From the NCBI GenBank assembly GCA_964530135.1, contig CAZGXN010000002.1, positions 3,308 through 67,307 on the forward strand: a stretch of 64,000 nucleotides of DNA, read 5' to 3'. Positions within the stretch are counted from its first letter, which is position 1. Every line of letters starts with the position of its first letter. The position numbers and the translations under genes were made by a program. The DNA is from an uncultured Bdellovibrionales bacterium. Its GTDB lineage: Bacteria; Patescibacteriota; Minisyncoccia; Moranbacterales; UBA1568. The notes under the pieces are model-generated. The model was not told the origin of the DNA. It saw nothing but the letters and a program-made list of their open reading frames with translations, and searched no databases. This document shows positions 1 to 64,000 of this stretch, in pieces.

Positions 1-8
1 GTGATTGT

Positions 9-1094
9 ATGCGTATACTTTTTGTCTCCCGGGCTTTCCCTCCGACCATTGGTGGCATCGAGCAACAAAATGCCGATCTCGCCCGATTCTTGGGGAAAGA
101 ATGCGAGTTGACCCTCATCGCCAACCGTCGCGGTAAACGCTTTCTCCCACTCTTTTTTCTCTGGGCGATGATCCGAACGCTCTTTCTCTTGCCGCGGCAT
201 GATGTCCTCCTCCTCGGTGACGGTGTTCTCGCTCTGCTCGGAGCAGTCGCCAAATATTTCAATCCCCACAAAACAGTCGTAACGGTACTGCATGGCCTCG
301 ACATTACTTATACAAATAGGTTTTATCAAAAACTGTGGGTCGGAATGTTTTTCCGCACACTCGATGGCGCGATCGCGGTCAGTCATGCGACTAAAATGGA
401 GGCAGTGAAACGCGGTTTCGATGCATCAAAAATTTTCGTTATCCCGAATGGGATCGAATCGAGCCGTTTCCACTTTCCAAAAGACCGGGCCAAACTTTCT
501 CAGCTCTTCGGATTCGACACGACCCAACATATCATCCTCCTCACTATCGGACGACTCGTGAAACGCAAAGGTGTCGCCTGGTTCATCCAAAATGTCCTGC
601 CAATCCTCCCACCAGAATTCTGCTATGCAGTCGCAGGTACTGGACCAGAGGAAACTGCCATCCACGAAGCGATCGCTCGTTCCGGAACCACAGAGCGTGT
701 CAAGCTCCTCGGCAGGGTGGACGATGCCACGAGGGAGACACTTCTTGCGAATGCTGATATTTTCATCCAGCCAAATATTCCAGTTACCGGTGATATGGAG
801 GGCTTCGGCATTGCCGTCATTGAAGCCAGTGCTGCCGGACTCCCCGTCGTTGCGAGCCGTCTCGAAGGACTACAAGATGCCATTGTGGATGGCGAAAACG
901 GACGACTGGTTACACCAGAACAGCCATCTGAATTCGCACAGACGCTCAAACAGATGGATGATCCCACTAGGAGAAAGCAACAAGGCGAACGGGGGCAACA
1001 TTTTACTATTGAACACTTCGAATGGACCAAAATTGCGAGACGCTATATCGCCCTCATTGAAGACTTTCGAAAAAGCATGCTCGATACGCACTGA
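9..1094 (+). CDS. GT4-family (GT-B fold) glycosyltransferase
   Basis: N-terminal 'ILFVSRAFPPTIGGIEQ' and C-terminal E-x7-E region 'EGFGIAVIEASAAGLPVVASRLEGLQDAIVDGENG' typical of GT4 retaining glycosyltransferases. Confidence 0.85.
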   Translation: MRILFVSRAFPPTIGGIEQQNADLARFLGKECELTLIANRRGKRFLPLFFLWAMIRTLFLLPRHDVLLLGDGVLALLGAVAKYFNPHKTVVTVLHGLDITYTNRFYQKLWVGMFFRTLDGAIAVSHATKMEAVKRGFDASKIFVIPNGIESSRFHFPKDRAKLSQLFGFDTTQHIILLTIGRLVKRKGVAWFIQNVLPILPPEFCYAVAGTGPEETAIHEAIARSGTTERVKLLGRVDDATRETLLANADIFIQPNIPVTGDMEGFGIAVIEASAAGLPVVASRLEGLQDAIVDGENGRLVTPEQPSEFAQTLKQMDDPTRRKQQGERGQHFTIEHFEWTKIARRYIALIEDFRKSMLDTH

Positions 1095-1105
1095 AGAAAA
1101 ATTCT

Positions 1106-3028
1106 ATGCTTGCTATTTTCTCCACAATTATTTTCTGCGGTGTCCTACTACTCGGTTTTTTTCTCCCGGGTTTTGTGTGGTGGCGTGCACTCTTTGGTCG
1201 CGGGTGTTCAATCTGGGAAGAGCTCGTCCTGGCACTGGCCGGCAGCCTCGCGATCATTGATATCCTGATGCTCATCCTGGATCGAATTGGTCTCCCACTC
1301 GCAGCCAGTACTCTCGCTGGATCTCTCCTTGGTCTCACTCTTCTCGGGGCGGCAATCGCCTGGATCAGAAGTCAATCAACCAACCAGCCCCACGTATCCT
1401 CCGGTCTACATTTTTCTCTCCGCGGCCGATACATCTTTTTCAGTCTTTGTGCCCTCACCATCTTTATCCGGACTCTCTATCTCGCACCCAATATTCTACC
1501 GACTGCAACTGATCTCGGTCATCACATCTACTGGGCCGACAGTATCAAGCACACTGAATCCCTGCCAACATATCAGAAAATTGAAGTTGTTACCGACCCA
1601 ACAACCGGTGCGTCTACTATAGCGGTACCGCGCAAAATCGCTGACTTCATCATTGGCGAACATTTGCCACTGGCATTTTTTTCAAGTGTGAGCGGATTAT
1701 CATTTTTTAGTGCTTTTCCTATTCTATTTCTCCATCTCATTAATCTCCTCTCAGTCATAGCAGTCATGGTTTTGGCCTATCGTCTTGCCGAGCCATTCAG
1801 AGAAAACCTTAAACCCGAACTTATTGCACTCTGCGTCTTCTTTGTCCTCGGGCCGCTCTTTGCGCTCGCCTCACCCCAAGAAAAATTCGTAACCGGCGGA
1901 GTCGTGGGAAATATTTTTGGCAACTTCTTCATTCCAGTTATTTTACTTCTCTTCTACCGAGGCCTCAATGAAAAACAAGCACCTCTACTGACCGCTGGAT
2001 TTTTTTTCTCCTTCATACTCGCTTATACACATCACCTTTCGACGCTGGTACTCGCTGGTATCCTCTTGGGTATCCTAGGAGTTACTGGGCTCGCTCTCTG
2101 GCGAACAAAGCCAGGTTTTCTACGCGACTGGTTTCAGCTCGCTTACTCGCCCTCGCTGCTGATATTTCTTTTCCTCGCAGCACTCTTTATGTTACTTATC
2201 GCGTTACCGACCTACCTCGATACTACCGCTATCGACTCCGCACTGGGTACGCCCACGAAAACAACGCGCACCGGTCTTTCGTTTTTTCAAATCTCCATGA
2301 CCATCGGAGCAGCCAAAGTAGCTTTGGGAATCTTCGGGCTCTTGATCGCCCTCATAACCCTGCGCCGGCAACCGATAGCATCTGGCTTCTTGCTCGCCTG
2401 GGGCGGTATGCTCCTCATTATGACAATGTTTCCGCACGCTCTCTTTCTTGATATCCCCTCGAACCGCATCGGCAGTTATCTCAGTTACCCTCTCGGATTA
2501 ACCGCTGGATTCGCACTCGCTTGGACACTCTCCACTCTTTCTCAAAAAGTAGTATTACCACCTGTTCTCACGATTATCATTTTGACAAGTCTCGTCAGTT
2601 TTCTCATCGGTTCGGGATCAGTTGAAAATGCAAACTCACTCACATTCAAAGATCGGTCTCAGGAACTCGTCCAGACCTTCGCAGCGAGTGAGTACCTTGC
2701 TCAACACTCGAACGGCGAGATGATTTTAAAAGATCATAATTACCTCTCCGCCGACGCCTGGATAAAGATTTTCTTCAAACGCGATTATGGCTACCCGCTC
2801 TCGCGCGGACTCTTCGGACGTTATGAGGAAGGCGGCAATCGCCGCGAGCGCTGTACCCTCGCTATGATCTCAACCCCAAATACCGACGCTGGTGAACGCT
2901 GTTTCCATGAAACAGCCGTTCGATATCTCCTGGTCAACCCGATATACGACAGCGCGCAATTTGAGAAGTCCGACTCCTTCTCCAAGCTCTACACCAGCGA
3001 AACCGCAGCGATCTACGAAAAGCATTGA
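1106..3028 (+). CDS. large polytopic membrane protein, possible GT-C-like glycosyltransferase or polymerase (function unassigned)
   Basis: 640 aa, more than 10 predicted hydrophobic helices in the first ~500 aa then a soluble C-terminal domain; sits in the glycan cluster. Confidence 0.55.
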   Translation: MLAIFSTIIFCGVLLLGFFLPGFVWWRALFGRGCSIWEELVLALAGSLAIIDILMLILDRIGLPLAASTLAGSLLGLTLLGAAIAWIRSQSTNQPHVSSGLHFSLRGRYIFFSLCALTIFIRTLYLAPNILPTATDLGHHIYWADSIKHTESLPTYQKIEVVTDPTTGASTIAVPRKIADFIIGEHLPLAFFSSVSGLSFFSAFPILFLHLINLLSVIAVMVLAYRLAEPFRENLKPELIALCVFFVLGPLFALASPQEKFVTGGVVGNIFGNFFIPVILLLFYRGLNEKQAPLLTAGFFFSFILAYTHHLSTLVLAGILLGILGVTGLALWRTKPGFLRDWFQLAYSPSLLIFLFLAALFMLLIALPTYLDTTAIDSALGTPTKTTRTGLSFFQISMTIGAAKVALGIFGLLIALITLRRQPIASGFLLAWGGMLLIMTMFPHALFLDIPSNRIGSYLSYPLGLTAGFALAWTLSTLSQKVVLPPVLTIIILTSLVSFLIGSGSVENANSLTFKDRSQELVQTFAASEYLAQHSNGEMILKDHNYLSADAWIKIFFKRDYGYPLSRGLFGRYEEGGNRRERCTLAMISTPNTDAGERCFHETAVRYLLVNPIYDSAQFEKSDSFSKLYTSETAAIYEKH

Positions 3029-3061
3029 GCAGTCTCTTGCACTTTTGTGTCTGGATTCGTC

Positions 3062-4105
3062 TCAATCCGCAACGGGAGCTGCACTTTTTTCACTCAAGAA
3101 ATTATCAAAACTCTGCTGGAGGCTCACTGCATCAATCTCCTGTCCGATGACAACAAGGGTGGATTGTCGCTGTTCTCCTGCTCGCCAAACACGTTCAGGA
3201 ATAATCGTGTACAGTGTATGCACCCCTTGGAGTACAGCTCGACGATCGGGCCACTCCGTCGTCGCTAGGATGCCCTTGTACCGCAAGAGGTTTGGACCAA
3301 GTGTATTTTGTAACTCCCCGATCCAGGCATAGAGTCGGTCGATGTCGATCGGCTTTTCGGTCCAGAGCACGACACTCGAGATGCCCGCCGTATGGCTCGC
3401 ATGGTCATGATCATCGTGTTCACGCCCCACCTCGGGCGCGGCAAAGAATCGGCGCTCCTGGAAAAGTTCGCTATTCTCCACTGCCCCATTCACGGCTTGA
3501 ATGATCGGTACAGCAGGATTAATACCGTGGATGCGTGCCTCAATTGTCTCTGCATCCTTTCCCTCCGGAAGCAAATCAGTCTTCGACAGAATGATGAGAT
3601 CAGCCAACGCGATCTGTTCAGCTGCCACCGGTAGATATCCGAGCTGCTTTTCAATATGGACCACATCGACGACAGTTACAACGGCCGAGATCTCGTAAGC
3701 GGTCATGAGCACCTCATCCATCATGAAGGTTTGGATAAGTGGGATAGGATCAGCCAAACCCGTTGTCTCGATGACGATGCGATCGAATTCGAGCTTCTTG
3801 ATATTCTCTCCTTCTTCTGTCATACCGAGTCGACGTTTCAGGAGATCAGTGAGCGTCTCCACAAGATCGTTTCGCACCGTGCAACAGATACAGCCATTGT
3901 CGAGTGTTACGAGATGCTCCTCACCACCAACAACAAGCGCACCGTCAATATCGACTGCGCCAAACTCATTTACAATCACTACAATTTTCTCATCCGTCCG
4001 GCTCCGAAGAATGTGGTTGAGGAGGGTCGTTTTTCCCGCCCCCAAGAAACCCGTCAGGAGCGTTACTGGAATCTTCTTGAAAACAGATTTTTGTGCTTGA
4101 TCCAT
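3062..4105 (-). CDS. COG0523/CobW-family GTPase metallochaperone
   Basis: P-loop 'GFLGAGKTTLL', metal-binding 'GCICCTV' (CxCC), His-rich stretch 'HDDHDHASH', CobW C-terminal-like tail; lone minus-strand gene between plus-strand genes. Confidence 0.85.
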   Translation of the reverse strand: MDQAQKSVFKKIPVTLLTGFLGAGKTTLLNHILRSRTDEKIVVIVNEFGAVDIDGALVVGGEEHLVTLDNGCICCTVRNDLVETLTDLLKRRLGMTEEGENIKKLEFDRIVIETTGLADPIPLIQTFMMDEVLMTAYEISAVVTVVDVVHIEKQLGYLPVAAEQIALADLIILSKTDLLPEGKDAETIEARIHGINPAVPIIQAVNGAVENSELFQERRFFAAPEVGREHDDHDHASHTAGISSVVLWTEKPIDIDRLYAWIGELQNTLGPNLLRYKGILATTEWPDRRAVLQGVHTLYTIIPERVWRAGEQRQSTLVVIGQEIDAVSLQQSFDNFLSEKSAAPVAD

Positions 4106-4202
4106 AAAAAAAGTACCGTATGCGCATAATAGAGAGTGTCTTCGGAAGCGTCAACGCATCCCCTGGAAAATCAGACAAGATACGGTATACTAAATAAGCC
4201 CT

Positions 4203-4568
4203 ATGACAGAGAATCGCCTCGCCTTAAGCCTTTTTTTCCTGTTCGCACTTTCCGCTGCGTACCTGTTTTCGGTAAACGAGCGCGGGCTTGATCCGGATCA
4301 GGGCAAGAGCTGGTGGAGCCTGGCTTTCACTCGGCCACCTGAGTCCAGAGATCTCGGCTTCACGATTGCCAATCACACCAAGGATCGGGTATTCCATTAT
4401 ACAGTCAACTCCGACCAAGGCGTATTGGCAACCGGTGAACTCTCGATTGAACCTGGACAGAGTATCGAATATACGCCAAACCTTTCCACATCATTCCCGA
4501 TATCTGGACGGGTTACAATCACCGTTACGCATGAAGCCAAAGACGAAACCATCTATCGTTCGCTATGA
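4203..4568 (+). CDS. small secreted or membrane-anchored hypothetical protein
   Basis: N-terminal signal-peptide-like 'LALSLFFLFALSAAYLFS'; no recognisable domain. Confidence 0.45.
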   Translation: MTENRLALSLFFLFALSAAYLFSVNERGLDPDQGKSWWSLAFTRPPESRDLGFTIANHTKDRVFHYTVNSDQGVLATGELSIEPGQSIEYTPNLSTSFPISGRVTITVTHEAKDETIYRSL

Positions 4569-5689
4569 AACATGTCCTCCTCGCCACACGCCCGATCACA
4601 CCCCCCTGGGATGAAGCTTCAAAAAACTTTGCGTATTTTCTCGGAAAAAGTATTTCCGACCATGCTCTGACACTTCTCACGACCGCAGGCACCCCCCTCG
4701 TTGATATACCCGCAACCGCTATACAAGAACCGCTCTATCCCTCAGCCCAATTCAACTTTCGTGCTAAACGCACTCTCTTTGCCTATCTCCACGCCCAGCG
4801 CAATGCCTTTGATATAACCCACTACCTTTTCACACCTACTCGGCTCAATACTGGTCTGATCCGCCACTTCGCCTTTCCAACACGCGGAAAAACTCTTCAA
4901 ACCATAGCCACGCTCCGGACCGATCTCTACGGTCCAGCCACTCTGAAAAATATCCTTTTTGCGGATGCCATCACGGTCTATACCGATGCGACGCAGAAAA
5001 AACTGAAGGCCCTCGGCTTTACAAATGTTCATCACATCTATCCAGGTATCGACCTTGATCAGTACCAGCCACGAGAAAAAAGCGCGGCCGTCTTGGAAAC
5101 ATACGCGCTCAAGCCAGATGATTTTCTTGTCGTATACCCCGGTGAATACACGCGCCTCGGTGCGACTGATTTCCTCGTTGAAACTCTGATTCGCCACTTT
5201 ACCCACCCAATTTCTGAACCGTTTATTTTTCTCTTTGCCTGTCGAATCAAAAACGAGGCTGATAGAAAAAAGCGTGAAACTATACGCGAAGCGTTCCGTC
5301 AAGCCGGTTGTCTCGATAGAGTTCGCTTTGAAGAGAACCAGGCCACTATAAATATGGCCGAGATCTACAATACGGCCGATGTCATTGTGTTTCCAGTAGG
5401 CGACTTAAAAGGAAAATTTGATGTGCCGCTCATCATTATTGAGGCCTATGCCTCAGGAAAACCTGTTATCCTCTCCGATCTTGAGGCCTTCCGAGAGTTT
5501 TCAAACGAACATATTTCTGTTACCATCCCCAGGCTCCAAGGCCAACCATTTATCGAAAAAATACTTTATTTAAAGCATAATCCAGAAGTTTGCCAGACGC
5601 TTGGTCACGCTGCTCGAGCCTTCGCCCAAACCCACTTCGATCTCCGCGACACGGCCCGACGGTACGCTGAGCTCTATGCATCACTTTGA
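4565..5689 (+). CDS. divergent GT-B fold glycosyltransferase (GT4-like)
   Basis: C-terminal 'PLIIIEAYASGKPVILSDLEAF' resembles the GT4 nucleotide-sugar binding region; ATGA overlap with the upstream gene. Confidence 0.6.
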   Translation: MKHVLLATRPITPPWDEASKNFAYFLGKSISDHALTLLTTAGTPLVDIPATAIQEPLYPSAQFNFRAKRTLFAYLHAQRNAFDITHYLFTPTRLNTGLIRHFAFPTRGKTLQTIATLRTDLYGPATLKNILFADAITVYTDATQKKLKALGFTNVHHIYPGIDLDQYQPREKSAAVLETYALKPDDFLVVYPGEYTRLGATDFLVETLIRHFTHPISEPFIFLFACRIKNEADRKKRETIREAFRQAGCLDRVRFEENQATINMAEIYNTADVIVFPVGDLKGKFDVPLIIIEAYASGKPVILSDLEAFREFSNEHISVTIPRLQGQPFIEKILYLKHNPEVCQTLGHAARAFAQTHFDLRDTARRYAELYASL

Positions 5690-5702
5690 GCCACATAGAC
5701 AT

Positions 5703-7208
5703 ATGTACGAAACAGCCATACACACGATCAGCCACCTCAAGAAAAAAATGCAGACCGCCAAGATGAAGGTGCCGGTCGTGTTCCATGTTGGCGATGAACT
5801 GATGCCCAGTGAATCAACACTCGAACAACTTGAAAGTGTGGCTGCGAACGATTCTGTTTTCCATCATATTGCTGCCATGGCCGATGTGCATTCGAAGCCA
5901 GGCCGAAAAAATGCCACTGGAACAACCGTCACATCCGAGAATTATATCCTCCCACAGGTCAATGACTCTGATCCAGCCTGTGGTATGCGCCTTGTAAAAA
6001 CGAATTTAACCGAAGAAAATATTACCCCTGAAGAGCTCGATATTCTCTTCCGTGAACTCGTCAAGACCGTTCCGACAAAAAAATTTATCGGGACCCGTGT
6101 TTCTTTCAAAACGATCGTCGATATCTGTCGTGGCGGCATTCAGCCGCTTATTCAGACACTACATATTCAGACTAAAAACGAAACAACTCACTGCCTTGAA
6201 AATGGAAATTTTTTTTCCAAGTCTGTATCTCGTGACACTATCTTTTCAGTTATTCCCAAACTCTTTCTCTGGTTTGCAACTTTTCGACTCGGCATCTTGG
6301 GTGCAGCCGGGAATCATTTTCTCGATCTCATGAAAGTCACTGGGATCGAAGATGAAGAAACCGCCCGAAAATTTGGACTTAAAAACGGACAGTATGTGTT
6401 TATGGTGCACTGCGGCTCTGGCATCCTCGGCCAGTACACGATGTACATGTACACTGCCAAGAAACGCGAACATTTCTCTCAAGCTCTGATGGTTGAGCTT
6501 GGCAAACTCCTCTTCCGCTCACCTTTGAAGTCAGTCTATAACCGCATCGCCAAGAAGATCAAAGCCTATCAATTCGGCGCCAAGGAAGAACTCTTCACCT
6601 ATGAGGGCAACGGACCCGAAGGCGAAATGTACATGACTGCACGCAATGCCTGCTCCAACTTTGCACATGCCAATCGTGCCGTCATCACCCACAATGTCAG
6701 CGAGACTATCAAACGCGTGCTCGGCCGCGATCCGGAATTAGAGCTTCTCTACGATATGCCCCATATTCTCGTTTCTCGTGAGGAACACTATGGAAAAAAT
6801 ATCTGGGTACACCGGAACGGCACTTCCAGAGCCTATGGACCGAGCCGCATGCAGCATCACCCGCTCTTCCGAGAAACTGGTGAACCCGCCTTCATCCCTT
6901 CTTCAATGTCGACCGAGGCCTTTCTCTGCGTCGGTCTCGATGGCAACGAGTCGAGCTTCTACTCCTGCAATCACGGCGCAGGAAAAGCCAAAGCGAAGTC
7001 GGACGCGCTCGTGCCGGAAGACAAGGCAGCGCTGCATGATAAGCTCAAGACCCGCGGCGTGAAACTCTACAACGGCCAATCCTCGAAAGTCATTGAGCAA
7101 GACTCATCCCACTACAAACGCATCGATGACATCATCGCGACCGTTACCGAGAACCAGGTCGTGAAGCCCGTCGCTCGGCTTATGCCAGTCGCAATCATTA
7201 TGTACTAA
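5703..7208 (+). CDS. RtcB-family 3'-phosphate/5'-hydroxyl nucleic acid ligase-like protein, divergent
   Basis: Motifs matching RtcB metal/GMP sites: 'MADVHSKPGRKNATGTTV' (cf. PDxHxGxG), 'DPACGMRL' (Asp/Cys site), 'MVHCGSGILG' (cf. HSGSRGLG), 'CNHGAGK' (cf. NHGAGR). Start placed at the first ATG after the upstream stop; the ORF-track start at 5601 overlaps the upstream gene. Confidence 0.65.
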   Translation: MYETAIHTISHLKKKMQTAKMKVPVVFHVGDELMPSESTLEQLESVAANDSVFHHIAAMADVHSKPGRKNATGTTVTSENYILPQVNDSDPACGMRLVKTNLTEENITPEELDILFRELVKTVPTKKFIGTRVSFKTIVDICRGGIQPLIQTLHIQTKNETTHCLENGNFFSKSVSRDTIFSVIPKLFLWFATFRLGILGAAGNHFLDLMKVTGIEDEETARKFGLKNGQYVFMVHCGSGILGQYTMYMYTAKKREHFSQALMVELGKLLFRSPLKSVYNRIAKKIKAYQFGAKEELFTYEGNGPEGEMYMTARNACSNFAHANRAVITHNVSETIKRVLGRDPELELLYDMPHILVSREEHYGKNIWVHRNGTSRAYGPSRMQHHPLFRETGEPAFIPSSMSTEAFLCVGLDGNESSFYSCNHGAGKAKAKSDALVPEDKAALHDKLKTRGVKLYNGQSSKVIEQDSSHYKRIDDIIATVTENQVVKPVARLMPVAIIMY

Positions 7209-7289
7209 TCCCATTTTGAACACACAGCTTACAACATAGAACACCTGATATTGTGTCTTATTTGTTCCATGTTTTAAGTTCTCTGTTTC

Positions 7290-7889
7290 ATGAAAATCAT
7301 TACTTTCAGCGGCATTGATGGCTCGGGGAAATCGACCCAGTTAGCGCTTCTCAGAAAACGACTCGAAGCGAAAGGGGCCCGCACTGCTTATTTCCACGCC
7401 GTCCAATGGAGTCTGCCACAGACCGCCAAACGGTTGTTTCAGCGTAAACAGACCAAACCAGGCGAAAGCAAAGCCGTAACCAAAAGCTCATTCCTCGGTG
7501 TTTGGTTGCGTCAAGCGGTCTTGCTCCTAGACTTAGTTCGGTTTCGGCGTTTTCTCAATGACCTACGGCATACTGAAGTCGACTATCTCCTCTCCGACCG
7601 CTACTTTTACGATTCGCTTATCAATATCGCCTATCTCGATGGTACCTTACTTGATACTTCCTATGCCCGCTTCACGACTCGTTTCATCCCAAAGCCTGAT
7701 TGCGCCTTTTTCCTCTCGGTCTCACCCGAATCCGTCATGCGTCGCGAGCGTGCACCAGAACAGGGACTCCAATACCTAAAAGACAAGCACAGTCTCTTCC
7801 AAGAAGCCGCCACACTCTGGAACTTCATCACGATCGATGCCGGACAGGACCCAGAGAGCATCACCACTGCTATCAACACAGCCCTATGA
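7290..7889 (+). CDS. thymidylate-kinase-like P-loop kinase (Tmk family, divergent)
   Basis: 'ITFSGIDGSGKSTQ' P-loop as in Tmk; LID-like 'DRYFYDSLINIAY' (cf. DRYxxSxxAYQG); lacks the canonical REPGGT motif. Confidence 0.65.
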   Translation: MKIITFSGIDGSGKSTQLALLRKRLEAKGARTAYFHAVQWSLPQTAKRLFQRKQTKPGESKAVTKSSFLGVWLRQAVLLLDLVRFRRFLNDLRHTEVDYLLSDRYFYDSLINIAYLDGTLLDTSYARFTTRFIPKPDCAFFLSVSPESVMRRERAPEQGLQYLKDKHSLFQEAATLWNFITIDAGQDPESITTAINTAL

Positions 7890-9382
7890 AACATTTTTCC
7901 CGATCGCTGGTTTGGCTCACTGCTTCAGAAATTATTTTCAATATTGCTGCCTATGTCGTCCATTCGGTAGTTGGTCGCATTCTCGGACCAGCAGACTACG
8001 GCCGCTATGGACTCGTTGTAACGCTGACGACTATGGTTATTGTTCTCATCGGAAATGGCCTACCAACAGCGATGTCCAAATACCTCAGTGAAGTACTTGA
8101 AAAAGCACCGGAAACAATTCACGCTATAAAAAAGAAAACTGCCCTGCTCCAAGCGAGCCTGATTGGTCTCGTAACCGGTATATTCTTCCTCCTCGCCCCA
8201 GGGATCGCCTTCATCCTCAAGGATGATTCGCTCACACCGCTCTTCCGCCTCTCCGCACTCATCATTCCGACATTTGCCGCTGCCTCGTTCTACCATTACT
8301 ACCTCATCGGACTCCACCTCTTCCGGCTTCAGGCGATCATAAAAATTATTCGCTCCATCGCACGGGTCGGGTTTATTGCGCTAACTGCTATCTACTTTGG
8401 ACTCGATGGTGCGATTGCGGGCTATATCCTCGCCCCACTCTTCACTTTTCTTGCCGTGATTATTATTGACGAATTTTATATCAAACGACGACTCGGCATC
8501 GGACGGAGAGCAGAAACCAATAATGTTCCGTTCCCCGCCAAGACCTTACTCCTCTATGCTGGACCATTGACGCTCTTTCTTATCTTTTATGAACTCCTCC
8601 TCACGCTTGATCTCTACTTTGTCAAAGCACTCCTTCAGGACGATCACCTCACGGGACTCTACAATGCCGCTATTACTGTGGGCCGCATCCCATACTATCT
8701 TTTTGCTGCACTCGCTATGATCCTCCTCCCAGCTATTTCCAAGACAACCGCCGAACGCAATAATACTGAGACAAAATCACTCGTCGAGCGCTCCCTCCGC
8801 CTCCTCGCGCTTATTCTCTTCCCTCTGGTTACACTCCTCTCTGTTTATGCCAGCGAAATCCTCCATCTCTTCTATGGAAATCGGTATGATGGAGCGGCAG
8901 CGGCGATGCAGGTTTTTACAATTGGAGTCGGTTTCCTGACAGTCTTCTATGTCCTCGCCTTTGCACTCAATGGAGCCGGTAGGGTAAAAATTCCGCTCTG
9001 GCTCTCTTGCGCTGGCTTCATTGGTATGTTGGTACTCAACTTCCTCCTCATCCCATCTTTTGGCATTGTTGGAGCAGCCCTGGCTACAACCATCGTCTCA
9101 GGATTCCTGATGCTCGGCATCCTCATATACACCGAGATTCATTTCCATGCCAAACTTTCGCTCCGCCTCATATTGATTTCACTCGCCTCCGCGATCGGTA
9201 TGGCACTCCTCGCTGTACATGTCTTGCCCCATGGCCGCTGGGGCTTTATATTCTCAGGTGTCTTCCTCACTGCTTTGTACTATGGTGTCCTGCGCATCAC
9301 CCATGAACTTACAGATGATGACATCGCCCCATTGCTCAAACTCTCCCGAAAGAGAGACTCTATTACTCAAAAGATCTCTTGA
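7886..9382 (+). CDS. Wzx-type oligosaccharide flippase (MOP superfamily)
   Basis: About 12 predicted TM helices, 'GRILGPADYGRYGLVVTL' N-terminal motif typical of polysaccharide-biosynthesis (Wzx) proteins; start chosen at the ATG overlapping the upstream stop (ATGA) rather than the ORF-track 7700. Confidence 0.8.
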   Translation: MKHFSRSLVWLTASEIIFNIAAYVVHSVVGRILGPADYGRYGLVVTLTTMVIVLIGNGLPTAMSKYLSEVLEKAPETIHAIKKKTALLQASLIGLVTGIFFLLAPGIAFILKDDSLTPLFRLSALIIPTFAAASFYHYYLIGLHLFRLQAIIKIIRSIARVGFIALTAIYFGLDGAIAGYILAPLFTFLAVIIIDEFYIKRRLGIGRRAETNNVPFPAKTLLLYAGPLTLFLIFYELLLTLDLYFVKALLQDDHLTGLYNAAITVGRIPYYLFAALAMILLPAISKTTAERNNTETKSLVERSLRLLALILFPLVTLLSVYASEILHLFYGNRYDGAAAAMQVFTIGVGFLTVFYVLAFALNGAGRVKIPLWLSCAGFIGMLVLNFLLIPSFGIVGAALATTIVSGFLMLGILIYTEIHFHAKLSLRLILISLASAIGMALLAVHVLPHGRWGFIFSGVFLTALYYGVLRITHELTDDDIAPLLKLSRKRDSITQKIS

Positions 9383-9403
9383 AAAAATACTGGTAATATG
9401 CCA

Positions 9404-9430
9404 CTCTGTGGGTACAGAGATCGTGTTTTT
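9404..9430 (+). terminator. possible weak intrinsic terminator after the flippase
   Basis: stem CTCTGT/ACAGAG with loop GGGT, T6 tract 6 nt downstream. Confidence 0.3.
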
Positions 9431-9460
9431 TATCGTCACCCTCAACCCAAGGAGACCGGC

Positions 9461-9853
9461 ATGAAAATAGCTGTTTTTCCGAATCCTTTCGACTGGTTCT
9501 CTGGCCAGCTTCGCGGATGGAATCAGATCCAGGAGTTGATCTTCCAAGACTGGATTGCCTTCCTCAACCAAGTCAGCCAAAGAGCTGACAGGCTCTCTCC
9601 ACGAGATATCGCCCTCGATCGGATCAACCAGATGCAGGTTCTCCTGTATCGCGGATATGTCCGTCGGCAGCATCTGAAAAAGCTCTCCAGTCACGAGCGC
9701 GAGATGCAACGCTTTGCCCAATGGATGCACCGCCACTCGGAAAATTTCCGTCGCCTCATCGACCTGTATCCAGAATGGCTCGCGCAGTTCAATGATCCAG
9801 CATTCCCGCGTGCTCGGCTCCTGCGTACGATCGCATTCCACCTATACCAATAA
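9461..9853 (+). CDS. hypothetical basic soluble protein
   Basis: ATG preceded by AAGGAG at 7 nt; 130 aa, R/K/H-rich, no recognisable domain; the competing minus-strand ORF 9254..9841 overlaps the flippase and was rejected. Confidence 0.45.
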   Translation: MKIAVFPNPFDWFSGQLRGWNQIQELIFQDWIAFLNQVSQRADRLSPRDIALDRINQMQVLLYRGYVRRQHLKKLSSHEREMQRFAQWMHRHSENFRRLIDLYPEWLAQFNDPAFPRARLLRTIAFHLYQ

Positions 9854-9938
9854 ATGGGACCCTCTGTGCCCAATGAAAAAGTCCGAACACTCAGCGAGTG
9901 AACGGACTTCTTTTTTTAATAACCTAAAAGGAAAATTA

Positions 9939-11477
9939 TCATTTCCCAGGCCCCCAACGATAAACCGTGATATCTCCGCGGACACTCGCGTTACTGACAC
10001 GCTCCCAATGCTTTTCAACATACTGTTCAACCTCTGAAGAGATATAATCCTCATCATTGCCAGAATAGATAAACCATCCGGATGGATATTCGGCTTCAAT
10101 TTTCTGAACATCAGCGAGAGAAAGTTTTTCCTTTGAGAGTTCGCCTCCAAAATCAAAAACTTTCACCTGAGCCCCACTCCAATAGTAATTGCGAAAATTG
10201 CGCGTAATGAGAGCATCTCCGGCCAGGCGCTCTTTCTTGAAGTATGTGAACACTTTCCGGTAATTTGGATTTCCGCCCGAAGAGGTTTCATGGTACGTAT
10301 TGTTCTCCTCAAAGAAATAACCAAGGTTCGGAACAAGGATAAAGAGTGCGATTCCGGACAGTATCCCTGTGCGCCAATTCCAGCGTTCTCCGATCGCCTT
10401 CTGCAAAAATTCAAACACCCCTATGATACCCGTCGCCGCTAAGATCATTCCGAATGATTGGATGAAAAATATATACTGCGGCCCGACATTCCGGCGCCAG
10501 AGAAAGATTGCCATAAGAAGCGGCACAAAATAAGCGAGGATGAGATACCAGACGGCTGAACGATACTCTGTTCTCCGAAAGAGAAAAGCGGTGCCAAAAA
10601 CAATAAGCCCGGCACCGATGACTGGTGTCGCAAAATCAGCAAGTGCGTGCGTCAAATATCCGAAGTGGTCATCAAAGAAAATAAGTCCCTGTGTAAAAGA
10701 CCGTATCGTCTTGGGGAAGAAGAGGAATGCAACCACTACTGCCCCTGCACCAAACAGAGTGGAATACCCGTACCGATTTTTCCATTCGCCCGTTGCGCGA
10801 TAACGGAGATATGTCTGAAGTAAGACATATGCGCCGAAAGAAATCAGGAGATGTGCTGTCATCTGATGCACCGAAAGAGACAACACTGTGACCGCTCCCG
10901 CCAATACGAGATACGGTACATGAATACCAAAGCGACGTGAAGCATCTTTCAAAAATGTGATGCTGCCCTCATAGGTGCGCTCATAGGCTGCATAGAGCGC
11001 GGTCGCAGCAGTGAGGTAGAGCGGAAAGAACATGGCATACATGCGGAGGCGACGGCTAAAGATGATCGCTGAAATGGAGAGGGCACACATGAGCGCGGCC
11101 ACCAGACCAATATCACGCCTCTGAGTAAAAATCCAAGCAGACCAAAAAACAATCAGGATTGCAAAGATTCCCCAGGCCACACTCACGGAACGCGCGACTG
11201 CCTCAGTCGGAGGCAGGATACTAAAGAGCGCGGCCACCTGAAACTTGTACGGTGCAGCGCGTTCATCCCGAAGCACATTCTCATTCACACTACTCGGCAT
11301 AGTGTAATTAAAATCCCAGGCTTGCCACTCCCCAGTCTGATGATAACCATACGCTGAATTGATATCGAGGAATTCGTCCGCAACAAAGGAATTCTCACCA
11401 AGATTATAAAAACGAAGTACAACCCCAACCAGAAGGATAATCACAAGTATCTGAATCGTTCGTTTCCAATCAAGCAT
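9939..11477 (-). CDS. GT-C fold membrane glycosyltransferase, ArnT/PMT (GT39/GT83)-like
   Basis: 'RFYNLGENSFVADEF' first-loop DE motif region typical of ArnT/PMT_2 family, many TM helices, soluble C-terminal domain; start set at the internal ATG to avoid overlapping the upstream gene (alternative 11513; ORF-track 11648). Confidence 0.75.
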   Translation of the reverse strand: MLDWKRTIQILVIILLVGVVLRFYNLGENSFVADEFLDINSAYGYHQTGEWQAWDFNYTMPSSVNENVLRDERAAPYKFQVAALFSILPPTEAVARSVSVAWGIFAILIVFWSAWIFTQRRDIGLVAALMCALSISAIIFSRRLRMYAMFFPLYLTAATALYAAYERTYEGSITFLKDASRRFGIHVPYLVLAGAVTVLSLSVHQMTAHLLISFGAYVLLQTYLRYRATGEWKNRYGYSTLFGAGAVVVAFLFFPKTIRSFTQGLIFFDDHFGYLTHALADFATPVIGAGLIVFGTAFLFRRTEYRSAVWYLILAYFVPLLMAIFLWRRNVGPQYIFFIQSFGMILAATGIIGVFEFLQKAIGERWNWRTGILSGIALFILVPNLGYFFEENNTYHETSSGGNPNYRKVFTYFKKERLAGDALITRNFRNYYWSGAQVKVFDFGGELSKEKLSLADVQKIEAEYPSGWFIYSGNDEDYISSEVEQYVEKHWERVSNASVRGDITVYRWGPGK

Positions 11478-11487
11478 ACGCTCGTCA

Positions 11488-13284
11488 TTATTCTGACTGA
11501 TTATTTGCCTCATCCTCAAGTTTGTCGAGGGTGCTGCCATCTTCACTAGTACCACTCTTTGAACGACTGAAATATTCGTTCCAAGTATACCGCGGGGGCG
11601 CTTTAGAGTCACTCGGCTTTGGGATCGAAAAGTCCTGGCGCTCTCCAATAATCACCGATTCTTTCGGTAAGAGCTCAATCGCCACGAGTGTACCAAATGG
11701 TGTCATCGTTCCGATATCATAACTTGCCCGATACTTCCTCAATGCATCTTCAAGATCCGACTGTGCCCGTACAATAAGATAATAGACTCCTTCCCGATAA
11801 ATACCATCATATCCAAGCACGGCATTTTCTACTCCCCGTTTTTCAAGAAGGTATTTCAATGCCCGACGATGCTGCGGCTCACTGAACATATACACGGGGT
11901 ACCCCTGCACTCTTGAACGCGCCTGAAGAAAATCGACGATAGCCAACTGCTGTTCCAGCGTTACTCGGATACGCTCCTTGAGAATCCGATCGGGTGGACT
12001 ATCAACGGGTTCAGTTTTTGCTCGGGATAATTCATCAAAACGATGAGTGAGTGAAGAGAGATTGAGTCCAGCGAGCATGAAGAAAAGCAGGGCCACGACA
12101 ATACGGCCGTAGGCGCGCCCCGGCAACGCTCGGACAACAATCAATCCAAGACATCCAAGCAAAACAAAGAAAAAAGGTCCGGAAAGCAGGAAAAATCGTG
12201 GTGCCACACCGTATGCAAGCGGTGTAAACAACCCAAAAGTAACTATCAACCACAGACCTACAGCCAGGAGAAAGTCTTTTTTCCTTCGTTCTTTTTCCCG
12301 AAGATAGAGGAATCCAAACGCGAACACCGCCAACCCAAATACACTGGCCGCGATAAGACCGTAGGGCTTCCCAATATCGCATTTTGTCTGACATGTAATG
12401 ACAAGGCCGCTAACCGTCTTCACGCTTGGCAGGGTTCCACCTTCAAATCCCGTCATTATGACGAGTCCGGCCAGAGTATGCTCGGTAATATTGCGAATGA
12501 ATTTCTCAAGGAAAACATGGTCTTCTTTGGTTGATTTCTCCGTGATTGCGTCAAAAAATTCTTTTGTATTCGCCCCGCCACTCGCCCATTCATTCAAAAG
12601 CATCGGAAGATAACCGATGATGACGATACCCAGTGCTGCCCCCCAGGCCCGAAGACTGAATTTTGGACGCCGCAAAAGAAAAAAGATGGCGAGGAATGTT
12701 GGTATTGCGAGAAAAGCCAAAAAATGAAGCTGTGTCGCAAGAGTGAAGGCAAATACCGAAACAGCAAACCAACGCCCCGGATGGCGCACCTCACCACCGA
12801 CCGCACGGAGCAACCCATACATGCCAAGAAGGAGAAAGAACGGCAACATATTTGGATTCCAAGCAAAACGGCCATACATCACAAAATATTCGGACACCGC
12901 AAAAACCAGGGTGAGTAATACACTCAGCCAATCAGGAAAAAAACGTCGCATCAAAAGAAAAAATATGCCGATGGATGCTACTGACACGGTCAGTACGATC
13001 GCTGCCATCCCGGCCGGTGTCCCGCCGAATATGGAAGCTCCAAGATATTGGAGGTAATAATACCCGGGCGCAAGCCGGAGAAAAGTCCCACCGGCTTTCG
13101 GTCCGAGGAGGGGGAGTGCCGCTGGACCCTCCTCGAGCGCCCGATCGATAACACGCGCGTCTCGCGATTGATCCAATTCAAAATGTAGCCAATCCGTGAA
13201 GTGATAGGAGCGGAGGAAAAATCCCAGCGTAATAATGAGTGCGAGCCCGATCCACACGAGCCGTTGTCGCCTTTCTGGAACCAT
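11488..13284 (-). CDS. GT-C fold membrane glycosyltransferase, ArnT/PMT-like (paralog)
   Basis: 'LGFFLRSYHFTDWLHFELDQSRDA' loop-1 region, more than 10 TM helices, about 200 aa C-terminal soluble domain. Confidence 0.75.
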   Translation of the reverse strand: MVPERRQRLVWIGLALIITLGFFLRSYHFTDWLHFELDQSRDARVIDRALEEGPAALPLLGPKAGGTFLRLAPGYYYLQYLGASIFGGTPAGMAAIVLTVSVASIGIFFLLMRRFFPDWLSVLLTLVFAVSEYFVMYGRFAWNPNMLPFFLLLGMYGLLRAVGGEVRHPGRWFAVSVFAFTLATQLHFLAFLAIPTFLAIFFLLRRPKFSLRAWGAALGIVIIGYLPMLLNEWASGGANTKEFFDAITEKSTKEDHVFLEKFIRNITEHTLAGLVIMTGFEGGTLPSVKTVSGLVITCQTKCDIGKPYGLIAASVFGLAVFAFGFLYLREKERRKKDFLLAVGLWLIVTFGLFTPLAYGVAPRFFLLSGPFFFVLLGCLGLIVVRALPGRAYGRIVVALLFFMLAGLNLSSLTHRFDELSRAKTEPVDSPPDRILKERIRVTLEQQLAIVDFLQARSRVQGYPVYMFSEPQHRRALKYLLEKRGVENAVLGYDGIYREGVYYLIVRAQSDLEDALRKYRASYDIGTMTPFGTLVAIELLPKESVIIGERQDFSIPKPSDSKAPPRYTWNEYFSRSKSGTSEDGSTLDKLEDEANNQSE

Positions 13285-13376
13285 CTTTTCATCTCACCAT
13301 TTTCCCTCTATGATAGGGAAAAGGCCGTACATTAAGCCTTATTTATTGTAACCCGTTCTCACTCCTAGAGCAAAAT

Positions 13377-15620
13377 ATGGTCAAACGCTTTTTTACCCCC
13401 TTTCTCTCGGGACTCCTCGCCCTCAACGCGCTTCTGTTTGTTGTACAACAATTCAAATGGTTTCCCCAGGCAAAGATTACCGAAACTGACGACATCTTTT
13501 ACTTTTTTTTCCTCGTTCTTGGCATCGTGTCCATCGGTGCTGTTCTCTATTTCACGCCCCTTCACCACATCCGCACCATCCTCGAAAAACTCCTAGTTAT
13601 TTTTTTCCCAACCGAACTGATTCTTATCTTCGGCCTGTCACAGTCAAAGAATTTTCACTATGTCTTCTTCATGGCCATTGGTGCCTATATTCTCCTTGCC
13701 GGTATGGTCGCTATTCATACGGCCATAACCCGTGAGACAGGCGAACGACCTCTTCTGCGGCATACATTTCGATCCGTTTTACCCTGGGGACAGGAACAAG
13801 GATTATCGACTCTCATTTTGGTTACCCTCCTCACGGGAATTTTTTTCTCATTCGGCGTCTCTGGACTGACTCGCTTTGCCGCAGTTGATGAACCCCTCTG
13901 GACTGATGGACGGATTCCAAAATATTGGCACAATATCGAAGAACATGACTGGCGTGGCACACGAATCAGTGACAAGCCCGGCATCACCGTGGCTCTCGCC
14001 GCTGGCCCGGGAATGTGGTTTATCAATACGAAAGACTACAAGGCGATCCGGTCGGCCAGTATCCTCAAAACCAATCACCTCAATATCGAAACCCTGTACT
14101 GGGCCTTTCGACTCCCCCTCCTCATCGTTATTACACTCTTCTTACCCTTCTTTTATATCTTTATAGAGCGGCTATTGAGCAAACGCGAAGCGCTCATTAC
14201 CTACGCCGCCATCACCCTTTCACCCATTCTCATCGGGATGAGCAAGATTATTAATCCGGATGCGCTCCTCTGGATCTTCGTCCCGCAAGCGCTATTCGCA
14301 TATCTTGTTTTTCTAAAACGCCGCCAATACCGCTACCTCATCCTCGCAGGTATCTTGGTCGGACTCGCACTCCTTACAAAATATGTTGCCAACTTTGTGA
14401 TCGTCTTCATGGTTGGACTCATCTTCCTGGAATGGCTGTATCAAGATACAACCCGCCAGTTATCACTCGCACACTATCTCAAAAGGTCTCTCTCCGAGCT
14501 TTCCATCCTTATCTTTACCGCCCTGGCCACTTTTTATGTTCTATTTCCGGCTGTCTGGATAAAGCCAGAAAAACTTATTACTTCGACTCTGTACAGCCAG
14601 GCCTTTGAAAAATTTGCGCCACTGTTTATTGTTCTCCTCATTTTCATCGGGATCGATCTGATGTGGAATCGCACCCGTGCGCTCGCATTTCTCCTCAGAC
14701 TCTTCGAACGCTACCGTGAGTGGCTCGGCTGGGGCATTGCCAGTCTCAGTATCACAGCGATCGCCTTTACCCTCATCAACAGCTGGCGGGGTATGCCTTG
14801 GTATGACTTCATGACACTCCTCGCTTCACCCAAGACAATTGCCGGCCACACTGATCTCATCGGTATTTTTCTTTCCAACTTCTACCCCCTTGTCTTTGGC
14901 TTCACGCCCATTATGCTGATCGGTATGCTCGCCGGCATCAGTCTCATATTCCGTAAAGCATTTTTCCAACAGGATACGGCTCGACTCGCATTCTACTGCA
15001 TTCTCTTTATCCTGCTCTACTATGTTGGAGCGACCGGCAACGGTGTCGCGATGATTGTCCGTTACCAGATCATCCTCTTCCCTATCGCGGCTCTCTTGGC
15101 CGCCCTTGGTCTCCTCGCGCTCTTTGACCGTTTCATCCGCACCCGGAGAGAACCGTTCTTTGCACTCTTTCTCGGTGTGATTATCCTCACGGGCATCGGG
15201 ACGCTCCGTATGACGCCCTTCCCACTCTCATATGCCTCAGGATTGCTACCGGTCCGATACCATACCGATGTAAAAGATATGGGTCCTGGGAGTTATGAAG
15301 CCGCACAGTGGCTCAATCAACAACCGAATGCTGAAAATCTTACTATCTGGACCGATAAGGACGGTGTCTGTAAGTTCTTCATCGGCCAGTGTCGTCGGGG
15401 TTTCGGTAACTATGCGACTCGGCGAGCTGAAGGAATTGACTATATTGTCGTCTCATCCGGACGAGAAAGCCGGACGACAAAGATGATCACAGCTCAGGTA
15501 AACAGCGGTGTGCCAGCTATCCGCTATGACCAGTACTATCAAAAGGATACTCCGGCGCACGAAATCCTGATCAATGGCCGGATCAATCACTTTGTAAAGA
15601 TATTTCGCTTTGCCGAGTAA
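13377..15620 (+). CDS. large polytopic membrane protein, putative GT-C-like glycosyltransferase
   Basis: 747 aa, more than 12 hydrophobic segments, 'FAAVDEPLW' acidic loop motif; function inferred only from architecture and context. Confidence 0.55.
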   Translation: MVKRFFTPFLSGLLALNALLFVVQQFKWFPQAKITETDDIFYFFFLVLGIVSIGAVLYFTPLHHIRTILEKLLVIFFPTELILIFGLSQSKNFHYVFFMAIGAYILLAGMVAIHTAITRETGERPLLRHTFRSVLPWGQEQGLSTLILVTLLTGIFFSFGVSGLTRFAAVDEPLWTDGRIPKYWHNIEEHDWRGTRISDKPGITVALAAGPGMWFINTKDYKAIRSASILKTNHLNIETLYWAFRLPLLIVITLFLPFFYIFIERLLSKREALITYAAITLSPILIGMSKIINPDALLWIFVPQALFAYLVFLKRRQYRYLILAGILVGLALLTKYVANFVIVFMVGLIFLEWLYQDTTRQLSLAHYLKRSLSELSILIFTALATFYVLFPAVWIKPEKLITSTLYSQAFEKFAPLFIVLLIFIGIDLMWNRTRALAFLLRLFERYREWLGWGIASLSITAIAFTLINSWRGMPWYDFMTLLASPKTIAGHTDLIGIFLSNFYPLVFGFTPIMLIGMLAGISLIFRKAFFQQDTARLAFYCILFILLYYVGATGNGVAMIVRYQIILFPIAALLAALGLLALFDRFIRTRREPFFALFLGVIILTGIGTLRMTPFPLSYASGLLPVRYHTDVKDMGPGSYEAAQWLNQQPNAENLTIWTDKDGVCKFFIGQCRRGFGNYATRRAEGIDYIVVSSGRESRTTKMITAQVNSGVPAIRYDQYYQKDTPAHEILINGRINHFVKIFRFAE

Positions 15621-16594
15621 TGCGTTGTTGATGGTCCTGAGTCTGTGGTACGGCGCAGGATGAGGTAGTTTGGTAATGCAAGAAAAGAAATGAGCATCTG
15701 GAGAAGCCGCGAGCACAAGGCAGCGGTTACTGCGAGTTCCGACGAAACACCGACGAGTCCGAAAAAAAAGACATAGGCCCATTCCTTCACGCCAATATTG
15801 TTAATAGAAATCGGGATATTGGCCACGAGCGTCGCTGCAAAGATAGCGCTCCCAAACGCCAGTAGTGAAATATCTGCTCCAAGGCTAGAAAAAAGTATAA
15901 AGTTACTGCCACCGATACCAACGAGGGTAAAGAGTGATGCCCAAAGTATGGTTTTCATGTATATGTTTCTGCTGATGAAGGGAACAAAATCCCCCAGAAG
16001 AAGCGTTGGTTTTTTCCAGGGTAACAATTCAAAAAGGGATACTGCGAGTGTATACAATCGCTCCACTACAAACAGTGCGAGAAGCATCGCGAGAGCCACT
16101 GAAAGCGTGATGGCAGCAAATAGTATGAATACCGGACGATCAAGGAGGATTTGCCAGGGCAACAGCGTAATTCCAATTCCAGAAAAAAGAAAGAGTGCCA
16201 AGAGGCCAGTGATGCGGTCAAACAAGACCACTGCAAAGGCACGGGATCGCTCACCGACTTTGGACATCCAAAATACTCGATACGCATCACCGCCAACAGT
16301 TGATGGAAGGAAGTTGTTTATGAGAGCCCCAGTGAGATAAGCAAAGACCCCTTCCTGTATCGAAAACTTAAACCCCTGAATGCGAGCGAGATACTGCCAC
16401 TTGGCGGAAGAAATGATATTTCCCAGTATCTGGACACCCATGTAAGCAAAAATCAGTGGTCCAGAAGCATTGGCCAAGATATGACCAACCACTGGCCAAT
16501 CAACTTTTTGGATAAGCCAGTATACGAGCACGGCACTCACGGCGATTTTCAGTACTGTTTTCCAATATTGCATATCTCTCACTATAGCAATCAT
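15587..16594 (-). CDS. LPG-synthase-TM / flippase-like domain (UPF0104) membrane protein
   Basis: 'NNFLPSTVGGDAYRVFWMSK' motif characteristic of the lysylphosphatidylglycerol-synthase TM / flippase-like family, about 8 TM helices; convergent 34-bp overlap with the upstream gene's 3' end. Confidence 0.6.
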   Translation of the reverse strand: MIAIVRDMQYWKTVLKIAVSAVLVYWLIQKVDWPVVGHILANASGPLIFAYMGVQILGNIISSAKWQYLARIQGFKFSIQEGVFAYLTGALINNFLPSTVGGDAYRVFWMSKVGERSRAFAVVLFDRITGLLALFLFSGIGITLLPWQILLDRPVFILFAAITLSVALAMLLALFVVERLYTLAVSLFELLPWKKPTLLLGDFVPFISRNIYMKTILWASLFTLVGIGGSNFILFSSLGADISLLAFGSAIFAATLVANIPISINNIGVKEWAYVFFFGLVGVSSELAVTAALCSRLLQMLISFLALPNYLILRRTTDSGPSTTHYSAKRNIFTK

Positions 16595-16603
16595 TCAGAC
16601 GAG

Positions 16604-16630
16604 TCGCTATTTTTTAGCGATTTTTTCTTT
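16604..16630 (+). terminator. hairpin plus T-tract (terminator-like) at the start of repeat copy 1
   Basis: TCGCTA-ttttt-TAGCGA followed by TTTTTTCTTTT. Confidence 0.45.
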
Positions 16631-16695
16631 TACCGAAGCCACATTTCCATATTTTCTCAGTATTGACTTATTCATAAATATGTGCTAATATGTGT
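16621..16695 (+). repeat. direct repeat copy 1 (about 70 bp, T-tract plus promoter module)
   Basis: ttttcttttaccgaagccacatttccatRttttctcagtattgacttattcata...gtgcta shared with 17894-17968 at roughly 90% identity. Confidence 0.85.
16663..16691 (+). promoter_or_regulatory. near-consensus sigma70-type promoter P1 (TTGACT, 17 bp spacer, TGc, TAATAT)
   Basis: -35 TTGACT 16663-16668, 17-nt spacer, extended -10 TGcTAATAT ending 16691; about 140-nt leader to the 16839 gene. Confidence 0.6.
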
Positions 16696-16838
16696 TGTCG
16701 CGTGCCTAGTGTGCGTGACAAGGGGTCTTTGTGCCTATCGTTGGTACTTTGACAATTTCAATCAGATATCCTGAAAAATTCGCCTCTTGTTTGTAGGGGG
16801 AGTAATGAGTTTTTCGGTGAATCTATACATCTGGAGAA

Positions 16839-17831
16839 ATGAAAATGAGCAGTTTGAGTACCTACCTGGGTCGGAAGAATTTCCACTTGATGGTCCGCGT
16901 GTTTTCCGTGACCGAGGCCGGCGTTGCGCAGCAATGCAAGGCAACACGCGAACTCGTGAACCGGGCGCTCGGCCTGAGATTCCACGGCCGCCCCGTGTTC
17001 TCCGGCATCAGCATCGTGGTACCCAGTTCGCCGGTGTATGTCAACTACGATTGCGGCCTCACGGCAGCAGCACTCGTGGATGAGTTCTGCGGCATGCACA
17101 AGGCCCCGTGCCCCATCCATGTCCGGGCTTACATGACGGGCGATCAATTCGTCGACGTATTCAACGAAGAGATCAACCATCTGGCTCGCGCGAAAGGACA
17201 CTACCTCCTGTCGATCTCGCCTGCCGTCCGGCATTACTGCAATGACACCGAGATGGCCAAGGTCATCACGGCCTGCCACAAGGGTGCCAAGATTGGCGGG
17301 CTCATCCTGCCGCAAGTCGAGGGCGTCGCCTGTGGTTTCGTTGGCAACATGTTCAGCTTCCTGGATATCGACGCAGCCATCCAAGTCGGCGGCTACCAAC
17401 ACTGCGCCCGCGACATTCGTCGAGATGACGAAACCTTCGTTGCGGTGCGCCACCCGACCGAAAAGGAGATCTCGATTCCGCTGAAAGCAGTCGAGGAAAC
17501 CCCGCTTATCGCTGCGATGCTGATCAAGCTTCGCGGGATACTCGAGACGGGTGAAATATCCGAGGAGGCCGTCCCCTTCATCGCGCCGATCCTTCCCGAA
17601 TCTTGGGAGGCTTGGCAACTGCCAGACCAAATTACTGGGTATGTGGCCTACCACGAGCTGAAGGTACGGTCGAAGTGGATCAGGCAGCGCGCCTTCCTCA
17701 GCATGCGTGGCCTCGCCTTCGATGACGTACGCCAGGCTGTCATGCCCGGTTACCGTCTGGAGGACTACGCCAGCGACAGCCGTTACGAACACCTCGTTTC
17801 GGCCATCAAGGCGACGGGATACCCCTTGTAG
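16839..17831 (+). CDS. hypothetical Cys-rich protein (330 aa) on the GC-rich island
   Basis: GGAG 9 nt upstream of ATG; about 60% GC versus about 48-50% in flanks; 8 Cys residues; protein-like composition, whereas the antisense ORF 16758..17792 is R/D/G/A-biased. Confidence 0.6.
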   Translation: MKMSSLSTYLGRKNFHLMVRVFSVTEAGVAQQCKATRELVNRALGLRFHGRPVFSGISIVVPSSPVYVNYDCGLTAAALVDEFCGMHKAPCPIHVRAYMTGDQFVDVFNEEINHLARAKGHYLLSISPAVRHYCNDTEMAKVITACHKGAKIGGLILPQVEGVACGFVGNMFSFLDIDAAIQVGGYQHCARDIRRDDETFVAVRHPTEKEISIPLKAVEETPLIAAMLIKLRGILETGEISEEAVPFIAPILPESWEAWQLPDQITGYVAYHELKVRSKWIRQRAFLSMRGLAFDDVRQAVMPGYRLEDYASDSRYEHLVSAIKATGYPL

Positions 17832-17863
17832 CCAAAGACGGCGGGGTAACCAGAGGCTCTGAA

Positions 17864-17902
17864 GCCGGCCAAGTGTAACAACACAGGGCCGGCTTTTTCT
17901 TT
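17864..17902 (+). terminator. intrinsic terminator after the 16839 gene
   Basis: GCCGGCC...GGCCGGC stem (7 bp) followed by TTTTTCTTTT; begins repeat copy 2. Confidence 0.7.
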
Positions 17903-17968
17903 TACCGAAGCCACATTTCCATGTTTTCTCAGTATTGACTTATTCATAGAAAGGTGCTATTATATAAA
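17894..17968 (+). repeat. direct repeat copy 2 (T-tract plus promoter module)
   Basis: see copy 1. Confidence 0.85.
17935..17963 (+). promoter_or_regulatory. near-consensus sigma70-type promoter P2 (TTGACT, 17 bp spacer, TGc, TATTAT)
   Basis: -35 TTGACT 17935-17940, 17-nt spacer, TGcTATTAT ending 17963. Confidence 0.6.
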
Positions 17969-18002
17969 GTTGCGTAAAAAATGCGCGACGAATTCACAGT
18001 CC

Positions 18003-18017
18003 GCTACCAATGGTAGC
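18003..18017 (+). promoter_or_regulatory. perfect 7-1-7 palindrome GCTACCA-a-TGGTAGC in the leader of the 18039 gene (candidate operator)
   Basis: read directly from sequence; lies between P2 and the SD. Confidence 0.35.
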
Positions 18018-18038
18018 TTTTCCAATCAGGAGATCTCA

Positions 18039-18530
18039 ATGAAAACTGGAACCTGCACTTACCAGGTGCGCACCTGTGTCCATTTCTTCGGCATCTACAA
18101 CGATTCGAAAAACAATATTGTGGTCGAAGACCGTGACCCGAACAAGGTCGCCATCCCCGACAAAGCCTACGCCTTTGTCTTTTATGACGAAGTGGTGGCC
18201 GAGGTGAAGCTCGAAATTGGCACGGTCGCACTCAAGAACGAGGCCACCGTCGATGGTCGTTATGTTGGTTGGCTGAATAAATCGTCCGTCCACTACTGTG
18301 GCGGCAGACTCTTCACCGTCGCCGAGGGCGAACGATTCTTCCGTGAACACGCCAGCGCCTTCTACGGCACGGGCGATCCTATGGACGGCGAAGACAACCT
18401 TTTCGACCTCATCCGTACGGGCAAGCGGCCTGGAGTGACCCACATCCTCCAGCAGCGCAATGGCGACATCACCCCCTTTTGCGAAGGCGTGGATGTGATC
18501 GTCCCCCTTCCCGAGCCCGCCACGGCCTGA
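18039..18530 (+). CDS. hypothetical protein (163 aa) on the GC-rich island
   Basis: AGGAG 6 nt upstream of ATG; the ORF-track TTG start at 17970 was rejected because it would begin inside the promoter; no recognisable domain. Confidence 0.55.
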   Translation: MKTGTCTYQVRTCVHFFGIYNDSKNNIVVEDRDPNKVAIPDKAYAFVFYDEVVAEVKLEIGTVALKNEATVDGRYVGWLNKSSVHYCGGRLFTVAEGERFFREHASAFYGTGDPMDGEDNLFDLIRTGKRPGVTHILQQRNGDITPFCEGVDVIVPLPEPATA

Positions 18531-18565
18531 ACCAATACCTGATACTCTTGTCAGGTAAATTGAAA

Positions 18566-18600
18566 GCCAGTGAACGATAACTACGTTCCCTGGCTTTTTT
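18566..18600 (+). terminator. intrinsic terminator after the 18039 gene
   Basis: 11-bp stem GCCAGTGAACG/CGTTCCCTGGC (1 mismatch), 7-nt loop, TTTTTT. Confidence 0.7.
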
Positions 18601-18614
18601 CTTTTCTCTCGAAA

Positions 18615-19781
18615 TTATTTCTTGATATTTTCTCCGAGAATGTTTCGAAAATTCTGCGCCACTTGATTCCAGCTGCGCTTTTCCGCGCGGCGACGGCTTT
18701 CTGTGCCGAAGAGAACTGCTTCCTCAGGATTATTTGCGATTCGAGCCAAGGCCGTCGCAAAGGATTCTGTATTTTCGGGCTGAACGAAAAGGCCGTTTGC
18801 ACCATCAGTCACGAGCTCGGCCATCCCGCCCGTACCGGAAACGATGAGCGGCAGACCCGAGGCAAGCGCTTCGAGTGCAGCATTACTCATCCCCTCGTTC
18901 TTTGACGGGAGAACGAACACATGCGAACGCTGATAGTATCCGGCGAGCTGGTCGTGCTCGACCCGGCCGATAAATTTCACTTGATCTGAAATGCCTAGCG
19001 CCTTAACGCGCTCTTCGAGCATCGGTTTCTGCTCCCCTTCACCGACGAGGTGGAGCTCGATCGGCTTGGCGGTTTTTTTGGTCGCGACTGCAAAGGCCTC
19101 GATGAGATGATGGATGCCTTTCCGTGGCGTGAGCCGTGAGGTCGAAAGGAAAACCGTCACATCTGTGGCTCGCTTTTTTGGGTCGGGACGGAATGTTTCG
19201 GTATCGACGCCGTTCTGAATCGTCTGCATCTCTTGGCGAAGAGCGGTCTTTCTCGCCAGTTCAGTCAGCCCAGCGCTATTCGGTATAACCGCTTCTGCCC
19301 GACGCCACAAGAAACGCACGAGTGGCCTGGCAAAAAGATAAAAAGTGTCATACTTCTCACTGAATCCCGGGACGTCCGCCCCGCGGAGCGATACGACATA
19401 TGGCACGCCGTAGACTAGCTTCACCAGATACGCCAGAAATCCACAGGGTACAGTGAAAAATGCCAGCGTTACATCGAACGGCTGTTTCTTCGTCTCGAGA
19501 CGCAAGAAACGCCAAAGGAAAAAGGCCGCCTGAAGAGAATAAATAAGAATATCCTTGAGGGATTGTGAATGGAGTTTTTCGGGGTTTTTCCCGATTGGCA
19601 AGCGGTGCACATACACCTCTCCACCGACCCGGATATGCTCTCTGACCCCACCGACGGCAGCAGTCACCAAATGAACCTCGATACTCGAATCCTTGGCCCA
19701 TTCGCGGAGAATGGCCTCGGTCGCGACACTCGCCCCGCCACCCAATGGCGGATATTCATAGTTAAGAAAGAGGACCTTCAT
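18615..19781 (-). CDS. GT4-family glycosyltransferase
   Basis: 'VLFLNYEYPPLGGGASVA', 'NEGMSNAALEALASGLPLIVSGTGGMAELV' (E-x7-E); start at first ATG (ORF-track 19790 is TTG). Confidence 0.85.
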   Translation of the reverse strand: MKVLFLNYEYPPLGGGASVATEAILREWAKDSSIEVHLVTAAVGGVREHIRVGGEVYVHRLPIGKNPEKLHSQSLKDILIYSLQAAFFLWRFLRLETKKQPFDVTLAFFTVPCGFLAYLVKLVYGVPYVVSLRGADVPGFSEKYDTFYLFARPLVRFLWRRAEAVIPNSAGLTELARKTALRQEMQTIQNGVDTETFRPDPKKRATDVTVFLSTSRLTPRKGIHHLIEAFAVATKKTAKPIELHLVGEGEQKPMLEERVKALGISDQVKFIGRVEHDQLAGYYQRSHVFVLPSKNEGMSNAALEALASGLPLIVSGTGGMAELVTDGANGLFVQPENTESFATALARIANNPEEAVLFGTESRRRAEKRSWNQVAQNFRNILGENIKK

Positions 19782-19796
19782 CGTTTTCAATCAGCG

Positions 19797-21107
19797 TTAG
19801 ACGCCAACACCGTAATAGGTGAAGCCAGCCGCTTCGGCCTCGGAGCGTTCGAGCACATTACGACCGTCATAAATAATATCACCTTTCATCTGCCTCCTCA
19901 GATCGGTATAGTCGATAACCCGAAATTCATCCCACTCCGTGCAAATGACGAGGGCATCCGCCCCCTTCAACGCATCGAGAGCTTTCTTTGTGTAGGTCAG
20001 GTGTGTATGTTGAAACACTTTTTTCGAATTTTCCATTGCGACCGGATCAAAGACGCGTACCCTACAACCCTCTTCAAGAAAAAGTTTCGCGTTCTCAATA
20101 CCAGGCGCTTCCCGCACATCGTCGGTACGAGGCTTGAAGGCTAGTCCCCACACTGCGATCGTTTTGCTCTTGAGTTTGTCTCCGAGTTGTTCCTTCAGCT
20201 TCACAAAGGGCTTGATACGCTGTGCCTCATTGACATCACTCACTGTTTCAATGAGGTGGAAATGCGAATTATACTCATTCCCTGTCGCGATAAAGGCCTT
20301 CACATCTTTGGGAAAGCATGACCCGCCATAGCCGATACCGGCATAGAGGAAACGAGATCCAATCCGATTATCATATCCCAAACCACGGGCCACTTCTTTG
20401 ACATTGCCACCTGCGACTTCACAGAAATTTGCGACTTCATTGATAAAGGTGATCTTCATCGCCAGAAAAGCGTTGGCTGCATACTTTATGATTTCGGCGC
20501 TGCGCACATCAGTAAACACAATCGGCCGGCCCGAACGCGCCAGCGGACGATAAACCTGTTCCATCAATTTCCGCGCCTTGGCAGATTTGGTGCCGATGAT
20601 AACACGATCCGGATTCAGAAAATCCTTCACCGCTGCGCCCTCGCGCAAAAACTCAGGGTTGGATACAACATCAAAAGGGTGCTTGCCCCGGGAGGCCTGC
20701 TTGATGATTTCTCCCACTTTCTCAGCCGTACCGACCGGCACCGTCGATTTATCAACAAATACCTTGTAGCCGTTGAGATGCTTACCAAACATTTCTGCCG
20801 CCGCAAAAACATACTGCAGATCTGCCTGACCGGTTACCGTATCTTCGGGTGTACCGACGGCCATAAAAACAACTTCGGACGCCTGAACTGCCTCTTTCAG
20901 GTCCGTTGTGAATGACAGCCGCCCTTCTTTGACATTTCGCTCCACGATCTCTTCCAAACCAATTTCATAGATCGGAATAGTGCCCTTTTTCAAGAGCGCG
21001 ATCTTTTTTGTATCGATATCTGCACAGATCACCTCATGCCCGATCTCGGCCATACACGCACCTGAAACGAGGCCCACATAGCCAGTCCCCAAAAAAGTAA
21101 CTTTCAT
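19797..21107 (-). CDS. ugd: UDP-glucose 6-dehydrogenase
   Basis: 'GTGYVGL' NAD fold, catalytic 'GGSCFPKD', full-length collinearity with Ugd/UDPGDH. Confidence 0.9.
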   Translation of the reverse strand: MKVTFLGTGYVGLVSGACMAEIGHEVICADIDTKKIALLKKGTIPIYEIGLEEIVERNVKEGRLSFTTDLKEAVQASEVVFMAVGTPEDTVTGQADLQYVFAAAEMFGKHLNGYKVFVDKSTVPVGTAEKVGEIIKQASRGKHPFDVVSNPEFLREGAAVKDFLNPDRVIIGTKSAKARKLMEQVYRPLARSGRPIVFTDVRSAEIIKYAANAFLAMKITFINEVANFCEVAGGNVKEVARGLGYDNRIGSRFLYAGIGYGGSCFPKDVKAFIATGNEYNSHFHLIETVSDVNEAQRIKPFVKLKEQLGDKLKSKTIAVWGLAFKPRTDDVREAPGIENAKLFLEEGCRVRVFDPVAMENSKKVFQHTHLTYTKKALDALKGADALVICTEWDEFRVIDYTDLRRQMKGDIIYDGRNVLERSEAEAAGFTYYGVGV

Positions 21108-21122
21108 ACAGTCTTCCTTTTC

Positions 21123-22067
21123 TTATGGATGAGTAATGATTTCTCGGATATTGTAATTCATCCGCTGTCGAGCCTGATAGTAACTCTTCACCGAAATATC
21201 TGCGAGGAGACCGGAAATAAACAATTGAATTCCAACAAGGGTGAAGAAGATACCGACCAATGGCCAGAGCCGTTCCGAGAGTGAGGCGCCGAAGTACAGC
21301 TTTTCAACCAACATCCAAAAAAGGATAGACGAACCAAGCAGAAAAAGCAGCACTCCCGCCCCGCCAAACAAGTGGAGTGGACGATGCGAATATTTCCGCC
21401 AGAACCAGATCGCGAGCATATCGACAAAGCCCTTCATGCCACGCTTCCAATTATATTTCGTCAGGCCATGGACGCGTGGATGATGACTCACCTTCACTTC
21501 AGCGACCCGAAACCCTTCCAGCTGCAAGATCGCTGGGATAAACCGGTGCATCTCACCAAACAAATCAATGTCCTTGAAACATTCGCGGCGATAACTTTTC
21601 AAACTACACCCAGAATCATGGATATTGTCATGGATGAGTATTTTTCTCAGGAAATTGGCAATTCGCGAGGGGATTTTCTTACTCCATGGATCTTGACGCT
21701 TGTATCGCCAACCCGAGACGACATCATACCCCTCATCGATCTTGGCTAGGAGAAGTGGGATATCTGCTGGATCATTTTGGAGATCACCATCGAGTGTGAT
21801 GATGACATCCCCCGTCGCCGCCTTGATACCCGCGTCAAAAGCGGCAGTCTGGCCGAAATTTTTACGGAAGACAATAAGCTTCACCGGAGCACAAGCCTCA
21901 GCCTCAGCACGCGTCTTATCCCGAGAGCCATCATCGACAAAGATGATTTCATACGGCTGACCAGTTTTTTCAAGCGCCACCTTAATTCGTCGGTGCAGCT
22001 CAAAAACATTCCCCTCCTCATTGTAGAGCGGAACGACCACAGAGAGTGAATACTTCCCTTTTTCCAT
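21123..22067 (-). CDS. GT2 polyprenyl-phosphate hexosyltransferase (Dpm1/ArnC/GtrB-like) with C-terminal TM helices
   Basis: 'VVVPLYNEEGN', 'FVDDGSRD', 'DGDLQND' DXD, two C-terminal hydrophobic helices. Confidence 0.85.
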   Translation of the reverse strand: MEKGKYSLSVVVPLYNEEGNVFELHRRIKVALEKTGQPYEIIFVDDGSRDKTRAEAEACAPVKLIVFRKNFGQTAAFDAGIKAATGDVIITLDGDLQNDPADIPLLLAKIDEGYDVVSGWRYKRQDPWSKKIPSRIANFLRKILIHDNIHDSGCSLKSYRRECFKDIDLFGEMHRFIPAILQLEGFRVAEVKVSHHPRVHGLTKYNWKRGMKGFVDMLAIWFWRKYSHRPLHLFGGAGVLLFLLGSSILFWMLVEKLYFGASLSERLWPLVGIFFTLVGIQLFISGLLADISVKSYYQARQRMNYNIREIITHP

Positions 22068-22134
22068 ACTTTCAGTTTATCCCATACTTGAGCCATTGGC
22101 AAAAATAACCGAAAAAAACTTTGACAAAAACATA

Positions 22135-22163
22135 TTGACAAAATACTCTGTTTCTAGTAGTAT
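22135..22163 (+). promoter_or_regulatory. sigma70-like promoter for the epimerase operon (TTGACA, 17 bp spacer, TAGTAT); a second TTGACA lies 15 bp upstream
   Basis: sequence inspection of the divergent intergenic region 22068-22178. Confidence 0.45.
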
Positions 22164-22178
22164 CAACTCTCAAAACCT

Positions 22179-23114
22179 ATGCGTATACTCATTACCGGCG
22201 GTGCTGGATTCATCGGCTCTCATGTCGCTGACGCTCTCATCGAGCGCGGGCATCGGGTAACTATCCTCGACAATCTCTCGAGCGGCAGCCTCGAAAATGT
22301 AAACCGTCGGGCAAAGCTCTATAAATTCGATATTGGGAATCGGCAACGGCTCGAAAAGCTATTTGAAAAGGTTCAGCCCGAGGCGGTGTTCCATTTCGCC
22401 GCCCAAATCAATGTCCGAGCCTCAGTCGAAAATCCTTCGGCGGATGCCACGACAAATATCCTTGGAAGTCTCTCCATCATCGAACTGGCTGCTCAATACG
22501 GAGTGAAGAAATTGATCTTTTCATCCACTGGAGGTGCCATGTTTGATGACACGACGCCCCGTCCGACACCCGAATCCATTCCGGCCGGCCCGCTCTCCCC
22601 ATATGGCATTGCCAAACTCTCCATCGAGCACTACCTCCGTTTCTTCCATCAGATCCATGGTTTGCCATACATAGTGCTCCGCTATGCCAATGTCTATGGC
22701 CCGCGTCAAAATGCGCACGGTGAGGCGGGTGTCGTCGCCATCTTTCTCGCCCGAATGCTCGAGGGAGTCGGACCGACTATCAATGGTGATGGGCTGCAGA
22801 CCCGCGACTATGTCTATGTCGGTGATGTTGCTCAGGCGAATATCCTCGCCCTTGATTCTGAATTAATTGAAGGGGTTTTCCATATTGGAACTGGTATCGA
22901 AACAAGTGTCAATGACATCTTCCGAATGTTGAATTGGCAATTCGGTAAGACATTTGAGGAGACCCATGGACCTGTTAAGCCTGGTGAAACGATGGCGAGC
23001 GCACTCAATGCTCGTCAAGCCAAGGAGCACCTCGGTTGGGAACCAAAAGTCGCTCTCGCCGAAGGCCTCGTCGCCACCGCCACCTGGTTCAAAGCTCGCG
23101 CCCGAGAAAGCTAG
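22179..23114 (+). CDS. NAD-dependent epimerase/dehydratase (SDR; UDP-sugar 4-epimerase or UDP-GlcA decarboxylase-like)
   Basis: 'ILITGGAGFIGSH' Rossmann, catalytic 'SPYGIAKLS' (YxxxK). Confidence 0.85.
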   Translation: MRILITGGAGFIGSHVADALIERGHRVTILDNLSSGSLENVNRRAKLYKFDIGNRQRLEKLFEKVQPEAVFHFAAQINVRASVENPSADATTNILGSLSIIELAAQYGVKKLIFSSTGGAMFDDTTPRPTPESIPAGPLSPYGIAKLSIEHYLRFFHQIHGLPYIVLRYANVYGPRQNAHGEAGVVAIFLARMLEGVGPTINGDGLQTRDYVYVGDVAQANILALDSELIEGVFHIGTGIETSVNDIFRMLNWQFGKTFEETHGPVKPGETMASALNARQAKEHLGWEPKVALAEGLVATATWFKARARES

Positions 23115-23187
23115 TACCACTTCTCCAAACTGGAACAAAAACATGCTACACTATTAGTATGTTTTGCTTTTGACAAGCCTTTTTACT

Positions 23188-23967
23188 ATGTTTTCATCAC
23201 TCTCTATAATCATCCCCTGTTACAAAGAACGCGAAGTCATTGCGGCGAGTGTCGCTACAATCGATGCGTATGTCCGACCACGTTTCGAGCGCTATGAAAT
23301 CATCATCATAACCGATGGCAGTCCGGACGGAACCAGGGAAACTGTCGACCAGCTCTGCCAGAACCGACCCGACATACCGATCCGGCACATCGCTTTCACC
23401 CGTAATCGAGGCAAAGGGGCCGCCGTTCGGGCGGGCTTCCATGCCGCCCAGTACGAATTTGTGCTCATGGTAGATGCCGACCTCACGATCGCCATTACCG
23501 AACTTGACAATTTCATGCCGGCAATCGAACATGCCGACCTGGCGATCGCCTCTCGGTTGGTCCCAGGCACCGTGTTTGAAGAACCCTCACCGTTCCATCG
23601 GGTACTTATGGCCCGCGTCTTTCATATTCTCCAGATTATTATTCTTGGAAATTTCGAATTTTCCGATACCCAGTGCGGTTTCAAACTTTTTCGCCGAGAA
23701 ACAGTCCTACCTCTCTTTCGAGTGCTCACTATCAATCGCTTCGCTATCGATACTGAAATCCTCTTCCTCGCCCGCCGGATGAACCTGCGTGTTGCTATCC
23801 TTCCCGTCCGGATCCAAAGAGACATCCGCAACACCAATGTCCGTATTTTCCGCGACTCACTCAATATGTTCGGGGCACTCCTGAAAATCCGCTGGAACGC
23901 TTGGCGAGGCAAGTATGCGATCCGCCCGCCACTGCATCGCTCTTCACCCATGCCCTCAACTGAATAA
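23188..23967 (+). CDS. GT2 glycosyltransferase (Dpm1-like dolichyl/undecaprenyl-phosphate hexose synthase family)
   Basis: 'LSIIIPCYKE', 'ITDGSPDGT', 'DADL' DXD; start at the ATG (ORF-track 23164 is TTG). Confidence 0.75.
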   Translation: MFSSLSIIIPCYKEREVIAASVATIDAYVRPRFERYEIIIITDGSPDGTRETVDQLCQNRPDIPIRHIAFTRNRGKGAAVRAGFHAAQYEFVLMVDADLTIAITELDNFMPAIEHADLAIASRLVPGTVFEEPSPFHRVLMARVFHILQIIILGNFEFSDTQCGFKLFRRETVLPLFRVLTINRFAIDTEILFLARRMNLRVAILPVRIQRDIRNTNVRIFRDSLNMFGALLKIRWNAWRGKYAIRPPLHRSSPMPSTE

Positions 23968-23975
23968 ATGCACCT

Positions 23976-24647
23976 ATGTGGATCGTCCTCCCAGCCTATA
24001 ATGAAGAGAAGGTTATCCAGTCAGTCCTCCGGGAAATCCAGAGTGCTGGCTATCACAATATCATCGTCGTCGATGATGGCTCGCAAGATCACACCTACCA
24101 AAAAGCAAAGGCCCTGTCGGGAGTCGTCGCCCTTCAACATCGGCTCAACCGTGGTAAAGGTGCCGCCACCAAAACCGGCATCGAAGCCGCCAAACTTCTC
24201 GGGGCGGGTATCATTGTTACCATGGACTCCGACGGCCAGCACGATCCAGCCGACATCGCCCGACTCATAGAGCCGATTCAGAGCAATCACTGCGATGTCG
24301 TTTTGGGCACCCGTCTCAAAAACCCAAAAGGTATGCCCTGGTACAAGATCCTCGCGAATACCATTGGTAATCTCATCACCTGGTACCTCTATGGACTCTA
24401 TGTCTCAGACAGCCAGTCCGGTTTTCGGGCCTATTCCCGCCATGCTTCCGAACTCATCAATACCCGAACCGATCGATATGAGTACGACAGTGAGGTTATC
24501 CGTGAGATCTATCTCTACAAACTCCGGTACCAGGAAGTACCCATCAAAGTCCGCTATACTGAATACTCAATGGGGAAAGTCCAGAAGCAAGGATTCTGGA
24601 ATGGTTTGAAAACGCTGTATAAAATGGTTTTTCATCTTATTTCCTAA
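23976..24647 (+). CDS. GT2 glycosyltransferase, soluble Dpm1-like
   Basis: 'WIVLPAYNEE', 'VVDDGSQD', 'DSDGQHD'. Confidence 0.8.
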   Translation: MWIVLPAYNEEKVIQSVLREIQSAGYHNIIVVDDGSQDHTYQKAKALSGVVALQHRLNRGKGAATKTGIEAAKLLGAGIIVTMDSDGQHDPADIARLIEPIQSNHCDVVLGTRLKNPKGMPWYKILANTIGNLITWYLYGLYVSDSQSGFRAYSRHASELINTRTDRYEYDSEVIREIYLYKLRYQEVPIKVRYTEYSMGKVQKQGFWNGLKTLYKMVFHLIS

Positions 24648-24656
24648 TTTTAGCCT

Positions 24657-25040
24657 ATGAATTTCGATCATTTGCAGCTCTACCAGATTGTCATCCTCAT
24701 CATCTCCAGCCTGATGCTCTATCAGGGGGCGAGTAACTTCTTCAAAGGTAAAGATCACCAAACCGTCCTGAAACTCGGTGTCCGCGTCGTCGTCTGGGGC
24801 GGCATGGCGCTGATCGCACTCTTTCCTGACTTCAGCAATGTCCTCGCCGAACTCATCGGCATCCAGGGCAACATCAATGCCGTCATCCTGACCGGATTCA
24901 TTCTAGTCTTCCTTATGATCTTCAAGCTCCTCTCCGCCATCGAACACCTCGAACAACAGATCACGCTGCTCACGAGAAAAGACTCGCTCCACCATCTCAC
25001 TGAAACAACCAAGACCGATATCAATAATGATGCCTCATAA
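24657..25040 (+). CDS. small 3-4 TM membrane protein, DUF2304-like (commonly found next to Dpm1-like GT2)
   Basis: 127 aa, hydrophobic helices, conserved position after the GT2 pair. Confidence 0.5.
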   Translation: MNFDHLQLYQIVILIISSLMLYQGASNFFKGKDHQTVLKLGVRVVVWGGMALIALFPDFSNVLAELIGIQGNINAVILTGFILVFLMIFKLLSAIEHLEQQITLLTRKDSLHHLTETTKTDINNDAS

Positions 25041-27168
25041 ACTCATGCCCCTGGGAAAGCTTTTTTGGGTCAACATTTTCGTTTTTGGTTTGACTGCAAT
25101 CGGCACGGTTTTTTTGTCGTATGCCCAAGAAAATACAACTCTCCAACTCTTCCGGTCATTCCTCATCCTCGTTCTCACTCTGCCCCTCGCCGGCTTGAAC
25201 CTTACGGCCATTATCGAAAAGCTTTCACGGCGCTCATTTGACTGGCTCGAAAAACTCAATATTGCGGCCATCAGCGCACTCATTGTTATACCCTTTCTCC
25301 TCGCGTTCGAATACAGCAAGTTTCATATCCTCTTTCCGACCCTTCCGATTATCAATGCACTCGTTATTTTTCTCCTGGCCGTCTGGATCAATCCCATGGC
25401 CTTTGAACAAACGTTCGACACTGGTTTTCTCAAAGACCACTTGTCCCGATCGACCAGTTTCGCGTTCCTGCTCTATGCCGTGATCCTGCTCATTATCACG
25501 CTCTCGTACTATCCCTTGCCCGATCTCGATCCCTACTACTGGCTCTCCAAGTATCGCGCCGATTTTGCCCAGACCAAGCTGACGGACCTCGGCGCATACC
25601 GGCCGCTCTTTGCAGCCCTTGCGTACATTTTCAACCAGACGGCACAGGTAGATCTGTACGCTTTTTTCAAGTACGCACTTCCTTTTTTTACACTCCTTGT
25701 ACTCCTCCCAGCCGCCCTCATCGCCCGACTGTTTCGGACATACACAGAACAACTCGCCATTCTCCTCCTCCCTCTCGCCAGCGCTTCGTTCATTCTCTAT
25801 CTCCAGATTCCTATTCCCCAAGCCGTTCTGAACCTGTCCCTCATCTTCTTTGTTTTTTTCCTCCTCTGTTCTTGGCTCACGAGGAAAACTGAATTTTACT
25901 TCCTGGCAGGTGGTATAGCTTTCGGCGCATATTTCTACCATGAAGTGTCAGCGCTCATCCTACTCCCATGGCTCATTGTTACCCTATACCAATACCATCA
26001 GACTCTCCTACAAAAAATAAAAGAGAATCAATTCTCCGCGATTCTTATACTATTTATTCTCCTCTCATATGCCACACTCATCATCACTCCCATCTCTCGC
26101 TTTCTGTTCGCTTGGTTTGGTAAAGGCATCGAACTCATCGGGACGCTGCATACAAACTTTGCTTTTCCGGCAGCCTACATCAATATCGACGGCAATGCCG
26201 TTGGGTGGGGGGACTGGGTGGGCGTGGTACAGTATTACGCCTTCTATGTTGGTCCGGCTGTTCTCTTCACCAGTCTTCTCCTCGCCTGGCATCTGAAATC
26301 CTCCCACTTCAGCCTCCATGCCCTCAAAGCCCGCCTCCGAGCAAACAAAGAGTGGCTCGTTCTCGGAATCAGTTTTCTTCTTTTTTTCCTCATCGCCGAA
26401 ATTCTCCCGCGTTTTCTGGATATTGCCCTCCTTCCAGAGCGTGCGTGGGGATTCGCCGGACTATTCTTCCTCGCGCTCATTCCGCTATTCTTCCGCTCCC
26501 ATCCGTCCCAGACTCGTTGGATCGCCCCGTTTATGATTGCTGCTCTCATCATCAATGCCGCTGGAGCGATATATATCAATGCGCTCAAGAAATATCTCAT
26601 CACGCCAGAACAACTCGTTTCAGCTCAGTGGATCAGCGACACTCTTCCTAGTAATCGTGTCATTTTCACCGTTGGAAATGATAGCCTCTTGAGAATCCAC
26701 GCCCAGTCAAAGATCGTCTCCATCAAAGATCCTGGCTTCTACACTGATATCCGTATCTTCGACGCCCATCTCAAGACATTCACCGACACGCATCAGAATC
26801 TTCAGCAGCGCTATGCCGAATCTCTCAAAAAAATTTCAGATCGCTTGAAAAATCTCCGCAAAGAAAACATCGAGACGGCCGATACTCAGAGCCTTATCGC
26901 CGGACTCCAGCAGATATCCCAGACGTCCGCCACGCTCCAAGAGACCCTTGCAGGTCTCGATAAGCGATCCGAAAAAGTCGCAAATCCCCCGATCTATATC
27001 TACTATGCAAAAGTAAGCGACCGAAACCCCTATACTAACCGTCCCTATATGGATGGCCAGACAACGAAGCAGGGCGGGAAGTTTGTCTTTGATGATTACC
27101 CCGAACGGTTCCAGCGGGTCTATGCCCTCCCGGATGACAGTATCATCGTTTGGAAACTGACAGATTAA
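25027..27168 (+). CDS. large polytopic membrane protein with C-terminal coiled-coil/soluble domain (function unassigned, glycan-related by context)
   Basis: 713 aa, more than 12 hydrophobic segments in the first ~500 aa. Confidence 0.55.
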   Translation: MMPHKLMPLGKLFWVNIFVFGLTAIGTVFLSYAQENTTLQLFRSFLILVLTLPLAGLNLTAIIEKLSRRSFDWLEKLNIAAISALIVIPFLLAFEYSKFHILFPTLPIINALVIFLLAVWINPMAFEQTFDTGFLKDHLSRSTSFAFLLYAVILLIITLSYYPLPDLDPYYWLSKYRADFAQTKLTDLGAYRPLFAALAYIFNQTAQVDLYAFFKYALPFFTLLVLLPAALIARLFRTYTEQLAILLLPLASASFILYLQIPIPQAVLNLSLIFFVFFLLCSWLTRKTEFYFLAGGIAFGAYFYHEVSALILLPWLIVTLYQYHQTLLQKIKENQFSAILILFILLSYATLIITPISRFLFAWFGKGIELIGTLHTNFAFPAAYINIDGNAVGWGDWVGVVQYYAFYVGPAVLFTSLLLAWHLKSSHFSLHALKARLRANKEWLVLGISFLLFFLIAEILPRFLDIALLPERAWGFAGLFFLALIPLFFRSHPSQTRWIAPFMIAALIINAAGAIYINALKKYLITPEQLVSAQWISDTLPSNRVIFTVGNDSLLRIHAQSKIVSIKDPGFYTDIRIFDAHLKTFTDTHQNLQQRYAESLKKISDRLKNLRKENIETADTQSLIAGLQQISQTSATLQETLAGLDKRSEKVANPPIYIYYAKVSDRNPYTNRPYMDGQTTKQGGKFVFDDYPERFQRVYALPDDSIIVWKLTD

Positions 27169-27174
27169 ACTCCT

Positions 27175-28338
27175 ATGCGCCTCCTTATCTTCACCCCATT
27201 TTACCCTCCGCATATCGGCGGACTTGAAACCCACGCACTTGAATTCAATCAGCATCTCGCTCCATTAGTAGACCATATTACAGTCTTCACACCCCGCTTG
27301 CCGACATCCGCCCCAGTTCATGAAACCAACAATAACATCACTATCATTCGCTTTCCTGCTTTTGAGCCGGTGCACAATTATCCCCTGCCAAAGTTCTGGT
27401 CAGTAGATTTTTGGCGGCTCTGGCATGAAGCTCTGAGTGGTCAGCCGACATATGTTCTCTCACGCACTCGATTTTTCTTTACTTCACTCATGGCCTGGCG
27501 CGTAGCGAGAAAATACGCGCTTCCCTGGCTCCATGTCGAGCACGGATCGGATTTCGCCCACTTCCACTCACCCCTGAAGTCGCTCATCGGAAAACTCTAT
27601 GATTGGACCTGCGGCCGATTTGTACTCCGACGAGCCGACATACTCGTCGCCAACTCCGCCGCTTCGGCAATGTTCGTTTCCAAACTCTCCGGTCGTAATG
27701 ATTGTCGCACCATTTACCGTGGTGTCGAGGTCGACATGATCCAGCAAGCCGTCGCAACCGATGAGATAGCACTGCGTTTCCCAAACCGAGTCATCGTCGG
27801 CTATCTCGGACGACTGATCGATGGAAAAGGTGTCCGCCACCTCCTCGAAGCAGTGAAACAACTGGGTGATAACCGACTCGCTTGCATCATCATCGGCAGC
27901 GGTCCGGAACGAAAGAGGCTCGAGGAATTTATTGAAAAGAACCATCTCAGCTCATCAGTCGCACTTCTCGGCCACCGTCCACTTCCCGAGGCGCTCGGAC
28001 TCATGAAATCTTTTGATATCTTCGTCAATCCCAGTTATTCCGAAGGTATCCCCACCTCGGTTATCGAAGCAGCGCTCTTAAAAAAAGCTATTATCGCAAC
28101 ACGAGTTGGTGGAACGCCAGAAATCATTTCGGGTGATGGTGATGGTTTCCTTATCCCCTCCCAGGACACGACTGTCATTATGGAAAAATTGAAACTGCTG
28201 ACCAACGACCAATCGCTCCGCCGAATGATGGGTGAACGCGCCGCTCTAGCCGCCGAGGATAAGTTCTCCTGGCCGCGAGCCATCAAACAATACTGCGAAC
28301 TCTTCGAAAAGAGAAAAAATAATCCTTCCGAACGCTAG
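27175..28338 (+). CDS. GT4-family glycosyltransferase
   Basis: 'LLIFTPFYPPHIGGLE', 'SEGIPTSVIEAALLKKAIIATRVGGTPEII'. Confidence 0.85.
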   Translation: MRLLIFTPFYPPHIGGLETHALEFNQHLAPLVDHITVFTPRLPTSAPVHETNNNITIIRFPAFEPVHNYPLPKFWSVDFWRLWHEALSGQPTYVLSRTRFFFTSLMAWRVARKYALPWLHVEHGSDFAHFHSPLKSLIGKLYDWTCGRFVLRRADILVANSAASAMFVSKLSGRNDCRTIYRGVEVDMIQQAVATDEIALRFPNRVIVGYLGRLIDGKGVRHLLEAVKQLGDNRLACIIIGSGPERKRLEEFIEKNHLSSSVALLGHRPLPEALGLMKSFDIFVNPSYSEGIPTSVIEAALLKKAIIATRVGGTPEIISGDGDGFLIPSQDTTVIMEKLKLLTNDQSLRRMMGERAALAAEDKFSWPRAIKQYCELFEKRKNNPSER

Positions 28339-28341
28339 CCT

Positions 28342-30237
28342 ATGTGTGGTATCGCCGGAAAAATATCCCTCGGAAATAAAGAGATCTCGCCCGCTGAAGT
28401 CGAGACGATGAATGACGCCATCAGGCATCGCGGACCGGATGACGGCGGTGTCTATATCTCACCCGATCACAAAGTTGGTCTCGGACACCGGCGACTTTCC
28501 ATCATTGATCTCTCCCCGCTCGGTCATCAGCCAATGCGGTACCTCGACCGTTATGAGATCGTGTTCAACGGTGAGGTTTATAATTTCCAGGAAAAGCGGG
28601 TTGAATTGGAGAAAAATGGCTATACCTTTGCATCCCACTCCGATACCGAGATCATCCTCGCGCTCTATGACAAATATAAAGAAAAGTGTCTCGATCACCT
28701 CCGCGGTATGTTCGCCTTCGCCATCTACGATGAACGAGAGCAAACTCTCTTTGCGGCGCGTGATCGAGTCGGCAAGAAACCATTCAAATATTTCTTTGAT
28801 GGAAAAACCTTCATGTTCGCCTCCGAGCTCAAGGCCATCCTCACCCAACCAGAGTATGTCCGCGAGCCCGACTATATCGCGATTCATCACTATCTGACGC
28901 TGCAGTATGTCCCGGCGCCCCTGACCGGTTTCGTCGGCATCGCCAAGCTCGAGCCTGGACATTACCTCAAGCTCGATCTGCAGACCCGCACGCTCGAGAA
29001 AGAACGCTATTGGAAGCTCGATTATTCCGAAAAACTTGACCTGCCGGAAGACGAGTGGAAAAAGCGCATCATCGAGACGCTCGAGGAATCTGTGAAGCTC
29101 CGCATGATTTCCGATGTGCCAATCGGAGCCTTTCTCTCGGGTGGCGTGGACTCGAGTGCGGTCGTCGCTCTCATGGCTCGGAATTCAACCCAACCGATCA
29201 AGACATTCTCTATCGGGTTCAAGGAGGAAAAATACAATGAGCTCCCCTACGCCAAGCGAGTGGCCCAGGCCTTTGACACGGACCATACCGAGTTCATCGT
29301 CGAGCCGAACGCCATCGAACTCCTCCCTATGCTCGTCCGGCAGTACGAAGAGCCCTACGCCGACTCGAGCGCGCTCCCAACCTACTATGTCTCCAAACTC
29401 ACCCGCGAGCACGTAACCGTCGCGCTCAACGGCGACGGCGGCGATGAGAATTTCGCCGGCTATACCCGCTATGCAGCCCTCCAGGCTTCACTCACACTCG
29501 AACGTTTCTCATGGCTCGCCAAGACTATCGGCGTCCCTATAACGAAGCTCCTCGCTGATGGAGTGCCAAATACACTCACTGATCGTATTCATCGCCTCAC
29601 GAAGACATTGTCTATCGACTACCGTGAGCGCTATATGGGCTTCACCTCATACTTCACCAATGAGCAGAAGGCGCAGCTCTATACAGATGAATTCAAAGAA
29701 AAAGTCTGGATGGAAAACACCTATGAACTCATTGCTGCGCGCTTCCTCGAGTCCGGTTCCAAGGATCGGACCGAACAGGCCGTCTACGCGGATTTCGTCA
29801 CCTATCTCCCGGAAGACCTGCTCGCGAAAGTCGACATCGCTACCATGGCCGTCGCGCTCGAAGGCCGCTCGCCCTTCCTCGATCATGTCCTCCTCGAGCT
29901 CTCAGCCAAAATCCCATTCAATTTGAAGCTCAAGGGTGTCAATAACAAAAAATATATCCTCAAGGAAGCCTTGCGCGGCCTCGTTCCTAACGAAGTAATG
30001 GATCGGCCGAAAATGGGCTTTGGTATCCCGATTGACCACTGGTTCCGACATGAGCTGAAGGACTACGCTCGGGAGAAACTCCTTGACGGCGAACTAGTCC
30101 GGAGAAATATCGTCCGGCCCGAATACATCCGACTCCTCCTTGAACGACATGCCGAAACAAAGATCAATTTTTCGCCCCATATCTGGGCGCTCCTCACCCT
30201 GGAGCTCTGGTTTGAAGAATACTTCGGGAAAGAGTAA
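28342..30237 (+). CDS. asnB: asparagine synthase (glutamine-hydrolysing) family amidotransferase
   Basis: N-terminal 'MCGIAGK' nucleophile, PP-loop 'SGGVDSS', full-length AsnB architecture. Confidence 0.9.
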   Translation: MCGIAGKISLGNKEISPAEVETMNDAIRHRGPDDGGVYISPDHKVGLGHRRLSIIDLSPLGHQPMRYLDRYEIVFNGEVYNFQEKRVELEKNGYTFASHSDTEIILALYDKYKEKCLDHLRGMFAFAIYDEREQTLFAARDRVGKKPFKYFFDGKTFMFASELKAILTQPEYVREPDYIAIHHYLTLQYVPAPLTGFVGIAKLEPGHYLKLDLQTRTLEKERYWKLDYSEKLDLPEDEWKKRIIETLEESVKLRMISDVPIGAFLSGGVDSSAVVALMARNSTQPIKTFSIGFKEEKYNELPYAKRVAQAFDTDHTEFIVEPNAIELLPMLVRQYEEPYADSSALPTYYVSKLTREHVTVALNGDGGDENFAGYTRYAALQASLTLERFSWLAKTIGVPITKLLADGVPNTLTDRIHRLTKTLSIDYRERYMGFTSYFTNEQKAQLYTDEFKEKVWMENTYELIAARFLESGSKDRTEQAVYADFVTYLPEDLLAKVDIATMAVALEGRSPFLDHVLLELSAKIPFNLKLKGVNNKKYILKEALRGLVPNEVMDRPKMGFGIPIDHWFRHELKDYAREKLLDGELVRRNIVRPEYIRLLLERHAETKINFSPHIWALLTLELWFEEYFGKE

Positions 30238-30279
30238 AATATCCTAGTAATCAGCCGTTTTCCCTATTTTTTTCCCCGT

Positions 30280-31371
30280 ATGCGCGAACGATTTATCAGT
30301 ATGTTCTCCGATCCGGTTGACGGTTCACCAGTAACGCTTACTGCCTACAAACACGAAGGTGATCATGTGATCGACGGCCTCCTCCAAAGCGCTTCGAACT
30401 GGTATCCAATTATCGCTGGCGTGCCGCGATTTCTCGTCGGTGAACTCCGATGGAATATGCTTCAGGAACAACACGCTTTCTTTCATACCTATCGAGAACA
30501 CCTGACAACCAAAGCTCAGACTGAGTGGCAGGATGCAATCGACGCGATCACCGATCTCGACACATTCCTTACGCACCAGAAAAAGACTGGTGAAAGTTTT
30601 GCCTATGAGTGGAAATACATCTACCGAGAAAATGATTTCGAGAAACAGAACTTTTTCCATTTTTTGAGTCCGTTCGTGAAAGAAGCGGACCTCTCAGGGA
30701 AACAAACGCTCGACATCGGCTGCGGCTCCGGTCGTTTCACGAAATGGGCCGCTCTCTCCGGTGCTGAAATGGCAATCGGTTCCGACCTTGGCGAAAGCGT
30801 CACCGTAGCGTATGAGATGACAAAGGATCTCCCAAATGCCTGCATCATCCAGGCCGATATCTATGCTATGCCATTTCGGAATGCCTTTGATTTCGCCTAC
30901 TCGATCGGGGTACTGCACCATCTCCCGGAACCGAAGCAGGGCTTCCTCGCACTCCCCAAAGTACTGAAGCCAGGCGGGCGTTTCCTCATCTGGGTCTACA
31001 ATCGGCGTGACAACGCCCGGGCACTCTACTTCTATGAGCCGCTCCGCTCCCTGCTGCGCCGCCTGCCGAAACCACTCCTTTACAAACTCTGCTATCTGCC
31101 GGGAGCCGCCGTGCACGGCATCAATCTCTTCGGCCGCTGGCTCGGTGACATCGGTTTTCCTAATCTCGAAAAAAAGCTACCGTTTGCCTACTACGCGAAT
31201 TTCCCGTTCAACATGAAACTCAACGACGCCTTTGATGTCCTCGCGACGCCGAAGAGCAACTACTATTACGCGGAAGAGATCGAACACTGGTTCCACGAAG
31301 CCAAACTGAATGACATAAAATCCTTCGAACATCCAGAAGCTGGTATCACCTGTACTGGAACAAAAGAATGA
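30280..31371 (+). CDS. class I SAM-dependent methyltransferase with N-terminal Trm112-like zinc-ribbon-like segment
   Basis: motif I 'LDIGCGSGR', 'VLHHLPEP'. Confidence 0.8.
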   Translation: MRERFISMFSDPVDGSPVTLTAYKHEGDHVIDGLLQSASNWYPIIAGVPRFLVGELRWNMLQEQHAFFHTYREHLTTKAQTEWQDAIDAITDLDTFLTHQKKTGESFAYEWKYIYRENDFEKQNFFHFLSPFVKEADLSGKQTLDIGCGSGRFTKWAALSGAEMAIGSDLGESVTVAYEMTKDLPNACIIQADIYAMPFRNAFDFAYSIGVLHHLPEPKQGFLALPKVLKPGGRFLIWVYNRRDNARALYFYEPLRSLLRRLPKPLLYKLCYLPGAAVHGINLFGRWLGDIGFPNLEKKLPFAYYANFPFNMKLNDAFDVLATPKSNYYYAEEIEHWFHEAKLNDIKSFEHPEAGITCTGTKE

Positions 31372-32474
31372 TGGCTGGTAAGAAAAAAATTCTCCACCTC
31401 ATCCAGTCGCTCAATAACGGCGGGTGTGAGAATATGCTCCTCCGTACCCTGCCACTCCTCGGTGATTTCGAGCATACGATCATCACCCTAAAGGAGCCTG
31501 GCGAACTGGCACCGAAATTTTCTACTCTTGACATCACCATCATTCCCGCCCACTGCGATGGTTTTACTGATATCACTGGCATTTTCCGTCTGCGTCGGCT
31601 CATATCGGAGGTGAAGCCCGATATCATTCTCACCTATCTCTTCCATGCCGACATGCTCGGCCGCCTCGCGCTCTTTGGCACGACCAAGGCACCAATCATC
31701 CCCTTTCTCCGGACCACCTACAATGACTCTCGCTACTGGATCGCTCGAGCCGCGGAATGGTTGACGAAACCACTCGTTCAGCGCTATCTCGCTAACTCAG
31801 AAGCAGTAAAAGATTTTTATGTGCGCAAGCTTGGCGTATCAGCCAATCAGATCACCGTTATCCCAAACGGTATCGACACTGATTTCTTTGACTGTCTTGC
31901 GCCCGACCCAATACTCCGCGATTCGATCGGTATCAGTCCAGACGATTTCGTTATCATTTGCGTCGCCAATCTTCATCCCAACAAAGGACATCACTATCTC
32001 CTCGAGGCCTTCGAATCATCGTTTTCAAAGAATCCCACCATAAAGCTCCTCATCGTCGGCGATGGCACCGAACGCAAGAATCTTGAGCGACAGATCAAAG
32101 ATTACCGATCGAAAAACGGCGTTTTCTTCCTTGGTCGCCGTACCGATATCCCACAACTTCTCAAGGTTTCCGATTGTTTCGTCCTCCCCACTCTCTTCGA
32201 GGGCATGTCGAATGCGATTATGGAAGCGATGGCTGCTAGCCTCCCCGTCATCACGACCGATATCCCTGAGAACCGTGAACTCATACGAGCTGGCGAAACA
32301 GGTATCCTCGTCCCACAAAAAGATTCGCGTGCCATCGTCGAGGCAATCGAGCGGCTTCTCAGTGATCCGGAAAAATTCGAAACACTAGGAAAAAATTCCA
32401 AACACAACATCCGCGAACGATTCGGCATCAAAGTCGTCATCTCGAAACTGAATCAGTTTTTCAAGAGCCTATAA
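31368..32474 (+). CDS. GT4-family glycosyltransferase
   Basis: 'FEGMSNAIMEAMAASLPVITTDIPENRELI'; ATGATG overlap with the upstream stop. Confidence 0.85.
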   Translation: MMAGKKKILHLIQSLNNGGCENMLLRTLPLLGDFEHTIITLKEPGELAPKFSTLDITIIPAHCDGFTDITGIFRLRRLISEVKPDIILTYLFHADMLGRLALFGTTKAPIIPFLRTTYNDSRYWIARAAEWLTKPLVQRYLANSEAVKDFYVRKLGVSANQITVIPNGIDTDFFDCLAPDPILRDSIGISPDDFVIICVANLHPNKGHHYLLEAFESSFSKNPTIKLLIVGDGTERKNLERQIKDYRSKNGVFFLGRRTDIPQLLKVSDCFVLPTLFEGMSNAIMEAMAASLPVITTDIPENRELIRAGETGILVPQKDSRAIVEAIERLLSDPEKFETLGKNSKHNIRERFGIKVVISKLNQFFKSL

Positions 32475-33281
32475 AACGACTGCCGGAAAATGTTTTTGAA
32501 ATTGATCAAGAGAGATCCACTCAGCGCTTCGTAGGGTGATTTTTCTTCGCACAAACCAGACAACATCTTCTGAAATGAGCTTTCCAAAAAGCAAATCGAC
32601 AAGATAGAGAAAGTTTCGGGCACTTATCGCATTAACCGAGAAAAAGTCCGTCACACTTTTAAAAGAAAAAGTAAATCTCGAAGAAGAAAGGTTTCCACCT
32701 CCTTTTTTAATTCTATGAACGGTCAGTGGTTCTTGAAGACAATAAATTTTTCCTTCTTTCAAAAGGGTCTTTTTCTCAAATAATTCATCTGCAAGTGTAT
32801 GATTTATATCATACCGAAATCCCTTATTCCGAAAAACGAGTGAGGTATGATCGACGAAATTCGGGTACGGTGATTTTTTGTTAAGAATTAAAACTTCTTT
32901 ACTTTCAAAATAGTAGAATGTGCTTGTGCCACAAGCGATACTGTCATCATTATTTTGCAAAAAATCGATTTGCTTTGCTATTTTTTCCGGAAGCCAGATG
33001 TCATCGTGATCCTGAATTGCCACATATTCCCCACCCGCCCTATCCAAAAGAAAATTCAGTCCGGCATACGGACCAACATTCTTCTTGCCTTCAAAGAGGG
33101 TAATTCTGGGATCGTTCAGACTTTTTATGATTTCCACTGTTTTATCATCCGAAGCGTTATCCAGTACGAGAATCTCCAAACTCGAATATGTCTGATTGAG
33201 ACAACTCCGCAGTGTCTTTTCAATATATCGTTCCGCGTTATAGGAAACGATCAAGACTGAAACAAGGTTGCTTTTTTTCAC
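32469..33281 (-). CDS. GT2 glycosyltransferase (AT-rich cassette)
   Basis: 'VSVLIVSYNAERYI', 'LVLDNASDDKT', 'DHDD'. Confidence 0.8.
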   Translation of the reverse strand: MKKSNLVSVLIVSYNAERYIEKTLRSCLNQTYSSLEILVLDNASDDKTVEIIKSLNDPRITLFEGKKNVGPYAGLNFLLDRAGGEYVAIQDHDDIWLPEKIAKQIDFLQNNDDSIACGTSTFYYFESKEVLILNKKSPYPNFVDHTSLVFRNKGFRYDINHTLADELFEKKTLLKEGKIYCLQEPLTVHRIKKGGGNLSSSRFTFSFKSVTDFFSVNAISARNFLYLVDLLFGKLISEDVVWFVRRKITLRSAEWISLDQFQKHFPAVVL

Positions 33282-33287
33282 AATACT

Positions 33288-34286
33288 TCAGTTACTGAAA
33301 TAAAGCCTCTTCAAGTATTGATTGACGCGATTCGGCAATAAAAGGCGGATAAATAAGAGAGAATTCAAAGAAAGATCTCTGGAAAGATTTAAAGGGAATT
33401 TTTTCGCGTAAGAAAAGAATTCATTCCAAGCCTCCTTTTTTTGAGCATTTTCAAGATAAAATATGGTATTAAAGTAACGAGTCTTCCCCTTCATATATTG
33501 GATTGCCTTCTGCACATCTTGATTATTCGAAAATTCTTTTGAATAATCATCCAAAATCATAAGAAGTTGCTTTGACACCTTTACCGTCGAAGCTGAATTG
33601 TTAGTTGTGTGTTTTCTATATTTGAGTAAAACGTGATCAATGAAGTATATTTTATTTTTTGTCGAAAGGCGAAAATTAAAATCCCAATCAGAGGGGAGAA
33701 ATATTTTTTCATCGGAATCGAGACTTCTTGGGTATCCTGATATGGATAAAACTTCCTTTTTTATCATTATCTGGCTATATGTAGAAAAAAGTAATGTTTT
33801 AGCATATAGATACTCTGCCGGATCTATATTGCTATTTCTGTAGGTTTTCGTATCGAGCTTCTTATACATGTTATCAATAGTCGTATCACCAACATCATTG
33901 ATAATTTGAAAGTTGCAATATACCATTCCAAGATCCGGAAATTTTTCAAAAATCAACATCTTCTCAGCGAGATTCTCATTACAAAAAACATCATCACCCT
34001 CCAAGAAGGCCAGATATTCACCTTTCGAAGTATCAATAAGAAATTTCCAATTCGGAATAAGCCCCTTGTTTGTCTCATTTCTAAAAACCTTGATCCGACT
34101 GTCTTTCTGCGCGTATCCTTGGATAATCTCCCAACTCTTGTCAGACGAACAGTCATCCACAACCAAAAGCTCCCAATTTTGATATGTTTGGGAAATCACG
34201 CTTTCTATCGTTTCACCAATAAACTTCTCGTGGTTATAAACGGGAACGATTACTGAAATCAACGGTTGGTCGTTCTGATTACTCAT
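33288..34286 (-). CDS. GT2 glycosyltransferase (AT-rich cassette)
   Basis: 'ISVIVPVYNHEKFI', 'VVDDCSSDKS', 'EGDD'. Confidence 0.8.
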   Translation of the reverse strand: MSNQNDQPLISVIVPVYNHEKFIGETIESVISQTYQNWELLVVDDCSSDKSWEIIQGYAQKDSRIKVFRNETNKGLIPNWKFLIDTSKGEYLAFLEGDDVFCNENLAEKMLIFEKFPDLGMVYCNFQIINDVGDTTIDNMYKKLDTKTYRNSNIDPAEYLYAKTLLFSTYSQIMIKKEVLSISGYPRSLDSDEKIFLPSDWDFNFRLSTKNKIYFIDHVLLKYRKHTTNNSASTVKVSKQLLMILDDYSKEFSNNQDVQKAIQYMKGKTRYFNTIFYLENAQKKEAWNEFFSYAKKFPLNLSRDLSLNSLLFIRLLLPNRVNQYLKRLYFSN

Positions 34287-35031
34287 GATTTTTACAAATA
34301 CACACCAGATTCGGAGAAAGAATTTTTGGGTTGATTGTACCGATACCGAACCGGATAGCTTTTATGGTGCTGTTCACTAAAAGCTGCACACACCTGATTA
34401 TTACATCGCTTACAAAAAATCTAAGATAATTTATAATTCCTTTACCATAAATATTTATAGGAATTTTCTCCGAGTAAAGTTTTATATTTTTAAATCCAGA
34501 AGCCTCGCAAAGTTGGTAGAGAGATCTCTCAGTAAAAAAATTCACATGAGTAACATCCCAAAATGGCCCGACATAGAAAATATTCTGCACACTCGGCGTT
34601 ACAATGACTAATACACCATCTGTAGTAAGTGATTCCTTAATTTTTTGAAGAAAAATAACCGCCTCATCCCTTGAAATATGTTCGATAACATGGGAGAGGA
34701 ACACCAGGGAATATACCCCCTTTTTCGAATCAAGGAATAAGTTTGTATTTTCAACATGCTCGCATGGTAACCTTTGCTTCTGCGCCTCTATAATGAGATC
34801 CTCAGCAATATCTACTCCGTAACAATTTTCATACCCAAACAACTTGAGCGCTCTGAGCGTCCTCCCATTTCCGACTCCTATATCAAGGATGTGGGCAGTT
34901 TTTTCTTTCGGAAAAAACGAATTAAAATTCTTAATCAGATATCTCTGATACTGCTTTTCTTCATCCTGATTCAACAAAACTTGGTTGTAGCTATTCTGTA
35001 AATAGTTGTTATAAAATTGCTTGGAGTTCAT
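34279..35031 (-). CDS. class I SAM-dependent methyltransferase (AT-rich cassette)
   Basis: motif I 'ILDIGVGNGR', 'VFLSHVIEHI'. Confidence 0.75.
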   Translation of the reverse strand: MNSKQFYNNYLQNSYNQVLLNQDEEKQYQRYLIKNFNSFFPKEKTAHILDIGVGNGRTLRALKLFGYENCYGVDIAEDLIIEAQKQRLPCEHVENTNLFLDSKKGVYSLVFLSHVIEHISRDEAVIFLQKIKESLTTDGVLVIVTPSVQNIFYVGPFWDVTHVNFFTERSLYQLCEASGFKNIKLYSEKIPINIYGKGIINYLRFFVSDVIIRCVQLLVNSTIKAIRFGIGTINPKILSPNLVCICKNHE

Positions 35032-36347
35032 AAACTTGCAAGATATTTGTTGCAGAAATATTTATTCAGTATAGCATTTGCAAAGAAAATTGTGGCATAT
35101 GCAGCAACTACTAGGTACAGTGTAAGTAAGCCAAGAACCCCCATTGTAATCAGAAAGGAAAAATACACAACTACAATAAAAAACCAAGCAAGAAAAAGAT
35201 TTCTTACAATCTTCTGTTTTCCACCAGAAATTACAATAAATCCAAAAAGACTTCCGTAAAGATTAAACAGCGAATATACACTAAAAAACAATATGATTAG
35301 ATAATCAGTTGGGTATTCCTTACCATAAAGCCCTAGACCTAAGAAGATAATTAGGGCTGACAAAATAAACCATCCTATGCCTAGAATGGGAAAGATCTTA
35401 TCTATTTTTTTTGCAATTTCAGCTTTATTCTCAGCCTGGGCAACTGCTGGAAAATATACTGACGAAAAAAAAGCGATGAATTGGCCAGTAGCGAGAGCGG
35501 AAAGAGTGTAATAAGCATTATAAAAACCCAGTTCCCTCGAGCCAATAAACGTATTAATAAGAATACTTGTTCCGCTTTGGATCAAATAGCCAGAAATCAC
35601 ACCAAGAAAGATAACGGAAGAAAACAGGAACAATTCTTTTAAGATGTCTCTATCAAAAAAAAGTCCAAAATATGACCCTACTTTAACAAAAAAAACTATC
35701 AGTACCAATACTAATGCACATACATTCAATATTATAAACCATGCAAGAGAGAAAGTTTCTTTAAACGAAAAGTACAGCACAATAATCGAAAGCAACAAAA
35801 ATATTCCTTGGAAAATCCGAACTGTATTGACGAATATAAATTGATTCAGAAGTTTTAAATAATTTTCAAGCGCAACCGCAAGCGCGTTTGTCATTGAAAA
35901 GAGTAGGGCAAAAACAAGAAACAATGTCGGTAAACCAAGCAATTCAGCAACAAGATCACCGAAAATTAAGAATATAAAAGACCAAAAAATTGAATTGAGA
36001 AAGAAAAATATAATATATGTGGATAGTATATTTTTCCTTCTTTCCTCATCTCCCTTGGCCGCAAGACGAATAATGGTGGTTTCAAGTCCGAATGAAAGAA
36101 AAATTGTCAGAAAGGAGTAAAGAGCCACATATACGGCATATCTCCCATACTCAACCGGACCGAGAAACCTTCCAGCGAGTACGGAAACTACCAACAATAG
36201 CAAAGAGGATATTGCTCCACCGAAAAAAGAAATGCCAAGATTCCCGAGGAATTTCCGCATCTCTTCCCCCATCTCGTGCCCAAAAATCCGGAGATGAATA
36301 ATTTCCGCGATACGATAGAATGTGTTTTTTATAGTTTCAAAAATCAT
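35028..36347 (-). CDS. Wzx-type oligosaccharide flippase (second copy, AT-rich cassette)
   Basis: 'GRFLGPVEYGRYAVYVALYSF' paralogous to the 7886 flippase motif, about 12 TM; start uncertain (36347 or 36272; ORF-track 36464 overlaps the divergent neighbour). Confidence 0.7.
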   Translation of the reverse strand: MIFETIKNTFYRIAEIIHLRIFGHEMGEEMRKFLGNLGISFFGGAISSLLLLVVSVLAGRFLGPVEYGRYAVYVALYSFLTIFLSFGLETTIIRLAAKGDEERRKNILSTYIIFFFLNSIFWSFIFLIFGDLVAELLGLPTLFLVFALLFSMTNALAVALENYLKLLNQFIFVNTVRIFQGIFLLLSIIVLYFSFKETFSLAWFIILNVCALVLVLIVFFVKVGSYFGLFFDRDILKELFLFSSVIFLGVISGYLIQSGTSILINTFIGSRELGFYNAYYTLSALATGQFIAFFSSVYFPAVAQAENKAEIAKKIDKIFPILGIGWFILSALIIFLGLGLYGKEYPTDYLIILFFSVYSLFNLYGSLFGFIVISGGKQKIVRNLFLAWFFIVVVYFSFLITMGVLGLLTLYLVVAAYATIFFANAILNKYFCNKYLASL

Positions 36348-36351
36348 AAAT

Positions 36352-37857
36352 ATGGCTTTTTCAAGCCTTTCTAGTATACTGCTATATATGATCGCAGGGC
36401 AAACTAAGAACGCTCCCCCTATAGAACTTGGTGTGTTGGTTTTGCTGCTGGCTATTTTTTCCATTCTTGGAATATGGCTTGCCCTCCTCGTACCCTATTT
36501 CCAGGGGCCGGATGAGCAGGTACACTACGCCACCATACAATACTGGACAGAACCGGACGAAAAAAACTGGCTAATCACGAATAGTCACACACTCAATCAA
36601 GGTAATAATATCCGTACTTATAATTTTTCAGAGGAAGTCCAAGAAACAGCCCAACGGATGCAATTTGACGAAATAAAGTGGCAGGAAACGAACACGCAGT
36701 CTTTTTCAGCCGGTCGAGAAGGTCTAAAAGAAAACGAAGTAAAAGAAAACAACTGGAAGCGGTATATCGATGTCTATCCCCCGAACGCTTCCGGCACCTG
36801 GTCGCTCTACTATTGGCTAGGCTCAGGCATCGAGTCATTCTTCTCGGATCGATCGATCTTTGACCGCCTCTTCTTCGCCCGCCTCCTCTCGGTCGGTCTC
36901 GGCGCTCTGACCGTTCTCATCGCCTTCCTGTGCGCCCGAAAGCTCGGCTGGCCGCCGACCTTGGCCACGCTTTTCGCTTCACTTATCGCCTTTCAGCCAA
37001 TGTTTCTCGCCACGAGTGCTGTCATTAATATCGATATTCTCCTCGCCTTCGCCTTCTCGCTCTTCTTCTGCGGGGCAGCCCTCTGGATCACTGCTGGACC
37101 GACTATACAATCAGTCAGCCTCACTATGGTCGCGATGCTCATTGGGCTTTTCACCAAGGGTCCGGGCGTTGTCCTCATCGGCCTCCTCTTCGTGCTCATA
37201 CTCTTTTCTCTCTACCGCCGCTATGGAACACGCTGCCGCGATTTCCTCCCCTATTGCCTCTTGGCTGGATTCATCGTCACGAGCCTCTTCTTCATCTTTA
37301 CCCCGGCCCATATCCTCGCTAATTTCCTCCACCTCGGATCAAACTCGAGCTTTTCTGCCCCCCTCGAATCAATCAGCGCCTATCTGGAGAAAACCCTCAC
37401 CTCAGGGGCGATTGTCTGGACCGCGATGACCTACTGGGGCAGCTTTGGCTGGCTCGATACGAATCTCCCTCAATCTATCATCAGCATACTCCTCACGACC
37501 GAAACCATCTCGCTCTTCGGACTCATCTGGTTTTTCTTTGACAAAGCTCCGCCCCGCTTCCTTCCCAGCAAACATATTCTTTTTTTCGCACTCATTTCAA
37601 TTCTTTTCCTCCAATTCGCCATCCGTTTCTTCGATTGGCGCGTCTTCGATGCTACTGGCAAGATCCTGAGCGGTACTCCCGGGCGCTATTTCCTGCCGAA
37701 CATCATCCCCCACCTCCTCCTCGTGGTTTCGGGTCTCGGTTATTTCGTCCGGACGAGAGCATCCTTCCAGAAACTTCTTCTCCTACTTTCGATCTCCTTT
37801 TTCACTCTCACCTCGTACGCCCTCTGGTTCATCATCCTCCCTCGCTACTACCTATGA
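36352..37857 (+). CDS. polytopic membrane protein, GT-C-like / DUF2142-like (function inferred from context)
   Basis: 'PYFQGPDEQVHYA' acidic first-loop motif, more than 10 TM helices; start uncertain (36352 or 36388). Confidence 0.55.
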   Translation: MAFSSLSSILLYMIAGQTKNAPPIELGVLVLLLAIFSILGIWLALLVPYFQGPDEQVHYATIQYWTEPDEKNWLITNSHTLNQGNNIRTYNFSEEVQETAQRMQFDEIKWQETNTQSFSAGREGLKENEVKENNWKRYIDVYPPNASGTWSLYYWLGSGIESFFSDRSIFDRLFFARLLSVGLGALTVLIAFLCARKLGWPPTLATLFASLIAFQPMFLATSAVINIDILLAFAFSLFFCGAALWITAGPTIQSVSLTMVAMLIGLFTKGPGVVLIGLLFVLILFSLYRRYGTRCRDFLPYCLLAGFIVTSLFFIFTPAHILANFLHLGSNSSFSAPLESISAYLEKTLTSGAIVWTAMTYWGSFGWLDTNLPQSIISILLTTETISLFGLIWFFFDKAPPRFLPSKHILFFALISILFLQFAIRFFDWRVFDATGKILSGTPGRYFLPNIIPHLLLVVSGLGYFVRTRASFQKLLLLLSISFFTLTSYALWFIILPRYYL

Positions 37858-38546
37858 AACCCGCCTGGCTTAATCCGAAGACTCTTTTCCTCGCCGCTGC
37901 CATCGGGACAGGCATATTTGCTTTCCTTGATCGACTATATTTTCCTGATGCATCTCGGAACTTCCTCGGGGAGACGAAGCATGCCGAGCTCTCGGCCAAT
38001 GGTCCAATCACCCAGGTGTTCCAAGCGAGCCAAGACGGACTCGAGGGTCTGCAAATTTTCATGGGTGATACCGATCTCGGTCTCGGCGAGCGGATCGATT
38101 TCACACTCCTCGACCCTTCCTGCCACAAAGTTTTTGCCCGCGCAAACCGAACCATGTTCTCGCTCCCGGCGACCCGGGATATCCGGTTCGCATTTCCAGC
38201 CTTTTCCGCCAGTGCTGGCGAGTCTTATTGTCTCTCTATCGAGTACCGTCCCGGCTTCATAAAAAAGAAAGAACGGCCCTACATCCGGGTCAGTGAGGAC
38301 ACGAGTTTCGAAACCACATCCTACACCGATCATGGGAAAGGAAAGAGCTATTCCGGCCGAACACTTCAGATCCGCCCGCTCTACGCCCCTGGGGGCGGAA
38401 GTATACCTGATCGATTTGCAGCATTAGAAAACCGGCTTTCGCAATATAAGCCGGCGTTCGCCAAAGGAATGATGCTCCTGATCGGAGGCTCGGGAATTCT
38501 CTTTGGAATCGTTTTCTTTGTCTGGATTAGCCGCCGCAAGGAGTAG
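37854..38546 (+). CDS. hypothetical bitopic membrane protein (N- and C-terminal TM helix), translationally coupled (ATGA) to the upstream GT-C-like gene
   Basis: start at the ATG overlapping the upstream stop; the ORF-track 37635 extension is Pro/His-rich and overlaps. Confidence 0.5.
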   Translation: MKPAWLNPKTLFLAAAIGTGIFAFLDRLYFPDASRNFLGETKHAELSANGPITQVFQASQDGLEGLQIFMGDTDLGLGERIDFTLLDPSCHKVFARANRTMFSLPATRDIRFAFPAFSASAGESYCLSIEYRPGFIKKKERPYIRVSEDTSFETTSYTDHGKGKSYSGRTLQIRPLYAPGGGSIPDRFAALENRLSQYKPAFAKGMMLLIGGSGILFGIVFFVWISRRKE

Positions 38547-38903
38547 CTAATTGTCTTCGCCGTCGGCCACATCGAGGAACCAGTTGATCGCGCCGATGAG
38601 CAGCGAGAGTACCAACGCGCCGACGATGGCGTGGATAAAGGTGTCCACTTCAAATCCCTTCACTACTCCGCCGAGGAGCCAGAGGAGGAATCCGTTGATG
38701 ACGAGAGTGAAGAGTCCGAACGTCAGCAGATTGATCGGCAGCGTCAGGAGAACAAGCACCGGCTTTATGGTAAATCCGATCAGTCCCCAGAGAAGAGCCA
38801 ACACAAGCGCGACCTTCCAACTCGCGACACTGATCCCTGGCACATAGTGAGCAACGGCCCAAAAAGCTCCAGCACTGAGTGCCCAACGCAGAATAAGTTT
38901 CAT
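38547..38903 (-). CDS. DUF360 / phage-holin-4_2-like small membrane protein
   Basis: 'ILRWALSAGAFWAVAHYVPGI' N-terminal motif typical of DUF360, 3-4 TM. Confidence 0.55.
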   Translation of the reverse strand: MKLILRWALSAGAFWAVAHYVPGISVASWKVALVLALLWGLIGFTIKPVLVLLTLPINLLTFGLFTLVINGFLLWLLGGVVKGFEVDTFIHAIVGALVLSLLIGAINWFLDVADGEDN

Positions 38904-39126
38904 AAAAAAATTGTCAAGAATTAAAAGACTAAGGAACAAATAAGAAACCGCACTCTAAAAACCCTCTACCTACTACGCTTCTATTCTACACCTAAAAAAG
39001 CTTCTCTTGATAGTACCCCCTCCAAGCACGGCTCAGCAGCAAAATACGCTTGTAACGCTTAACAGGCGATCGCTTCGTATAGGTTACAAAGCCTAATACC
39101 CGTACCTTTCCCCGATCCAGTTATGT

Positions 39127-40542
39127 CTAATTTTTCCGACGCCGAATAATGGTCCCTGCCGTCTTCAGACAAATGATGATGTCCAACCAAAGCGACCAGT
39201 TTTCAATATAGAAAACATCAAGCCGGTATTCATCTTCAAAATCGAGATCTGAGCGCCCAGAGATCTGAGCCATCCCTGTAACTCCAGGCTTGATAGTGAG
39301 CAATCGGCGATGGTATTCGCTGTACTTTTCGACCTCACGCTTCTGATGCGGTCGAGGACCTACGAGACTCATCTCGCCACGGATAACATTGAAAAACTGA
39401 GGGAGTTCATCGAGTGAATAGCGTTCGATGAACGCGCCAATCTTTGTTTTCCGCGGATCATCTTTGATCTTGTAAAGTGGTCCCTGACGAATACTACGTT
39501 TTTCAATAAGCTCTCGCTCATACTGAAGCGCGGCTTCAAAATTTGGATTGTCCTTATTGATACACCATTTCCACTGCATATAGCGGAACTTGAATACTGG
39601 GATTTTCTTTCCATTTTCGCCAATCCGTTCATTGGTATAAATAATCGGCCCATCCGGATCCTCGAGTTTGGTCAGGAGAGCGATCGCGATCAGAAGCGGA
39701 GAAAAGAGGAGCGTGAGAACTGAAGCGCCGATAATATCAAATCCGCGCTTCAGTACTTTCCCCCACCCATCCAGCGGCGTATGCTGAAATTCGATGATTG
39801 GCTCACCATTGAAAATAGCCATGGTAAAGCGCGATGTCTCGCGTGTCGTTGGCAAGTACTTGAGCGTGATATTGTTGATCTGGCAATAATCGAGGAGTTT
39901 TTGCTGCTCATCATCGGTCAGTGAAGGGTCGCACACCATAACTTCATCGATACCCTGAGATTCGCGGATGTCCTTGATCGCATGCAATGAAACAGATTCG
40001 ACTTGTCCCGCGGTAACATATCCGAGTTCTGGTCGAGATGAGAAAAGGCGTTTCAGTTGTTCGATTTTTCCATTGGTGCCAACCAACAAGACGCGGTGGA
40101 TACCGACCCCCCGATTCACGAGATACCATTTTTGGATACGCTGAATGAGAAAACGCGCCGCCACAACATAGATGACTGCGAGGACCCAGCTCACAAGAAT
40201 AACAAAGCGGGAGGAAAACCATTCACGATTCAAAAATACGGCCAAAACCAAAATAATCAGACCATAGGTGACGGCCCGAAGCACTCCGAAAGCTTCTCGG
40301 GTAAAGGTGCGCGTCGCCCGCATGGTATACAGTCCTTCAAAAGCGATCGAGAGGAGAAAAAAAGGCGCGACCGTCAGTGAAAATATAAAGTAGTCCTGAA
40401 ATGTCAGATTGAAAACACGGGAAACATATCCTTGAAACACCGGCAACCCACGAAGAAAGTACGCTGAAATAGCCGCGAGGATAATCATAGCAAAATCCAC
40501 TGGCAGCTGAATGGCACTAAAATAGATTTCTGAGCGCTTCAC
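39127..40542 (-). CDS. undecaprenyl-phosphate sugar phosphotransferase (WbaP/WcaJ-like initiating enzyme)
   Basis: 4-5 N-terminal TM, C-terminal bacterial sugar-transferase signature 'DELPQFFNVIRGEMSLVGPRP'. Confidence 0.9.
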   Translation of the reverse strand: MKRSEIYFSAIQLPVDFAMIILAAISAYFLRGLPVFQGYVSRVFNLTFQDYFIFSLTVAPFFLLSIAFEGLYTMRATRTFTREAFGVLRAVTYGLIILVLAVFLNREWFSSRFVILVSWVLAVIYVVAARFLIQRIQKWYLVNRGVGIHRVLLVGTNGKIEQLKRLFSSRPELGYVTAGQVESVSLHAIKDIRESQGIDEVMVCDPSLTDDEQQKLLDYCQINNITLKYLPTTRETSRFTMAIFNGEPIIEFQHTPLDGWGKVLKRGFDIIGASVLTLLFSPLLIAIALLTKLEDPDGPIIYTNERIGENGKKIPVFKFRYMQWKWCINKDNPNFEAALQYERELIEKRSIRQGPLYKIKDDPRKTKIGAFIERYSLDELPQFFNVIRGEMSLVGPRPHQKREVEKYSEYHRRLLTIKPGVTGMAQISGRSDLDFEDEYRLDVFYIENWSLWLDIIICLKTAGTIIRRRKN

Positions 40543-40569
40543 TCCGTTTTATACATACGGATTAGATAC

Positions 40570-41095
40570 TCTCCTGTCCGAGACAACTCCCCTGCACAAA
40601 ACAGATCGATAAGCCGGATTCTGTCCCCTTTGATTGCTCTCTGGGTGACTACCATTTCTCTTGCCCCGAGATTGCTCACGGGATCTTTGCGGTTCTTCTC
40701 TACCTTTTTGAGACTCAAGAAGGTAGAGACACGACCTTGCATCGAGGTAAGGATTTAGCCGTTTCACTCCTCGACTTCACCCCAAACCAAATAGTTTAAA
40801 GTTTATACGAAGATTCAACCCTTGCGGGCTGCCTGATACCTTTCGATATCGGGCGTCACTGCTCGCACCTCTCTGATTACTCAGGACGGGTGTTACCCGC
40901 TACCGACTCCCCGCCCTTTCGACCCATCATGCACTCTTGCATACCCTATTTCAATTTCAAACCGAAATAAGTTGTTCGAGTAACCCTGCATGCCGCGACC
41001 AAAAGGGCGGGGCGATGTCCGGACTTTCCTCACCACCCTATTGTACTAGGGAAAGCGCGGTAGTCTAATCTGTTTTGTACAGGACAGCCGTACCC
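40570..41095 (-). ncRNA. rnpB: RNase P RNA (bacterial type) with expansion segments
   Basis: minus-strand reading contains the universal P4 strands 'GAGGAAAGUCCGGAC' (complement of 41017-41031) and 'ACAGAAUCCGGCUUAUCG' (complement of 40605-40622), a 'GAAAGGGCGGGG...GGUAAC' CR-II-like element and a 'CCCGCAAGGG' GNRA-type hairpin; ends approximate. Confidence 0.7.
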
Positions 41096-41170
41096 AACAT
41101 ATTGAAGCACAAATAATATGCTTTGTCAATATATTTTAACGAACAAAAAAACACCGTTCAAGACGATTGG

Positions 41171-43552
41171 CTACATCTTCAATCGGAATCCGAGACGCTC
41201 CTCTGACATCGCTACAATACGCTGAAATACAGCATCCATCTCATCCCCCGAGAGTGTCCGATCAGCTGAACCAAAAGAAAGATGGAAGGCAAAACTTTTT
41301 TCTTCGCCAGTCTCATAGACATCAAAGAGTTCGGCGGCAACGAGCAGAGGTGCGCCAGCACTTGTCAGCACTGTTTCGAGATCAGCATACGAAACAGTTT
41401 TCGGACCGATGAGCGAGATATCGCGATGTGCTCGAGGGAAACGTGAAAATTCACGGTAGCTGAGCTCTGTCTGAGCGGCATTCAAGAGCACCTGAACCGA
41501 AAGTTCGGAAAAATAGGCCTTTGATCCGCCCACAGCAAAGCGACGAGATGCTTCCGGACTGATCTCGCCAGCGAAGCCGAGATGCTCCCCACTCCGTGTC
41601 GTGAGATGCGCCACGCGTCCAGGATGAAACATCTTTGGCTCACCGATAGCCATTTCATTCCATATGACTTCGACCCGAAGTGTATCAAAAAGTACCTGAA
41701 GGCGAGATTTAAACTGAAGGAAAGACTCCGTGTCCGAATCCCCACCTGGACCAAAAGTAACAAGGGCGACTTGTTTTTCTTCAAATGGACCGTCATCCCC
41801 ACGCCGATAAACACGCCCCCACTCGAAAAGACTAAACCGATCATACTGTTTGGCATTGACTGCCACAGCGAGAGAGAGACCCGGGAAAAGACTTGCTCGC
41901 AGGTACGCCTGATCCGGATTCATAGGATTGGCCAGCGCCAAATGCTCGGCTTGCGGCAACGGAACTAATGAAAGGTTTTTTTCGCTATAGAATGAATACG
42001 CTAGAATTTCATCGAAACCCATCGCGGCCAGTGTTGTTTTCATTGTGCGTTCAAAGGCCTTGGCTGGATCACGCCGAGACGGCACTACCGGCAAACACAA
42101 TGGTTGGGATTCGATCCTTTGATACCCATAGAGGCGGCCGATTTCTTCGATGAGGTCCTCGGGCGCACGCAAGTCGGGACGGTGTAGCGGTACGACTACC
42201 TTCAGTGCTGATCGATTTGGTATTTTTTTCACTGCAAGTCCGAGCCAAGAGCAGAATTGAACTGCTTGGAACAACGGAATCTTTATCCCCAAAAGACTCT
42301 CAAGGGAAGCGAGCTCCAAAATAATTGTCAATGACTTCAATGGTTTCGCTGATTTCGCAACAACATCACGGATCGCAAGTGTCCCCTTGATACCCCACGC
42401 CGACACAGCCTGAGCAAGAAGGATAGCTGCTTCAATTGGCCGATCTCTATCGACACCCCGCTCATACCGATAGGCTGCATCCGTGAGGAGCCGGTGGCGT
42501 TTTTCGGTGCGGCGGATACTCTGAGCATCAAAACTCGCAATTTCAAACAGCACCCTCTTCGTTTTTTCGGTGATCGCTGAATGTTTGCCGCCCATGACAC
42601 CGGCGAGCGCCAATGGTTTCTTCGTATCCGCAATCACAAGGTCATCCTTGGAGAGTGTGATCGATGTACCGTCGAGCAAGGTAAGCCGTTCACGAGATCT
42701 CGCCTCACGCACGACGATCCCACCCTTGGGAATTGCATCCGCATCAAACGCGTGCACCGGCTGCCCTGTCTCAAGCATGAGATAATTGGTCAAATCAACA
42801 AATGTATTCACTGGACGCTGACCGGAGAGGACCAGTCGCACCTGAACCATCAGCGGACTCTGACCCATCGTTACTGGCTCGAGCAAGAGCGCGAGATAGC
42901 GTTTGGAGCGATCAGTTTTGATAACCACTTTGGGAACCCGCGGGCTGCGGCGTATTCGAGGAGATTTTTTTTCGGCTGAACAATAGGCGGCGATGCCCCC
43001 TTCCAATGCAGCAATCTCACGGGCCAGTCCCCGATATGAAAGTGCATCACAACTCCGATCTGGAAGAATCTTCACATCCAACACCGTATCGACAAGACCG
43101 GCATAGAGAGCAAAATCTCGGCCGATTGGGGCATCATCCGGCAACACCAAAATACCGGTATGCTCACCACCGAGTCCAAGCTCTTTCGCTGAACAGAGCA
43201 TGCCCGCGGACTGCACACCCCGCAGCTCCGCAGCCTTGATCTCAATGCCTCCGGGTAAGCGCGCGCCCACAAGAGCCACCGCAACTTTTTGTCCCCGAGC
43301 AAGATTGGGCGCACCACAAACGATTTCATGAAGCGCTTTCCGACCAGTCGAAACAGTTGCAACCTGAAGTCGATCAGCATTGGGATGCGGTTTTACGGCC
43401 AAAACTTTTCCCACGACGACGGATGAGAGGCCATGAGCATAGGGCACAACAGATTCGACCTCAAACGCGTGTGTCATTAAAAGTGCCGCAAGTTTTTCGG
43501 GAGATTTGCGAGTACCAGAGAGCTCTCTGAGCCAGCGATAACTAAAATACAT
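41171..43552 (-). CDS. pheT: phenylalanine--tRNA ligase beta subunit
   Basis: N-terminal 'MYFSYRWLRELSG' (cf. E. coli MKFSELWLREW), about 790 aa, adjacent to pheS. Confidence 0.9.
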   Translation of the reverse strand: MYFSYRWLRELSGTRKSPEKLAALLMTHAFEVESVVPYAHGLSSVVVGKVLAVKPHPNADRLQVATVSTGRKALHEIVCGAPNLARGQKVAVALVGARLPGGIEIKAAELRGVQSAGMLCSAKELGLGGEHTGILVLPDDAPIGRDFALYAGLVDTVLDVKILPDRSCDALSYRGLAREIAALEGGIAAYCSAEKKSPRIRRSPRVPKVVIKTDRSKRYLALLLEPVTMGQSPLMVQVRLVLSGQRPVNTFVDLTNYLMLETGQPVHAFDADAIPKGGIVVREARSRERLTLLDGTSITLSKDDLVIADTKKPLALAGVMGGKHSAITEKTKRVLFEIASFDAQSIRRTEKRHRLLTDAAYRYERGVDRDRPIEAAILLAQAVSAWGIKGTLAIRDVVAKSAKPLKSLTIILELASLESLLGIKIPLFQAVQFCSWLGLAVKKIPNRSALKVVVPLHRPDLRAPEDLIEEIGRLYGYQRIESQPLCLPVVPSRRDPAKAFERTMKTTLAAMGFDEILAYSFYSEKNLSLVPLPQAEHLALANPMNPDQAYLRASLFPGLSLAVAVNAKQYDRFSLFEWGRVYRRGDDGPFEEKQVALVTFGPGGDSDTESFLQFKSRLQVLFDTLRVEVIWNEMAIGEPKMFHPGRVAHLTTRSGEHLGFAGEISPEASRRFAVGGSKAYFSELSVQVLLNAAQTELSYREFSRFPRAHRDISLIGPKTVSYADLETVLTSAGAPLLVAAELFDVYETGEEKSFAFHLSFGSADRTLSGDEMDAVFQRIVAMSEERLGFRLKM

Positions 43553-43555
43553 AGG

Positions 43556-44587
43556 CTAAAATTGGCGGATAAAACGGAGATCGCCCGACATGAGGAGTCG
43601 GATATCGGGAATTTTATACTTCATCATCGCCAACCGTGTCAGACCAAAGCCCCAAGCGAAACCCTGATAACGATTTCGTGGATATCCAGCAGCCTCAAAG
43701 ACATTTTGATGGACCATGCCGGCACCACCGATTTCGAGCCAGCCTGTTCCCTTACATACCGGACAACCCCGACCAGAGCAAAGGAGACAATTCACATCAA
43801 ACTCAAAGGACGGTTCGGTAAAAGGAAAAAAGCTCGGACGCAAACGAATCGTCGTTTCACGCTCGAAGAATGCCGTGAAAAATGATTCGGCTATTGATTT
43901 AAAATTGGCCACAGATACATCCTCCCCGACGACGAGGCATTCAAACTGATTGAAAGTATGCTCATGCGAAGCATCAGTTGCTTCGTTGCGGAAGATGCGG
44001 CCTGGGATGATGATCTGAAACGGCGGCTGGTGCAACTCCATGTAGCGCACCTGTACCGCTGAAGTATGCGTCCGTGGGAGGTATTTCTTCTTCCCCCAGC
44101 TTTCAGTGAGCCAAAAAGCATCCTGCATATCCCGAGCTGGATGATCGGGCGGAAAGTTCAAGGCATCGAAGTTGTACCATTCACTTTCAATTTCGGGACC
44201 ATCAGCAATCGAGAACCCCATTGAAGTGAAGATATCCTCGATTTCATACTCAATTCGGGTAATAGGATGCAGGTGCCCAGCACCGTCGCCCGTACCCGGA
44301 AGCGTTACATCAATATGCCCCTTGTCCAGATTTTGATGCGTAGCAGCGACCGTCTGACGGGTTGTTTCGAGTGCCTGGACCATCTCACGTTTCATCACAT
44401 TACCTGCCGCGCCGACTTTTTTACGCTCTTCAGGTGAGAGTTCCTTCACACCACGAAGCAAGGAATTGAATTCACTTTTCCGGCCGAGATACATATTTTC
44501 CCAGATACGCAAACTCGCCTCATCCTTGGCTTGGGCGAGTGCGGCGAGTGCCTCTGTTTTGATAGCTTCAATTCGATCGAGTATCAT
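43556..44587 (-). CDS. pheS: phenylalanine--tRNA ligase alpha subunit
   Basis: class II motifs 'FPFTEPSFE', '[13 protein letters not shown]'. Confidence 0.9.
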
Positions 44588-44618
44588 GTGATCATTCTAT
44601 CGTTTGCATCTCGGTCGG

Positions 44619-45809
44619 TCAAAAAACAATTCTGAAGAAATCTTTTTTCCCGACTTTGACAACCGCCCCCGCATCATTTGTTGAAACAACCGCTGCAAAA
44701 TCCTCAAGCCTCTTTTCATTGAGAGAAACACCCCCTTGCTCGATCTTGCGTCGTGCATCGCCCTTACTCGTTGCCATTCCGGCTACCACGAGTAGCTCAG
44801 TAAACGCCACACCGGCAGTCGTTTTGATGGAAGGCATCTCTGTCGGTGTTTGTCCTTTGCTAAAGGTATCAATGAAATACTGCTCAGCTGCCGCACCCAC
44901 TTCAGCTCCGTGATAGAGCGTTACAATTTCCTTGGCGAGTCGGAGCTTGGCATCGCGCGGATTGCCGCCAGTTACGATATCCTCAGCAAATTTCGCTATC
45001 TCTCCCATCGAAATACGCGTGCAATGTACAAAGTAGTCTGTGATACTCTCGTCCGAAATGCTCATACATTTGCCAAACATATCATTCGGCGTATCGAGCA
45101 AATTGATCGTATTCCCCCAGGAAGAGCTCATCTTGCGCCCATCTGTCCCAAGGATGAGATTGGTCATGAGGATATCCTGTGGCGCTTGATTATATTTGGG
45201 CTGCATAGTCCGGCCGGCGAGGAGGTTGAAACGCTGATCGGTGCCGCCAAGCTCGACATCCGACTTCACAGCCACCGAGTCATATCCTTGAAATAGCGGG
45301 TAGAGCATCTCATGGAAAGAAACTCTTTGCCCAGTTGCCAGACGCTTCGCGATCACTTCACGCGATGCAAATTCATGAAGACTAAATATACTGGCCATAT
45401 TGCCCAATTCGAGCAGACCAAGCTTTGAGAGCCATTCTGAATTGTAGTGAGTCTCAGTGTTTGTTTTATCGAGAATTTTGAAGGCTTGTTCCAAATAACT
45501 CTTCATATTGTCCTCTACCTCTTCCCGTGTGAGCATCGGTCGTTCACTTTCTTTATCTGATGTATCGCCGATAACTCCGGTGAAGTCCCCAACAATAAAC
45601 ACGACCTGACAGCCGAGGTCTTGAAAGTCACGCAGCTTCAAGAGCGGTACCGAACGGCCCAGATGGAGATTGGGGCTGGTCGGATCGATGCCGAGCTTCA
45701 CCCGAAGTTTTTCACCGGCGAGCAAACGTTTCTTCAAGTGCTCATGGTCGATGACTTCTGCCACGCCGCGAGTGAGAAGCTCCTCAATTTTCTGTTCTCG
45801 GTTTTCCAT
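44619..45809 (-). CDS. tyrS: tyrosine--tRNA ligase
   Basis: HIGH-type 'PNLHLGR', KMSKS-type 'KMSSS', C-terminal S4 domain. Confidence 0.85.
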   Translation of the reverse strand: MENREQKIEELLTRGVAEVIDHEHLKKRLLAGEKLRVKLGIDPTSPNLHLGRSVPLLKLRDFQDLGCQVVFIVGDFTGVIGDTSDKESERPMLTREEVEDNMKSYLEQAFKILDKTNTETHYNSEWLSKLGLLELGNMASIFSLHEFASREVIAKRLATGQRVSFHEMLYPLFQGYDSVAVKSDVELGGTDQRFNLLAGRTMQPKYNQAPQDILMTNLILGTDGRKMSSSWGNTINLLDTPNDMFGKCMSISDESITDYFVHCTRISMGEIAKFAEDIVTGGNPRDAKLRLAKEIVTLYHGAEVGAAAEQYFIDTFSKGQTPTEMPSIKTTAGVAFTELLVVAGMATSKGDARRKIEQGGVSLNEKRLEDFAAVVSTNDAGAVVKVGKKDFFRIVF

Positions 45810-45818
45810 AGATATATT

Positions 45819-46262
45819 CTACCACCCGTATTCACTGAAAAAGACACCTCTCTCTATATTCTCGAGGGCCACACGAATATACGGAATCGTATTCTCTGGT
45901 AATTCCGTCATTGGAAACCAAGCAAGATCGTCACATTTTTCTGGTTCCAGATTTTTCACATCACCCTCCCATGTCTCAGTTGTATAAAAAGTATCGACCC
46001 GCTCTGATCCATCCGTATCCGCCTTGCGATGCATGATATGAACGACGCGGACATGCTCTGGTTGCAGCCGGATACCTATCTCCTCACTCATCTCGCGGAT
46101 CAGTGCCTGCGTGAAGGTCTCGCCAATTTCCACATGTCCCGCCGGCAATGAATAATAGCCATCATAGAACCCCGAGTTGGCACGCCGGACGAGTAGCACC
46201 TTCCCCTCCTGCATCAAGGTCAGGTATGAGGCGGTGATGGTTGTTGGAAGATGTTTCCCCAT
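45819..46262 (-). CDS. NUDIX hydrolase
   Basis: Nudix box 'GHVEIGETFTQALIREMSEEIGI'; start at the internal ATG to avoid overlapping the next gene. Confidence 0.75.
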   Translation of the reverse strand: MGKHLPTTITASYLTLMQEGKVLLVRRANSGFYDGYYSLPAGHVEIGETFTQALIREMSEEIGIRLQPEHVRVVHIMHRKADTDGSERVDTFYTTETWEGDVKNLEPEKCDDLAWFPMTELPENTIPYIRVALENIERGVFFSEYGW

Positions 46263-46263
46263 A

Positions 46264-46575
46264 CTAAAGCCCGAGTTTGCGTTTGGCGAGACGGTACTGG
46301 TCATCCGACATCTGTCCCGCCTTCTTCATCGCTTCGAGCTGGGCGAGGATCTCGCCCTTGTGCTTCTCGATATTCTTCGGGGTCATGGCTTTCTGCATCA
46401 CCTTCTGCCGCTCTTCGGGCGACATTTTCAGAACACGCTTCATCGCAAAACGCTGAAACATATTCATGTCCTTGGCACCCGGCAACGCATTGAATTCCGC
46501 CTCGAGCTTGGCCGCCGTCGTATCAATATCATCCCCCTCACCCACCACCTCTTTCTTAAATGGATTCCACTTCAT
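46264..46575 (-). CDS. small Lys-rich hypothetical protein
   Basis: 103 aa ORF filling the gap between nudix and secF on the same strand; no recognisable domain. Confidence 0.4.
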   Translation of the reverse strand: MKWNPFKKEVVGEGDDIDTTAAKLEAEFNALPGAKDMNMFQRFAMKRVLKMSPEERQKVMQKAMTPKNIEKHKGEILAQLEAMKKAGQMSDDQYRLAKRKLGL

Positions 46576-46584
46576 AGTAGATAT

Positions 46585-47499
46585 TTAGGCGTTAATTTTT
46601 TCTGGAAACTTCATTTTGAATCGGGAAACGAGGAGCGCCGAGGCGACAAAGATCGACGAGTAGGTACCAAATCCGACACCAACCAAGAGAGCTACCGCGA
46701 ACCAACGGACACTCTCCCCACCCCAGACTACTACCGCGATGAGCACAATGATAACCGTCAGCGAAGTATTCACCGATCGAACAAGTGTTTCATTGAGCGA
46801 ATGGTTTACAATCCCTTCAAAGTCTGTTCCTTTTCGGCTGCGGAGCAAATTCTCTCGTACTCGATCATAGACGACGATCGTATCGTTCACTGAGTAACCG
46901 AGGATAGTGAGGAGCGCCGCGATAAAGGGTACCCCGACTTCCACGCCATAAAAGTGTCCCAACAGACTGAATGTGCCAACTGTGATAATGATGTCATGGG
47001 CGAGCGCAATGATAGCACCCACACCATACTCCCAGCTCGTTACCGGATAGGCAACACGCCGAAAGGCCCAGGCGATGTACAATGCAATGCCAAGGAGCGC
47101 CAGGAGCGTCCCTGTGAAGGCCTGACGCTGCATCTGATCGGAGACCGAAGCGCCGATAAAGTCCACTCGGAGCTGCTCGATGGTGGGATCGATACCCTTC
47201 AGCGCGGCAAGTACCTGATCATTTGTCGTTTCGTCCGAAGCGAGGTAGCGCAAAAGCATCCCACGCTCGGCCGTCGGCTGAAGCGTCAGACTTTGAAGCT
47301 CGATCACAGCGAGTTTTTCTCGGACTGTATCCACGGCTGGTGTGGCAGACTCACTGAAGCGTACTTCCATGAGCGTCCCCCCTTTGAAATCAATCCCGAG
47401 CCGCAGTCCGTAGTAAATAATGCACGCGATACTTACCAGTGTGATGAGTACTGAAAAGATGTATGCGTATTTCCGCTTTTGGATGATATTCAATTGCAT
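46585..47499 (-). CDS. secF: protein translocase subunit SecF
   Basis: 6 TM, 'GIDFKGGT' periplasmic motif, follows secD. Confidence 0.9.
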   Translation of the reverse strand: MQLNIIQKRKYAYIFSVLITLVSIACIIYYGLRLGIDFKGGTLMEVRFSESATPAVDTVREKLAVIELQSLTLQPTAERGMLLRYLASDETTNDQVLAALKGIDPTIEQLRVDFIGASVSDQMQRQAFTGTLLALLGIALYIAWAFRRVAYPVTSWEYGVGAIIALAHDIIITVGTFSLLGHFYGVEVGVPFIAALLTILGYSVNDTIVVYDRVRENLLRSRKGTDFEGIVNHSLNETLVRSVNTSLTVIIVLIAVVVWGGESVRWFAVALLVGVGFGTYSSIFVASALLVSRFKMKFPEKINA

Positions 47500-47502
47500 A
47501 GG

Positions 47503-49188
47503 CTAGGAATTCGGGATATCAAGTTTTTTTGGTGTAACGAGAATCCAGGGATGCCGTTCCATCCAATCGGCGAAAAAGAAATTAACCATGATCCGGACCA
47601 AAACAACTGCTGTGAAGAGTGAGAGAAGCACACCGAGCGCCAGGATAATCGCAAAGCCCTTTACAAAGCCTGTTCCCATACCAATGAGGATGACGGTCGT
47701 GATAAGAGTCGAGAGGTGGCCGTCCCGAATTGATGGCCAAGCCCGACGAAATCCCTCATGTAAGGCTTTCCGCATCGACTTACCAAACGACAATTCTTCG
47801 CGGGTGCGTTCAAAGATGAGTACATTGGCATCGACTGCGATACCGATCGAGAGAATAAACCCGGCGATACCCGAAAGAGTGAGGGTAATCGGAAACGGTG
47901 TAAAAACTGAGAGTTTGAAGAGCGCCAAGAGCATCGCTGAGTAGAGAAGGAGTGCGAGGACAGCGATAAAGCCCAGGAAACGATAGAAGAGAAGCATAAA
48001 AACCGAGACTGCTGCCAAGCCATATATGCCCGCCCGAACGCTCTGATCCATCGCCGACCGACCCAGTGAAGCATCAATCGACTGCTGTGAAACGAGACTG
48101 ATTGGCACTGGCAACGCACCTTCATTAAATCGCTTCACCTCAGCATTCGCCTCAGCCAAAGTGAAATTACTTGTGATGACTGCTTGACCATCTCGAATCT
48201 CGGCCTGCACTATCGGCTGACTGACGATCTCACCATCAATGAAGATCGCAACTGGTTTACCCACATTGCGCGCAGTAATATCAGCAAAAAGCTTCGTTCC
48301 CTCCTCATCAAACCGGAGCGCGATCTGCGGCGAGCCGATCCCCTGACTTTGATAGTCTACAAAAACATCACTGAGATTTTTCCCCGAGAGCCCCGTTGGC
48401 TTAAATTTCAAATCAGGCACATCATCAAGTGAATATTTTGGGAACAAAATATGCGCGATATTTACCTCGCGTTCATCACCCTCACCGCGCTCATCGACTT
48501 TTCGGATAATATGCCAACCAAATGTCGTTTCGACGAGAGTAGGGTGAACGCTGCCTGTGGCAAATCCTGGAGCAAAAGCGACAGTATCAAATTCGGGAAC
48601 ATACGCACCTTTCTTGGCAAAGCCAAGGGTTCCACCAGTCGCCTTAGATCCCGGATCCTGACTCCAAGTGTTCGCCAGTTCCGCAAAGTCATTTCCCGCC
48701 AAAGCTGTAATCAGGACCGTGTCGGCGGTGGCTTTTGACTGAGTGTTGAAAGTATCCACCTGAGCCTGTGCCTCCGGCCCAGCGAGCTCACGAAATTCGA
48801 GAAAGGGTGTCTCTTTGATGAGTTTTTTCGCATCCTCAATGTCTTTCACCCCCGGGAGCTCGACGATAATGCGGTTTTCACTACCTGATCGTGAGAGTTG
48901 TACGACCGGCTCACCCACGCCAAACGCATTGACACGCCGCTCAATCACATCGACAGCCGCCTGAAGCGCATCATCTCGCTTGGCCGCATCGAGATCAGCA
49001 GTGTCGGCAGCGTACTCGAGATGAATACCGCCTTGCAGGTCGAGACCGAGATTTACCTGAGCCTGAGCAAAAAACCGCTCCACTGGCGGGACAAAGGCAA
49101 CGAGTTTCGGATACGCAATCAGGCCCGAGATGAGCGCGAGGAGCACAACTCCCGCAAATTGCAAGCGGAGTTTCTGGAGAGCATTCAT
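47503..49188 (-). CDS. secD: protein translocase subunit SecD
   Basis: 'NLGLDLQGGIHL' motif, large periplasmic domain, 6 C-terminal TM; start at ATG (ORF-track 49224 is TTG). Confidence 0.9.
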   Translation of the reverse strand: MNALQKLRLQFAGVVLLALISGLIAYPKLVAFVPPVERFFAQAQVNLGLDLQGGIHLEYAADTADLDAAKRDDALQAAVDVIERRVNAFGVGEPVVQLSRSGSENRIIVELPGVKDIEDAKKLIKETPFLEFRELAGPEAQAQVDTFNTQSKATADTVLITALAGNDFAELANTWSQDPGSKATGGTLGFAKKGAYVPEFDTVAFAPGFATGSVHPTLVETTFGWHIIRKVDERGEGDEREVNIAHILFPKYSLDDVPDLKFKPTGLSGKNLSDVFVDYQSQGIGSPQIALRFDEEGTKLFADITARNVGKPVAIFIDGEIVSQPIVQAEIRDGQAVITSNFTLAEANAEVKRFNEGALPVPISLVSQQSIDASLGRSAMDQSVRAGIYGLAAVSVFMLLFYRFLGFIAVLALLLYSAMLLALFKLSVFTPFPITLTLSGIAGFILSIGIAVDANVLIFERTREELSFGKSMRKALHEGFRRAWPSIRDGHLSTLITTVILIGMGTGFVKGFAIILALGVLLSLFTAVVLVRIMVNFFFADWMERHPWILVTPKKLDIPNS

Positions 49189-49350
49189 AGTCCCCAGTAT
49201 ATCGAAAGAAAATGGCTTAGGCAAGCCAGTGAAATCTATCAGTTTTCGGCTAAAAATGAGCCTTGTTCACACCCGCTCACATTCCTCACCAATTTAGATG
49301 AAATCAAACATTTCCACCCAGAAAACAAGGGTATCAAGGGACAAGACGGG

Positions 49351-51054
49351 CTATTTCCCGAGTCTTTCTTCAAGGCGTTTCAACCGACGTTTTGCTTCGC
49401 GTTCAAGACGTTTGGCATAGGCAGCGTAGTCCGGGATCGATTCTATCCTTCCATTGACAAAAAGGAACGCTTGATCGAGTAATACATGTGAAAGAAAAGT
49501 ACGGTCATGAGTTACGAGGATCACCGTACCTGGATACGCGGCGAGAGCGTCTTCGAGTGCCTCAATCGCCTCGAGGTCGAGATGATTGGTCGGTTCATCG
49601 AGGATAAGGATATTGGCACCTCGATAGACGAGTGATGCGAGCACGAGTCGCACCCGCTCACCTGGACTCAGTCGGCCGATTTTGACCGTGGCTTCATCTG
49701 GTACGAAACCAAAACGGGCGAGAAGTGTCAGAACATCGCTCCGTTCGTATAAACGAAAGCGTTTGGCAAAATATGAGATCGCTGTTTCGGCCAATGGGAT
49801 ATTTTCACTCTCTTGCATGAGATCACCAAAGACCGCGCCTTTGCCAACCCGAACTGTCCCAGCCAGAGCCGGCACGAGTCCCAGAATAGTCTTGATGAGG
49901 GTGGATTTTCCAGCGCCATTCTCACCGAGCAATGCAGTGCGCGATCGGAACGGAAAGCGGAGTGTGATACCCTTGGCGACCGGCTGCTTTTTCTCATACC
50001 CGATTGCAACGCGCGCGAGGGTAATTGCCGGCGGAGCAGTCTTGGCGCCTGGTACAAGTTCAAACTCCAGCGGTGGCCGTTCAAATGGTTTATCGTGTTC
50101 AGTCAACCGTTCCAATCTCCCTTCAAGGGCTTTGGCTGAGCCAGTAAATTTCTTGATCGCGCGTTCTTTTTTGTAGTTAGCAGCGAGCTTATCACGGTCA
50201 GGACCGCGTTTTTTCTTGGTGGCATCTGCCCACTGGATTTTCTCCGCAGCGGAAGATATCACTCGGTCTCGTTCTCGCTCTTGGACACCATACAATTCTT
50301 TGGCCCGACGGAGCGCATGTGCTTTGGTCTCAGCATAAATCGACCAATTGCCGCTGTAGAGCAAGGCTGTATGTTTGATGGGATCGATAGCCAAAACGCG
50401 TTCGACCGTATGGTCGAGGAAAGTCCGATCATGCGAAGCAACGATCAGGGTTACTCCCGACCGGACGAGGTAGGCCTCGAGCCACAGAAGTGCGACTAGG
50501 TCGAGGTTATTCGTTGGTTCGTCCAGGAGAAGAATATCAACACCCGAAAGCAGAACGGCTGCTAGAGCGAGCTTGCGTTTCTCTCCGCCAGAAAAAGTAT
50601 TGAGTGAGCGATCAAGGTCGAGCTGATCAAGTGCCAGACCATCGAGTATCCCCTTTGCCCGATCAAGGAACACATAGCCGCCAAGTCGTTCAAAACGTTC
50701 TGTCAGAATTTCGTAGGTTGCCAGCTGATCCGCCTGATCGAGCAGAGGCTCCAGTGCTTCCATTTCGATTTCGAGCGCTCCAATCCCCGTCGCGTTGCGG
50801 AGAAACTGAAGGGCGGACTCATCGCCAGTCGGAATCGTTTCCTGAGGCAGATAGCCGACCAGCGCCCCTTTGGCTAGAGTAACAAAACCTTTGTCGGCCG
50901 ACTCCAGTCCCGCGATGATCTTAAGGAGGGTGGACTTACCTGTCCCATTTTCCCCAACAAGAGCCATACGCTGTCCCCGCGCCAAATTGAACGACACCTC
51001 GTGCAAAAGACGACGCGTCCCAAAACTCTTTCTGATGCGTTTAACGGAAAGCAT
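49351..51054 (-). CDS. ABC-F family ATPase (tandem ABC domains, Uup/EttA-like)
   Basis: Walker A 'GENGTGKST' and 'GENGAGKST', signatures 'FSGGEKRKLALA', 'LSPGERVRLVLA', basic coiled-coil C-terminus. Confidence 0.85.
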   Translation of the reverse strand: MLSVKRIRKSFGTRRLLHEVSFNLARGQRMALVGENGTGKSTLLKIIAGLESADKGFVTLAKGALVGYLPQETIPTGDESALQFLRNATGIGALEIEMEALEPLLDQADQLATYEILTERFERLGGYVFLDRAKGILDGLALDQLDLDRSLNTFSGGEKRKLALAAVLLSGVDILLLDEPTNNLDLVALLWLEAYLVRSGVTLIVASHDRTFLDHTVERVLAIDPIKHTALLYSGNWSIYAETKAHALRRAKELYGVQERERDRVISSAAEKIQWADATKKKRGPDRDKLAANYKKERAIKKFTGSAKALEGRLERLTEHDKPFERPPLEFELVPGAKTAPPAITLARVAIGYEKKQPVAKGITLRFPFRSRTALLGENGAGKSTLIKTILGLVPALAGTVRVGKGAVFGDLMQESENIPLAETAISYFAKRFRLYERSDVLTLLARFGFVPDEATVKIGRLSPGERVRLVLASLVYRGANILILDEPTNHLDLEAIEALEDALAAYPGTVILVTHDRTFLSHVLLDQAFLFVNGRIESIPDYAAYAKRLEREAKRRLKRLEERLGK

Positions 51055-51244
51055 ACAAGTAAAACGAAGCGGGGAGAAAATTGATTTTTTAGAGAGAAAA
51101 ACTAGATTCAAACTAATGGCTTACTCTACAGCATTTCGCGAAAAAATCAACTTTCTCTCTCCCATTCACGGAAACCCATGTGTCTTCAAATCTCGTACGG
51201 ACGGTGCTGATACACACCTCAATCATGAGAGGTATGGCAAGGCT

Positions 51245-51763
51245 TTAGAATGACTGGCTTTTCAAATAATCTTCGGTAGCTTGGAGAACGTGTTTGGCGT
51301 TCTTGAAAGTTACTTTGGCGAGGGCCTGATCGAACGACAGCCACACCGAACCGATGTGTTCATGAGAAAGCGCTACCTCAGTCGCCTGAATCGCTTGAGC
51401 GGGATAAAAATGCACAACTTTGAAAATCCAAGTTCCACGGCCTTCTCGGACTCGTCGTTCATATTCATTGCCCCGCGCTTCATAGAAATAACGAATACTT
51501 ACTCGCCCCGGATAAACCCGGAGATCTTTGATTCCCGTTTCCTCTTCCGTCTCACGACGCAAGGTGTCTTCCTCCGTCTCCCCGGGCTCCATATGACCCT
51601 TGGGGAAATCAAAATGCCCGCTCGGATACTGCAGGATCAGATACTCACGAGTCCCATCAGAGAGGGTCCGAAACAACACACTCCCGACCGAAACTTCCCA
51701 AATCACGGGAAATCCAAGGAAGCCGAGTATCCGACAGAGTAATTTATTGACAGGCAAACGCAT
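51245..51763 (-). CDS. NUDIX hydrolase
   Basis: Nudix box 'GHMEPGETEEDTLRRETEEETGI'. Confidence 0.8.
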   Translation of the reverse strand: MRLPVNKLLCRILGFLGFPVIWEVSVGSVLFRTLSDGTREYLILQYPSGHFDFPKGHMEPGETEEDTLRRETEEETGIKDLRVYPGRVSIRYFYEARGNEYERRVREGRGTWIFKVVHFYPAQAIQATEVALSHEHIGSVWLSFDQALAKVTFKNAKHVLQATEDYLKSQSF

Positions 51764-51873
51764 ATAGATCCAGACTACAGGGAAAGCGCGGCATTGACTA
51801 GTCAGAAGAGCGTATTGTGCTGATATATCTTTATTACCACTAGAAAATTCCTTCTATACCGTATACTAAAAGC

Positions 51874-54009
51874 ATGCCTTCTCTTTTTTCCTTCTTTCGC
51901 TGGATCATGCGTCAGACAAGTTGGTTTATCCTCATCCTCACACTCGGACTGATTGTTGGAGGGTTTTCAATATATTATTTCGATGCTTCAGAAACGCTCA
52001 ATCTCGACGAACATCCACTCAATGAGACAACGGTCATCTATGACCGAACTGGAACCAAAATTCTCTATCAACTCTACGGGGAGGAAAATCGACGAATTAT
52101 CGGACATACAGATATACCCGAGGCCGTCCGTCTCGCGACCGTTGCATCCGAAGACGCGCATTTCTTCACTCACCCCGGGATCGACCTCGTCGCTATCTTC
52201 CGCGCCGCAATCATCAATGTCCGCAATCAAGGTATCTCACAGGGTGCCTCGACTATCACACAACAACTTGCTCGGGCGCTTTTCCTCAATCGTGAAAAAA
52301 CTTGGGTTAGAAAAATACGCGAGGTGATACTGGCAATAAAAATTGAAAAGTCTCTTTCTAAAGATGAAATCCTTGATCTCTATCTCAATACTGTCCCTTA
52401 TGGATCGAATGCTTACGGTATCGAAGCGGCCGCGCAGACATTTTTCGGTAAGCGCGCCCGCGACCTGACACTTGACGAAGCCGCCCTCATCAGTGCTCTT
52501 CCCAATGCTCCAACCCTGTACTCGCCCTATGGAAAGAATACATCTGGCCTCATGGCTCGGAAAGAATCAATTCTCCGAAAAATGCATGAGCTCAAATCAA
52601 TCACGCTCGCTGAAATGAATGCAGCCCTCGCGGCTCAAACTCTCGACCGAATAGTTCCTCTCGAACGGAAAATCCAAGCTCCACATTTCGTATTTTATAT
52701 CCTCGATCAGTTGAAAAAAGAATACGGCCTCGAAACACTCAAAACACAGGGATACGCTGTATACACATCGCTTGATCTCGATCTCCAAAAAAAAGCAGAG
52801 GTGATTGTGGCTGACGGTGTGAAAAAAAATCTCGCCCGCGGGGCATCCAATGGAGCACTCGTAGCAATCACCCCAAAAAATGGCGAAATCCTCGCGCTCG
52901 TCGGCAGTCGAGATTACTTTGATACTCAAATTGACGGCCAAGTAAATGTTGCGATTGAAAAACGCCAGCCTGGATCAACCTTCAAGCCCTTTGCCTATGC
53001 GACGGCCTTTACCAAAGGCTTTGCGCCTGAGACCCGAATTTACGATGTTCCCATAAACTTCGGGCCAGATGGAACTGGGGCAGACTATATCCCAAGTAAC
53101 TACGATGGCAGATTCCGCGGACTTATCACGATGCGTGCAGCACTTTCCCAATCACTCAATATCCCCGCTGTCTCGACGCTCTACCTCGCCGGATTGCCAG
53201 ACACCATTGCACTCGCCACAGCACTTGGGATCACAACACTCACCGAACCATCGCGTTATGGACTCGCTCTCGTCCTCGGGGGGGCGGAGGTAAAGCTCAT
53301 TGATCTGACGAGTGCCTTTGGTGTCTTTGGTCAAGAGGGTAAGCGCGTTTTAACTGATGGTCTACTCCGGGTTGTTGATCGTGAAGGTCGAGATCTCTAC
53401 AAACGCTCAATCAATCCTGACACCGTTCTCAGTAGCAATGTCGCCCGCCAAATCAACTCTATCCTCTCCGACAATGTCGCCCGCACGCCGGTCTTTGGCT
53501 CATCGAGCCCGATTGCCTTTCCTGCCGGTACCGGTGTCGCTGCCAAAACAGGAACAACACAAAATTTTCGGGATGCCTGGACGGTTGGATATACCAATAC
53601 GGTTGCCCTCGGCGTTTGGACTGGTAACAATGACAACACTGCCATGGAGGAAGGCGCTGATGGTATTTATACGGCGGCACCAATATGGCGCGCGATGATG
53701 GACACACTGCTCGTTTCTTACCCAGCCACGCCCTTCACTCCCTACACATATGGGTCATCTGATGATGGTGCTACCGTTCCGAGTGATGTCGTTGGTGGAG
53801 AACCGAAAACCGTTTACTATGATAAAAAGTCCGGACGAAAAATCTCGGCAGAAAAGGCCAGAAAAAAGCGAGCCAGTGAAGTCGAGGTCAGAATTGTTGA
53901 TGGCGAAAAAACTTTCCGCTACTCAAAAGTGAAGGGAACAGGAGAGCTACTCTTTCAACCTTCAACTGCTGCAGATCTCTTAAAGATCTATTACCCAAAC
54001 GGGAACTAA
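51874..54009 (+). CDS. class A penicillin-binding protein (PBP1A-type transglycosylase/transpeptidase)
   Basis: GT51 'EDAHFFTHPGID', transpeptidase 'STFKP', 'KTGTT', N-terminal TM anchor. Confidence 0.9.
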   Translation: MPSLFSFFRWIMRQTSWFILILTLGLIVGGFSIYYFDASETLNLDEHPLNETTVIYDRTGTKILYQLYGEENRRIIGHTDIPEAVRLATVASEDAHFFTHPGIDLVAIFRAAIINVRNQGISQGASTITQQLARALFLNREKTWVRKIREVILAIKIEKSLSKDEILDLYLNTVPYGSNAYGIEAAAQTFFGKRARDLTLDEAALISALPNAPTLYSPYGKNTSGLMARKESILRKMHELKSITLAEMNAALAAQTLDRIVPLERKIQAPHFVFYILDQLKKEYGLETLKTQGYAVYTSLDLDLQKKAEVIVADGVKKNLARGASNGALVAITPKNGEILALVGSRDYFDTQIDGQVNVAIEKRQPGSTFKPFAYATAFTKGFAPETRIYDVPINFGPDGTGADYIPSNYDGRFRGLITMRAALSQSLNIPAVSTLYLAGLPDTIALATALGITTLTEPSRYGLALVLGGAEVKLIDLTSAFGVFGQEGKRVLTDGLLRVVDREGRDLYKRSINPDTVLSSNVARQINSILSDNVARTPVFGSSSPIAFPAGTGVAAKTGTTQNFRDAWTVGYTNTVALGVWTGNNDNTAMEEGADGIYTAAPIWRAMMDTLLVSYPATPFTPYTYGSSDDGATVPSDVVGGEPKTVYYDKKSGRKISAEKARKKRASEVEVRIVDGEKTFRYSKVKGTGELLFQPSTAADLLKIYYPNGN

Positions 54010-55262
54010 TCCCGACGAAGCGCTTCCATCGGCGTCAGTTCTGAGGCCCGATAGGCTGGTGCGAGACCAAAGATGACTCCAACGGCTGTTGAAAAACTCA
54101 CTCCCAGAAGAAATGATTGGAGAGAGAATGAGAGTGGCAGCGGAAAGCCGAAGGAAGTAAAGATATAACCGAGCACGAGGGTGAGCAGCATCCCCAAGAG
54201 GATTCCAAGCACGCCACCGAGAAGCGTAATGATTAAAGCCTCGAAGAGGAACTGCTGCAGTATACTTTTCGAAGTCGCTCCCACCGCCTTGCGAAGACCG
54301 ATCTCCGATGTCCGCTCCGAAACGGAGACATACATAACATTCATGATCCCCACCCCACCAACAACCAGGGAAATCGAGGTAAGCGCCAGTAAAAGAATAG
54401 ACAACGCACCCAATACATCTCCAAGCGTTTCCTGGGTTTCTTTGGTCGAAGTTACCGAAAAATCGTCTTTATCCGGATCAGTGATATCATGCCGTTGTCG
54501 AAGAAGCGCCACGATATCTGCCACAGTTTCAGTTTCGCGTGATGTATCTTTCATTTTGACCGAAACAAACTGGACGTAGTTCACTCCGAGCAACTTCTTC
54601 TGAAGCGTCCGAACAGGGATATAGGTAAACGAATCAAGATTTAAAAAAGCAACGGCACCGCGTGACTCAAGCACACCGATTACCCGATATTTTTCACCCT
54701 TCAGAATAACGTACTCTCCAACCGCATCACTCGACCCAAAAAAAGTTTCCTTAGTGTCACTTCCAAGCACAGCAACCTGAGCGAGACTTGCATCCTCTTC
54801 CTTGGTAAAAAATCGTCCGCTCGCTAACTTGAGATTCTGATCAACAAGTGCCACATCGGACCCTGTACCAAATAGGGAGATACGCTTTCCCACCGACCTA
54901 TAGGTAGCGCGTTCCTGCCCGATCGTGCCTGCGTAGACCGCTTCAATATTGGCAATCTTTTCAATCGCTTCCGCATCCTTCACGGTCAGCGTCGTAATTT
55001 GCGTCCCCTGTGCCCGGCCGGTTGAGTTCTCACTCGACATCGCCGTCGTATTCGGAATTTTCACTTCGACTTGGATCAGATTCGTTCCAAAACTCTCTAC
55101 TTGCCCCAGAATATAGCTCTTTACCCCCTCGCCAAGTGCCGTCACTACGACAATCGCAAAAACGCCGATAACTACGCCGAGCAGCGCCAAGGCTGTCCGT
55201 GCGCGATGGGTACGGATCGTGCGAAGGGCGAACAAAAATGGAGTAAATATTTTTTTATTCAT
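54006..55262 (-). CDS. ABC transporter permease (MacB/FtsX family)
   Basis: N-terminal TM, large extracytoplasmic domain, 3 C-terminal TM (FtsX-like). Confidence 0.85.
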   Translation of the reverse strand: MNKKIFTPFLFALRTIRTHRARTALALLGVVIGVFAIVVVTALGEGVKSYILGQVESFGTNLIQVEVKIPNTTAMSSENSTGRAQGTQITTLTVKDAEAIEKIANIEAVYAGTIGQERATYRSVGKRISLFGTGSDVALVDQNLKLASGRFFTKEEDASLAQVAVLGSDTKETFFGSSDAVGEYVILKGEKYRVIGVLESRGAVAFLNLDSFTYIPVRTLQKKLLGVNYVQFVSVKMKDTSRETETVADIVALLRQRHDITDPDKDDFSVTSTKETQETLGDVLGALSILLLALTSISLVVGGVGIMNVMYVSVSERTSEIGLRKAVGATSKSILQQFLFEALIITLLGGVLGILLGMLLTLVLGYIFTSFGFPLPLSFSLQSFLLGVSFSTAVGVIFGLAPAYRASELTPMEALRRD

Positions 55263-56496
55263 AACGCAGTGCCTCCATTGGACTCACCTTGGAGGCTTTG
55301 AAGGCCGGGTACAGACCGAAAGTGATGCCAATAATAAGCGAAACCGTAAACCCGAGAGCGATCGATGGGAACGGAACAAGAAATTGCCATTCATATCCGA
55401 ACCGCGGAATAATAAGTGCTGCGATATACGCGATGAACACGCCAAATACAATACCGATACAGCCACCGACCAGCGTGATTACGGATGATTCGATAAGAAA
55501 TTGTGTGATAATGTGCAACGGTCTCGCCCCGACGGCTTTCCGCAAACCAATCTCGCGAATCCGCTGTGAGACTGAAATCAACATCGAGTTCATGATTCCG
55601 ATGCCGCCGACCAGAAGCGAAATGGAAGCGATGGCGATCAGGAAATATTTCAAGACATCAGTAATCGTCGTGAGAATGCCGAGAGCCGCTTTGGTACTTC
55701 GCACTGAGAAATCTGACTCTTCATTCTCTTCGAGGTTGTGGCGTTTTCGAAGAAGCAGCGTCATATCGGCCAATGTCCGTTCGATATTAACTGGTTCATC
55801 TACTTTGCCGCGACCAAAATTGAGATAGTCGATCCCAAGCAATATTTTCTGTGCTGTCCCAAGCGGGACATATACCAATACATCAGGATTCGAAAAGGCA
55901 GCCGATCCGCGCGCCTCCAAAACGCCAATTACCTTAAACGGATTCTTCTTGATATTCACGACCTGGCCGATCGGATCTTGTCCAGGAAAGAGGTCAACTG
56001 CCCGAGTCGCCCCCAAGACCACGACCCGTGAAAGATCATTCTCTTCCTCGGGAAAGAAAAATCGGCCTTGGGCAACCTTGATATTTTCAACTGCGATCAT
56101 ATCCGGGGAAACTCCCTGAAAGCTCGCTTCAAACGATCCTGTATTCGATTCGATCGTTGCTGACCCACTTACATACCCCGAGACAGCTGTCAGATGAGGG
56201 ATATTTCTCCGCTCTCGCAAGGCCTTTAAATCATCATATTTGAAGGTAGTTGTAACGATACCGAGCGCCGATGCCGGAGGCCCCTTTTCTTCGGATGCCC
56301 CGGGCAAAATGGCAACGAGATTTGATCCGACACTCTCAATCTGGGAAAGAACCAGTTTCTGTGCGCTCGCCCCGATCGCCATCACCATGATAACGGCCGC
56401 AACTCCGATCACGACGCCGAGCACGGTTAAAAAAAATCGCAGTTTGGAGGCCGAGAGTGATCGATACGTTATCTTTATCGGGTCTGATATTTTCAT
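55255..56496 (-). CDS. ABC transporter permease (MacB/FtsX family), paralog
   Basis: same architecture as the neighbouring permease. Confidence 0.85.
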   Translation of the reverse strand: MKISDPIKITYRSLSASKLRFFLTVLGVVIGVAAVIMVMAIGASAQKLVLSQIESVGSNLVAILPGASEEKGPPASALGIVTTTFKYDDLKALRERRNIPHLTAVSGYVSGSATIESNTGSFEASFQGVSPDMIAVENIKVAQGRFFFPEEENDLSRVVVLGATRAVDLFPGQDPIGQVVNIKKNPFKVIGVLEARGSAAFSNPDVLVYVPLGTAQKILLGIDYLNFGRGKVDEPVNIERTLADMTLLLRKRHNLEENEESDFSVRSTKAALGILTTITDVLKYFLIAIASISLLVGGIGIMNSMLISVSQRIREIGLRKAVGARPLHIITQFLIESSVITLVGGCIGIVFGVFIAYIAALIIPRFGYEWQFLVPFPSIALGFTVSLIIGITFGLYPAFKASKVSPMEALRYE

Positions 56497-56546
56497 ACAA
56501 TCTCTGCGACAGACTATTCAGAGGTTCAACCTCTCTCAGCCCGATC

Positions 56547-57272
56547 CTATTTGAGCAGATGGTGGCTGTCCGTTCTTGCGATCCGTCGGTGCTCTACAGC
56601 CTCATCGGCAATAATCTGCCCGTCAACCATACGAAGGATACGCTTCGCATGTTCCGCGGTTGCTGTTTCGTGGGTCACGAGAATAATCGTCCGCCCATCA
56701 TCATTGAGCTGCTGTAAAATGGCCATGACCTGGAGGCCAGATTTCGAATCGAGATTACCAGTCGGTTCATCTGCAAAAATAATATCCGGATTATTGACGA
56801 GTGCTCGAGCAATCGCGACACGCTGCTTCTCTCCGCCCGAAAGTTGATTGGATAGATAATTGGTGCGTTGAGTCATGTTCACTGCCTCAAGTGCCGCCTC
56901 GACCCGCGCCCGATTCGAGGCATCAGCCACATCATCGTACAGCAGCGGCAACTCAACATTTTCAAAAACTGTCGTCTTGGGTAGTAAATTAAAAGCTTGA
57001 AAGATAAAGCCGATTTTTTTATTGCGCAACTGCGCGAGTTCGTCATCAGAAAACTTCGTTACATCCTTGCCGTCCAAGAAATATTCACCTCCCGTAGCCC
57101 GATCAAGCAGCCCCAGCACTTGCATCAGAGTCGATTTACCTGACCCCGATGGCCCCATAATAGAGAGAAACTCCCCTTTTTCAATGAAAAAGTTTGCGCC
57201 GACCAGAGCGCACGTCGCCACACCATCACTTTCGTATGTCTTTTCCAGATCCCGCACTTGTATCAAAGCCAT
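56547..57272 (-). CDS. ABC transporter ATP-binding protein (MacB-type ATPase)
   Basis: Walker A 'GPSGSGKST', signature 'LSGGEKQRVAIARAL'. Confidence 0.9.
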   Translation of the reverse strand: MALIQVRDLEKTYESDGVATCALVGANFFIEKGEFLSIMGPSGSGKSTLMQVLGLLDRATGGEYFLDGKDVTKFSDDELAQLRNKKIGFIFQAFNLLPKTTVFENVELPLLYDDVADASNRARVEAALEAVNMTQRTNYLSNQLSGGEKQRVAIARALVNNPDIIFADEPTGNLDSKSGLQVMAILQQLNDDGRTIILVTHETATAEHAKRILRMVDGQIIADEAVEHRRIARTDSHHLLK

Positions 57273-57289
57273 GTCGTGAACAGTTATCG

Positions 57290-58291
57290 CTATTTCACCT
57301 GCGTAGCGCCGATCGTCACTTCATCCCCCTCTTTCAGCCCGGTCGTCACCTCAATTGTACCGTCATCACCCTCGAGCCCGGTCGTCACCTCTACTTTTTT
57401 AAACGTGAGGTCGGCTTGTTTTACCTGAGCAAACGTCTTCGCGCCTTCTTTCGTCAATGCCCGAAATGGTACCCAAAGAACATTCGCCCGATTCGCCGTC
57501 TGAATATCAATATTACCTGTCATCCCCTCCTTCAGCCGTACGTCGCGCTCGGACAAACGAAATGTAACCTTATAGGAAACCACATCCTGAACCACGGTTG
57601 CAGCCGGATCGATATGTACCACCTCACCATCAAACTTTTCGTCTAACGACAATGAATCAAACGTGATCATTGCCCTCATCCCAAGCGCTACCTTGGCAAT
57701 ATCCGATTCCGGTACGCGCGATTCGAGCATATAAGTTCCGGATTGAGCGACCCGCGCGACCACTTGGCCAGTCTTTACGACCTCCCCCACCCGAGCATCA
57801 AGCCTTGAAATACTTCCGCTCATCGGGGCCGTCAATACATTTTCTTTCATCTGGAGCTCTAATGTCCGAACCCGCTCCCGGGCCTGTTCCGCTGCTAATT
57901 TTTTCGCCAGCCGTTCTTCGGGCGCTGGTGAGAGACGTTTACGCAAAATGAGTTGTTCGGCCTGTTCAGCAATCCGCGCTGTAAGGCGCGCATCCTTCAG
58001 CTGGGAATACAAGACTCTCCGATCAATGGAGGCGATTTTGTCTCCGGTCGCGACCCTATCACCGGTTTTCACATACAGCGCATCAATCGTTCCAGTAGAG
58101 AGGAACGCCAGGTCTGCGTACGCCTCCGGTACGAGCTCCCCCGTCACGCTCACGGTTTCTGAAACATCTCCCCGTCTCACCGTTTCCGTTTGAACCGGAA
58201 TACTCGTGTCGCGTACCGCAATAAAGTAATAACCGCCGCCGAAGACAAGTGCAACAATCAGTCCGACGGTGATTCTTTTTTTTGTGAACAT
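57290..58291 (-). CDS. efflux periplasmic adaptor / membrane-fusion protein (HlyD/MacA-like)
   Basis: N-terminal TM anchor, biotinyl/lipoyl-like hairpin and beta-barrel regions. Confidence 0.8.
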   Translation of the reverse strand: MFTKKRITVGLIVALVFGGGYYFIAVRDTSIPVQTETVRRGDVSETVSVTGELVPEAYADLAFLSTGTIDALYVKTGDRVATGDKIASIDRRVLYSQLKDARLTARIAEQAEQLILRKRLSPAPEERLAKKLAAEQARERVRTLELQMKENVLTAPMSGSISRLDARVGEVVKTGQVVARVAQSGTYMLESRVPESDIAKVALGMRAMITFDSLSLDEKFDGEVVHIDPAATVVQDVVSYKVTFRLSERDVRLKEGMTGNIDIQTANRANVLWVPFRALTKEGAKTFAQVKQADLTFKKVEVTTGLEGDDGTIEVTTGLKEGDEVTIGATQVK

Positions 58292-58334
58292 ATTTTTAGC
58301 TACGAATACATTTGAAAACCTATTGCATCAAAAT

Positions 58335-58763
58335 CTAGAACATACTCTTTTTCTCCGCCCGCTCGTCCAGAGCACGATTTGCCTCAGCATCCGCCCGGGT
58401 ATTTAATTCACGACGAACATGAACGAACTCGACCGAAGCGAAATCAAGCATCAGGTTCCAGACTTGGATGAACAGCGGCTGAAGACGCTCATTCTCGATC
58501 TTATAGACATGATTAAGCTGCTTGCAAGCCAGCTCACTATCCATTCGACACTCGACCGCCAGTTTCTTCGCTTTCTCCTTCCCGACAAGTGCCTTAATCT
58601 TCTTCAGTCCGGCGACAATAGCGGCATACTCCGCCTCATTATTGGTCTTGATGCCGAGATATTCGCCGAAACCCTTGTCCAGCGTCTCGATATACACTCC
58701 CAACGCAGCTGGTCCGGGATTGCCACGCGAACCACCATCCGAATACATTACAATCTTTTGCAT
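58335..58763 (-). CDS. rnhA: ribonuclease HI
   Basis: 'YSDGGSRGNPGPAA', 'NNEAEYAAI', C-terminal D/E catalytic residues; start at ATG (upstream alternative is GTG at 58787). Confidence 0.8.
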   Translation of the reverse strand: MQKIVMYSDGGSRGNPGPAALGVYIETLDKGFGEYLGIKTNNEAEYAAIVAGLKKIKALVGKEKAKKLAVECRMDSELACKQLNHVYKIENERLQPLFIQVWNLMLDFASVEFVHVRRELNTRADAEANRALDERAEKKSMF

Positions 58764-58809
58764 GGCTTCATTATACCTTTCCTTCACTATCCCTCACAAG
58801 CAAGCATTT

Positions 58810-60528
58810 CTAGCCTGTACGCTCCATATCAAGGAGCTTCAATTGCAGTGTCGTCCGACCGCTCCAGACATTGCTCTCGAGTTGGCAAAGCACTGAAAGC
58901 TGACAACCTGGACCGAGATCAGGATAGTGAGCCACCATCGACCAGCCTACTGCATCAAATGCTTGGGGGAAGGCAGGATGTTCAAGTGCGAGTTTCCAGT
59001 GCTGACCGTCTTTTCCAACTGTTCGGGCTGTCCGAATGCAGAGTTCAGAGAGCTGGAAGACCGGCTGCGGATTGCCTTCACCAAAGGGTGCGAGATCGTC
59101 GATCGCCTGGACGAGCTCCAGCGTCATGTCACCAGGATGAAGTTCGGCATCGATGAGAATCTCTGGAACTGTCTCGACCCCTTCCAACTGCTCTCGTACG
59201 ATCGTTCCAAAACGCTCAAGAAATATATCAAATCGATCATTGCGAATGGTCAAGCCAGCAGCCTGCTCATGTCCGCCGAATTTTTCAAAGAGATCAGCAC
59301 AAGATTCTAGGGCGTGGATAATACTAAACCCCGGGATACTGCGGAATGATCCTGTACTGGTTGTCTCTCCTTTTTGAAATACCCCTGTTGGTTTCCCTAA
59401 CTCATGAGCGATCTTCCCTGCGACCAGGCCGACAATACCGAGTGGGTACTCAGGTCCGATTGCAATGATAAACTTCTGATCGCGAAAGTGGAGATCCGCA
59501 ACCGCTCGAACATTTTCGGCAGCCGCTTGACTGACTTTCTGACGGGCAGAATTATAGCCTTCCAATTCTAATGCCAAGAGTCGAGCCTTCACTCGATCCA
59601 TAGTTGCGAGAAGCTCATGCGCCGTTTCGGCATGTGCCATCCGAGAGGCGGCGTTGATCCGTGGTGCGATCTGAAACGCAATCAACCGCACATCAGGAAT
59701 ATGAGTCTCATCGATTGGAATCCGGCCAACGAGATACATCTCTTGCAGACCTGGACGCCGAGTTTTCTGTAAGACGATGAGGCCATATTTCACGAGCACC
59801 CGATTTTCTCCAACCAGCGGCATGACATCTGCCACCGTCCCAATAGCTACAATATCGAGGAGCCACTTCAACTCATCAACTCGATCTGGCAATAATCGAC
59901 GGTAAAGTGCAGTCGCCACCTTGAAGGCTGTTCCCGCACCACAGAGATCCCGAAAAGGATAGGTATCTGTCGGCAACTTAGGGTTCACAATCGCCCAAGC
60001 CGGAGGCAATACTGCCGGGACATGATGATGGTCAATGATGATCGTCTCCATCCCCAGTGCCAACGCATCTGCGATCTCCGTATGATTCATCATACCGCAA
60101 TCCAGTGTCAGAATGAGACGCACCCCAGCCTGATTGAAGCGTTCGACGGCTTGGGTACTGAGGCCATGACCCTCATTTATTTTGTGCGGTATATGAACTA
60201 ACACCTTTATACCCAGGGCTTCCAGTGTCTCACGAATAATGACCGAAGCCGTCACACCATCGGCATCAAAATCACCCAGTACACCGACGCATTCACCTCT
60301 GGTTCGAGCAGCTTCAATACGCGCTACAACCCTCTCCATATCACGAAAAAGGAATGGGTCATGGAGATCACGCTCATAATTCGGGGTAATAAACTGTCCA
60401 ATATCAGCCAGATCGATTCCTCGCTGACGTACCAGGTGATGAACAATAAAAGACGGCCCTTGGGGGGCCATAAAACGAGCAAAACCAGCTTTTTCCTTCC
60501 AGCGCTTCTTCATAATAACCTTAAGCAC
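58810..60528 (-). CDS. recJ: single-stranded-DNA-specific exonuclease RecJ
   Basis: DHH motifs 'GDFDADGV', 'IIDHHH', DHHA1 'GGH' region. Confidence 0.85.
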   Translation of the reverse strand: MLKVIMKKRWKEKAGFARFMAPQGPSFIVHHLVRQRGIDLADIGQFITPNYERDLHDPFLFRDMERVVARIEAARTRGECVGVLGDFDADGVTASVIIRETLEALGIKVLVHIPHKINEGHGLSTQAVERFNQAGVRLILTLDCGMMNHTEIADALALGMETIIIDHHHVPAVLPPAWAIVNPKLPTDTYPFRDLCGAGTAFKVATALYRRLLPDRVDELKWLLDIVAIGTVADVMPLVGENRVLVKYGLIVLQKTRRPGLQEMYLVGRIPIDETHIPDVRLIAFQIAPRINAASRMAHAETAHELLATMDRVKARLLALELEGYNSARQKVSQAAAENVRAVADLHFRDQKFIIAIGPEYPLGIVGLVAGKIAHELGKPTGVFQKGETTSTGSFRSIPGFSIIHALESCADLFEKFGGHEQAAGLTIRNDRFDIFLERFGTIVREQLEGVETVPEILIDAELHPGDMTLELVQAIDDLAPFGEGNPQPVFQLSELCIRTARTVGKDGQHWKLALEHPAFPQAFDAVGWSMVAHYPDLGPGCQLSVLCQLESNVWSGRTTLQLKLLDMERTG

Positions 60529-61075
60529 TAATCACTTCTCCACCAAAACGGCGACGATGCGCATCCACCAACCGAAGACGAAGAATGTATCGACCATTCA
60601 CACCATCTGATCCCGCAAAATTCTCAGGTAAACCTAAATCCCTCGCGAGACGATGGGCATCAAAACTCCCTGGTTCTATGGCGACAAGATATTCGGTCGC
60701 GGAAAGTAAAGCTCGGATGTGCGTGAGCACCTCCCTCAATGGAGTTGTATCACGAACGATAAAATCATCGACGCCAAGCTCTTTGGATCGCTGCTGATCA
60801 TCTTGGCGACCGAGATGAGAAAGAAAAATGACTGGTATCTGGGCAGTCTCGATATTCTGTTTCAAGGCCTGAACGAACTCATACCCATCCATTCTGGGCA
60901 TAATAATACCTGTAATGATGAGATCTGGTTTTACCTGTTGGATGTGCTGCAAACCATCAAAACCATTTTCTGCCTCATCTACCACAAAACCACTCTCTTG
61001 AAGAAAATGGGTATAGACATCTCGCGTATCTGCATCGTCATCAACGAGGAGAATGCGGGTTTGATCATTACTCAT
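60521..61075 (-). CDS. response regulator receiver protein with uncharacterised C-terminal domain
   Basis: REC motifs 'ILLVDDD', 'DLIITGIIMPRMDG', 'IPVIFLS'. Confidence 0.75.
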   Translation of the reverse strand: MSNDQTRILLVDDDADTRDVYTHFLQESGFVVDEAENGFDGLQHIQQVKPDLIITGIIMPRMDGYEFVQALKQNIETAQIPVIFLSHLGRQDDQQRSKELGVDDFIVRDTTPLREVLTHIRALLSATEYLVAIEPGSFDAHRLARDLGLPENFAGSDGVNGRYILRLRLVDAHRRRFGGEVISA

Positions 61076-61144
61076 ATATGTGAGAACGGGATTGGAACGG
61101 GTTCAGGCTCGTTACGGACAGTATACCCCGATTCCCGCGACGCA

Positions 61145-62248
61145 TCAACGCGCGCGGTGTTCAGACTCGCGAAGTGATTCGATGTATTTTCTCGACTCTT
61201 TTGAGAGCTGCCGTGGGATTTCAATAACCGTCTTCACTAGATGATCACCTCGGCCGAAACGCCCGAGTTTTGCTACACCCTTGCCACGAATTCGGAAGAC
61301 TTCACCTGGTTGTGTACCTGCTGGAATCTTCATACTAACTTCGCCTTCAATTGTTTGAATCGATACTTTGTCACCCAAAGCAAACTGATCAAAGCGAAGT
61401 TTCCTCTCTGAAACGATGTCATCTCCGCGTCGGCTGAGCTCGGCATGTGGCTCGACATGAACCACAACATACAGGTCCCCAGAAGATTCACCCCACTCCC
61501 CCGCCGCCCCTTCACCAGCCAGAGAGAGCGCTTGACCATCCTCAATACCTCCCGGGATGACGACTTCTTTTGTAACTTCCTTCTGCTGTCTTCCATCACC
61601 ATGACAGGTTGTACATGTCTGACTGAAAATACGCCCCTTGGCATGACAGCGCTCACAAGCACTGGATTGCGTGAAGACACCCAGTATCGTGTTGACATTT
61701 CTCATAATAGATCCCTTGCCATGACAATCTGGACAAGTATCTTCCCGTGCACCAGGTGCACCACCGGTACCTTGGCAGACATCGCAGCGCACATATTTCC
61801 GAAGTCGAACCGTCCGCGTCGTGCCTTCGACCATCTCCTTGAAACTTATTGAGACATCCACCTGAATATCTGCGCCGCGGGCGGATGATCGAGACCGCCG
61901 CGCACCTCCACCGGTAAACAGATCAGTGAAAAGATCCTCTATGTTCGCACCACCAAAATCAAATCCCTGACCTCCGAAATGCGAAGCATCAAACCCCTCA
62001 AAACCAGATCGAGATTGACGGCTCTGGCCACCAAAACCTGAAGCAGTCTGACCAAACTGATCGTACTGCCGACGCTTTTCAGCATCACCTAGTACACCAT
62101 AGGCCTCATTGATCTCCTTGAACTTTGCCTCATCTCCCCCTCGCTTATCTGGATGGTGGGCATGAGCCAATTTCCGATAGGCTTTTTTGATGTCGTCCTG
62201 GCTCGCACCCTTTGCCACGCCCAAAATAGAATAATAGTCCTTGGCCAT
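61145..62248 (-). CDS. dnaJ: molecular chaperone DnaJ
   Basis: J-domain 'HHPDK', G/F region, four CxxCxGxG repeats. Confidence 0.9.
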   Translation of the reverse strand: MAKDYYSILGVAKGASQDDIKKAYRKLAHAHHPDKRGGDEAKFKEINEAYGVLGDAEKRRQYDQFGQTASGFGGQSRQSRSGFEGFDASHFGGQGFDFGGANIEDLFTDLFTGGGARRSRSSARGADIQVDVSISFKEMVEGTTRTVRLRKYVRCDVCQGTGGAPGAREDTCPDCHGKGSIMRNVNTILGVFTQSSACERCHAKGRIFSQTCTTCHGDGRQQKEVTKEVVIPGGIEDGQALSLAGEGAAGEWGESSGDLYVVVHVEPHAELSRRGDDIVSERKLRFDQFALGDKVSIQTIEGEVSMKIPAGTQPGEVFRIRGKGVAKLGRFGRGDHLVKTVIEIPRQLSKESRKYIESLRESEHRAR

Positions 62249-62263
62249 ATAAGATACCCAATG

Positions 62264-62290
62264 TTAGCACTCTCTATTATCGAGTGCTAA
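62264..62290 (-). promoter_or_regulatory. CIRCE (HrcA operator) inverted repeat TTAGCACTC-N9-GAGTGCTAA
   Basis: exact match to the CIRCE consensus, 16 bp upstream of the dnaJ start codon. Confidence 0.8.
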
Positions 62291-62304
62291 GAGCACTCTG
62301 TCAA
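62276..62304 (-). promoter_or_regulatory. sigma70-like promoter of dnaJ (TTGACA, 17-18 bp spacer, GATAAT/TAATAG) overlapping CIRCE
   Basis: minus-strand TTGACA = complement of 62299-62304; -10 lies inside the CIRCE spacer. Confidence 0.5.
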
Positions 62305-62473
62305 CCCCTCCAAACCTCAGTCCGCCCCTTTCATCACTCAAAAAACATCTTCCCCTCAACTGACCGTACTCCCGCCGACAGGGCTTGGTTCCTTCTCATT
62401 CCAGGGGAAACCACCTAACTCAGTTAGAATCCGTTCCAAATTCAAGCCAGTAATCGAGCGTACCGAAACCCCT

Positions 62474-63448
62474 CTACACCAAAACCTCCCGTTCTGTAGG
62501 TACTTTCTTCAAGACAAGAAATCCGCTCTGAACAAGCAGTTTGTAAAAAACCGTCGTCAAGAACAAGGCGAGTGGAGCAACGAGTGATCCAAAAGGGTAA
62601 ATGGTAAAAAACAAAAGTGCAGACAAAAAGAATGGCAGAAACGGTACACTCGGTGGAGTATTTCCAGCCGATCGGGCTGAGACAAAAGCAATAAGTTTTT
62701 TTCGAAGGACCTCTGAAAGAATGGCATCCATACTTTCACCACCATTCACCTCTCGACCGAGAAGCCGTGAGAGTTCTGTTTTAGAGCGAGTGATTTCTGC
62801 CTGACGGACCACTTCTGCAATACTCTGTCCGAGCGTTCCACTCACCCCACCAATCTCGACGACTGGTCGAAGTTCCTGAAGGAAATCGTCAACAGAGAGG
62901 TTCCGCTTCTGGAGTGTGGCGAGGGATGGGGATACGGTTCCAGCTATTCGCAACATCCACGCACCCATCCCTTCGGCCATATCAAAGCTCGGCACCAAAC
63001 GATCCCAAGAAAATGTATTGATGTGAACATAGTACTGGCTCGAAATAACTAAACTCAATGCAAAGATGATTTGAGACATACCGACGAATACTGAACGGTA
63101 GACAGAAAATCGGATACGTTCTGACAACTCCCGGCCAATGCGAAGGATACCAGTAAATACAAACAGCCCAGCGATAGTAATGATTGCCGCATGTGTGATA
63201 GTCGGAGTAAAGAAAAAGCTCGGAAGCACGAGTACGAGACAGGCGATTCCCTGATAGGCTCTTTCGTTCCAAATGATTGTCCCCACTGAAAACAATGTTA
63301 GGGTGAGGAAGAACCACACTGTCGGAACCACGAAAACACTTGCACCCTCGACAAGCACCGCATCTGTGACAGAAGAAAAACCAAAATACGCCGTAATTGA
63401 GACCGCACAGAGACAGAGAAGAGCAATAATCTGACGCTTCGAGGACAT
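62474..63448 (-). CDS. hypothetical polytopic membrane protein
   Basis: 324 aa, about 6-8 hydrophobic segments, no recognisable motif. Confidence 0.45.
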   Translation of the reverse strand: MSSKRQIIALLCLCAVSITAYFGFSSVTDAVLVEGASVFVVPTVWFFLTLTLFSVGTIIWNERAYQGIACLVLVLPSFFFTPTITHAAIITIAGLFVFTGILRIGRELSERIRFSVYRSVFVGMSQIIFALSLVISSQYYVHINTFSWDRLVPSFDMAEGMGAWMLRIAGTVSPSLATLQKRNLSVDDFLQELRPVVEIGGVSGTLGQSIAEVVRQAEITRSKTELSRLLGREVNGGESMDAILSEVLRKKLIAFVSARSAGNTPPSVPFLPFFLSALLFFTIYPFGSLVAPLALFLTTVFYKLLVQSGFLVLKKVPTEREVLV

Positions 63449-63451
63449 AGG

Positions 63452-64000
63452 TTAGAGACCATGAGCAGCCCGATTCCGCTGATGACCTTCAAAGTCTTCT
63501 GCAAAATAGGTAGTCCGTGTTTTGAGATTAATCAGGAAATAAAAGTATGGATTACTCGTCGGGTACAACGCGGCATTTATCGACATCAGACTTGGATTAT
63601 TGATAGGTCCAGGCGGCAGTCCCGCATAAACATAGGTATTATAGGGTGATGAAGACTTAAGGTCTTCAAGTGTCGGCTGATCTTTGGCCGTACCGTAGAT
63701 ATAATTGATCGTTGCATCACTCTGGAGCGGTTGACCAATAGCGAGACGCTTCCGAAAAACATCACTGATATTTTTCCGATCAGACTCTGTCCTCCCCTCC
63801 TCCTCGATAATCGAGGCTAGCGTCAATGTTTCATGAAATGAAAGTCCACGTTCTGACAGACCAGCTGAAATAACTGGCTCAACTTTTTCTCCAAAATTTT
63901 TCAGCAATTCGTTGACAATGAGTTCACCAGTGGCTTGGGGTGGAAAAATATAGGTATCCGAAAAGAGGTAGCCCTCGAGGCTCGCTCCGGCTGGCCGATT
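63452..64000 (-). CDS. mltG: endolytic murein transglycosylase MltG (YceG-like), 5'-truncated by the window edge
   Basis: 'YNTYVYAGLPPGPINNPS' YceG signature; reading frame remains open to 64000. Confidence 0.7.
   Translation of the reverse strand, partial: NRPAGASLEGYLFSDTYIFPPQATGELIVNELLKNFGEKVEPVISAGLSERGLSFHETLTLASIIEEEGRTESDRKNISDVFRKRLAIGQPLQSDATINYIYGTAKDQPTLEDLKSSSPYNTYVYAGLPPGPINNPSLMSINAALYPTSNPYFYFLINLKTRTTYFAEDFEGHQRNRAAHGL

Follow-up and report, generated by a model that had tools for sequence, protein, structure and literature searches.

Gene organization of the glycan cluster

We analyzed a 64,000-nt stretch of DNA (referred to here as the window) on contig CAZGXN010000002.1 of an uncultured bacterium of the Moranbacterales (Candidatus Moranbacteria; Patescibacteriota, or CPR). 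A divergent RtcB-family protein (501 aa; nt 5703–7208, forward strand) and a Tmk-fold P-loop kinase (199 aa; 7290–7889, forward strand) are encoded there among genes for glycan synthesis and export. The 5′ part of the cluster contains a GT4 glycosyltransferase, GT4a (9–1094, forward strand; Pfam Glyco_trans_1_4/Glycos_transf_1, E = 1e-29), which occupies an upstream position in 53 of 80 Moran-type loci, and a 640-aa protein (1106–3028, forward strand), which is syntenic in 52 of the 80 loci and gave only a weak match to DUF1616. Counterparts of this protein in relatives are DUF6541/DUF1616-like, with orthologues matching DUF6541, and it may be a GT-C-like membrane protein. A GTPase of the CobW/HypB/UreG family (3062–4105, reverse strand; Pfam cobW, E = 1e-54, and CobW_C), a family in which metallochaperones are found, is present in about 10 of the 80 loci and was inserted into the cluster in this sub-lineage only. 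The next gene encodes a conserved 121-aa protein (4203–4568, forward strand) that has no Pfam or NCBIfam match and is syntenic in 51 of the 80 loci and in the out-clade. Its end overlaps by 4 nt the start of the gene for a second GT4 glycosyltransferase, GT4b (4565–5689, forward strand; Pfam Glyco_trans_1_4), which shows the tightest link to the RtcB-like gene and lies 13 nt from it in the window.

The RtcB-like and kinase genes are separated by an 81-nt spacer (7209–7289, forward strand), in which no terminator-like site was found, and the stop codon of the kinase gene overlaps the start codon of a Wzx/MOP-family flippase gene (7886–9382, forward strand; Pfam Polysacc_synt, Polysacc_synt_3 and MurJ) in the sequence ATGA at 7886–7889. 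An earlier note on this DNA had described both genes as embedded in, and translationally coupled to, a glycan-export operon. The embedding and the ATGA overlap were both borne out, but the RtcB-like and kinase genes, with this spacer between them, are not translationally coupled in the window. Further downstream are a conserved 512-aa protein (9939–11477, reverse strand; gene call of the native contig, L001), which has no Pfam match, is syntenic in 45 of the 80 loci and, from its size and position, is likely to be a membrane protein; a syntenic PMT_2-family glycosyltransferase (11488–13284, reverse strand; Pfam PMT_2); a PMT/PMT_2-family glycosyltransferase (13377–15620, forward strand; Pfam PMT_2 and PMT), which, like the preceding one, we take to be of GT-C type; and a flippase-like LPG_synthase_TM membrane protein (15587–16594, reverse strand; Pfam E = 2.8e-36). 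A UDP-glucose dehydrogenase and a GT2 glycosyltransferase are encoded upstream in the native contig, and further glycosyltransferases downstream in the window. The locus thus combines a flippase, several glycosyltransferases and nucleotide-sugar enzymes, the features that define a Wzx-dependent glycan locus.

No initiating phosphoglycosyltransferase (Bac_transf or Glycos_transf_4) was found in the conserved core, from the UDP-glucose dehydrogenase through PMT, either in the window or in the annotated loci. The sole Bac_transf gene (39127–40542) lies approximately 30 kb away, and in view of this gene in the wider region we set aside the idea that the kinase and the RtcB-like protein replace the initiating enzyme. 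No tRNA or Rfam RNA gene was detected in the window, and rtcA, rtcR, archease and prfH were not called in the Pfam-annotated loci. PADLOC returned nothing beyond P-loop noise, on which ground a defence-system reading was rejected, and no mobile-element gene adjoins the pair.

The RtcB-like protein

The product of 5703–7208 was identified by its Pfam match, by alignment with 1uc2 and 4dwq and by an AF2 model. It matched Pfam RtcB (PF01139) end to end (model positions 1–424 of 426 against residues 42–499; E = 2.5e-76; 258.1 bits, cut-off 27). The start codon is correctly placed at the ATG of 5703, because the homologues are 501 aa long with 100% query coverage and the native-contig gene call agrees. 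The best Foldseek matches of the model (pLDDT 87.7) were 4dwq_A and 1uc2_A (TM-score 0.79–0.82); the TM-score was 0.8 with P. horikoshii (Pho) RtcB and 0.80 with human RTCB. The protein stayed below the NCBIfam equivalog cut-offs of PRK09588 and release_rtcB (118.9 against 407 and 81.8 against 271.8), and the base composition of its gene is the same as that of the flanks. The variant motifs DPACGMRL, MVHCGSG and NHGAGK, pointed out in the earlier note, were all confirmed, and the product belongs to the RtcB family with a variant active site.

In an alignment of 121 sequences of the RtcB-like clade, Pho Asp95, Cys98, His203, His234, His329 and His404 correspond to D90, C93, H205, H236, H354 and H424, all of which are conserved in 121/121 sequences. 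D88 is likewise invariant; in the wider clade D88 is the invariant Asp, joined by D90 in the Moran type, and many divergent RtcB-like proteins have a residue other than Asp where Asp95 aligns. The motifs MVHCGSGILGQY and YDMPHILV were each present in 121/121 sequences. Pho Arg238 (E. coli Arg189), by contrast with these kept residues, is replaced by Gly240 in every one of the 121 sequences. The functionally weightiest changes had been missed by the earlier note: Glu206 to Asp208, the C-terminal Lys480 to Met500 and Asn330 to Ile355, which are near-invariant across the clade, and a clade-specific insertion of approximately 25 residues after the HCGSG motif (about residues 246–300). NHGAGK (R408K), which that note had counted among the hallmark variants, did not hold up as such, as many clade members carry HGTGR; since Arg is also common in the out-clade, R408K was rejected as a clade-defining change.

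The roles of these residues were taken from the RtcB literature (PMC8051266 and PMC9745838). Arg238 holds the 5′-OH RNA strand by its first two phosphodiesters (PMC8051266), and the same paper gives, for E. coli RtcB R189A, 200-fold slower sealing and just 3-fold slower RNAppG formation. Glu206 and Lys480 read guanine N1/N2 and O6, and Asn330 contacts the γ-phosphate of GTP (PMC9745838). A review of RtcB (PMC10630183) does not mention these residues (Arg238 and the other contacts). The invariant R195 of the RtcB-like protein aligns with Pho Gln194, another contact of the 5′-OH strand, and from this alignment it could make up for the lost Arg238 in strand binding. The intact catalytic centre argues that the enzyme is likely to be active.

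The Tmk-like kinase

The kinase was identified from Pfam Thymidylate_kin (46.3 bits, cut-off 27), an AF2 model (pLDDT 89.4) and a family alignment. Its closest folds are dTMP kinases (TM-score approximately 0.7), and its only significant profile matches are to dTMP kinases; it did not reach the cut-off of the NCBIfam dTMP-kinase equivalog TIGR00041 (38.9 against 83.25). NCBI records for these proteins carry the name hypothetical. The family has kept the GxDGSGKST P-loop, the SDRY motif, R84 in helix 3 and the lid arginines R152 and R154. In a profile alignment to PfTMK, R84 lines up with the arginine that contacts the acceptor phosphate in the “FSANRWE” helix of Tmk. Given that the two acceptor-phosphate arginines of Tmk are kept, the kinase may phosphorylate a phosphate, in the manner of an NMP kinase, rather than a hydroxyl. 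The thymine site is not kept: Y99 and Q100 of Tth Tmk are replaced by N112 and I113, REPGG by HAVQW, and the REPGG/FPER signature of a dTMP site is absent. H36, S41 and N112, which stand at the thymine-stacking or -reading and REPGG positions, do not vary within the family. The family also has a long helix of its own and a disordered, basic loop at residues 52–64, neither of which has an equivalent in Tmks. The protein is therefore, as previously described, a Tmk-like kinase with P-loop and DRY but without the thymine-reading residues; its LID, which had been assigned to the DRY motif, is instead the RRERAPEQG segment. Neither a canonical Tmk nor a second RtcB turned up, whether in the window or among sampled loci totalling 2.55 Mb, which are a biased sample.

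Conservation of the gene order

Synteny was examined in 80 species genomes and in another 80 loci from metagenomes (RtcB identity, 41–53%). Among the assessable loci of the species genomes, GT4b was upstream of the RtcB-like gene in 67/67, the kinase downstream in 74/76 and Wzx, also downstream, in 62/63; the corresponding values for the metagenome loci were 52/54 for GT4b and 50/63 for the kinase. The position of the RtcB-like gene is thus fixed over the sampled genomes or contigs, at least 160 in number, and its product is the best conserved of the cluster (median identity of 67%, against 36–60% for the neighbours). Part of this synteny could reflect inherited order rather than selection, because the sampled diversity may be mostly one lineage (Moranbacteria-like Patescibacteria). 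P0244, considered as a second paralogue in Moranbacteria, was rejected as such because it fills the same slot of the same cluster. Exceptions were a sub-lineage of P0242 type (L093 and L097), where the gene lies beside cysS, prfA and L31 and away from glycan genes, and three loci (L102, L107 and L157) in which the kinase gene is not near the RtcB-like gene.

The spacing between the RtcB-like and kinase genes varied from 5 to 3305 nt in relatives, often with a Wzy_C-type glycan gene in between. This variation weakens the view that the two genes form an inseparable pair, and the link between GT4b and the RtcB-like gene is tighter. At 130 GT4/RtcB junctions, 17 pairs of genes overlapped (by 4–14 nt), 36 were separated by 30 nt or less and one pair was fused. 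The fusion protein (P0420) is a GT4::RtcB polypeptide encoded by an 886-aa ORF without internal stops, and the identical assembly was obtained from two independent metagenomes. It was found by a homologue search with a profile built from the closest non-LMY groups, in which LMY-type proteins dominated the list. As a whole, the RtcB-like protein and the kinase are a fixed part of an envelope-glycan cluster across a lineage of ultra-small bacteria.

Distant relatives

A triad of GT4, RtcB-like and kinase genes with overlapping ends was also found at 34% identity (L172/L173) in a different glycan cluster, which contains rml genes, Epimerase_2 and DUF2142. Other RtcB-like proteins without Arg238, at 31–36% identity, are encoded in lipid or glycan clusters with LPG_synthase_TM and GT2/GT4, some of them also with the kinase or a CDP-alcohol phosphatidyltransferase. 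In L172, L174, L176 and L178, the LPG_synthase_TM gene adjoins or overlaps a gene for the kinase or the RtcB-like protein; in the case of L174, it overlaps the latter. In L178, the RtcB-like and Tmk-like kinase genes are 1 nt apart, and the neighbours are CDP-OH_P_transf, GT2, DUF6541 and sugar-modifying enzymes. The link to GT4 is loose in the one non-CPR example (Calditrichia). In the tree, a single split separated the proteins lacking Arg238 from canonical RtcBs, with 103 of 104 sequences correctly parted, and the insertion of approximately 25 residues is common to the Arg238-less branch.

Discussion

On balance, we consider it probable that this RtcB-like branch was recruited from RNA end-joining into envelope glycoconjugate synthesis, where it would form a module with GT4 and the kinase and make use of NMP-transfer chemistry. 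Rather than RNA, the substrate of the enzyme is probably a sugar or lipid precursor, as we infer from gene context and residue changes. The earlier note had suggested neofunctionalisation on a phosphorylated non-RNA substrate, and the synteny, the gene overlaps, the GT4::RtcB fusion and the recurrence in unrelated glycan and lipid clusters favour that suggestion, in terms of comparative genomics. In the proposed pathway, the kinase would phosphorylate a sugar, an alcohol or a lipid-linked intermediate to give a phosphomonoester, and H424 of the RtcB-like enzyme would be charged with NMP from an NTP by means of the conserved Cys/His metal centre, probably without canonical reading of the nucleotide as guanine. 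The NMP would then be moved to the phosphomonoester, as RtcB does with an RNA 3′-phosphate. Since the Arg that positions the 5′-OH strand for sealing is absent, the reaction would most likely stop at a pyrophosphate-linked NDP-X, an activated donor for the coupled or fused GT4; in a distant relative, its user could be the CDP-alcohol phosphatidyltransferase. Alternatively, a non-RNA hydroxyl might complete the reaction and yield a phosphodiester-linked glycan. Export would be by Wzx or LPG_synthase_TM-type flippases, and the cluster's GT-C enzymes would then use the product.

It is rather unlikely, but by no means negligible, that the protein is instead a true RNA 3′-phosphate/5′-OH ligase for housekeeping repair or processing, the glycan location being a matter of inherited order or shared transcription and the kinase an unrelated nucleotide kinase. 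The full RtcB fold and every metal and GMP-His residue are kept; indeed, only the 5′-OH-strand contacts are missing from the catalytic machinery of RNA ligation, which counts against a non-RNA reading. Invariant R195 could stand in for Arg238, the residue whose loss costs sealing 200-fold, but both guanine readers are gone as well. Conservation above that of all other cluster genes would be expected of a core enzyme, and the P0242-type sub-lineage places the gene beside translation genes; against this stand the GT4::RtcB fusion, the 17 overlapping GT4/RtcB pairs, the triad in a different glycan cluster and the distant relatives in lipid and glycan clusters of other architecture. The 2.55 Mb of loci (a biased sample) contained no second, canonical RtcB, which agrees with an RNA ligase; rtcA, rtcR, archease, prfH and RNA genes were not found nearby, which does not. 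To our knowledge, no need for RtcB in housekeeping splicing is known in bacteria, and this too counts against an RNA ligase. The earlier note had held that a simple housekeeping insertion would show all six metal and GMP residues, a canonical phylogenetic placement and an rtcB–kinase neighbourhood independent of glycan genes. The six residues are indeed kept, but the placement is non-canonical and the neighbourhood is tied to glycan genes, so that this refutation does not apply.

The kinase, for its part, might be an NMP kinase (a dTMP kinase that has diverged, or an enzyme for another NMP), which supplies NDP or NTP for nucleotide sugars or recycles the NMP from the RtcB-like enzyme, rather than producing the phosphomonoester on which the latter acts. 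Release of NMP is part of RtcB chemistry (PMC8051266). Such a function would be compatible with a glycan role of the RtcB-like enzyme. Its affinity in fold and profile to dTMP kinases, the retained P-loop, DRY, R84 and lid arginines and the position of the L172 triad next to a dTDP-rhamnose (rml) operon, a dTTP consumer, all agree with an NMP kinase; we nevertheless hold it to be unlikely, as the thymine-site and REPGG positions are occupied by other, family-invariant residues (H36, S41 and N112), the dTMP-kinase cut-off is missed, the NCBI names are hypothetical, and the extra long helix and basic loop do not occur in Tmks.

A catalytically dead RtcB-like protein, acting as a scaffold or regulator of a glycan-synthesis complex, would explain why several contacts to substrate and cofactor are lost and why Asp is lacking at the Asp95 position in many divergent RtcB-like proteins. 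Dead enzymes usually lose their catalytic residues, whereas here the Cys, the four His and the Asp (D88, joined by D90 in the Moran type) never vary and the nearby motifs are close to 100% conserved over 121 sequences, which makes this explanation very improbable. A selfish or recently acquired passenger pair, for instance a mobile cassette for RNA repair or defence in a polysaccharide locus, which the earlier note had entertained and for which it counts that RtcB genes are unexpected in glycan loci and that such loci are hot spots of gene flux, is least credible of all and already refuted by synteny, given the fixed position (in 80 species genomes and, at identities as low as 41%, in another 80 metagenome loci), the stronger constraint on the RtcB-like gene than on its neighbours, the flank-like base composition, the PADLOC result and the absence of adjoining mobile-element genes.

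Canonical RtcBs (P. horikoshii PH1602, E. coli RtcB and human RTCB) share with the RtcB-like enzyme the Pfam family, the fold, the two-metal Cys/His/Asp centre and the nucleotidylated His. The latter differs in lacking Arg238, Asn330, Glu206 and Lys480, in its insertion and in its separate tree branch; it occurs in a glycan cluster and was once fused to GT4, whereas canonical RtcB is associated with rtcA/rtcR, archease or prfH. We know RtcB only as a nucleic-acid end-joining enzyme. Capping reactions of RtcB offer a precedent for a capped stage: PMC8051266 refers to a stable DNA3′pp5′G (DNA3′ppG) product of E. coli RtcB and 5′-phosphate capping by Myxococcus xanthus RtcB3. As described there, these reactions show that RtcB chemistry may finish with a phosphomonoester stably joined to NMP through a pyrophosphate bond, the very step proposed for the RtcB-like enzyme, but they act on nucleic-acid ends, whereas our proposal concerns a non-nucleic-acid phosphate.

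The kinase has in common with the Tmk/NMP-kinase group the P-loop, DRY, lid arginines and overall fold, and differs from Tmk in the replaced thymine residues and REPGG, the additional helix and basic loop and the sub-threshold equivalog score. Pathways composed of a kinase, a nucleotidylyltransferase and a transferase include LicA/LicC/LicD phosphocholine decoration, FKP fucose salvage and the Kennedy pathway. By analogy, the proposed route would follow the same logic (X to X-P to NDP-X to an envelope acceptor), and the neighbours resemble those of LicA/LicC/LicD-type pathways (glycosyltransferases, flippases and, in L178, a CDP-alcohol phosphatidyltransferase). Known nucleotidylyltransferases have another fold and form no covalent enzyme-NMP intermediate, and we know of no RtcB-family enzyme in this role. 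With Wzx/Wzy and GT-C (PMT/ArnT-like) loci the cluster shares Wzx, GT2, GT4, UDP-glucose dehydrogenase, PMT_2 and, in relatives, Wzy_C; it differs from them in that its core does not encode an initiating phosphoglycosyltransferase and includes the RtcB-like protein and the Tmk-like kinase. Our literature search retrieved no described Wzx/Wzy or GT-C locus with this combination.

More tentatively, though as a serious possibility, the Arg238-less proteins, with their insertion and, in most cases, a Tmk-fold kinase as partner, could represent an unrecognised RtcB branch outside RNA metabolism, devoted to the His-NMP-dependent activation of kinase-made sugar, alcohol or lipid phosphates and forming a core trait of Moranbacteria-like CPR. 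Envelope glycoconjugates would receive NDP-linked donors or phosphodiester linkages from this activation. Hundreds of such genes now carry the labels “tRNA-splicing ligase RtcB” and “thymidylate kinase”. If the proposal is true, the biochemical scope of the RtcB fold would widen, with NMP activation of phosphomonoesters extending to sugars or lipids. It would add a new route to activated donors or phosphodiester-linked polymers, and with it a third, mechanistically new way to activated glycan building blocks. It would also open a conserved surface-glycan pathway to functional study for the first time in CPR bacteria, a group whose envelopes and chemistry of host attachment have hardly been characterised.

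The RtcB-like gene and its surroundings

The two ORFs that the earlier note described as a variant RtcB gene and a thymidylate kinase-like gene were both present and both had Pfam matches. The first (positions 5703–7208, plus strand) encodes a 501-aa protein that gave a full-length match to Pfam RtcB (258 bits, E-value 2.5e-76) and scored far under the NCBIfam equivalog cut-offs for the RNA-ligase RtcB. The second (7290–7889, plus strand) encodes a 199-aa P-loop protein that passed the cut-off of Pfam Thymidylate_kin (46 bits) and missed that of the NCBIfam dTMP kinase (38.9 vs 83.25). The overlap claimed between the kinase gene and the Wzx/MOP flippase gene was also confirmed, since the kinase stop codon shares ATGA (7886–7889) with the flippase ATG. 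A GT4 glycosyltransferase gene (hereafter GT4b) ends 13 nt upstream of the RtcB-like gene, and no terminator-like site was found in the 81-nt spacer between the RtcB-like and kinase genes. The window opens with a large single glycan-biosynthesis region of ~40 kb. The source organism is a Candidatus Moranbacteria/Moraniibacteriota bacterium (CPR/Patescibacteria), and the kinase was 100% identical to a protein on a 94-kb ENA contig with matching gene order.

An oppositely oriented CobW/HypB/UreG-family GTPase gene (3062–4105, minus strand) is embedded in the cluster; only about 10 of the 80 related genomes have it. Because this family includes metallochaperones and RtcB activity depends on transition metals, a role of the GTPase in metal supply is conceivable. 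A second glycan sub-cluster (18615–40542) follows the first and contains GT4, a second UDP–glucose dehydrogenase, GT2 genes, an epimerase, an AsnB-type amidotransferase, two methyltransferases, a PMT-like protein, a second Wzx (35028–36464, minus strand) and the only Bac_transf phosphoglycosyltransferase (39127–40542, minus strand). Long ORFs at 16758–17792 (minus) and 16839–17831 (plus) overlap almost completely; the Pfam scan gave no match for the former or for the adjacent ORF 17970–18530, and the GC content around 16758–17831 and 17000–19000 was 0.55–0.57, compared with ~0.49 in the cluster. Within the periplasmic P1 region of a SecD homologue (47503–49224, minus strand) lies an inserted PPIC-type peptidyl-prolyl isomerase (Rotamase) domain, a combination that looks unusual.

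Active site of the RtcB-like protein

The RtcB-like protein has an intact catalytic center with altered substrate and cofactor contacts. Alignment to Pyrococcus horikoshii RtcB showed that the metal ligands and the GMP-histidine are all kept (D90, C93, H205, H236, H354 and H424), and the AlphaFold model (pLDDT 87.7) superposed on the P. horikoshii structure 4DWQ with a TM score of 0.79–0.82. Arg238 (P. horikoshii numbering), which contacts the first two phosphodiesters of the 5′-OH strand, is replaced by Gly240; in Escherichia coli, substitution of the equivalent residue (R189A) made sealing 200-fold slower and RNAppG formation only 3-fold slower (PMC8051266). His242, which packs on the 5′-terminal nucleoside of the same strand (PMC8051266), is replaced by Gln, and Asn330, which bonds to the GTP γ-phosphate (PMC9745838), by Ile355. 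The guanine readers Glu206 (N1/N2) and Lys480 (O6) (PMC9745838) correspond to Asp208 and the C-terminal Met500, and Arg408 to Lys428. The replacements are fixed: MVHCGSGILGQY and YDMPHILV each occurred in 121/121 sequences of the close clade, and GNHFLDL and the terminal IMY are fixed too. Across the wider clade R408K is variable rather than universal, and D88 takes the place of D90 as the invariant Asp.

The protein belongs to a separate branch of the RtcB family. A homologue search covering 1.8 billion cluster representatives returned only 156 matches below 1e-30. They are full-length relatives whose identity declines gradually from 59% to about 25%. The canonical state E/R/N/R/K was found in 44 of the 104 representatives scored at the key positions, the remainder being a large radiation without Arg238 and/or Asn330. 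In a neighbor-joining tree, one split parted canonical from divergent sequences (103/104). The divergent branch has an insertion of ~25 residues after the HxGS motif (median anchor-to-anchor length, 81 residues vs 56 in canonical sequences), at about residues 246–300 of the window protein, and the sub-branch containing the window protein has also lost both guanine-reading residues. An AKKREH motif is likewise invariant. In the alignment of representatives, many Arg238-less proteins had Asp at neither the canonical DxxC position nor the DxxxxC position of the window protein, suggesting that some of the divergent proteins may have a differently built metal site 2, or none.

Conservation of gene order

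Scanning a single genome for each species detected a close relative in 276 genomes, and in the best 80 (63–87% identity) the neighboring genes were located by tblastn with the cluster proteins of the window; judged by source names, most of the diversity in the whole sample seems to be one Moranbacteria-like lineage. On the same strand as the RtcB-like gene, GT4b was upstream in 67/67 assessable loci, and the kinase and Wzx were downstream in 74/76 and 62/63, respectively. RtcB was the best-conserved cluster gene (median identity, 67%), followed by Wzx (60%), GT4b (55%), the kinase (46%) and a 121-aa protein (36%). The spacing between RtcB and the kinase ranged from 5 to 3305 nt, and in 30 loci the gap was occupied by a minus-strand ORF of 430–540 aa, which was Wzy_C where Pfam-annotated. 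These data indicate that RtcB is a stable cluster member with GT4b as its tightest partner, whereas the tightest partner of the kinase is Wzx.

Many of these loci (L010, L016, L019, L024 and others) come from TPA metagenome-assembled genomes titled “uncultured Bdellovibrionales bacterium”; they carry the Moranbacteria-type cluster (63–86% RtcB identity), and the label looks wrong. Isolate MAG_322 (JBPOHW01) has two RtcB-like copies, on contigs L044 and L088 (68% and 70% identical to that of the window), reflecting either a real duplication or two strains mixed in the bin. In one relative, a 23S_rRNA_IVP-family gene encoding a four-helix-bundle protein (L007:4142–4498) lies between GT2 and GT4a.

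The linkage to glycosyltransferases, flippase-type proteins and a Tmk-fold kinase is deep, repeated and physically tight. In 80 further loci from a metagenome scan (41–53% RtcB identity), the order was GT4a, a 640-aa protein, a ~120-aa protein, GT4b, RtcB, kinase and Wzx, followed by PMT-type enzymes; GT4b was upstream in 52/54 loci and the kinase downstream in 50/63, and the motif state was D/G/(V,I)/M, as in the close clade. The P0244 type (41% identity) occupies the same cluster slot, with a 14-nt GT4/RtcB overlap. The P0253 type (34% identity) resides in a different glycan cluster, with Epimerase_2, Methyltransf_21, DUF2142 and an rml operon, and has an intact GT4–RtcB–kinase triad whose genes overlap by 8 and 4 nt. 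Among GT4/RtcB pairs in 130 loci, 17 overlapped, 36 had gaps of ≤30 nt and one was fused. The fusion (protein P0420), in one organism, is a single ORF of 886/876 aa without internal stops (L170:157–2817, ENA ERZ27257431 k141_1303864; L162:~8819–11446, JGI Ga0116156_10000158), with 100% identity between the independent assemblies of two metagenomes. Downstream come a Metallophos phosphoesterase with an apparent N-terminal membrane anchor and, next, a Tmk-like kinase.

A handful of neighborhoods was sampled from more distant Arg238-less groups. P0256 (31% identity) lies with GT4, a methyltransferase, a B12 radical SAM enzyme, LPG_synthase_TM overlapping RtcB, Polysacc_deac_1 and GT2, and P0246 (36%) lies with GT4, a Tmk-like kinase, a B12 radical SAM enzyme, GT4 and LPG_synthase_TM, RtcB being listed last. 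P0261 (32%) is followed 1 nt on by a Tmk-like kinase and flanked by a CDP-alcohol phosphatidyltransferase, a B12 radical SAM enzyme, LPG_synthase_TM, GT2, DUF6541 and sugar-modifying enzymes. The link is weaker for P0262 (Calditrichia, 30%), with two GT4 genes about 5 kb off. The B12-binding radical SAM gene recurs beside the distant RtcB-like/LPG_synthase_TM genes in three architectures (L174:2955–4451, L176:2738–4279 and L178:147–1556), a hint that the lipid or glycan product is alkylated or modified in another way.

The kinase

The kinase model was confident (pLDDT 89.4) except in a basic loop (residues 52–64). Its nearest solved folds were all dTMP kinases (TM ~0.7, 20–27% identity), and Tmks were the only solved structures that the family profile matched. 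Conserved features are the P-loop, DRY, the lid arginines and R84, which lines up with the acceptor-phosphate Arg in the “FSANRWE” helix of Tmk. Where Tmk has its thymine-reading residues and REPGG motif, the family has other invariant residues (H36, S41 and N112). From this pattern of residues, the acceptor is probably anionic and recognized otherwise than Tmk recognizes dTMP. The P-loop, R74, D81, DRY, D108, P156 and K166 of the window kinase recur in the distant kinases.

Proposed function

In databases these genes are annotated as “tRNA-splicing ligase RtcB” and as “thymidylate kinase” or “hypothetical”, and full-text literature searches returned no report that connects RtcB with CPR bacteria, with glycosyltransferases or with polysaccharide loci. 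The protein could be an ordinary RNA ligase held in place by inherited gene order, in keeping with its intact RtcB core and an invariant Arg195 at another strand-contact position. The main synteny exception points the same way: in the P0242 sub-lineage (L093:640–4168 and L097:4999–10907) the gene lies outside the glycan cluster with no kinase near it, between L31 and prfA-like ORFs upstream and a cysS-like ORF downstream, as judged by N-terminal sequences only. We consider this explanation the less likely one, though a serious rival. The kinase may, for its part, be an NMP kinase feeding or recycling nucleotides. The idea in the earlier note that the RtcB-like gene is a selfish passenger is refuted by the synteny data.

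We favor a three-step activation, which fits the specific loss of a residue that sealing alone requires, and also fits the known ability of RtcB to halt at a stable 3′ppG adduct on DNA (PMC8051266). The kinase would generate X-phosphate; the RtcB-like enzyme would form His–NMP and pass the NMP on to yield NDP–X; and NDP–X would be the donor for the coupled GT4 or, in L178, possibly for the CDP-alcohol phosphatidyltransferase. The data are equally compatible with a variant in which a glycan hydroxyl finishes the reaction, giving a phosphodiester. As a whole, we infer that the RtcB-like enzyme probably works in glycoconjugate biosynthesis on a non-RNA phosphomonoester.

Follow-up and report, generated by a model that had tools for sequence, protein, structure and literature searches.

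The window, a stretch of 64 kb, contains a cell-envelope glycan cluster of Candidatus Moranbacteria (CPR/Patescibacteria). Within this cluster, two plus-strand genes, here called g1 and g2, occupy a slot between two minus-strand host genes, which encode an LPG_synthase_TM family protein and a GT4 glycosyltransferase. The slot is surrounded by a glycan region of ~40 kb that includes a Wzx-like flippase, three PMT/PMT_2 GT-C enzymes, UGDH, an epimerase/dehydratase, GT2s, and a Bac_transf gene, and its flanks in the window consist of chromosomal glycan and housekeeping genes. Elsewhere in the window, at 32.4 to 36.3 kb, there is a low-GC GT2/GT2/methyltransferase block of the classical kind. The features of the slot and its borders, including predicted signals, are as follows.

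15587 to 16594, minus strand: LPG_synthase_TM family gene, host flank (Pfam PF03706, E 2.8e-36)
16595 to 18614: inserted segment (slot content) with two single-gene cassettes on the plus strand
16595 to 16621, plus strand: left edge of the insert, immediately following the start codon of the LPG_synthase_TM gene (16594, minus strand)
16622 to 16703, plus strand: chassis repeat copy 1 with the predicted g1 promoter, -35 TTGACT at 16663-16668 and extended -10 TGCTAATAT ending at 16691
16697 to 16844, plus strand: g1 leader of about 148 nt, with a 5'-terminal stem-loop (16697-16719) and a three-helix domain
16845 to 17831, plus strand: g1 (cargo family A), 328 amino acids from the ATG at 16845 (330 if from 16839)
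17861 to 17906, plus strand: predicted g1 intrinsic terminator, a GCCGGCC...GGCCGGC hairpin and then UUUUUCUUUU
17894 to 17975, plus strand: chassis repeat copy 2 with the predicted g2 promoter, -35 TTGACT at 17935-17940 and extended -10 TGCTATTAT ending at 17963
17969 to 18038, plus strand: g2 leader, with a stem-loop (17969-17989) and the Shine-Dalgarno sequence AGGAG (18028-18032), 6-nt spacer
18039 to 18530, plus strand: g2 (cargo family B), 163 amino acids, identified by the codon-position test and homologs
18540 to 18614, plus strand: slot-terminal double hairpin (18540-18553 and 18562-18598) and U-run
18615 to 19790, minus strand: GT4 glycosyltransferase gene, host flank (Pfam matches; stop codon 18615-18617)

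Judged by their substitution patterns, both plus-strand frames are genuine genes under purifying selection, because changes relative to orthologs fall mostly at third codon positions (42/38/155 for g1 and 48/43/89 for g2). A slightly longer antisense ORF at 16758-17792, the choice of a greedy ORF caller, is not a gene according to the codon-position and homolog evidence. A sequence-only reading of this stretch had listed the same two plus-strand ORFs, and both exist as given except for the start of g1, which it had placed at 16839. The start is most likely the ATG at 16845, because the GGAG at 16833-16836 lies 8 nt upstream and homologs start with MSSL; a start at 16839 would leave only 2 nt between this Shine-Dalgarno sequence and the ATG.

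The two genes form the GC-richest part of the window. The GC content is 0.594 for g1 and 0.569 for g2, compared with 0.461 for the LPG_synthase_TM gene, 0.497 for UGDH, and 0.536 for GT4, and the highest value for any 1 kb of the entire window is 0.598, at position 16901. The excess sits at third codon positions, with a GC3 of 0.754 in g1 and 0.713 in g2 and a host mean of 0.534 (standard deviation, 0.077; n = 53 ORFs). The codon-usage distance z-scores are 6.7 for g1 and 5.0 for g2, which was reached by 0 of 2,000 size-matched host chunks, and tetranucleotide z-scores rise to 3.9 with a background that leaves out the separate low-GC block. The cassette segment is compositionally foreign and not part of the core, and the contrast with the flanks first noted from the sequence alone withstands this quantification. 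A GC3 of 0.64 to 0.83 is seen in most slot ORFs, A-, B-, C-, and D-type genes all included (host GC, 0.44 to 0.53), and this signature is kept by family orthologs that have diverged to 50 to 80% identity.

The signals around the genes support the view that each is an autonomous transcription unit. A promoter scan identified TTGACT-17-TAATAT upstream of g1 and TTGACT-17-TATTAT upstream of g2, each with a TG extension, in agreement with the near-consensus sigma70 promoters described before, and both lie inside an 82-nt direct repeat with copies that are 88% identical. The strict extended promoter pattern has two copies in 64 kb, one at each cassette, with 0.07 expected; across loci, it occurs 11 times in 19.6 kb of slot DNA versus 0 times in 149.6 kb of host flank. 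Of 26 cassette upstream regions scanned, 17 have a uniform promoter with a stem-loop at +1. The strong intrinsic terminator proposed for each gene was likewise recovered: the g1 terminator (-24.6 kcal/mol; z, -5.1) is followed by a U-run and is of a module type found inside slots only, and the slot-terminal hairpin (-20.3 kcal/mol; z, -4.1) would terminate g2, with the GT4 gene converging from the other side. With a terminator and a second promoter between g1 and g2, the earlier prediction of separate transcription units holds. A further hairpin (16601-16623; -10.5 kcal/mol; z, -4.2) followed by a T-run marks the left edge.

The leader of g1 folds with a minimum free energy of -46.3 kcal/mol (z, -3.5), and its outer helix pairs with the bases leading into the Shine-Dalgarno GGAG. 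In four orthologous g1 leaders, paired cells amount to 92.9%, and compensatory changes occur at 6 pairs versus 2.4 ± 1.2 in shuffles. Rfam yielded no match at the gathering threshold over the entire window and only chance-level snoRNA matches at a permissive threshold over the island, and we regard this leader as a candidate new regulatory RNA. The g2 leader has a 5' stem-loop of -10.2 kcal/mol (z, -2.8), and its GTTGC...GCAAC start recurs in the g2 orthologs of L004, L005, L012, and L015. Host genes mostly lack a Shine-Dalgarno sequence, as had been remarked, since an SD-like motif precedes just 5 of 53 host ORFs.

Taken together, the chassis runs in the order full-consensus extended sigma70 promoter, stem-loop transcript start, family-specific leader, canonical Shine-Dalgarno sequence, GC3-rich orphan ORF, and strong hairpin-plus-U terminator, and none of the sampled host genes has this chassis and composition. 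A 19-nt terminator core, TGAACGATAACTACGTTCC, is identical in the window lineage and in L001, L004, L010, L011, L015, and L031; most of the occupied slots examined have it, and it is absent from all empty ones. A metagenome scan with this core produced one true extra locus, L031. A match in L030 looks like chance (GC 0.59, no related genes).

Comparison with relatives revealed that the content of the slot is highly variable. It is empty in five of them (L014, L017, L020, L022, and L025), where the GT4 and LPG_synthase_TM genes point in the same direction and either abut, overlap, or are separated by 174 nt (direct abutment or overlap in L014, L017, L022, and L025); the island is therefore not a universal core element at a fixed syntenic position. 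Other relatives have one to five cassettes per slot, from at least eight orphan families, in varying number, order, and kind. The clearest comparison is between L001 (occupied) and L017 (empty), with flanks of about 90% nucleotide identity: on the left, homology stops exactly at the LPG_synthase_TM start codon, and on the right, identity drops to 50% in the final 60 nt of the GT4 gene. Together with the foreign composition, this pair supports the horizontal acquisition that had been suggested from base composition. The notion of a two-gene system did not survive, as homologs are not consistently paired. While g1 stands alone in L001, g2 is accompanied by unrelated cargo (C or D but not A) in L004, L005, and L012; diverged A-like and B-like genes (28 to 37% identity) are adjacent in L015/L032, in reversed order; and distant relatives of g2 are solitary among housekeeping genes in other genomes, one of them from Patescibacteria (L035 and L037). 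Every family-A, -C, and -D gene with a visible context is located in this single glycan-locus slot. The cargo also includes an MntA/HepT toxin-antitoxin pair (L016), small paralogs with no assigned function (L023), and, in one fuller array, an EamA/TPT-type transporter. Ten other cargo proteins searched in Pfam, eight of them also in PADLOC, gave no significant match, and the L016 pair is the only library match among the slot cargo searched.

To trace the source of the cassettes, viral contigs were searched with protein sequences as well as with the terminator DNA, and tblastn was run against INPHARED phages and PLSDB plasmids; no match was obtained, and no donor organism or vector was found. 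No recombinase, including an IntI tyrosine recombinase with attI, was seen in the slots examined or in 20 window proteins scanned with Pfam, and homologous recombination is therefore the probable route of entry and exit. Inspection of the junctions revealed no obvious target-site duplications at the slot edges. A search of the literature found no description of this type of locus in CPR bacteria.

By sequence, both proteins come from undescribed families: as previously reported, neither has a recognizable domain, and no match was obtained in Pfam, PHROGs, NCBIfam, or PADLOC. For g1, whose 8 cysteines were confirmed by count, the widened family profile found no PDB sequence at an E value of ≤10, and a word-indexed search with it yielded no proteins beyond the five already found. 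The predicted structure of g1 has an alpha/beta/alpha GT-A nucleotide-diphospho-sugar transferase fold, modelled with moderate confidence (pLDDT 62.8 overall and <50 in the C-terminal third). The best fold matches of the model are glycosyltransferases, with 205 to 224 residues aligned compared with about 165 for NTases. The protein has no DxD or equivalent acidic motif at the C-terminal end of β4; instead, β4 (residues 122 to 126, YLLSI), as placed from the secondary structure of the model and not by residue-level superposition, is followed by S127-P128-A129. The serine at 127 does not vary in the family, even in members with 25 to 30% identity. When g1 was aligned by hhalign to a profile of the window's own GT2 proteins, the probability was 0.2%. 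The sequence after β1 is RVFSVTEAGVAQQ, and inspection of alignment A4 showed that the GxGxR(x)nK loop of NTases is absent there. Neither a signal peptide nor transmembrane segments were predicted, there is no secretion-system neighbourhood around g1, and the C-terminal region is conserved and rich in Trp and Arg/Lys. Families A and C are linked by a weak colinear profile match (E 7e-4, probability 26%). A common GT-A ancestry of all cargo types of ~270 to 300 amino acids was considered and dropped, as family D and a 281-amino-acid ORF gave no significant match. On the basis of the model, g1 probably encodes a very unusual sugar-transferring enzyme.

The smaller protein, g2, belongs to an unnamed superfamily of proteins of about 130 to 170 amino acids. 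It has four close homologs, and 56 representatives were found at an E value of ≤1e-3 among 1.84e9 sequences. None of 45 superfamily members has a Pfam or PHROG match, and a search of the superfamily profile against PDB sequences gave noise only. Cassettes of the g2 type also occur outside glycan loci, one of them between holA and rpsT and others in further non-glycan contexts.

We favor, as a reasonably probable explanation, that this is a hypervariable slot in the Moranbacteria glycan locus and that the window carries two independent, horizontally exchanged, moron-like cassettes that diversify surface glycan chemistry. A rather doubtful alternative is that the slot is a neutral integration hotspot with cassettes unrelated to the glycan locus, where g1 acts on another target, as an effector or toxin against a host cell, a modifier of phage DNA or protein, or a sugar nucleotidyltransferase, and g2 is an unrelated mobile small protein. 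Because non-glycan cargo (L016 and L023) shares the slot and g2-type cassettes occur outside glycan loci, the position may indeed reflect a permissive hotspot and not function; g1 also lacks DxD and GT2 sequence homology, and among its BFVD matches are phage GT-A proteins and a TET-associated glycosyltransferase. However, the restriction of all context-visible family-A, -C, and -D genes to this one slot argues against neutrality, and an EamA/TPT-type transporter in the cargo fits sugar or metabolite handling. The lack of a signal peptide and a secretion-system neighbourhood speaks against an effector, and the longer glycosyltransferase alignments and the missing Gly-rich loop speak against a nucleotidyltransferase. 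The genes could also be native, vertically inherited, and lineage specific, with GC3, promoter, and Shine-Dalgarno sequence reflecting very high expression. This is unlikely, even though the known homologs come only from Moranbacteria slots, the search for an external donor was negative, and a signature kept at 50 to 80% ortholog identity could mean selection and not recent transfer. Presence and absence are polymorphic between genomes with about 90% identical flanks, relatives differ in cargo, and the 19-nt terminator core is perfectly conserved while the flanking GT4 proteins are 50 to 70% identical. Moreover, in L037, rpsB (ribosomal protein S2) and tsf (EF-Ts) have a GC3 of about 0.15 compared with 0.57 for the solitary g2-type gene, which argues against codon selection for high expression.

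The sequence-only reading had considered a toxin or defence pair and a surface-modification accessory as equal options. It now seems very improbable that g1 and g2 work together as a toxin-antitoxin or anti-phage defence system of two components. They are adjacent in the window, as are the A-like and B-like genes in L015/L032, and a bona fide toxin-antitoxin pair occupies the same slot in L016. Against this, a strong terminator and a second promoter separate the two genes, their order is reversed between lineages, each occurs without the other (g1 in L001; g2 with C or D in L004, L005, and L012; solitary relatives in L035 and L037), the GC-rich cargo has no PADLOC match, neither g1 nor g2 matches a toxin-antitoxin model, and g1, at 328 amino acids, has an enzyme-like fold and not that of a typical small toxin. 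For g1 we infer from the GT-A fold model that the accessory role is the better reading. An assembly artefact, in which a foreign GC-rich fragment was misjoined into a CPR contig, has a negligible probability. It could account for the compositional contrast, and the contigs of one NCBI MAG break at the slot (L002 ends past the cassette, and L021 is the GT4 side). Yet the same junctions and the same arrangement of cassettes and flanks were assembled independently in at least four samples and by different assemblers, so the window arrangement is not a chimera; the slot is occupied in many related genomes, and the breakpoints fall precisely at gene boundaries.

If the slot is a site of horizontally exchanged, glycan-diversifying cassettes, these would enter and leave by recombination, probably homologous recombination that follows DNA uptake and uses the chassis modules and the conserved flanks. 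The g1 product would be a cytoplasmic transferase, predicted to be strongly and separately transcribed and possibly gated in its translation by the structured leader. Its substrate would be an intermediate, lipid-linked or soluble, of the adjoining UGDH/GT2/GT4/PMT-type glycosylation pathway, on which it may place or modify a sugar or sugar-phosphate, and the outcome would be a distinctive surface glycan for this strain. g2 would be a separate passenger and no obligate partner of g1.

CPR/Patescibacteria are ultra-small, mostly uncultured episymbionts, with a cell surface that mediates host attachment and phage exposure; to our knowledge, there is little understanding of how new functions arrive in their reduced genomes. 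The locus suggests a concrete route, the swapping of ready-to-express single-gene modules at one envelope-glycan slot, which brings in protein families that are nearly without relatives in billions of sequences, among them that of a predicted GT-A-fold protein without DxD. More tentatively, it is conceivable that this is a previously undescribed CPR gene-cassette system, in which single orphan genes on a conserved, host-atypical chassis, with structured leaders common to unrelated ORFs, move between genomes as units with no linked recombinase, stacked in tandem at the Moranbacteria glycan hotspot and single elsewhere in other genomes, and act as a reservoir of new small proteins and GT-A-like enzymes that diversify the surface or host interactions, with the g1 leader as a new cis-regulatory RNA. 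Should the chassis really move as a unit, it would define a novel kind of cassette system, and CPR metagenomes could be searched for accessory genes by its signature; its parts (promoter, 5' stabiliser-like hairpin, and terminator) could also serve future CPR genetics. If these are merely local strain-variable glycan genes, the locus is a well-documented but ordinary case of surface-polysaccharide locus variability.

Several known systems resemble parts of this arrangement. The predicted fold of g1 is shared with GT-A glycosyltransferases (CAZy GT2/Pfam PF00535), among them GT78 mannosylglycerate synthase (2bo4), GT2 PcManGT (6yv7), BcsA (4p00), DPMS (5mlz), and GpgS (7p5l), but DxD and a family HMM or profile match are not, and g1 differs further by having no transmembrane segments and a conserved, Trp- and Arg/Lys-rich C-terminal region. 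Sugar nucleotidyltransferases of the IspD/GlmU/CMP-NeuAc synthetase type differ by the Gly-rich loop after β1, which by inspection g1 lacks. Unlike toxin-antitoxin or defence gene pairs, g1 and g2 are predicted not to share a transcription unit and are not a conserved pair, and PADLOC, Pfam, and NCBIfam models were negative for them and for the other GC-rich cargo. Integron arrays are similar in having tandem single-gene units of unrelated function at one site, with strain-variable content and order and a hairpin-forming sequence at the 3' end of each cassette. However, no IntI integrase was found in the slots or the scanned window proteins, the 3' hairpins here are terminator-like with U-runs, and integron cassettes are mostly promoterless, whereas consensus promoters precede the slot cassettes in most upstream regions scanned. 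Strain-variable O-antigen, capsule, and cell-wall polysaccharide regions are exchanged by recombination through conserved flanks, and the slot likewise lies in a glycan locus between conserved bounding genes, has atypical GC, differs among relatives, and contains at least one protein with a predicted glycosyltransferase fold. In contrast to such regions, its cargo is GC-rich and not AT-rich, lies on the opposite strand, has its own promoters and terminators in place of operon membership, and encodes orphan proteins without a GT family signature as well as non-glycan cargo. The phage "morons" described by Hendrix and colleagues are reportedly single ORFs with their own promoter and terminator and an atypical composition. 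The cassettes are alike in each of these respects and also, like morons, separate two genes that are direct neighbours in relatives, with predicted transcription apart from the surrounding operon. They differ from morons in having no match to viral contigs, phage records, or PHROGs, in residing on a CPR bacterial chromosome with no flanking phage genes and not in a prophage, and in that several of them stand in tandem at one fixed slot on a near-uniform chassis.

Two plus-strand ORFs lie between minus-strand glycan genes, as the sequence-only reading had stated, and homologs and a codon-position test agree with this arrangement:

15587-16594, minus strand: LPG_synthase_TM gene (Pfam PF03706), one flank
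16839-17831, plus strand: gene 1, as an ORF of the window
18039-18530, plus strand: gene 2, as an ORF of the window
18615-19790, minus strand: GT4 glycosyltransferase gene, the other flank

Substitutions relative to orthologs are dominated by the third codon position in the plus-strand frame (42/38/155 by position for gene 1 and 48/43/89 for gene 2), and the homologs are called on the same strand; purifying selection thus acts on both ORFs, which are genuine genes. The same two lines of evidence contradict a slightly longer antisense ORF (16758-17792) that overlaps gene 1. The start of gene 1 is most likely ATG 16845, giving a protein of 328 aa, since GGAG at 16833-16836 sits 8 nt 5' of it and the homologs begin with MSSL. 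At least four samples yielded the identical gene arrangement in independent assemblies, which makes a chimera very unlikely.

The window is chromosomal. Comparison of the flanking GT4 protein with reference genomes leads to Candidatus Moranbacteria/Moraniibacteriota, within the CPR/Patescibacteria group, and we take the Bdellovibrionales labels on some TPA bins with the same locus to be errors. The glycan region of about 40 kb encodes a Wzx-like flippase, PMT/PMT_2 GT-C enzymes, UGDH, an epimerase/dehydratase, GT2s, AsnB, methyltransferases, and Bac_transf; beyond it lie genes for PheRS, TyrRS, SecDF, a PBP, RecJ, and DnaJ. The gene for the initiating sugar transferase (Bac_transf) adjoins one for a 130-aa Phage_holin_4_2 protein (38547-38939, minus strand; PF04020, E 5e-29), near which no other phage genes were noted.

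The proposed GC contrast with the flanks is borne out by base composition, codon usage, and tetranucleotide content. The highest 1-kb GC of all 64 kb (0.598) starts at 16901, and the GC of genes 1 and 2 is 0.594 and 0.569, versus 0.46-0.54 in their immediate neighbors. The excess resides in third codon positions, with GC3 values of 0.754 and 0.713 versus a host mean of 0.534 (standard deviation, 0.077; 53 ORFs). The codon-usage distances to the host gene set (z of 6.7 and 5.0) were reached by 0 of 2000 size-matched host gene chunks. The tetranucleotide distance of the island is exceeded in the window only by that of a low-GC stretch elsewhere (about 31.5-36.5 kb), and its z reaches 3.9 against the background that remains without this stretch. 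This second island (32469-36300), in the same glycan region, is AT rich (GC of 0.33-0.38 versus 0.49), encodes two GT2 glycosyltransferases and a methyltransferase, and has the most deviant tetranucleotide content in the window (z up to 4.5). It resembles a classical variable portion of a polysaccharide locus, gained by horizontal transfer.

The segment between the LPG_synthase_TM and GT4 genes is a slot whose contents differ among related loci from other genomes and metagenomes (designated by L numbers).

Contents of occupied slots (A to D, orphan cargo families; gene 1 belongs to A and gene 2 to B)
Window: A and B
L001: A alone
L004, L005: B and C (287-288 aa)
L012 and L010 (overlapping views): B, D (271 aa), an EamA transporter, another ORF, … and A
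L015, L032: B-like and A-like (36-37% and 28-30% identity), order reversed
L016: five opposite-strand ORFs and an MntA/HepT toxin-antitoxin pair
L023: three small paralogous ORFs
L031: a C-type cassette beside an extra PMT gene

In L014, L017, L022, and L025, the slot is empty, with co-oriented GT4 and LPG_synthase genes that abut or overlap, and L020, where the two are 174 nt apart, is empty as well. The occupied locus L001 and the empty locus L017 share about 90% nucleotide identity on both flanks. Their homology ends exactly at the start codon of the LPG_synthase gene at one edge; at the other edge, identity drops to about 50% across the last 60-75 nt or so of the GT4 gene (L001:11047-11119). 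Either the GT4 3' end came in with the imported tract, or its constraints changed when translational coupling to the downstream gene ceased. This is a presence/absence polymorphism in close relatives, which argues against universal core genes in conserved synteny; with five empty relatives, the view of the segment as foreign and noncore stands. Most slot ORFs, including all of types A to D, have a GC3 of 0.64-0.83, regardless of a host GC of 0.44-0.53; host-like composition is found in the EamA gene, the toxin-antitoxin pair, and several small ORFs of L016 and L023.

Some slots merit separate mention. The MntA (Polbeta nucleotidyltransferase)/HepT pair in a Moranbacteria slot (L016:9754-10571) has host-like GC and lies on the strand opposite to the cassettes. 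The three ORFs at L023:962-2718, of about 130-200 aa, are mutual paralogs by eye and had no match in Pfam or PADLOC; judged from their sequences, they would be a further orphan cargo family. In the metagenomic locus L031 (2053-3906), the C-type cassette and GT4 are separated by an extra PMT/PMT_2 glycosyltransferase gene of low GC (0.39), indicating that the slot region takes up GT-C genes too. NCBI MAG contigs break at the slot (L002 and L021; GCA_964491155.1), and run ERR3094292 holds two related Moranbacteria populations (L006 and L003) whose slots differ in content, A and B versus A only; both observations fit strain-level heterogeneity at this site.

Each gene had been credited with its own promoter and strong terminator, and this holds. 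The promoters (TTGACT-17-TAATAT and TTGACT-17-TATTAT, each with a TG extension) lie inside an 82-nt direct repeat whose copies (16622-16703 and 17894-17975) are 88% identical. The strict pattern TTGAC[AT]-N13-15-TGnTAnnAT has only these two sites in the window, where 0.07 are expected, and across related loci, 19.6 kb of slot DNA contain 11 copies of it and 149.6 kb of host flank contain 0. Both transcripts have predicted 5' stem-loops (-12.4 and -10.2 kcal/mol), and each gene is closed by a strong hairpin with a U-run behind it (-24.6 and -20.3 kcal/mol; z of -5.1 and -4.1). Transcription would thus be expected to start some 6 nt past 16691 and 17963 and to stop near 17906 and 18609, at levels high compared with the flanking genes. 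A further terminator-like hairpin with a T-run (16601-16623; z of -4.2) closely precedes the promoter of the first cassette, 7 nt from the start codon of the opposite-strand LPG_synthase gene, and all three island hairpins are trailed by the same TTTTTTCTTTT tract. The contrast in Shine-Dalgarno (SD) sequences is also real, as an SD-like motif precedes just 5 of 53 host ORFs. Many host genes of the window carry ...TAGCCT or ...ACCT directly before the start codon, and in several a -10-like box is found no more than about 10 nt from the ATG (such upstream patterns are seen, e.g., at 24657, 28342, 41171-, 46585-, and 62474-). These patterns are a hint that translation in this lineage starts on leaderless mRNAs or without an SD.

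Alignment of all spacers reveals one grammar: the T-run of the previous terminator, an AAGCC-containing stretch, TTGAC(A/T), 17 nt including a TGCTATAAT-like element, a +1 stem-loop (GTCACG…CGTGAC or GTTGC…GCAAC), the leader, the SD, the ORF, a GCCGACC…GGTCGGC hairpin, and TTTTTCTTTTA. We define the signature of this common chassis as TTGACW-N13-15-TGNTANNAT, a +1 hairpin, GC3 excess, and a GCCGRCC...GGYCGGC-T-run terminator. The terminator module is confined to slots. The 19-nt core of the slot-terminal hairpin (TGAACGATAACTACGTTCC) is shared without mismatch by most of the occupied slots examined, all empty slots lack it, and it is kept although the adjacent GT4 proteins are just 50-70% identical.

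The leader of gene 1 (16697-16844, about 148 nt; fold z of -3.5) is a candidate for a new cis-regulatory RNA and had no match in Rfam. A three-helix structure over four orthologous leaders (those of L001, L010, and L011 among the orthologs; the L013 ortholog lacks the inner domain) has 92.9% of cells paired versus 37-58% in slid controls, with six pairs showing compensatory changes versus 2.4±1.2 in shuffles; as the test used four sequences and a structure taken from one of them, conservation is suggestive only. The outer helix of the predicted structure covers bases running into the SD, occluding it. A second leader type, with two common hairpins, precedes unrelated cargo (C, D, a 173-aa ORF, and an A-like gene):

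L004:6830-6938
L005:10620-10738
L012:5760-5862
L015: 10217-10330, reverse complement
L016: upstream of 5565, reverse complement

It comprises the +1 hairpin, a second hairpin whose arms vary among loci with modest covariation, and conserved TTTACCAACC-like blocks. Its occurrence before unrelated ORFs suggests that the leader is part of the chassis, not of the gene.

Gene 1 has five relatives among 5.8 billion sequences, and all those with visible context lie inside this slot. Modeling shows a predicted GT-A fold for its product, in which the DxD position after β4 reads S127-P128-A129, without a DxD motif. Residues D71-C72-G73, G101-D102, N109, S127, E219-E220, A249-P250-I251-x-P253, K275, K279, and R282 are invariant in family A, including members at 25-30% identity. 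No sequence-level link was found in Pfam, PDB sequences, or the window's own GT2 proteins. Profile comparison linked family C to family A by a weak, colinear match (E 7e-4, probability 26%); D and a 281-aa ORF gave none.

Gene 2 has four close relatives, and an exhaustive HMMER search yielded 56 representatives at an E of ≤1e-3, mostly of 125-170 aa, with the conserved core RDPxK..VPxxAxxFxFFD … NxS..YYxGG … R.GN..PF; 45 superfamily members scanned against Pfam and PHROGs had no match. Distant members are solitary, and one cluster of these is named Patescibacteria by NCBI. They lie between holA and rpsT (L035:8001-8450), among small genes (L037:2391-2789), and at L034:1827-2213, all with raised GC3; the first two each carry a TTGAC-17-TAnnAT promoter, an SD, and a terminator of their own. 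L037 is the clearest case: its solitary gene has a GC3 of 0.57 versus 0.12-0.21 in host genes, including rpsB (ribosomal protein S2) and tsf (EF-Ts). This disfavors codon bias linked to expression and favors a unit that moved horizontally.

Taken together, these data show a hypervariable slot that holds autonomous, compositionally foreign single-gene units on a common chassis. The earlier interpretation thus survives as regards an acquired, autonomous, and undescribed segment, given the slot polymorphism and the genes' own signals, but not as regards a two-gene system. In particular, the suggested toxin or defense pair is rejected, because the genes are separate transcription units with varying partners and solitary relatives and match no defense or toxin-antitoxin model. 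Since no recombinase was seen in the slots examined or among 20 window proteins scanned, we infer that cassettes would be exchanged by recombination via the conserved flanks and chassis after DNA uptake; a search of viral contigs, phage records, and plasmids found no donor or vector.

The protein encoded by gene 1 probably acts on the adjacent glycosylation pathway, modifying one of its intermediates or its product, a change that would make surface glycans strain specific. The main rival explanation holds that the slot is a mere permissive hotspot with cargo unrelated to glycans, and the MntA/HepT pair of L016, the small paralogs of L023, and the gene 2 relatives located elsewhere all speak in its favor.

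We found no description of such loci in the literature; that the segment belongs to a separate and more widespread type of cassette system in CPR bacteria is a tentative proposal, which we consider rather unlikely. Of known concepts, phage morons and variable regions within surface-polysaccharide loci come closest. In contrast to the former, the units described here are chromosomal in a CPR bacterium and stacked at one slot on a uniform chassis, and unlike the latter, they are GC rich rather than AT rich and share that chassis.

Follow-up and report, generated by a model that had tools for sequence, protein, structure and literature searches.

Two adjacent genes on the + strand of the 64-kb stretch of bacterial DNA analyzed here (the window), designated A and B, are each preceded by a copy of the same short noncoding sequence. 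The question raised by this locus is what the duplicated sequence does and how its two copies came to be so alike. Taken together with the corresponding region of related genomes, the feature is best read as a natural, recently homogenized terminator-promoter linker that resides within a variable cassette slot. Loci from these genomes are designated by L numbers.

A direct repeat found at two sites in the window

The two copies (Table 1) are direct repeats that align over 82 nt with 88% identity, close to the value of roughly 90% in the original prediction; over the span proposed there, 66 of 74 positions (89%) agree. That proposal located the repeat correctly, except that its start for copy 1 was one base off because of an extra T in this copy. 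Identity is concentrated at the upstream end, where 54 of the first 55 nt are shared and the lone difference is an A/G substitution, compared with 18 of 27 positions in the remainder (Fisher p = 1e-4). The sequences flanking the two copies are unrelated (9 of 40 positions match to the left and 20 of 60 to the right). The repeat arrangement is base-for-base the same in assemblies L010, L011 and L012, and it recurs with one SNP in copy 2 in L013, a strain that is 99.4% identical; thus, it is not an assembly artefact.

Table 1. Positions of the repeat copies, associated signals and neighboring genes in the window
Feature	Position	Strand	Details
LPG_synthase_TM gene	15587-16594	minus	left neighbor, divergent from A
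AT-rich hairpin GAGTCGCTA/TAGCGATTT	16601-16623	+	directly before copy 1 T-tract; -11.3 kcal/mol, z -4.0
Repeat copy 1	16622-16703	+	T-tail TTTTTCTTTT; -35 TTGACT at 16663-16668
Copy 1 box GAAGCCACATTTCC	16635-16648	+	
Copy 1 extended -10 TGCTAATAT	16683-16691	+	
A-transcript 5′ stem-loop TTGTCGCGTGC...GCGTGACAA	16695-16721	+	-14.0 kcal/mol; matched by 0.3% of shuffles
Gene A conserved leader	16722-16844	+	invariant CTTTGACA at 16747-16754; 25-pair hairpin at 16763-16825
Gene A	16845-17831	+	328 aa from ATG; ORF opens at 16839; GC3 0.75; uncharacterized family
Gene A intrinsic terminator GAAGCCGGCC...GGCCGGCTT	17861-17896	+	-24.6 to -26.2 kcal/mol, z -4.7
Repeat copy 2	17894-17975	+	T-tail TTTTTCTTTT; -35 TTGACT at 17935-17940
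Copy 2 box GAAGCCACATTTCC	17907-17920	+	
Copy 2 extended -10 TGCTATTAT	17955-17963	+	
B-transcript 5′ stem-loop GTTGCGTA...TGCGCGAC	17969-17989	+	-10.2 kcal/mol; 0/300 shuffles as stable
Gene B	18039-18530	+	163 aa; GC3 0.71; RBS GGAGA at 18029-18033; no known family
Right-edge two-hairpin element	18536-18609	+	after gene B; z -7.0
Right-edge first hairpin	18536-18557	+	
Right-edge terminator	18562-18598	+	apical GTGAACGATAACTACGTTCC invariant; followed by tail TTCTTTTCTCT
GT1/GT4 gene	18615-19790	minus	right neighbor, convergent with B

Within the window, the 55-nt core occurs exactly twice when up to three mismatches are allowed, and a match at this threshold arose in 0/100 shuffles. A search for further copies found no exact core among 185,579 GTDB representative genomes, JGI metagenomes and IMG/VR. 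A candidate third, partial copy past the terminator of gene B (18594-18640) was set aside as marginal, as 3% of shuffles reach an equal score and cross-genome controls are similar.

Interspersed sequences of the MITE, REP/BOX or Correia-like type can supply promoters and terminators, and the copies described here resemble them in being short and noncoding. Nevertheless, it is extremely improbable that a mobile element with an outward-facing promoter landed in front of both genes. With two copies in the 64 kb of this genome that the analysis covered and no exact core in the databases, the sequence does not resemble the ubiquitous REP/BOX-type element that had been named as the outcome contrary to the original prediction, although more copies may lie elsewhere in the genome. 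Moreover, it lacks terminal inverted repeats (the longest inverted word is 7 nt) and a target-site duplication, its flanks are dissimilar, and it is orthologous to promoter modules that reside in the same slot in relatives (see below).

Predicted promoter architecture of the repeat copies

Both copies display the same order of elements, in which TTTTTCTTTT is followed by GAAGCCACATTTCC, 14 nt, TTGACT, a 14-nt spacer, and then TGCTAATAT in copy 1 or TGCTATTAT in copy 2. Sigma-70 elements with an extended -10 had been predicted for each copy, and a promoter scan recovers both: TTGACT is separated by 17 nt from TAATAT in copy 1 (9/12 consensus positions) and from TATTAT in copy 2 (10/12), with a TG one base before the -10 in either case. 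Full extended -10 consensus sites occur only twice in the window, once in each repeat copy. Judged by these elements, the repeat is the upstream part, about two-thirds, of a sigma-70-type promoter unit, comprising the T-rich tail, the box, the -35 and the start of the spacer. Past the spacer, each copy runs into its own TGcTAnnAT element, its own hairpin at the predicted transcript start, and its own leader. Transcript starts, 3′ ends and promoter strengths are given here as predictions from sequence; on this basis, both promoters appear to be near-consensus, housekeeping-sigma promoters that are probably strong.

The TTGACT, the 17-nt separation and the placement of the TG correspond to those of known sigma-70 extended -10 promoters, and the same geometry is found in 18 modules across related genomes. 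They differ from these in that a conserved AAGCCA-type box occupies the location of an A/T-rich UP element.

Hairpins, leaders and terminators

Stem-loops begin 4-6 nt past the -10 of both A and B. The predicted start of the A transcript lies at approximately positions 16697-16699 and that of the B transcript at about 17969-17971, and the leaders of A and B are about 147 and 69 nt long, respectively. Stem-loops at the 5′ terminus stabilize mRNAs in the E. coli ompA leader and in the B. subtilis aprE and ermC leaders. The hairpins described here resemble these stabilizers in that all 18 modules carry a stem 4-6 nt past the -10, at or beside the predicted +1, with stem sequences that vary. As the 5′ ends are predicted only, these inverted repeats could differ from such stabilizers in serving instead as DNA-level operators.

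The leader of gene A contains additional structure (Table 1) and is 85% identical to the corresponding leaders of L006 and L007, despite saturation of synonymous sites. An alignment of seven A-type leaders proved too diverged for RNAalifold; applied to the four closer leaders, the program identified four compensatory pairs in the leader hairpin. A covariance-model search of positions 16000-19000 against Rfam 15 gave only a chance snoRNA match (E = 0.62, far under the gathering score), and neither the A leader structure nor the element at the right edge of the slot belongs to a known family.

The original prediction described a series of terminator, promoter, gene, terminator, promoter, gene and terminator, and this layout is supported by the hairpins together with the two scanned promoters. 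The features of an intrinsic terminator, namely a G+C-rich hairpin, a T-tract and a co-directional upstream gene, are all present after gene A (17861-17903) and at the end of the slot after gene B (18562-18609), as is typical of intrinsic terminators that insulate adjacent transcription units. The T-tail of the A terminator is formed by the first 10 nt of copy 2, and this terminator is similar to the EamA terminator that precedes A in L006. Hairpins do precede both copies, as proposed, although the one before copy 1 terminates no gene. This hairpin, which is followed by a T-tract (16601-16631 in all), has only three G-C pairs, and the element departs from typical insulating terminators in being weak and in lacking a co-directional gene before it. 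Given that the gene preceding it (15587-16594) runs in the opposite direction, the element could serve only as a read-through insulator, unless it forms part of the 5′ region of that divergent LPG_synthase gene. At most, it could halt antisense read-through from a + strand PMT-family gene that ends at position 15620.

The terminator at the right edge of the slot is distinctive in another respect. Its apex, TGAACGATAACTACGTTCC (19-20 nt), is unchanged in five genomes retrieved by protein similarity, while its basal stem covaries. Ordinary terminators need no invariant apical 19-mer. This conserved boundary element and the structured A leader are the less expected by-products of the analysis.

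Genes A and B and their genomic context

Genes A and B are evidently real, as judged from the sequences of their homologues. The former has five close homologues among 5.8 billion proteins and the latter has four, with dN/dS values of 0.08-0.13 and 0.22-0.28, respectively, and saturated synonymous sites (dS 1.5-2.0). The ATG at 16845 has the correct RBS spacing for gene A. The description of A and B as GC-rich island genes also holds, in that their GC3 values (Table 1) compare with 0.44-0.66 for most other long ORFs.

Searches of Pfam, PADLOC, PHROGs and NCBIfam assigned neither protein to a family. By exhaustive profile search, A belongs to an uncharacterized family with about 167 cluster representatives, which has no sequence match in Pfam or the PDB. 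The AlphaFold2 model of A has a pLDDT of 63 (about 85 over the N-terminal 150 residues), and its top structural match is PcManGT (E = 1e-4, TM 0.46). This weak resemblance to GT-A-fold glycosyl- and nucleotidyl-transferases is suggestive only. The model of B (pLDDT 49) is unusable.

The window as a whole is a large glycan-biosynthesis locus related to the cell envelope, with genes for GT1/GT4, GT2 and PMT_2-type enzymes, flippases and a UDP-glucose dehydrogenase (UGDH), and also for an epimerase, an asparagine synthase and a methyltransferase. Housekeeping genes (PheRS, TyrRS, SecDF, PBP, DnaJ and RecJ) are present as well. Pfam scans of the whole window found no integrase or transposase among its long ORFs. 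Related contigs derive from MAGs labeled either Candidatus Moraniibacteriota, a Patescibacteria phylum (three), or “uncultured Bdellovibrionales” (three). These labels conflict, since the differently labeled MAGs have common synteny and about 85% UGDH identity, and the best explanation is that the host belongs to an uncultivated, Moranbacteria-like lineage of Patescibacteria.

A variable slot in related genomes

At least 12 related genomes retain the interval bounded by the LPG_synthase_TM and GT1 genes as a slot of variable content, occupied by GC-rich cassettes (A, B, C and others) in varied mixes, plus EamA. The window genome carries A and B; L001 has A only; L004 and L005 have B and C; L008 has B, C, EamA and a fourth gene; L006 has C, EamA and A; L016, L022 and L038 have C; L019 and L024 have a distant A; and L026 has a distant C. 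The fourth gene of L008, whose promoter is of the TTGACT form, was considered as a possible A relative and is not demonstrably A-like. The order of A before B is found in the window genome only; where relatives carry these genes, B comes first and A last. With regard to the suggestion that the repeat may be a recombination substrate, an A-deleted variant was not found among the five contigs that carry B. Across all genomes, GC3 is 0.65-0.83 in the cassette genes and 0.48-0.61 in the flanks; the exception is EamA, which is not GC-rich. Seven GTDB loci and one JGI locus in this collection were identified through an exact match to the boundary element, and the sample is biased accordingly toward slots that retain it; the search of JGI metagenomes yielded 12 chance matches and a single true locus, L038.

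The promoter modules of these cassettes share a common plan. All 18 that are readable contain TTGAC[AT], 14 nt and an extended -10 (TGcTAnnAT), with a fixed 17-nt spacing to TAnnAT, and the TG is present in 15 of them. A hairpin with a module-specific stem follows in every case at the distance noted above, and in 16 of the 18 modules no more than 5% of shuffles are as stable. Most modules also have an AAGCCA-type box ahead of the -35, and a terminator with a T5-6CT4 tail comes before each internal module. Slot DNA (25 kb) contains 10 matches to the strict extended -10 consensus, compared with none in 150 kb outside the slot (binomial p = 3e-9). Because synonymous sites between these genomes are saturated, the conserved noncoding bases of the modules point to functional constraint.

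These comparisons also address the suggestion that the insulation scheme was engineered, which fails because the same scheme, with its 18 homologous promoter modules, recurs in natural genomes derived from metagenomes, at least 12 in number.

The slot brings to mind the cassette arrays of integrons, as its chromosomal location is fixed, its small genes vary but share one orientation, and a hairpin lies at the end of each; in addition, the palindromic 19-nt apex of the right-hand boundary element is invariant. It is conceivable that the terminator hairpins or linkers serve as attC-like recombination sites, but this interpretation is very improbable. The long ORFs of the window include no tyrosine or serine recombinase and no integrase, and the flanking DNA retrieved encodes no such recombinase either. 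The GTTRRRY core of attC sites is absent from every cassette boundary, with no occurrence on the + strand of the slot and one on the minus strand, inside gene A. In addition, the repeat is direct rather than an imperfect palindrome and, in contrast to typical integron cassettes, every cassette here has its own promoter.

Origin of the near-identity

The similarity between the two copies far exceeds that between genomes. Relative to the repeat, orthologous modules elsewhere are 25-64% identical upstream of the -35 and 48-79% identical across the promoter core, compared with the 54 of 55 positions shared by the copies themselves. It could be that selection maintains this identity without recent DNA exchange, because the box and the -35 region constitute the site of a single regulator that controls A and B together. 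Such a site would agree with the AAGCCA-type box that precedes the -35 in the majority of modules from every genome, and with the observation that in several of them (L006, L038 and L001) the box forms half of a short inverted repeat. However, selection on a site would not be expected to hold 54 of 55 consecutive bases, including the T-tail and filler, when the orthologues in relatives have diverged to the extent described; furthermore, the slot encodes no regulator. This explanation is very improbable, if slightly less so than an integron-like system.

Two observations point instead to the exchange of DNA between the linkers. First, the A leader is 85% identical to that of L006, but the promoter core is 62% identical and the part upstream of it only 32%. 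Thus, the region shared with copy 2 seems to have been exchanged separately from the leader. The start region of B likewise matches the B leaders of L004, L005 and L008, and each copy thus combines an upstream segment common to both with downstream sequence particular to its gene. Second, other genomes possess linker repeats of their own: in L004, 23 nt match exactly ahead of its two promoters, whereas the repeats span 27 nt at 81% identity in L022 and 89 nt at 92% identity in L023. In light of these repeats, the near-identity of the copies in the window is best read as the outcome of recent ectopic recombination or gene conversion. The original suggestion of an origin by cassette-style recombination fits with these repeats and with the differently ordered cassettes in the slot of relatives.

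Based on these comparisons, the repeat probably corresponds to the first two-thirds of a linker that combines terminator and promoter, located within a variable slot for envelope-glycan cassettes, and recent ectopic exchange between paralogous linkers would account for the match at 54 of 55 positions. In this model, the linkers would separate self-contained, single-gene expression cassettes within the cell-envelope glycan locus. Each cassette would begin with a terminator bearing a T5-6CT4 tail; an AAGCCA-type box and TTGAC[AT] would come next, and then 17 nt of spacer with TG at its end, and TAnnAT. A stem-loop would start at the predicted +1, and after it would come the leader, the RBS and the gene itself, which is GC-rich. 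Each gene would be transcribed alone from its near-consensus housekeeping-sigma promoter and shielded from its neighbors by the flanking terminators, and the 5′ stem-loop would probably stabilize the mRNA. Homologous exchange between the paralogous linkers, in the form of gene conversion or of a crossover (unequal or Campbell-type) connected with the placement of A before B, may then have made copies 1 and 2 nearly identical. The exchanged tract would end on the left in the T-tail and on the right in the spacer or in TGCTAnnAT, motifs common to all linkers; beyond the right end, the start region and leader would have stayed specific to each gene.

With regard to the direction of exchange, both TTGACT and TTGACA forms precede C-type genes, and the promoters do not sort cleanly into A and B types, so that donor and recipient are not nameable. 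For the same reason, the proposal that A has a “B-type” promoter for which copy 2 was the donor was dropped.

A more specific history, and a serious though rather unlikely one, is a single rearrangement, with no subsequent conversion. A circular or sister-chromosome copy that comprised the upstream part of the linker together with A, its leader and its terminator would have undergone one crossover in the linker before B. Such an event would have inserted A and duplicated about 55-80 nt of homology. It would explain why A is flanked exactly by two direct copies and why A precedes B only in the window genome, when relatives place B first and A last; the sequence past A, with its hairpin, tail and box, also resembles the linker that precedes A in L006. 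However, the donor must already have carried a near-identical linker, and L004 and L022 exhibit linker repeats with no change in gene order, which favors conversion. The two histories yield the same final sequence.

The preferred reading, exchange between paralogous linkers, has its closest parallel in the concerted evolution, or gene conversion, of short intergenic paralogues. Like these, the linkers display within-genome identity that far surpasses between-genome identity, sharp tract ends that fall in shared motifs, and analogous repeats in other genomes. The difference is that the tract is very short and that a regulatory linker, and not an rRNA spacer or a gene, is homogenized.

Implications

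As a phenomenon, the duplication or conversion of a short regulatory sequence is ordinary, and the constituents of this one (an extended -10 promoter, an intrinsic terminator and gene conversion) are known. The repeat is a neat case from nature and not a new type of element. Its value lies partly in the comparative definition that it affords, for a lineage of the candidate phyla radiation, of a promoter predicted to be strong, of a style of terminator and of a 5′ hairpin that is probably a stabilizer. Our literature search on Patescibacteria promoters found no transcription start data for this lineage, and a search on Moranbacteria glycosyltransferases returned nothing relevant. Parts of the linker could serve as genetic tools for such organisms.

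The locus also provides a natural case in which regulatory linkers, rather than genes, appear to have been exchanged within a genome, at a hotspot where the set of glycan-related genes varies between close relatives. Tentatively, and with less confidence than is attached to the exchange itself, the slot might be regarded as a cassette array that operates with no recombinase, in which linkers evolving in concert mediate the gain, loss, reordering and duplication of cassettes through homologous recombination, and the two-hairpin element, whose 19-nt apex is invariant even though synonymous divergence between the genomes is saturated, anchors the right end. The cassettes of such an array would be accessory surface-glycan genes, GC-rich and possibly highly expressed. 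If this is the case, the linkers would serve as both expression and shuffling hardware, diversifying the surface of an ultra-small episymbiont.

Conserved structured elements of the slot

The slot, the variable region of single-gene cassettes between the LPG_synthase_TM and GT1 genes, has at its right edge a two-hairpin element that is also found in related loci from other metagenome-assembled genomes (MAGs), here denoted by L numbers. Its position is constant regardless of whether the final cassette carries gene A, B or C. The apex of the terminator within this element is TGAACGATAACTACGTTCC, a 19-20-nt segment that itself forms a 5-bp stem with a 7-nt loop and that is unchanged across five protein-retrieved genomes, while the basal stem displays compensatory changes between genomes. 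The two-hairpin element corresponds to no Rfam family. Its role could be that of a bidirectional terminator whose loop binds a protein, of a small RNA derived from the 3′UTR, or of a DNA site.

Gene A's leader shares 85% identity with its counterparts in L006 and L007, despite the saturation of synonymous sites, and CTTTGACA is invariant in all seven A-type leaders (7/7). Four compensatory pairs occur among four sequences of the 25-pair hairpin. An ATG resides within this hairpin at 16805, and the length of its reading frame is not conserved. The A leader is a candidate cis-regulatory RNA, without a known family.

Coordinates of structured elements and linker repeats in the window and in related loci
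Feature	Sequence	Coordinates	Remarks
Right-edge two-hairpin element	window	18536-18609	
Right-edge element	L001	6970-7053	
Right-edge element	L004	7601-7684	
Right-edge element	L006	2683-2766	
Right-edge element	L007	1092-1175	
Right-edge element	L016, L019, L022-L026, L038		further loci
Gene A leader	window	16722-16844	CTTTGACA at 16747-16754; hairpin 16763-16825
Linker repeat	L004	5887-5909 and 6565-6587	23 nt, exact
Linker repeat	L022	1354-1380 and 2441-2467	27 nt, 81%
Linker repeat	L023	21-109 and 1192-1280	89 nt, 92%

Linker repeats and further variable points

Relatives contain their own within-genome repeats in the corresponding slot linkers, the terminator-promoter units that precede each cassette (L004, L022 and L023); in L023, the repeat spans the leaders of two consecutive cassettes. 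In the MAG to which contig L023 belongs, both this contig and L016 carry the boundary element.

The syntenic locus is common to MAGs titled “uncultured Bdellovibrionales” (L019, L022, L026) and “Candidatus Moraniibacteriota” (L016, L023, L024, L025), with UDP-glucose dehydrogenase identities of about 82-89%. One of these labels is probably wrong.

Elsewhere in the glycan locus, two relatives (L004, 8935-9423; L019, 5334-5819) have a gene encoding a 162-aa NYN-domain protein, placed between the GT1 gene and that for UDP-glucose dehydrogenase. It is absent from the window, making this site a second variable point of the locus. Next to the NYN gene of L019, on the opposite strand, lies a consensus promoter (position 5891). 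Within the window, a low-GC block at 33288-36464 (GC 0.35-0.36, GC3 0.32-0.39; window 0.49) contains, on the minus strand, two GT2 genes together with one for a Polysacc_synt flippase, and resembles a second insert of foreign composition.

Possible kinship of A and C, and composition of the cassette genes

Cassette protein C (L004, 6740-7603) aligns weakly with the A-family profile over the central region (hhalign probability 65%, E = 6e-5). A distant paralogous relationship may link A and C. In every genome, cassette genes A, B and C (window 16845-18530 and those in L001 and L004-L009) have a GC3 of 0.65-0.83, as compared with 0.48-0.61 for flanking genes. This bias is of long standing and has been maintained. 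Taken with the near-consensus promoters, it may reflect strong expression of these genes and not a recent arrival from a foreign source.
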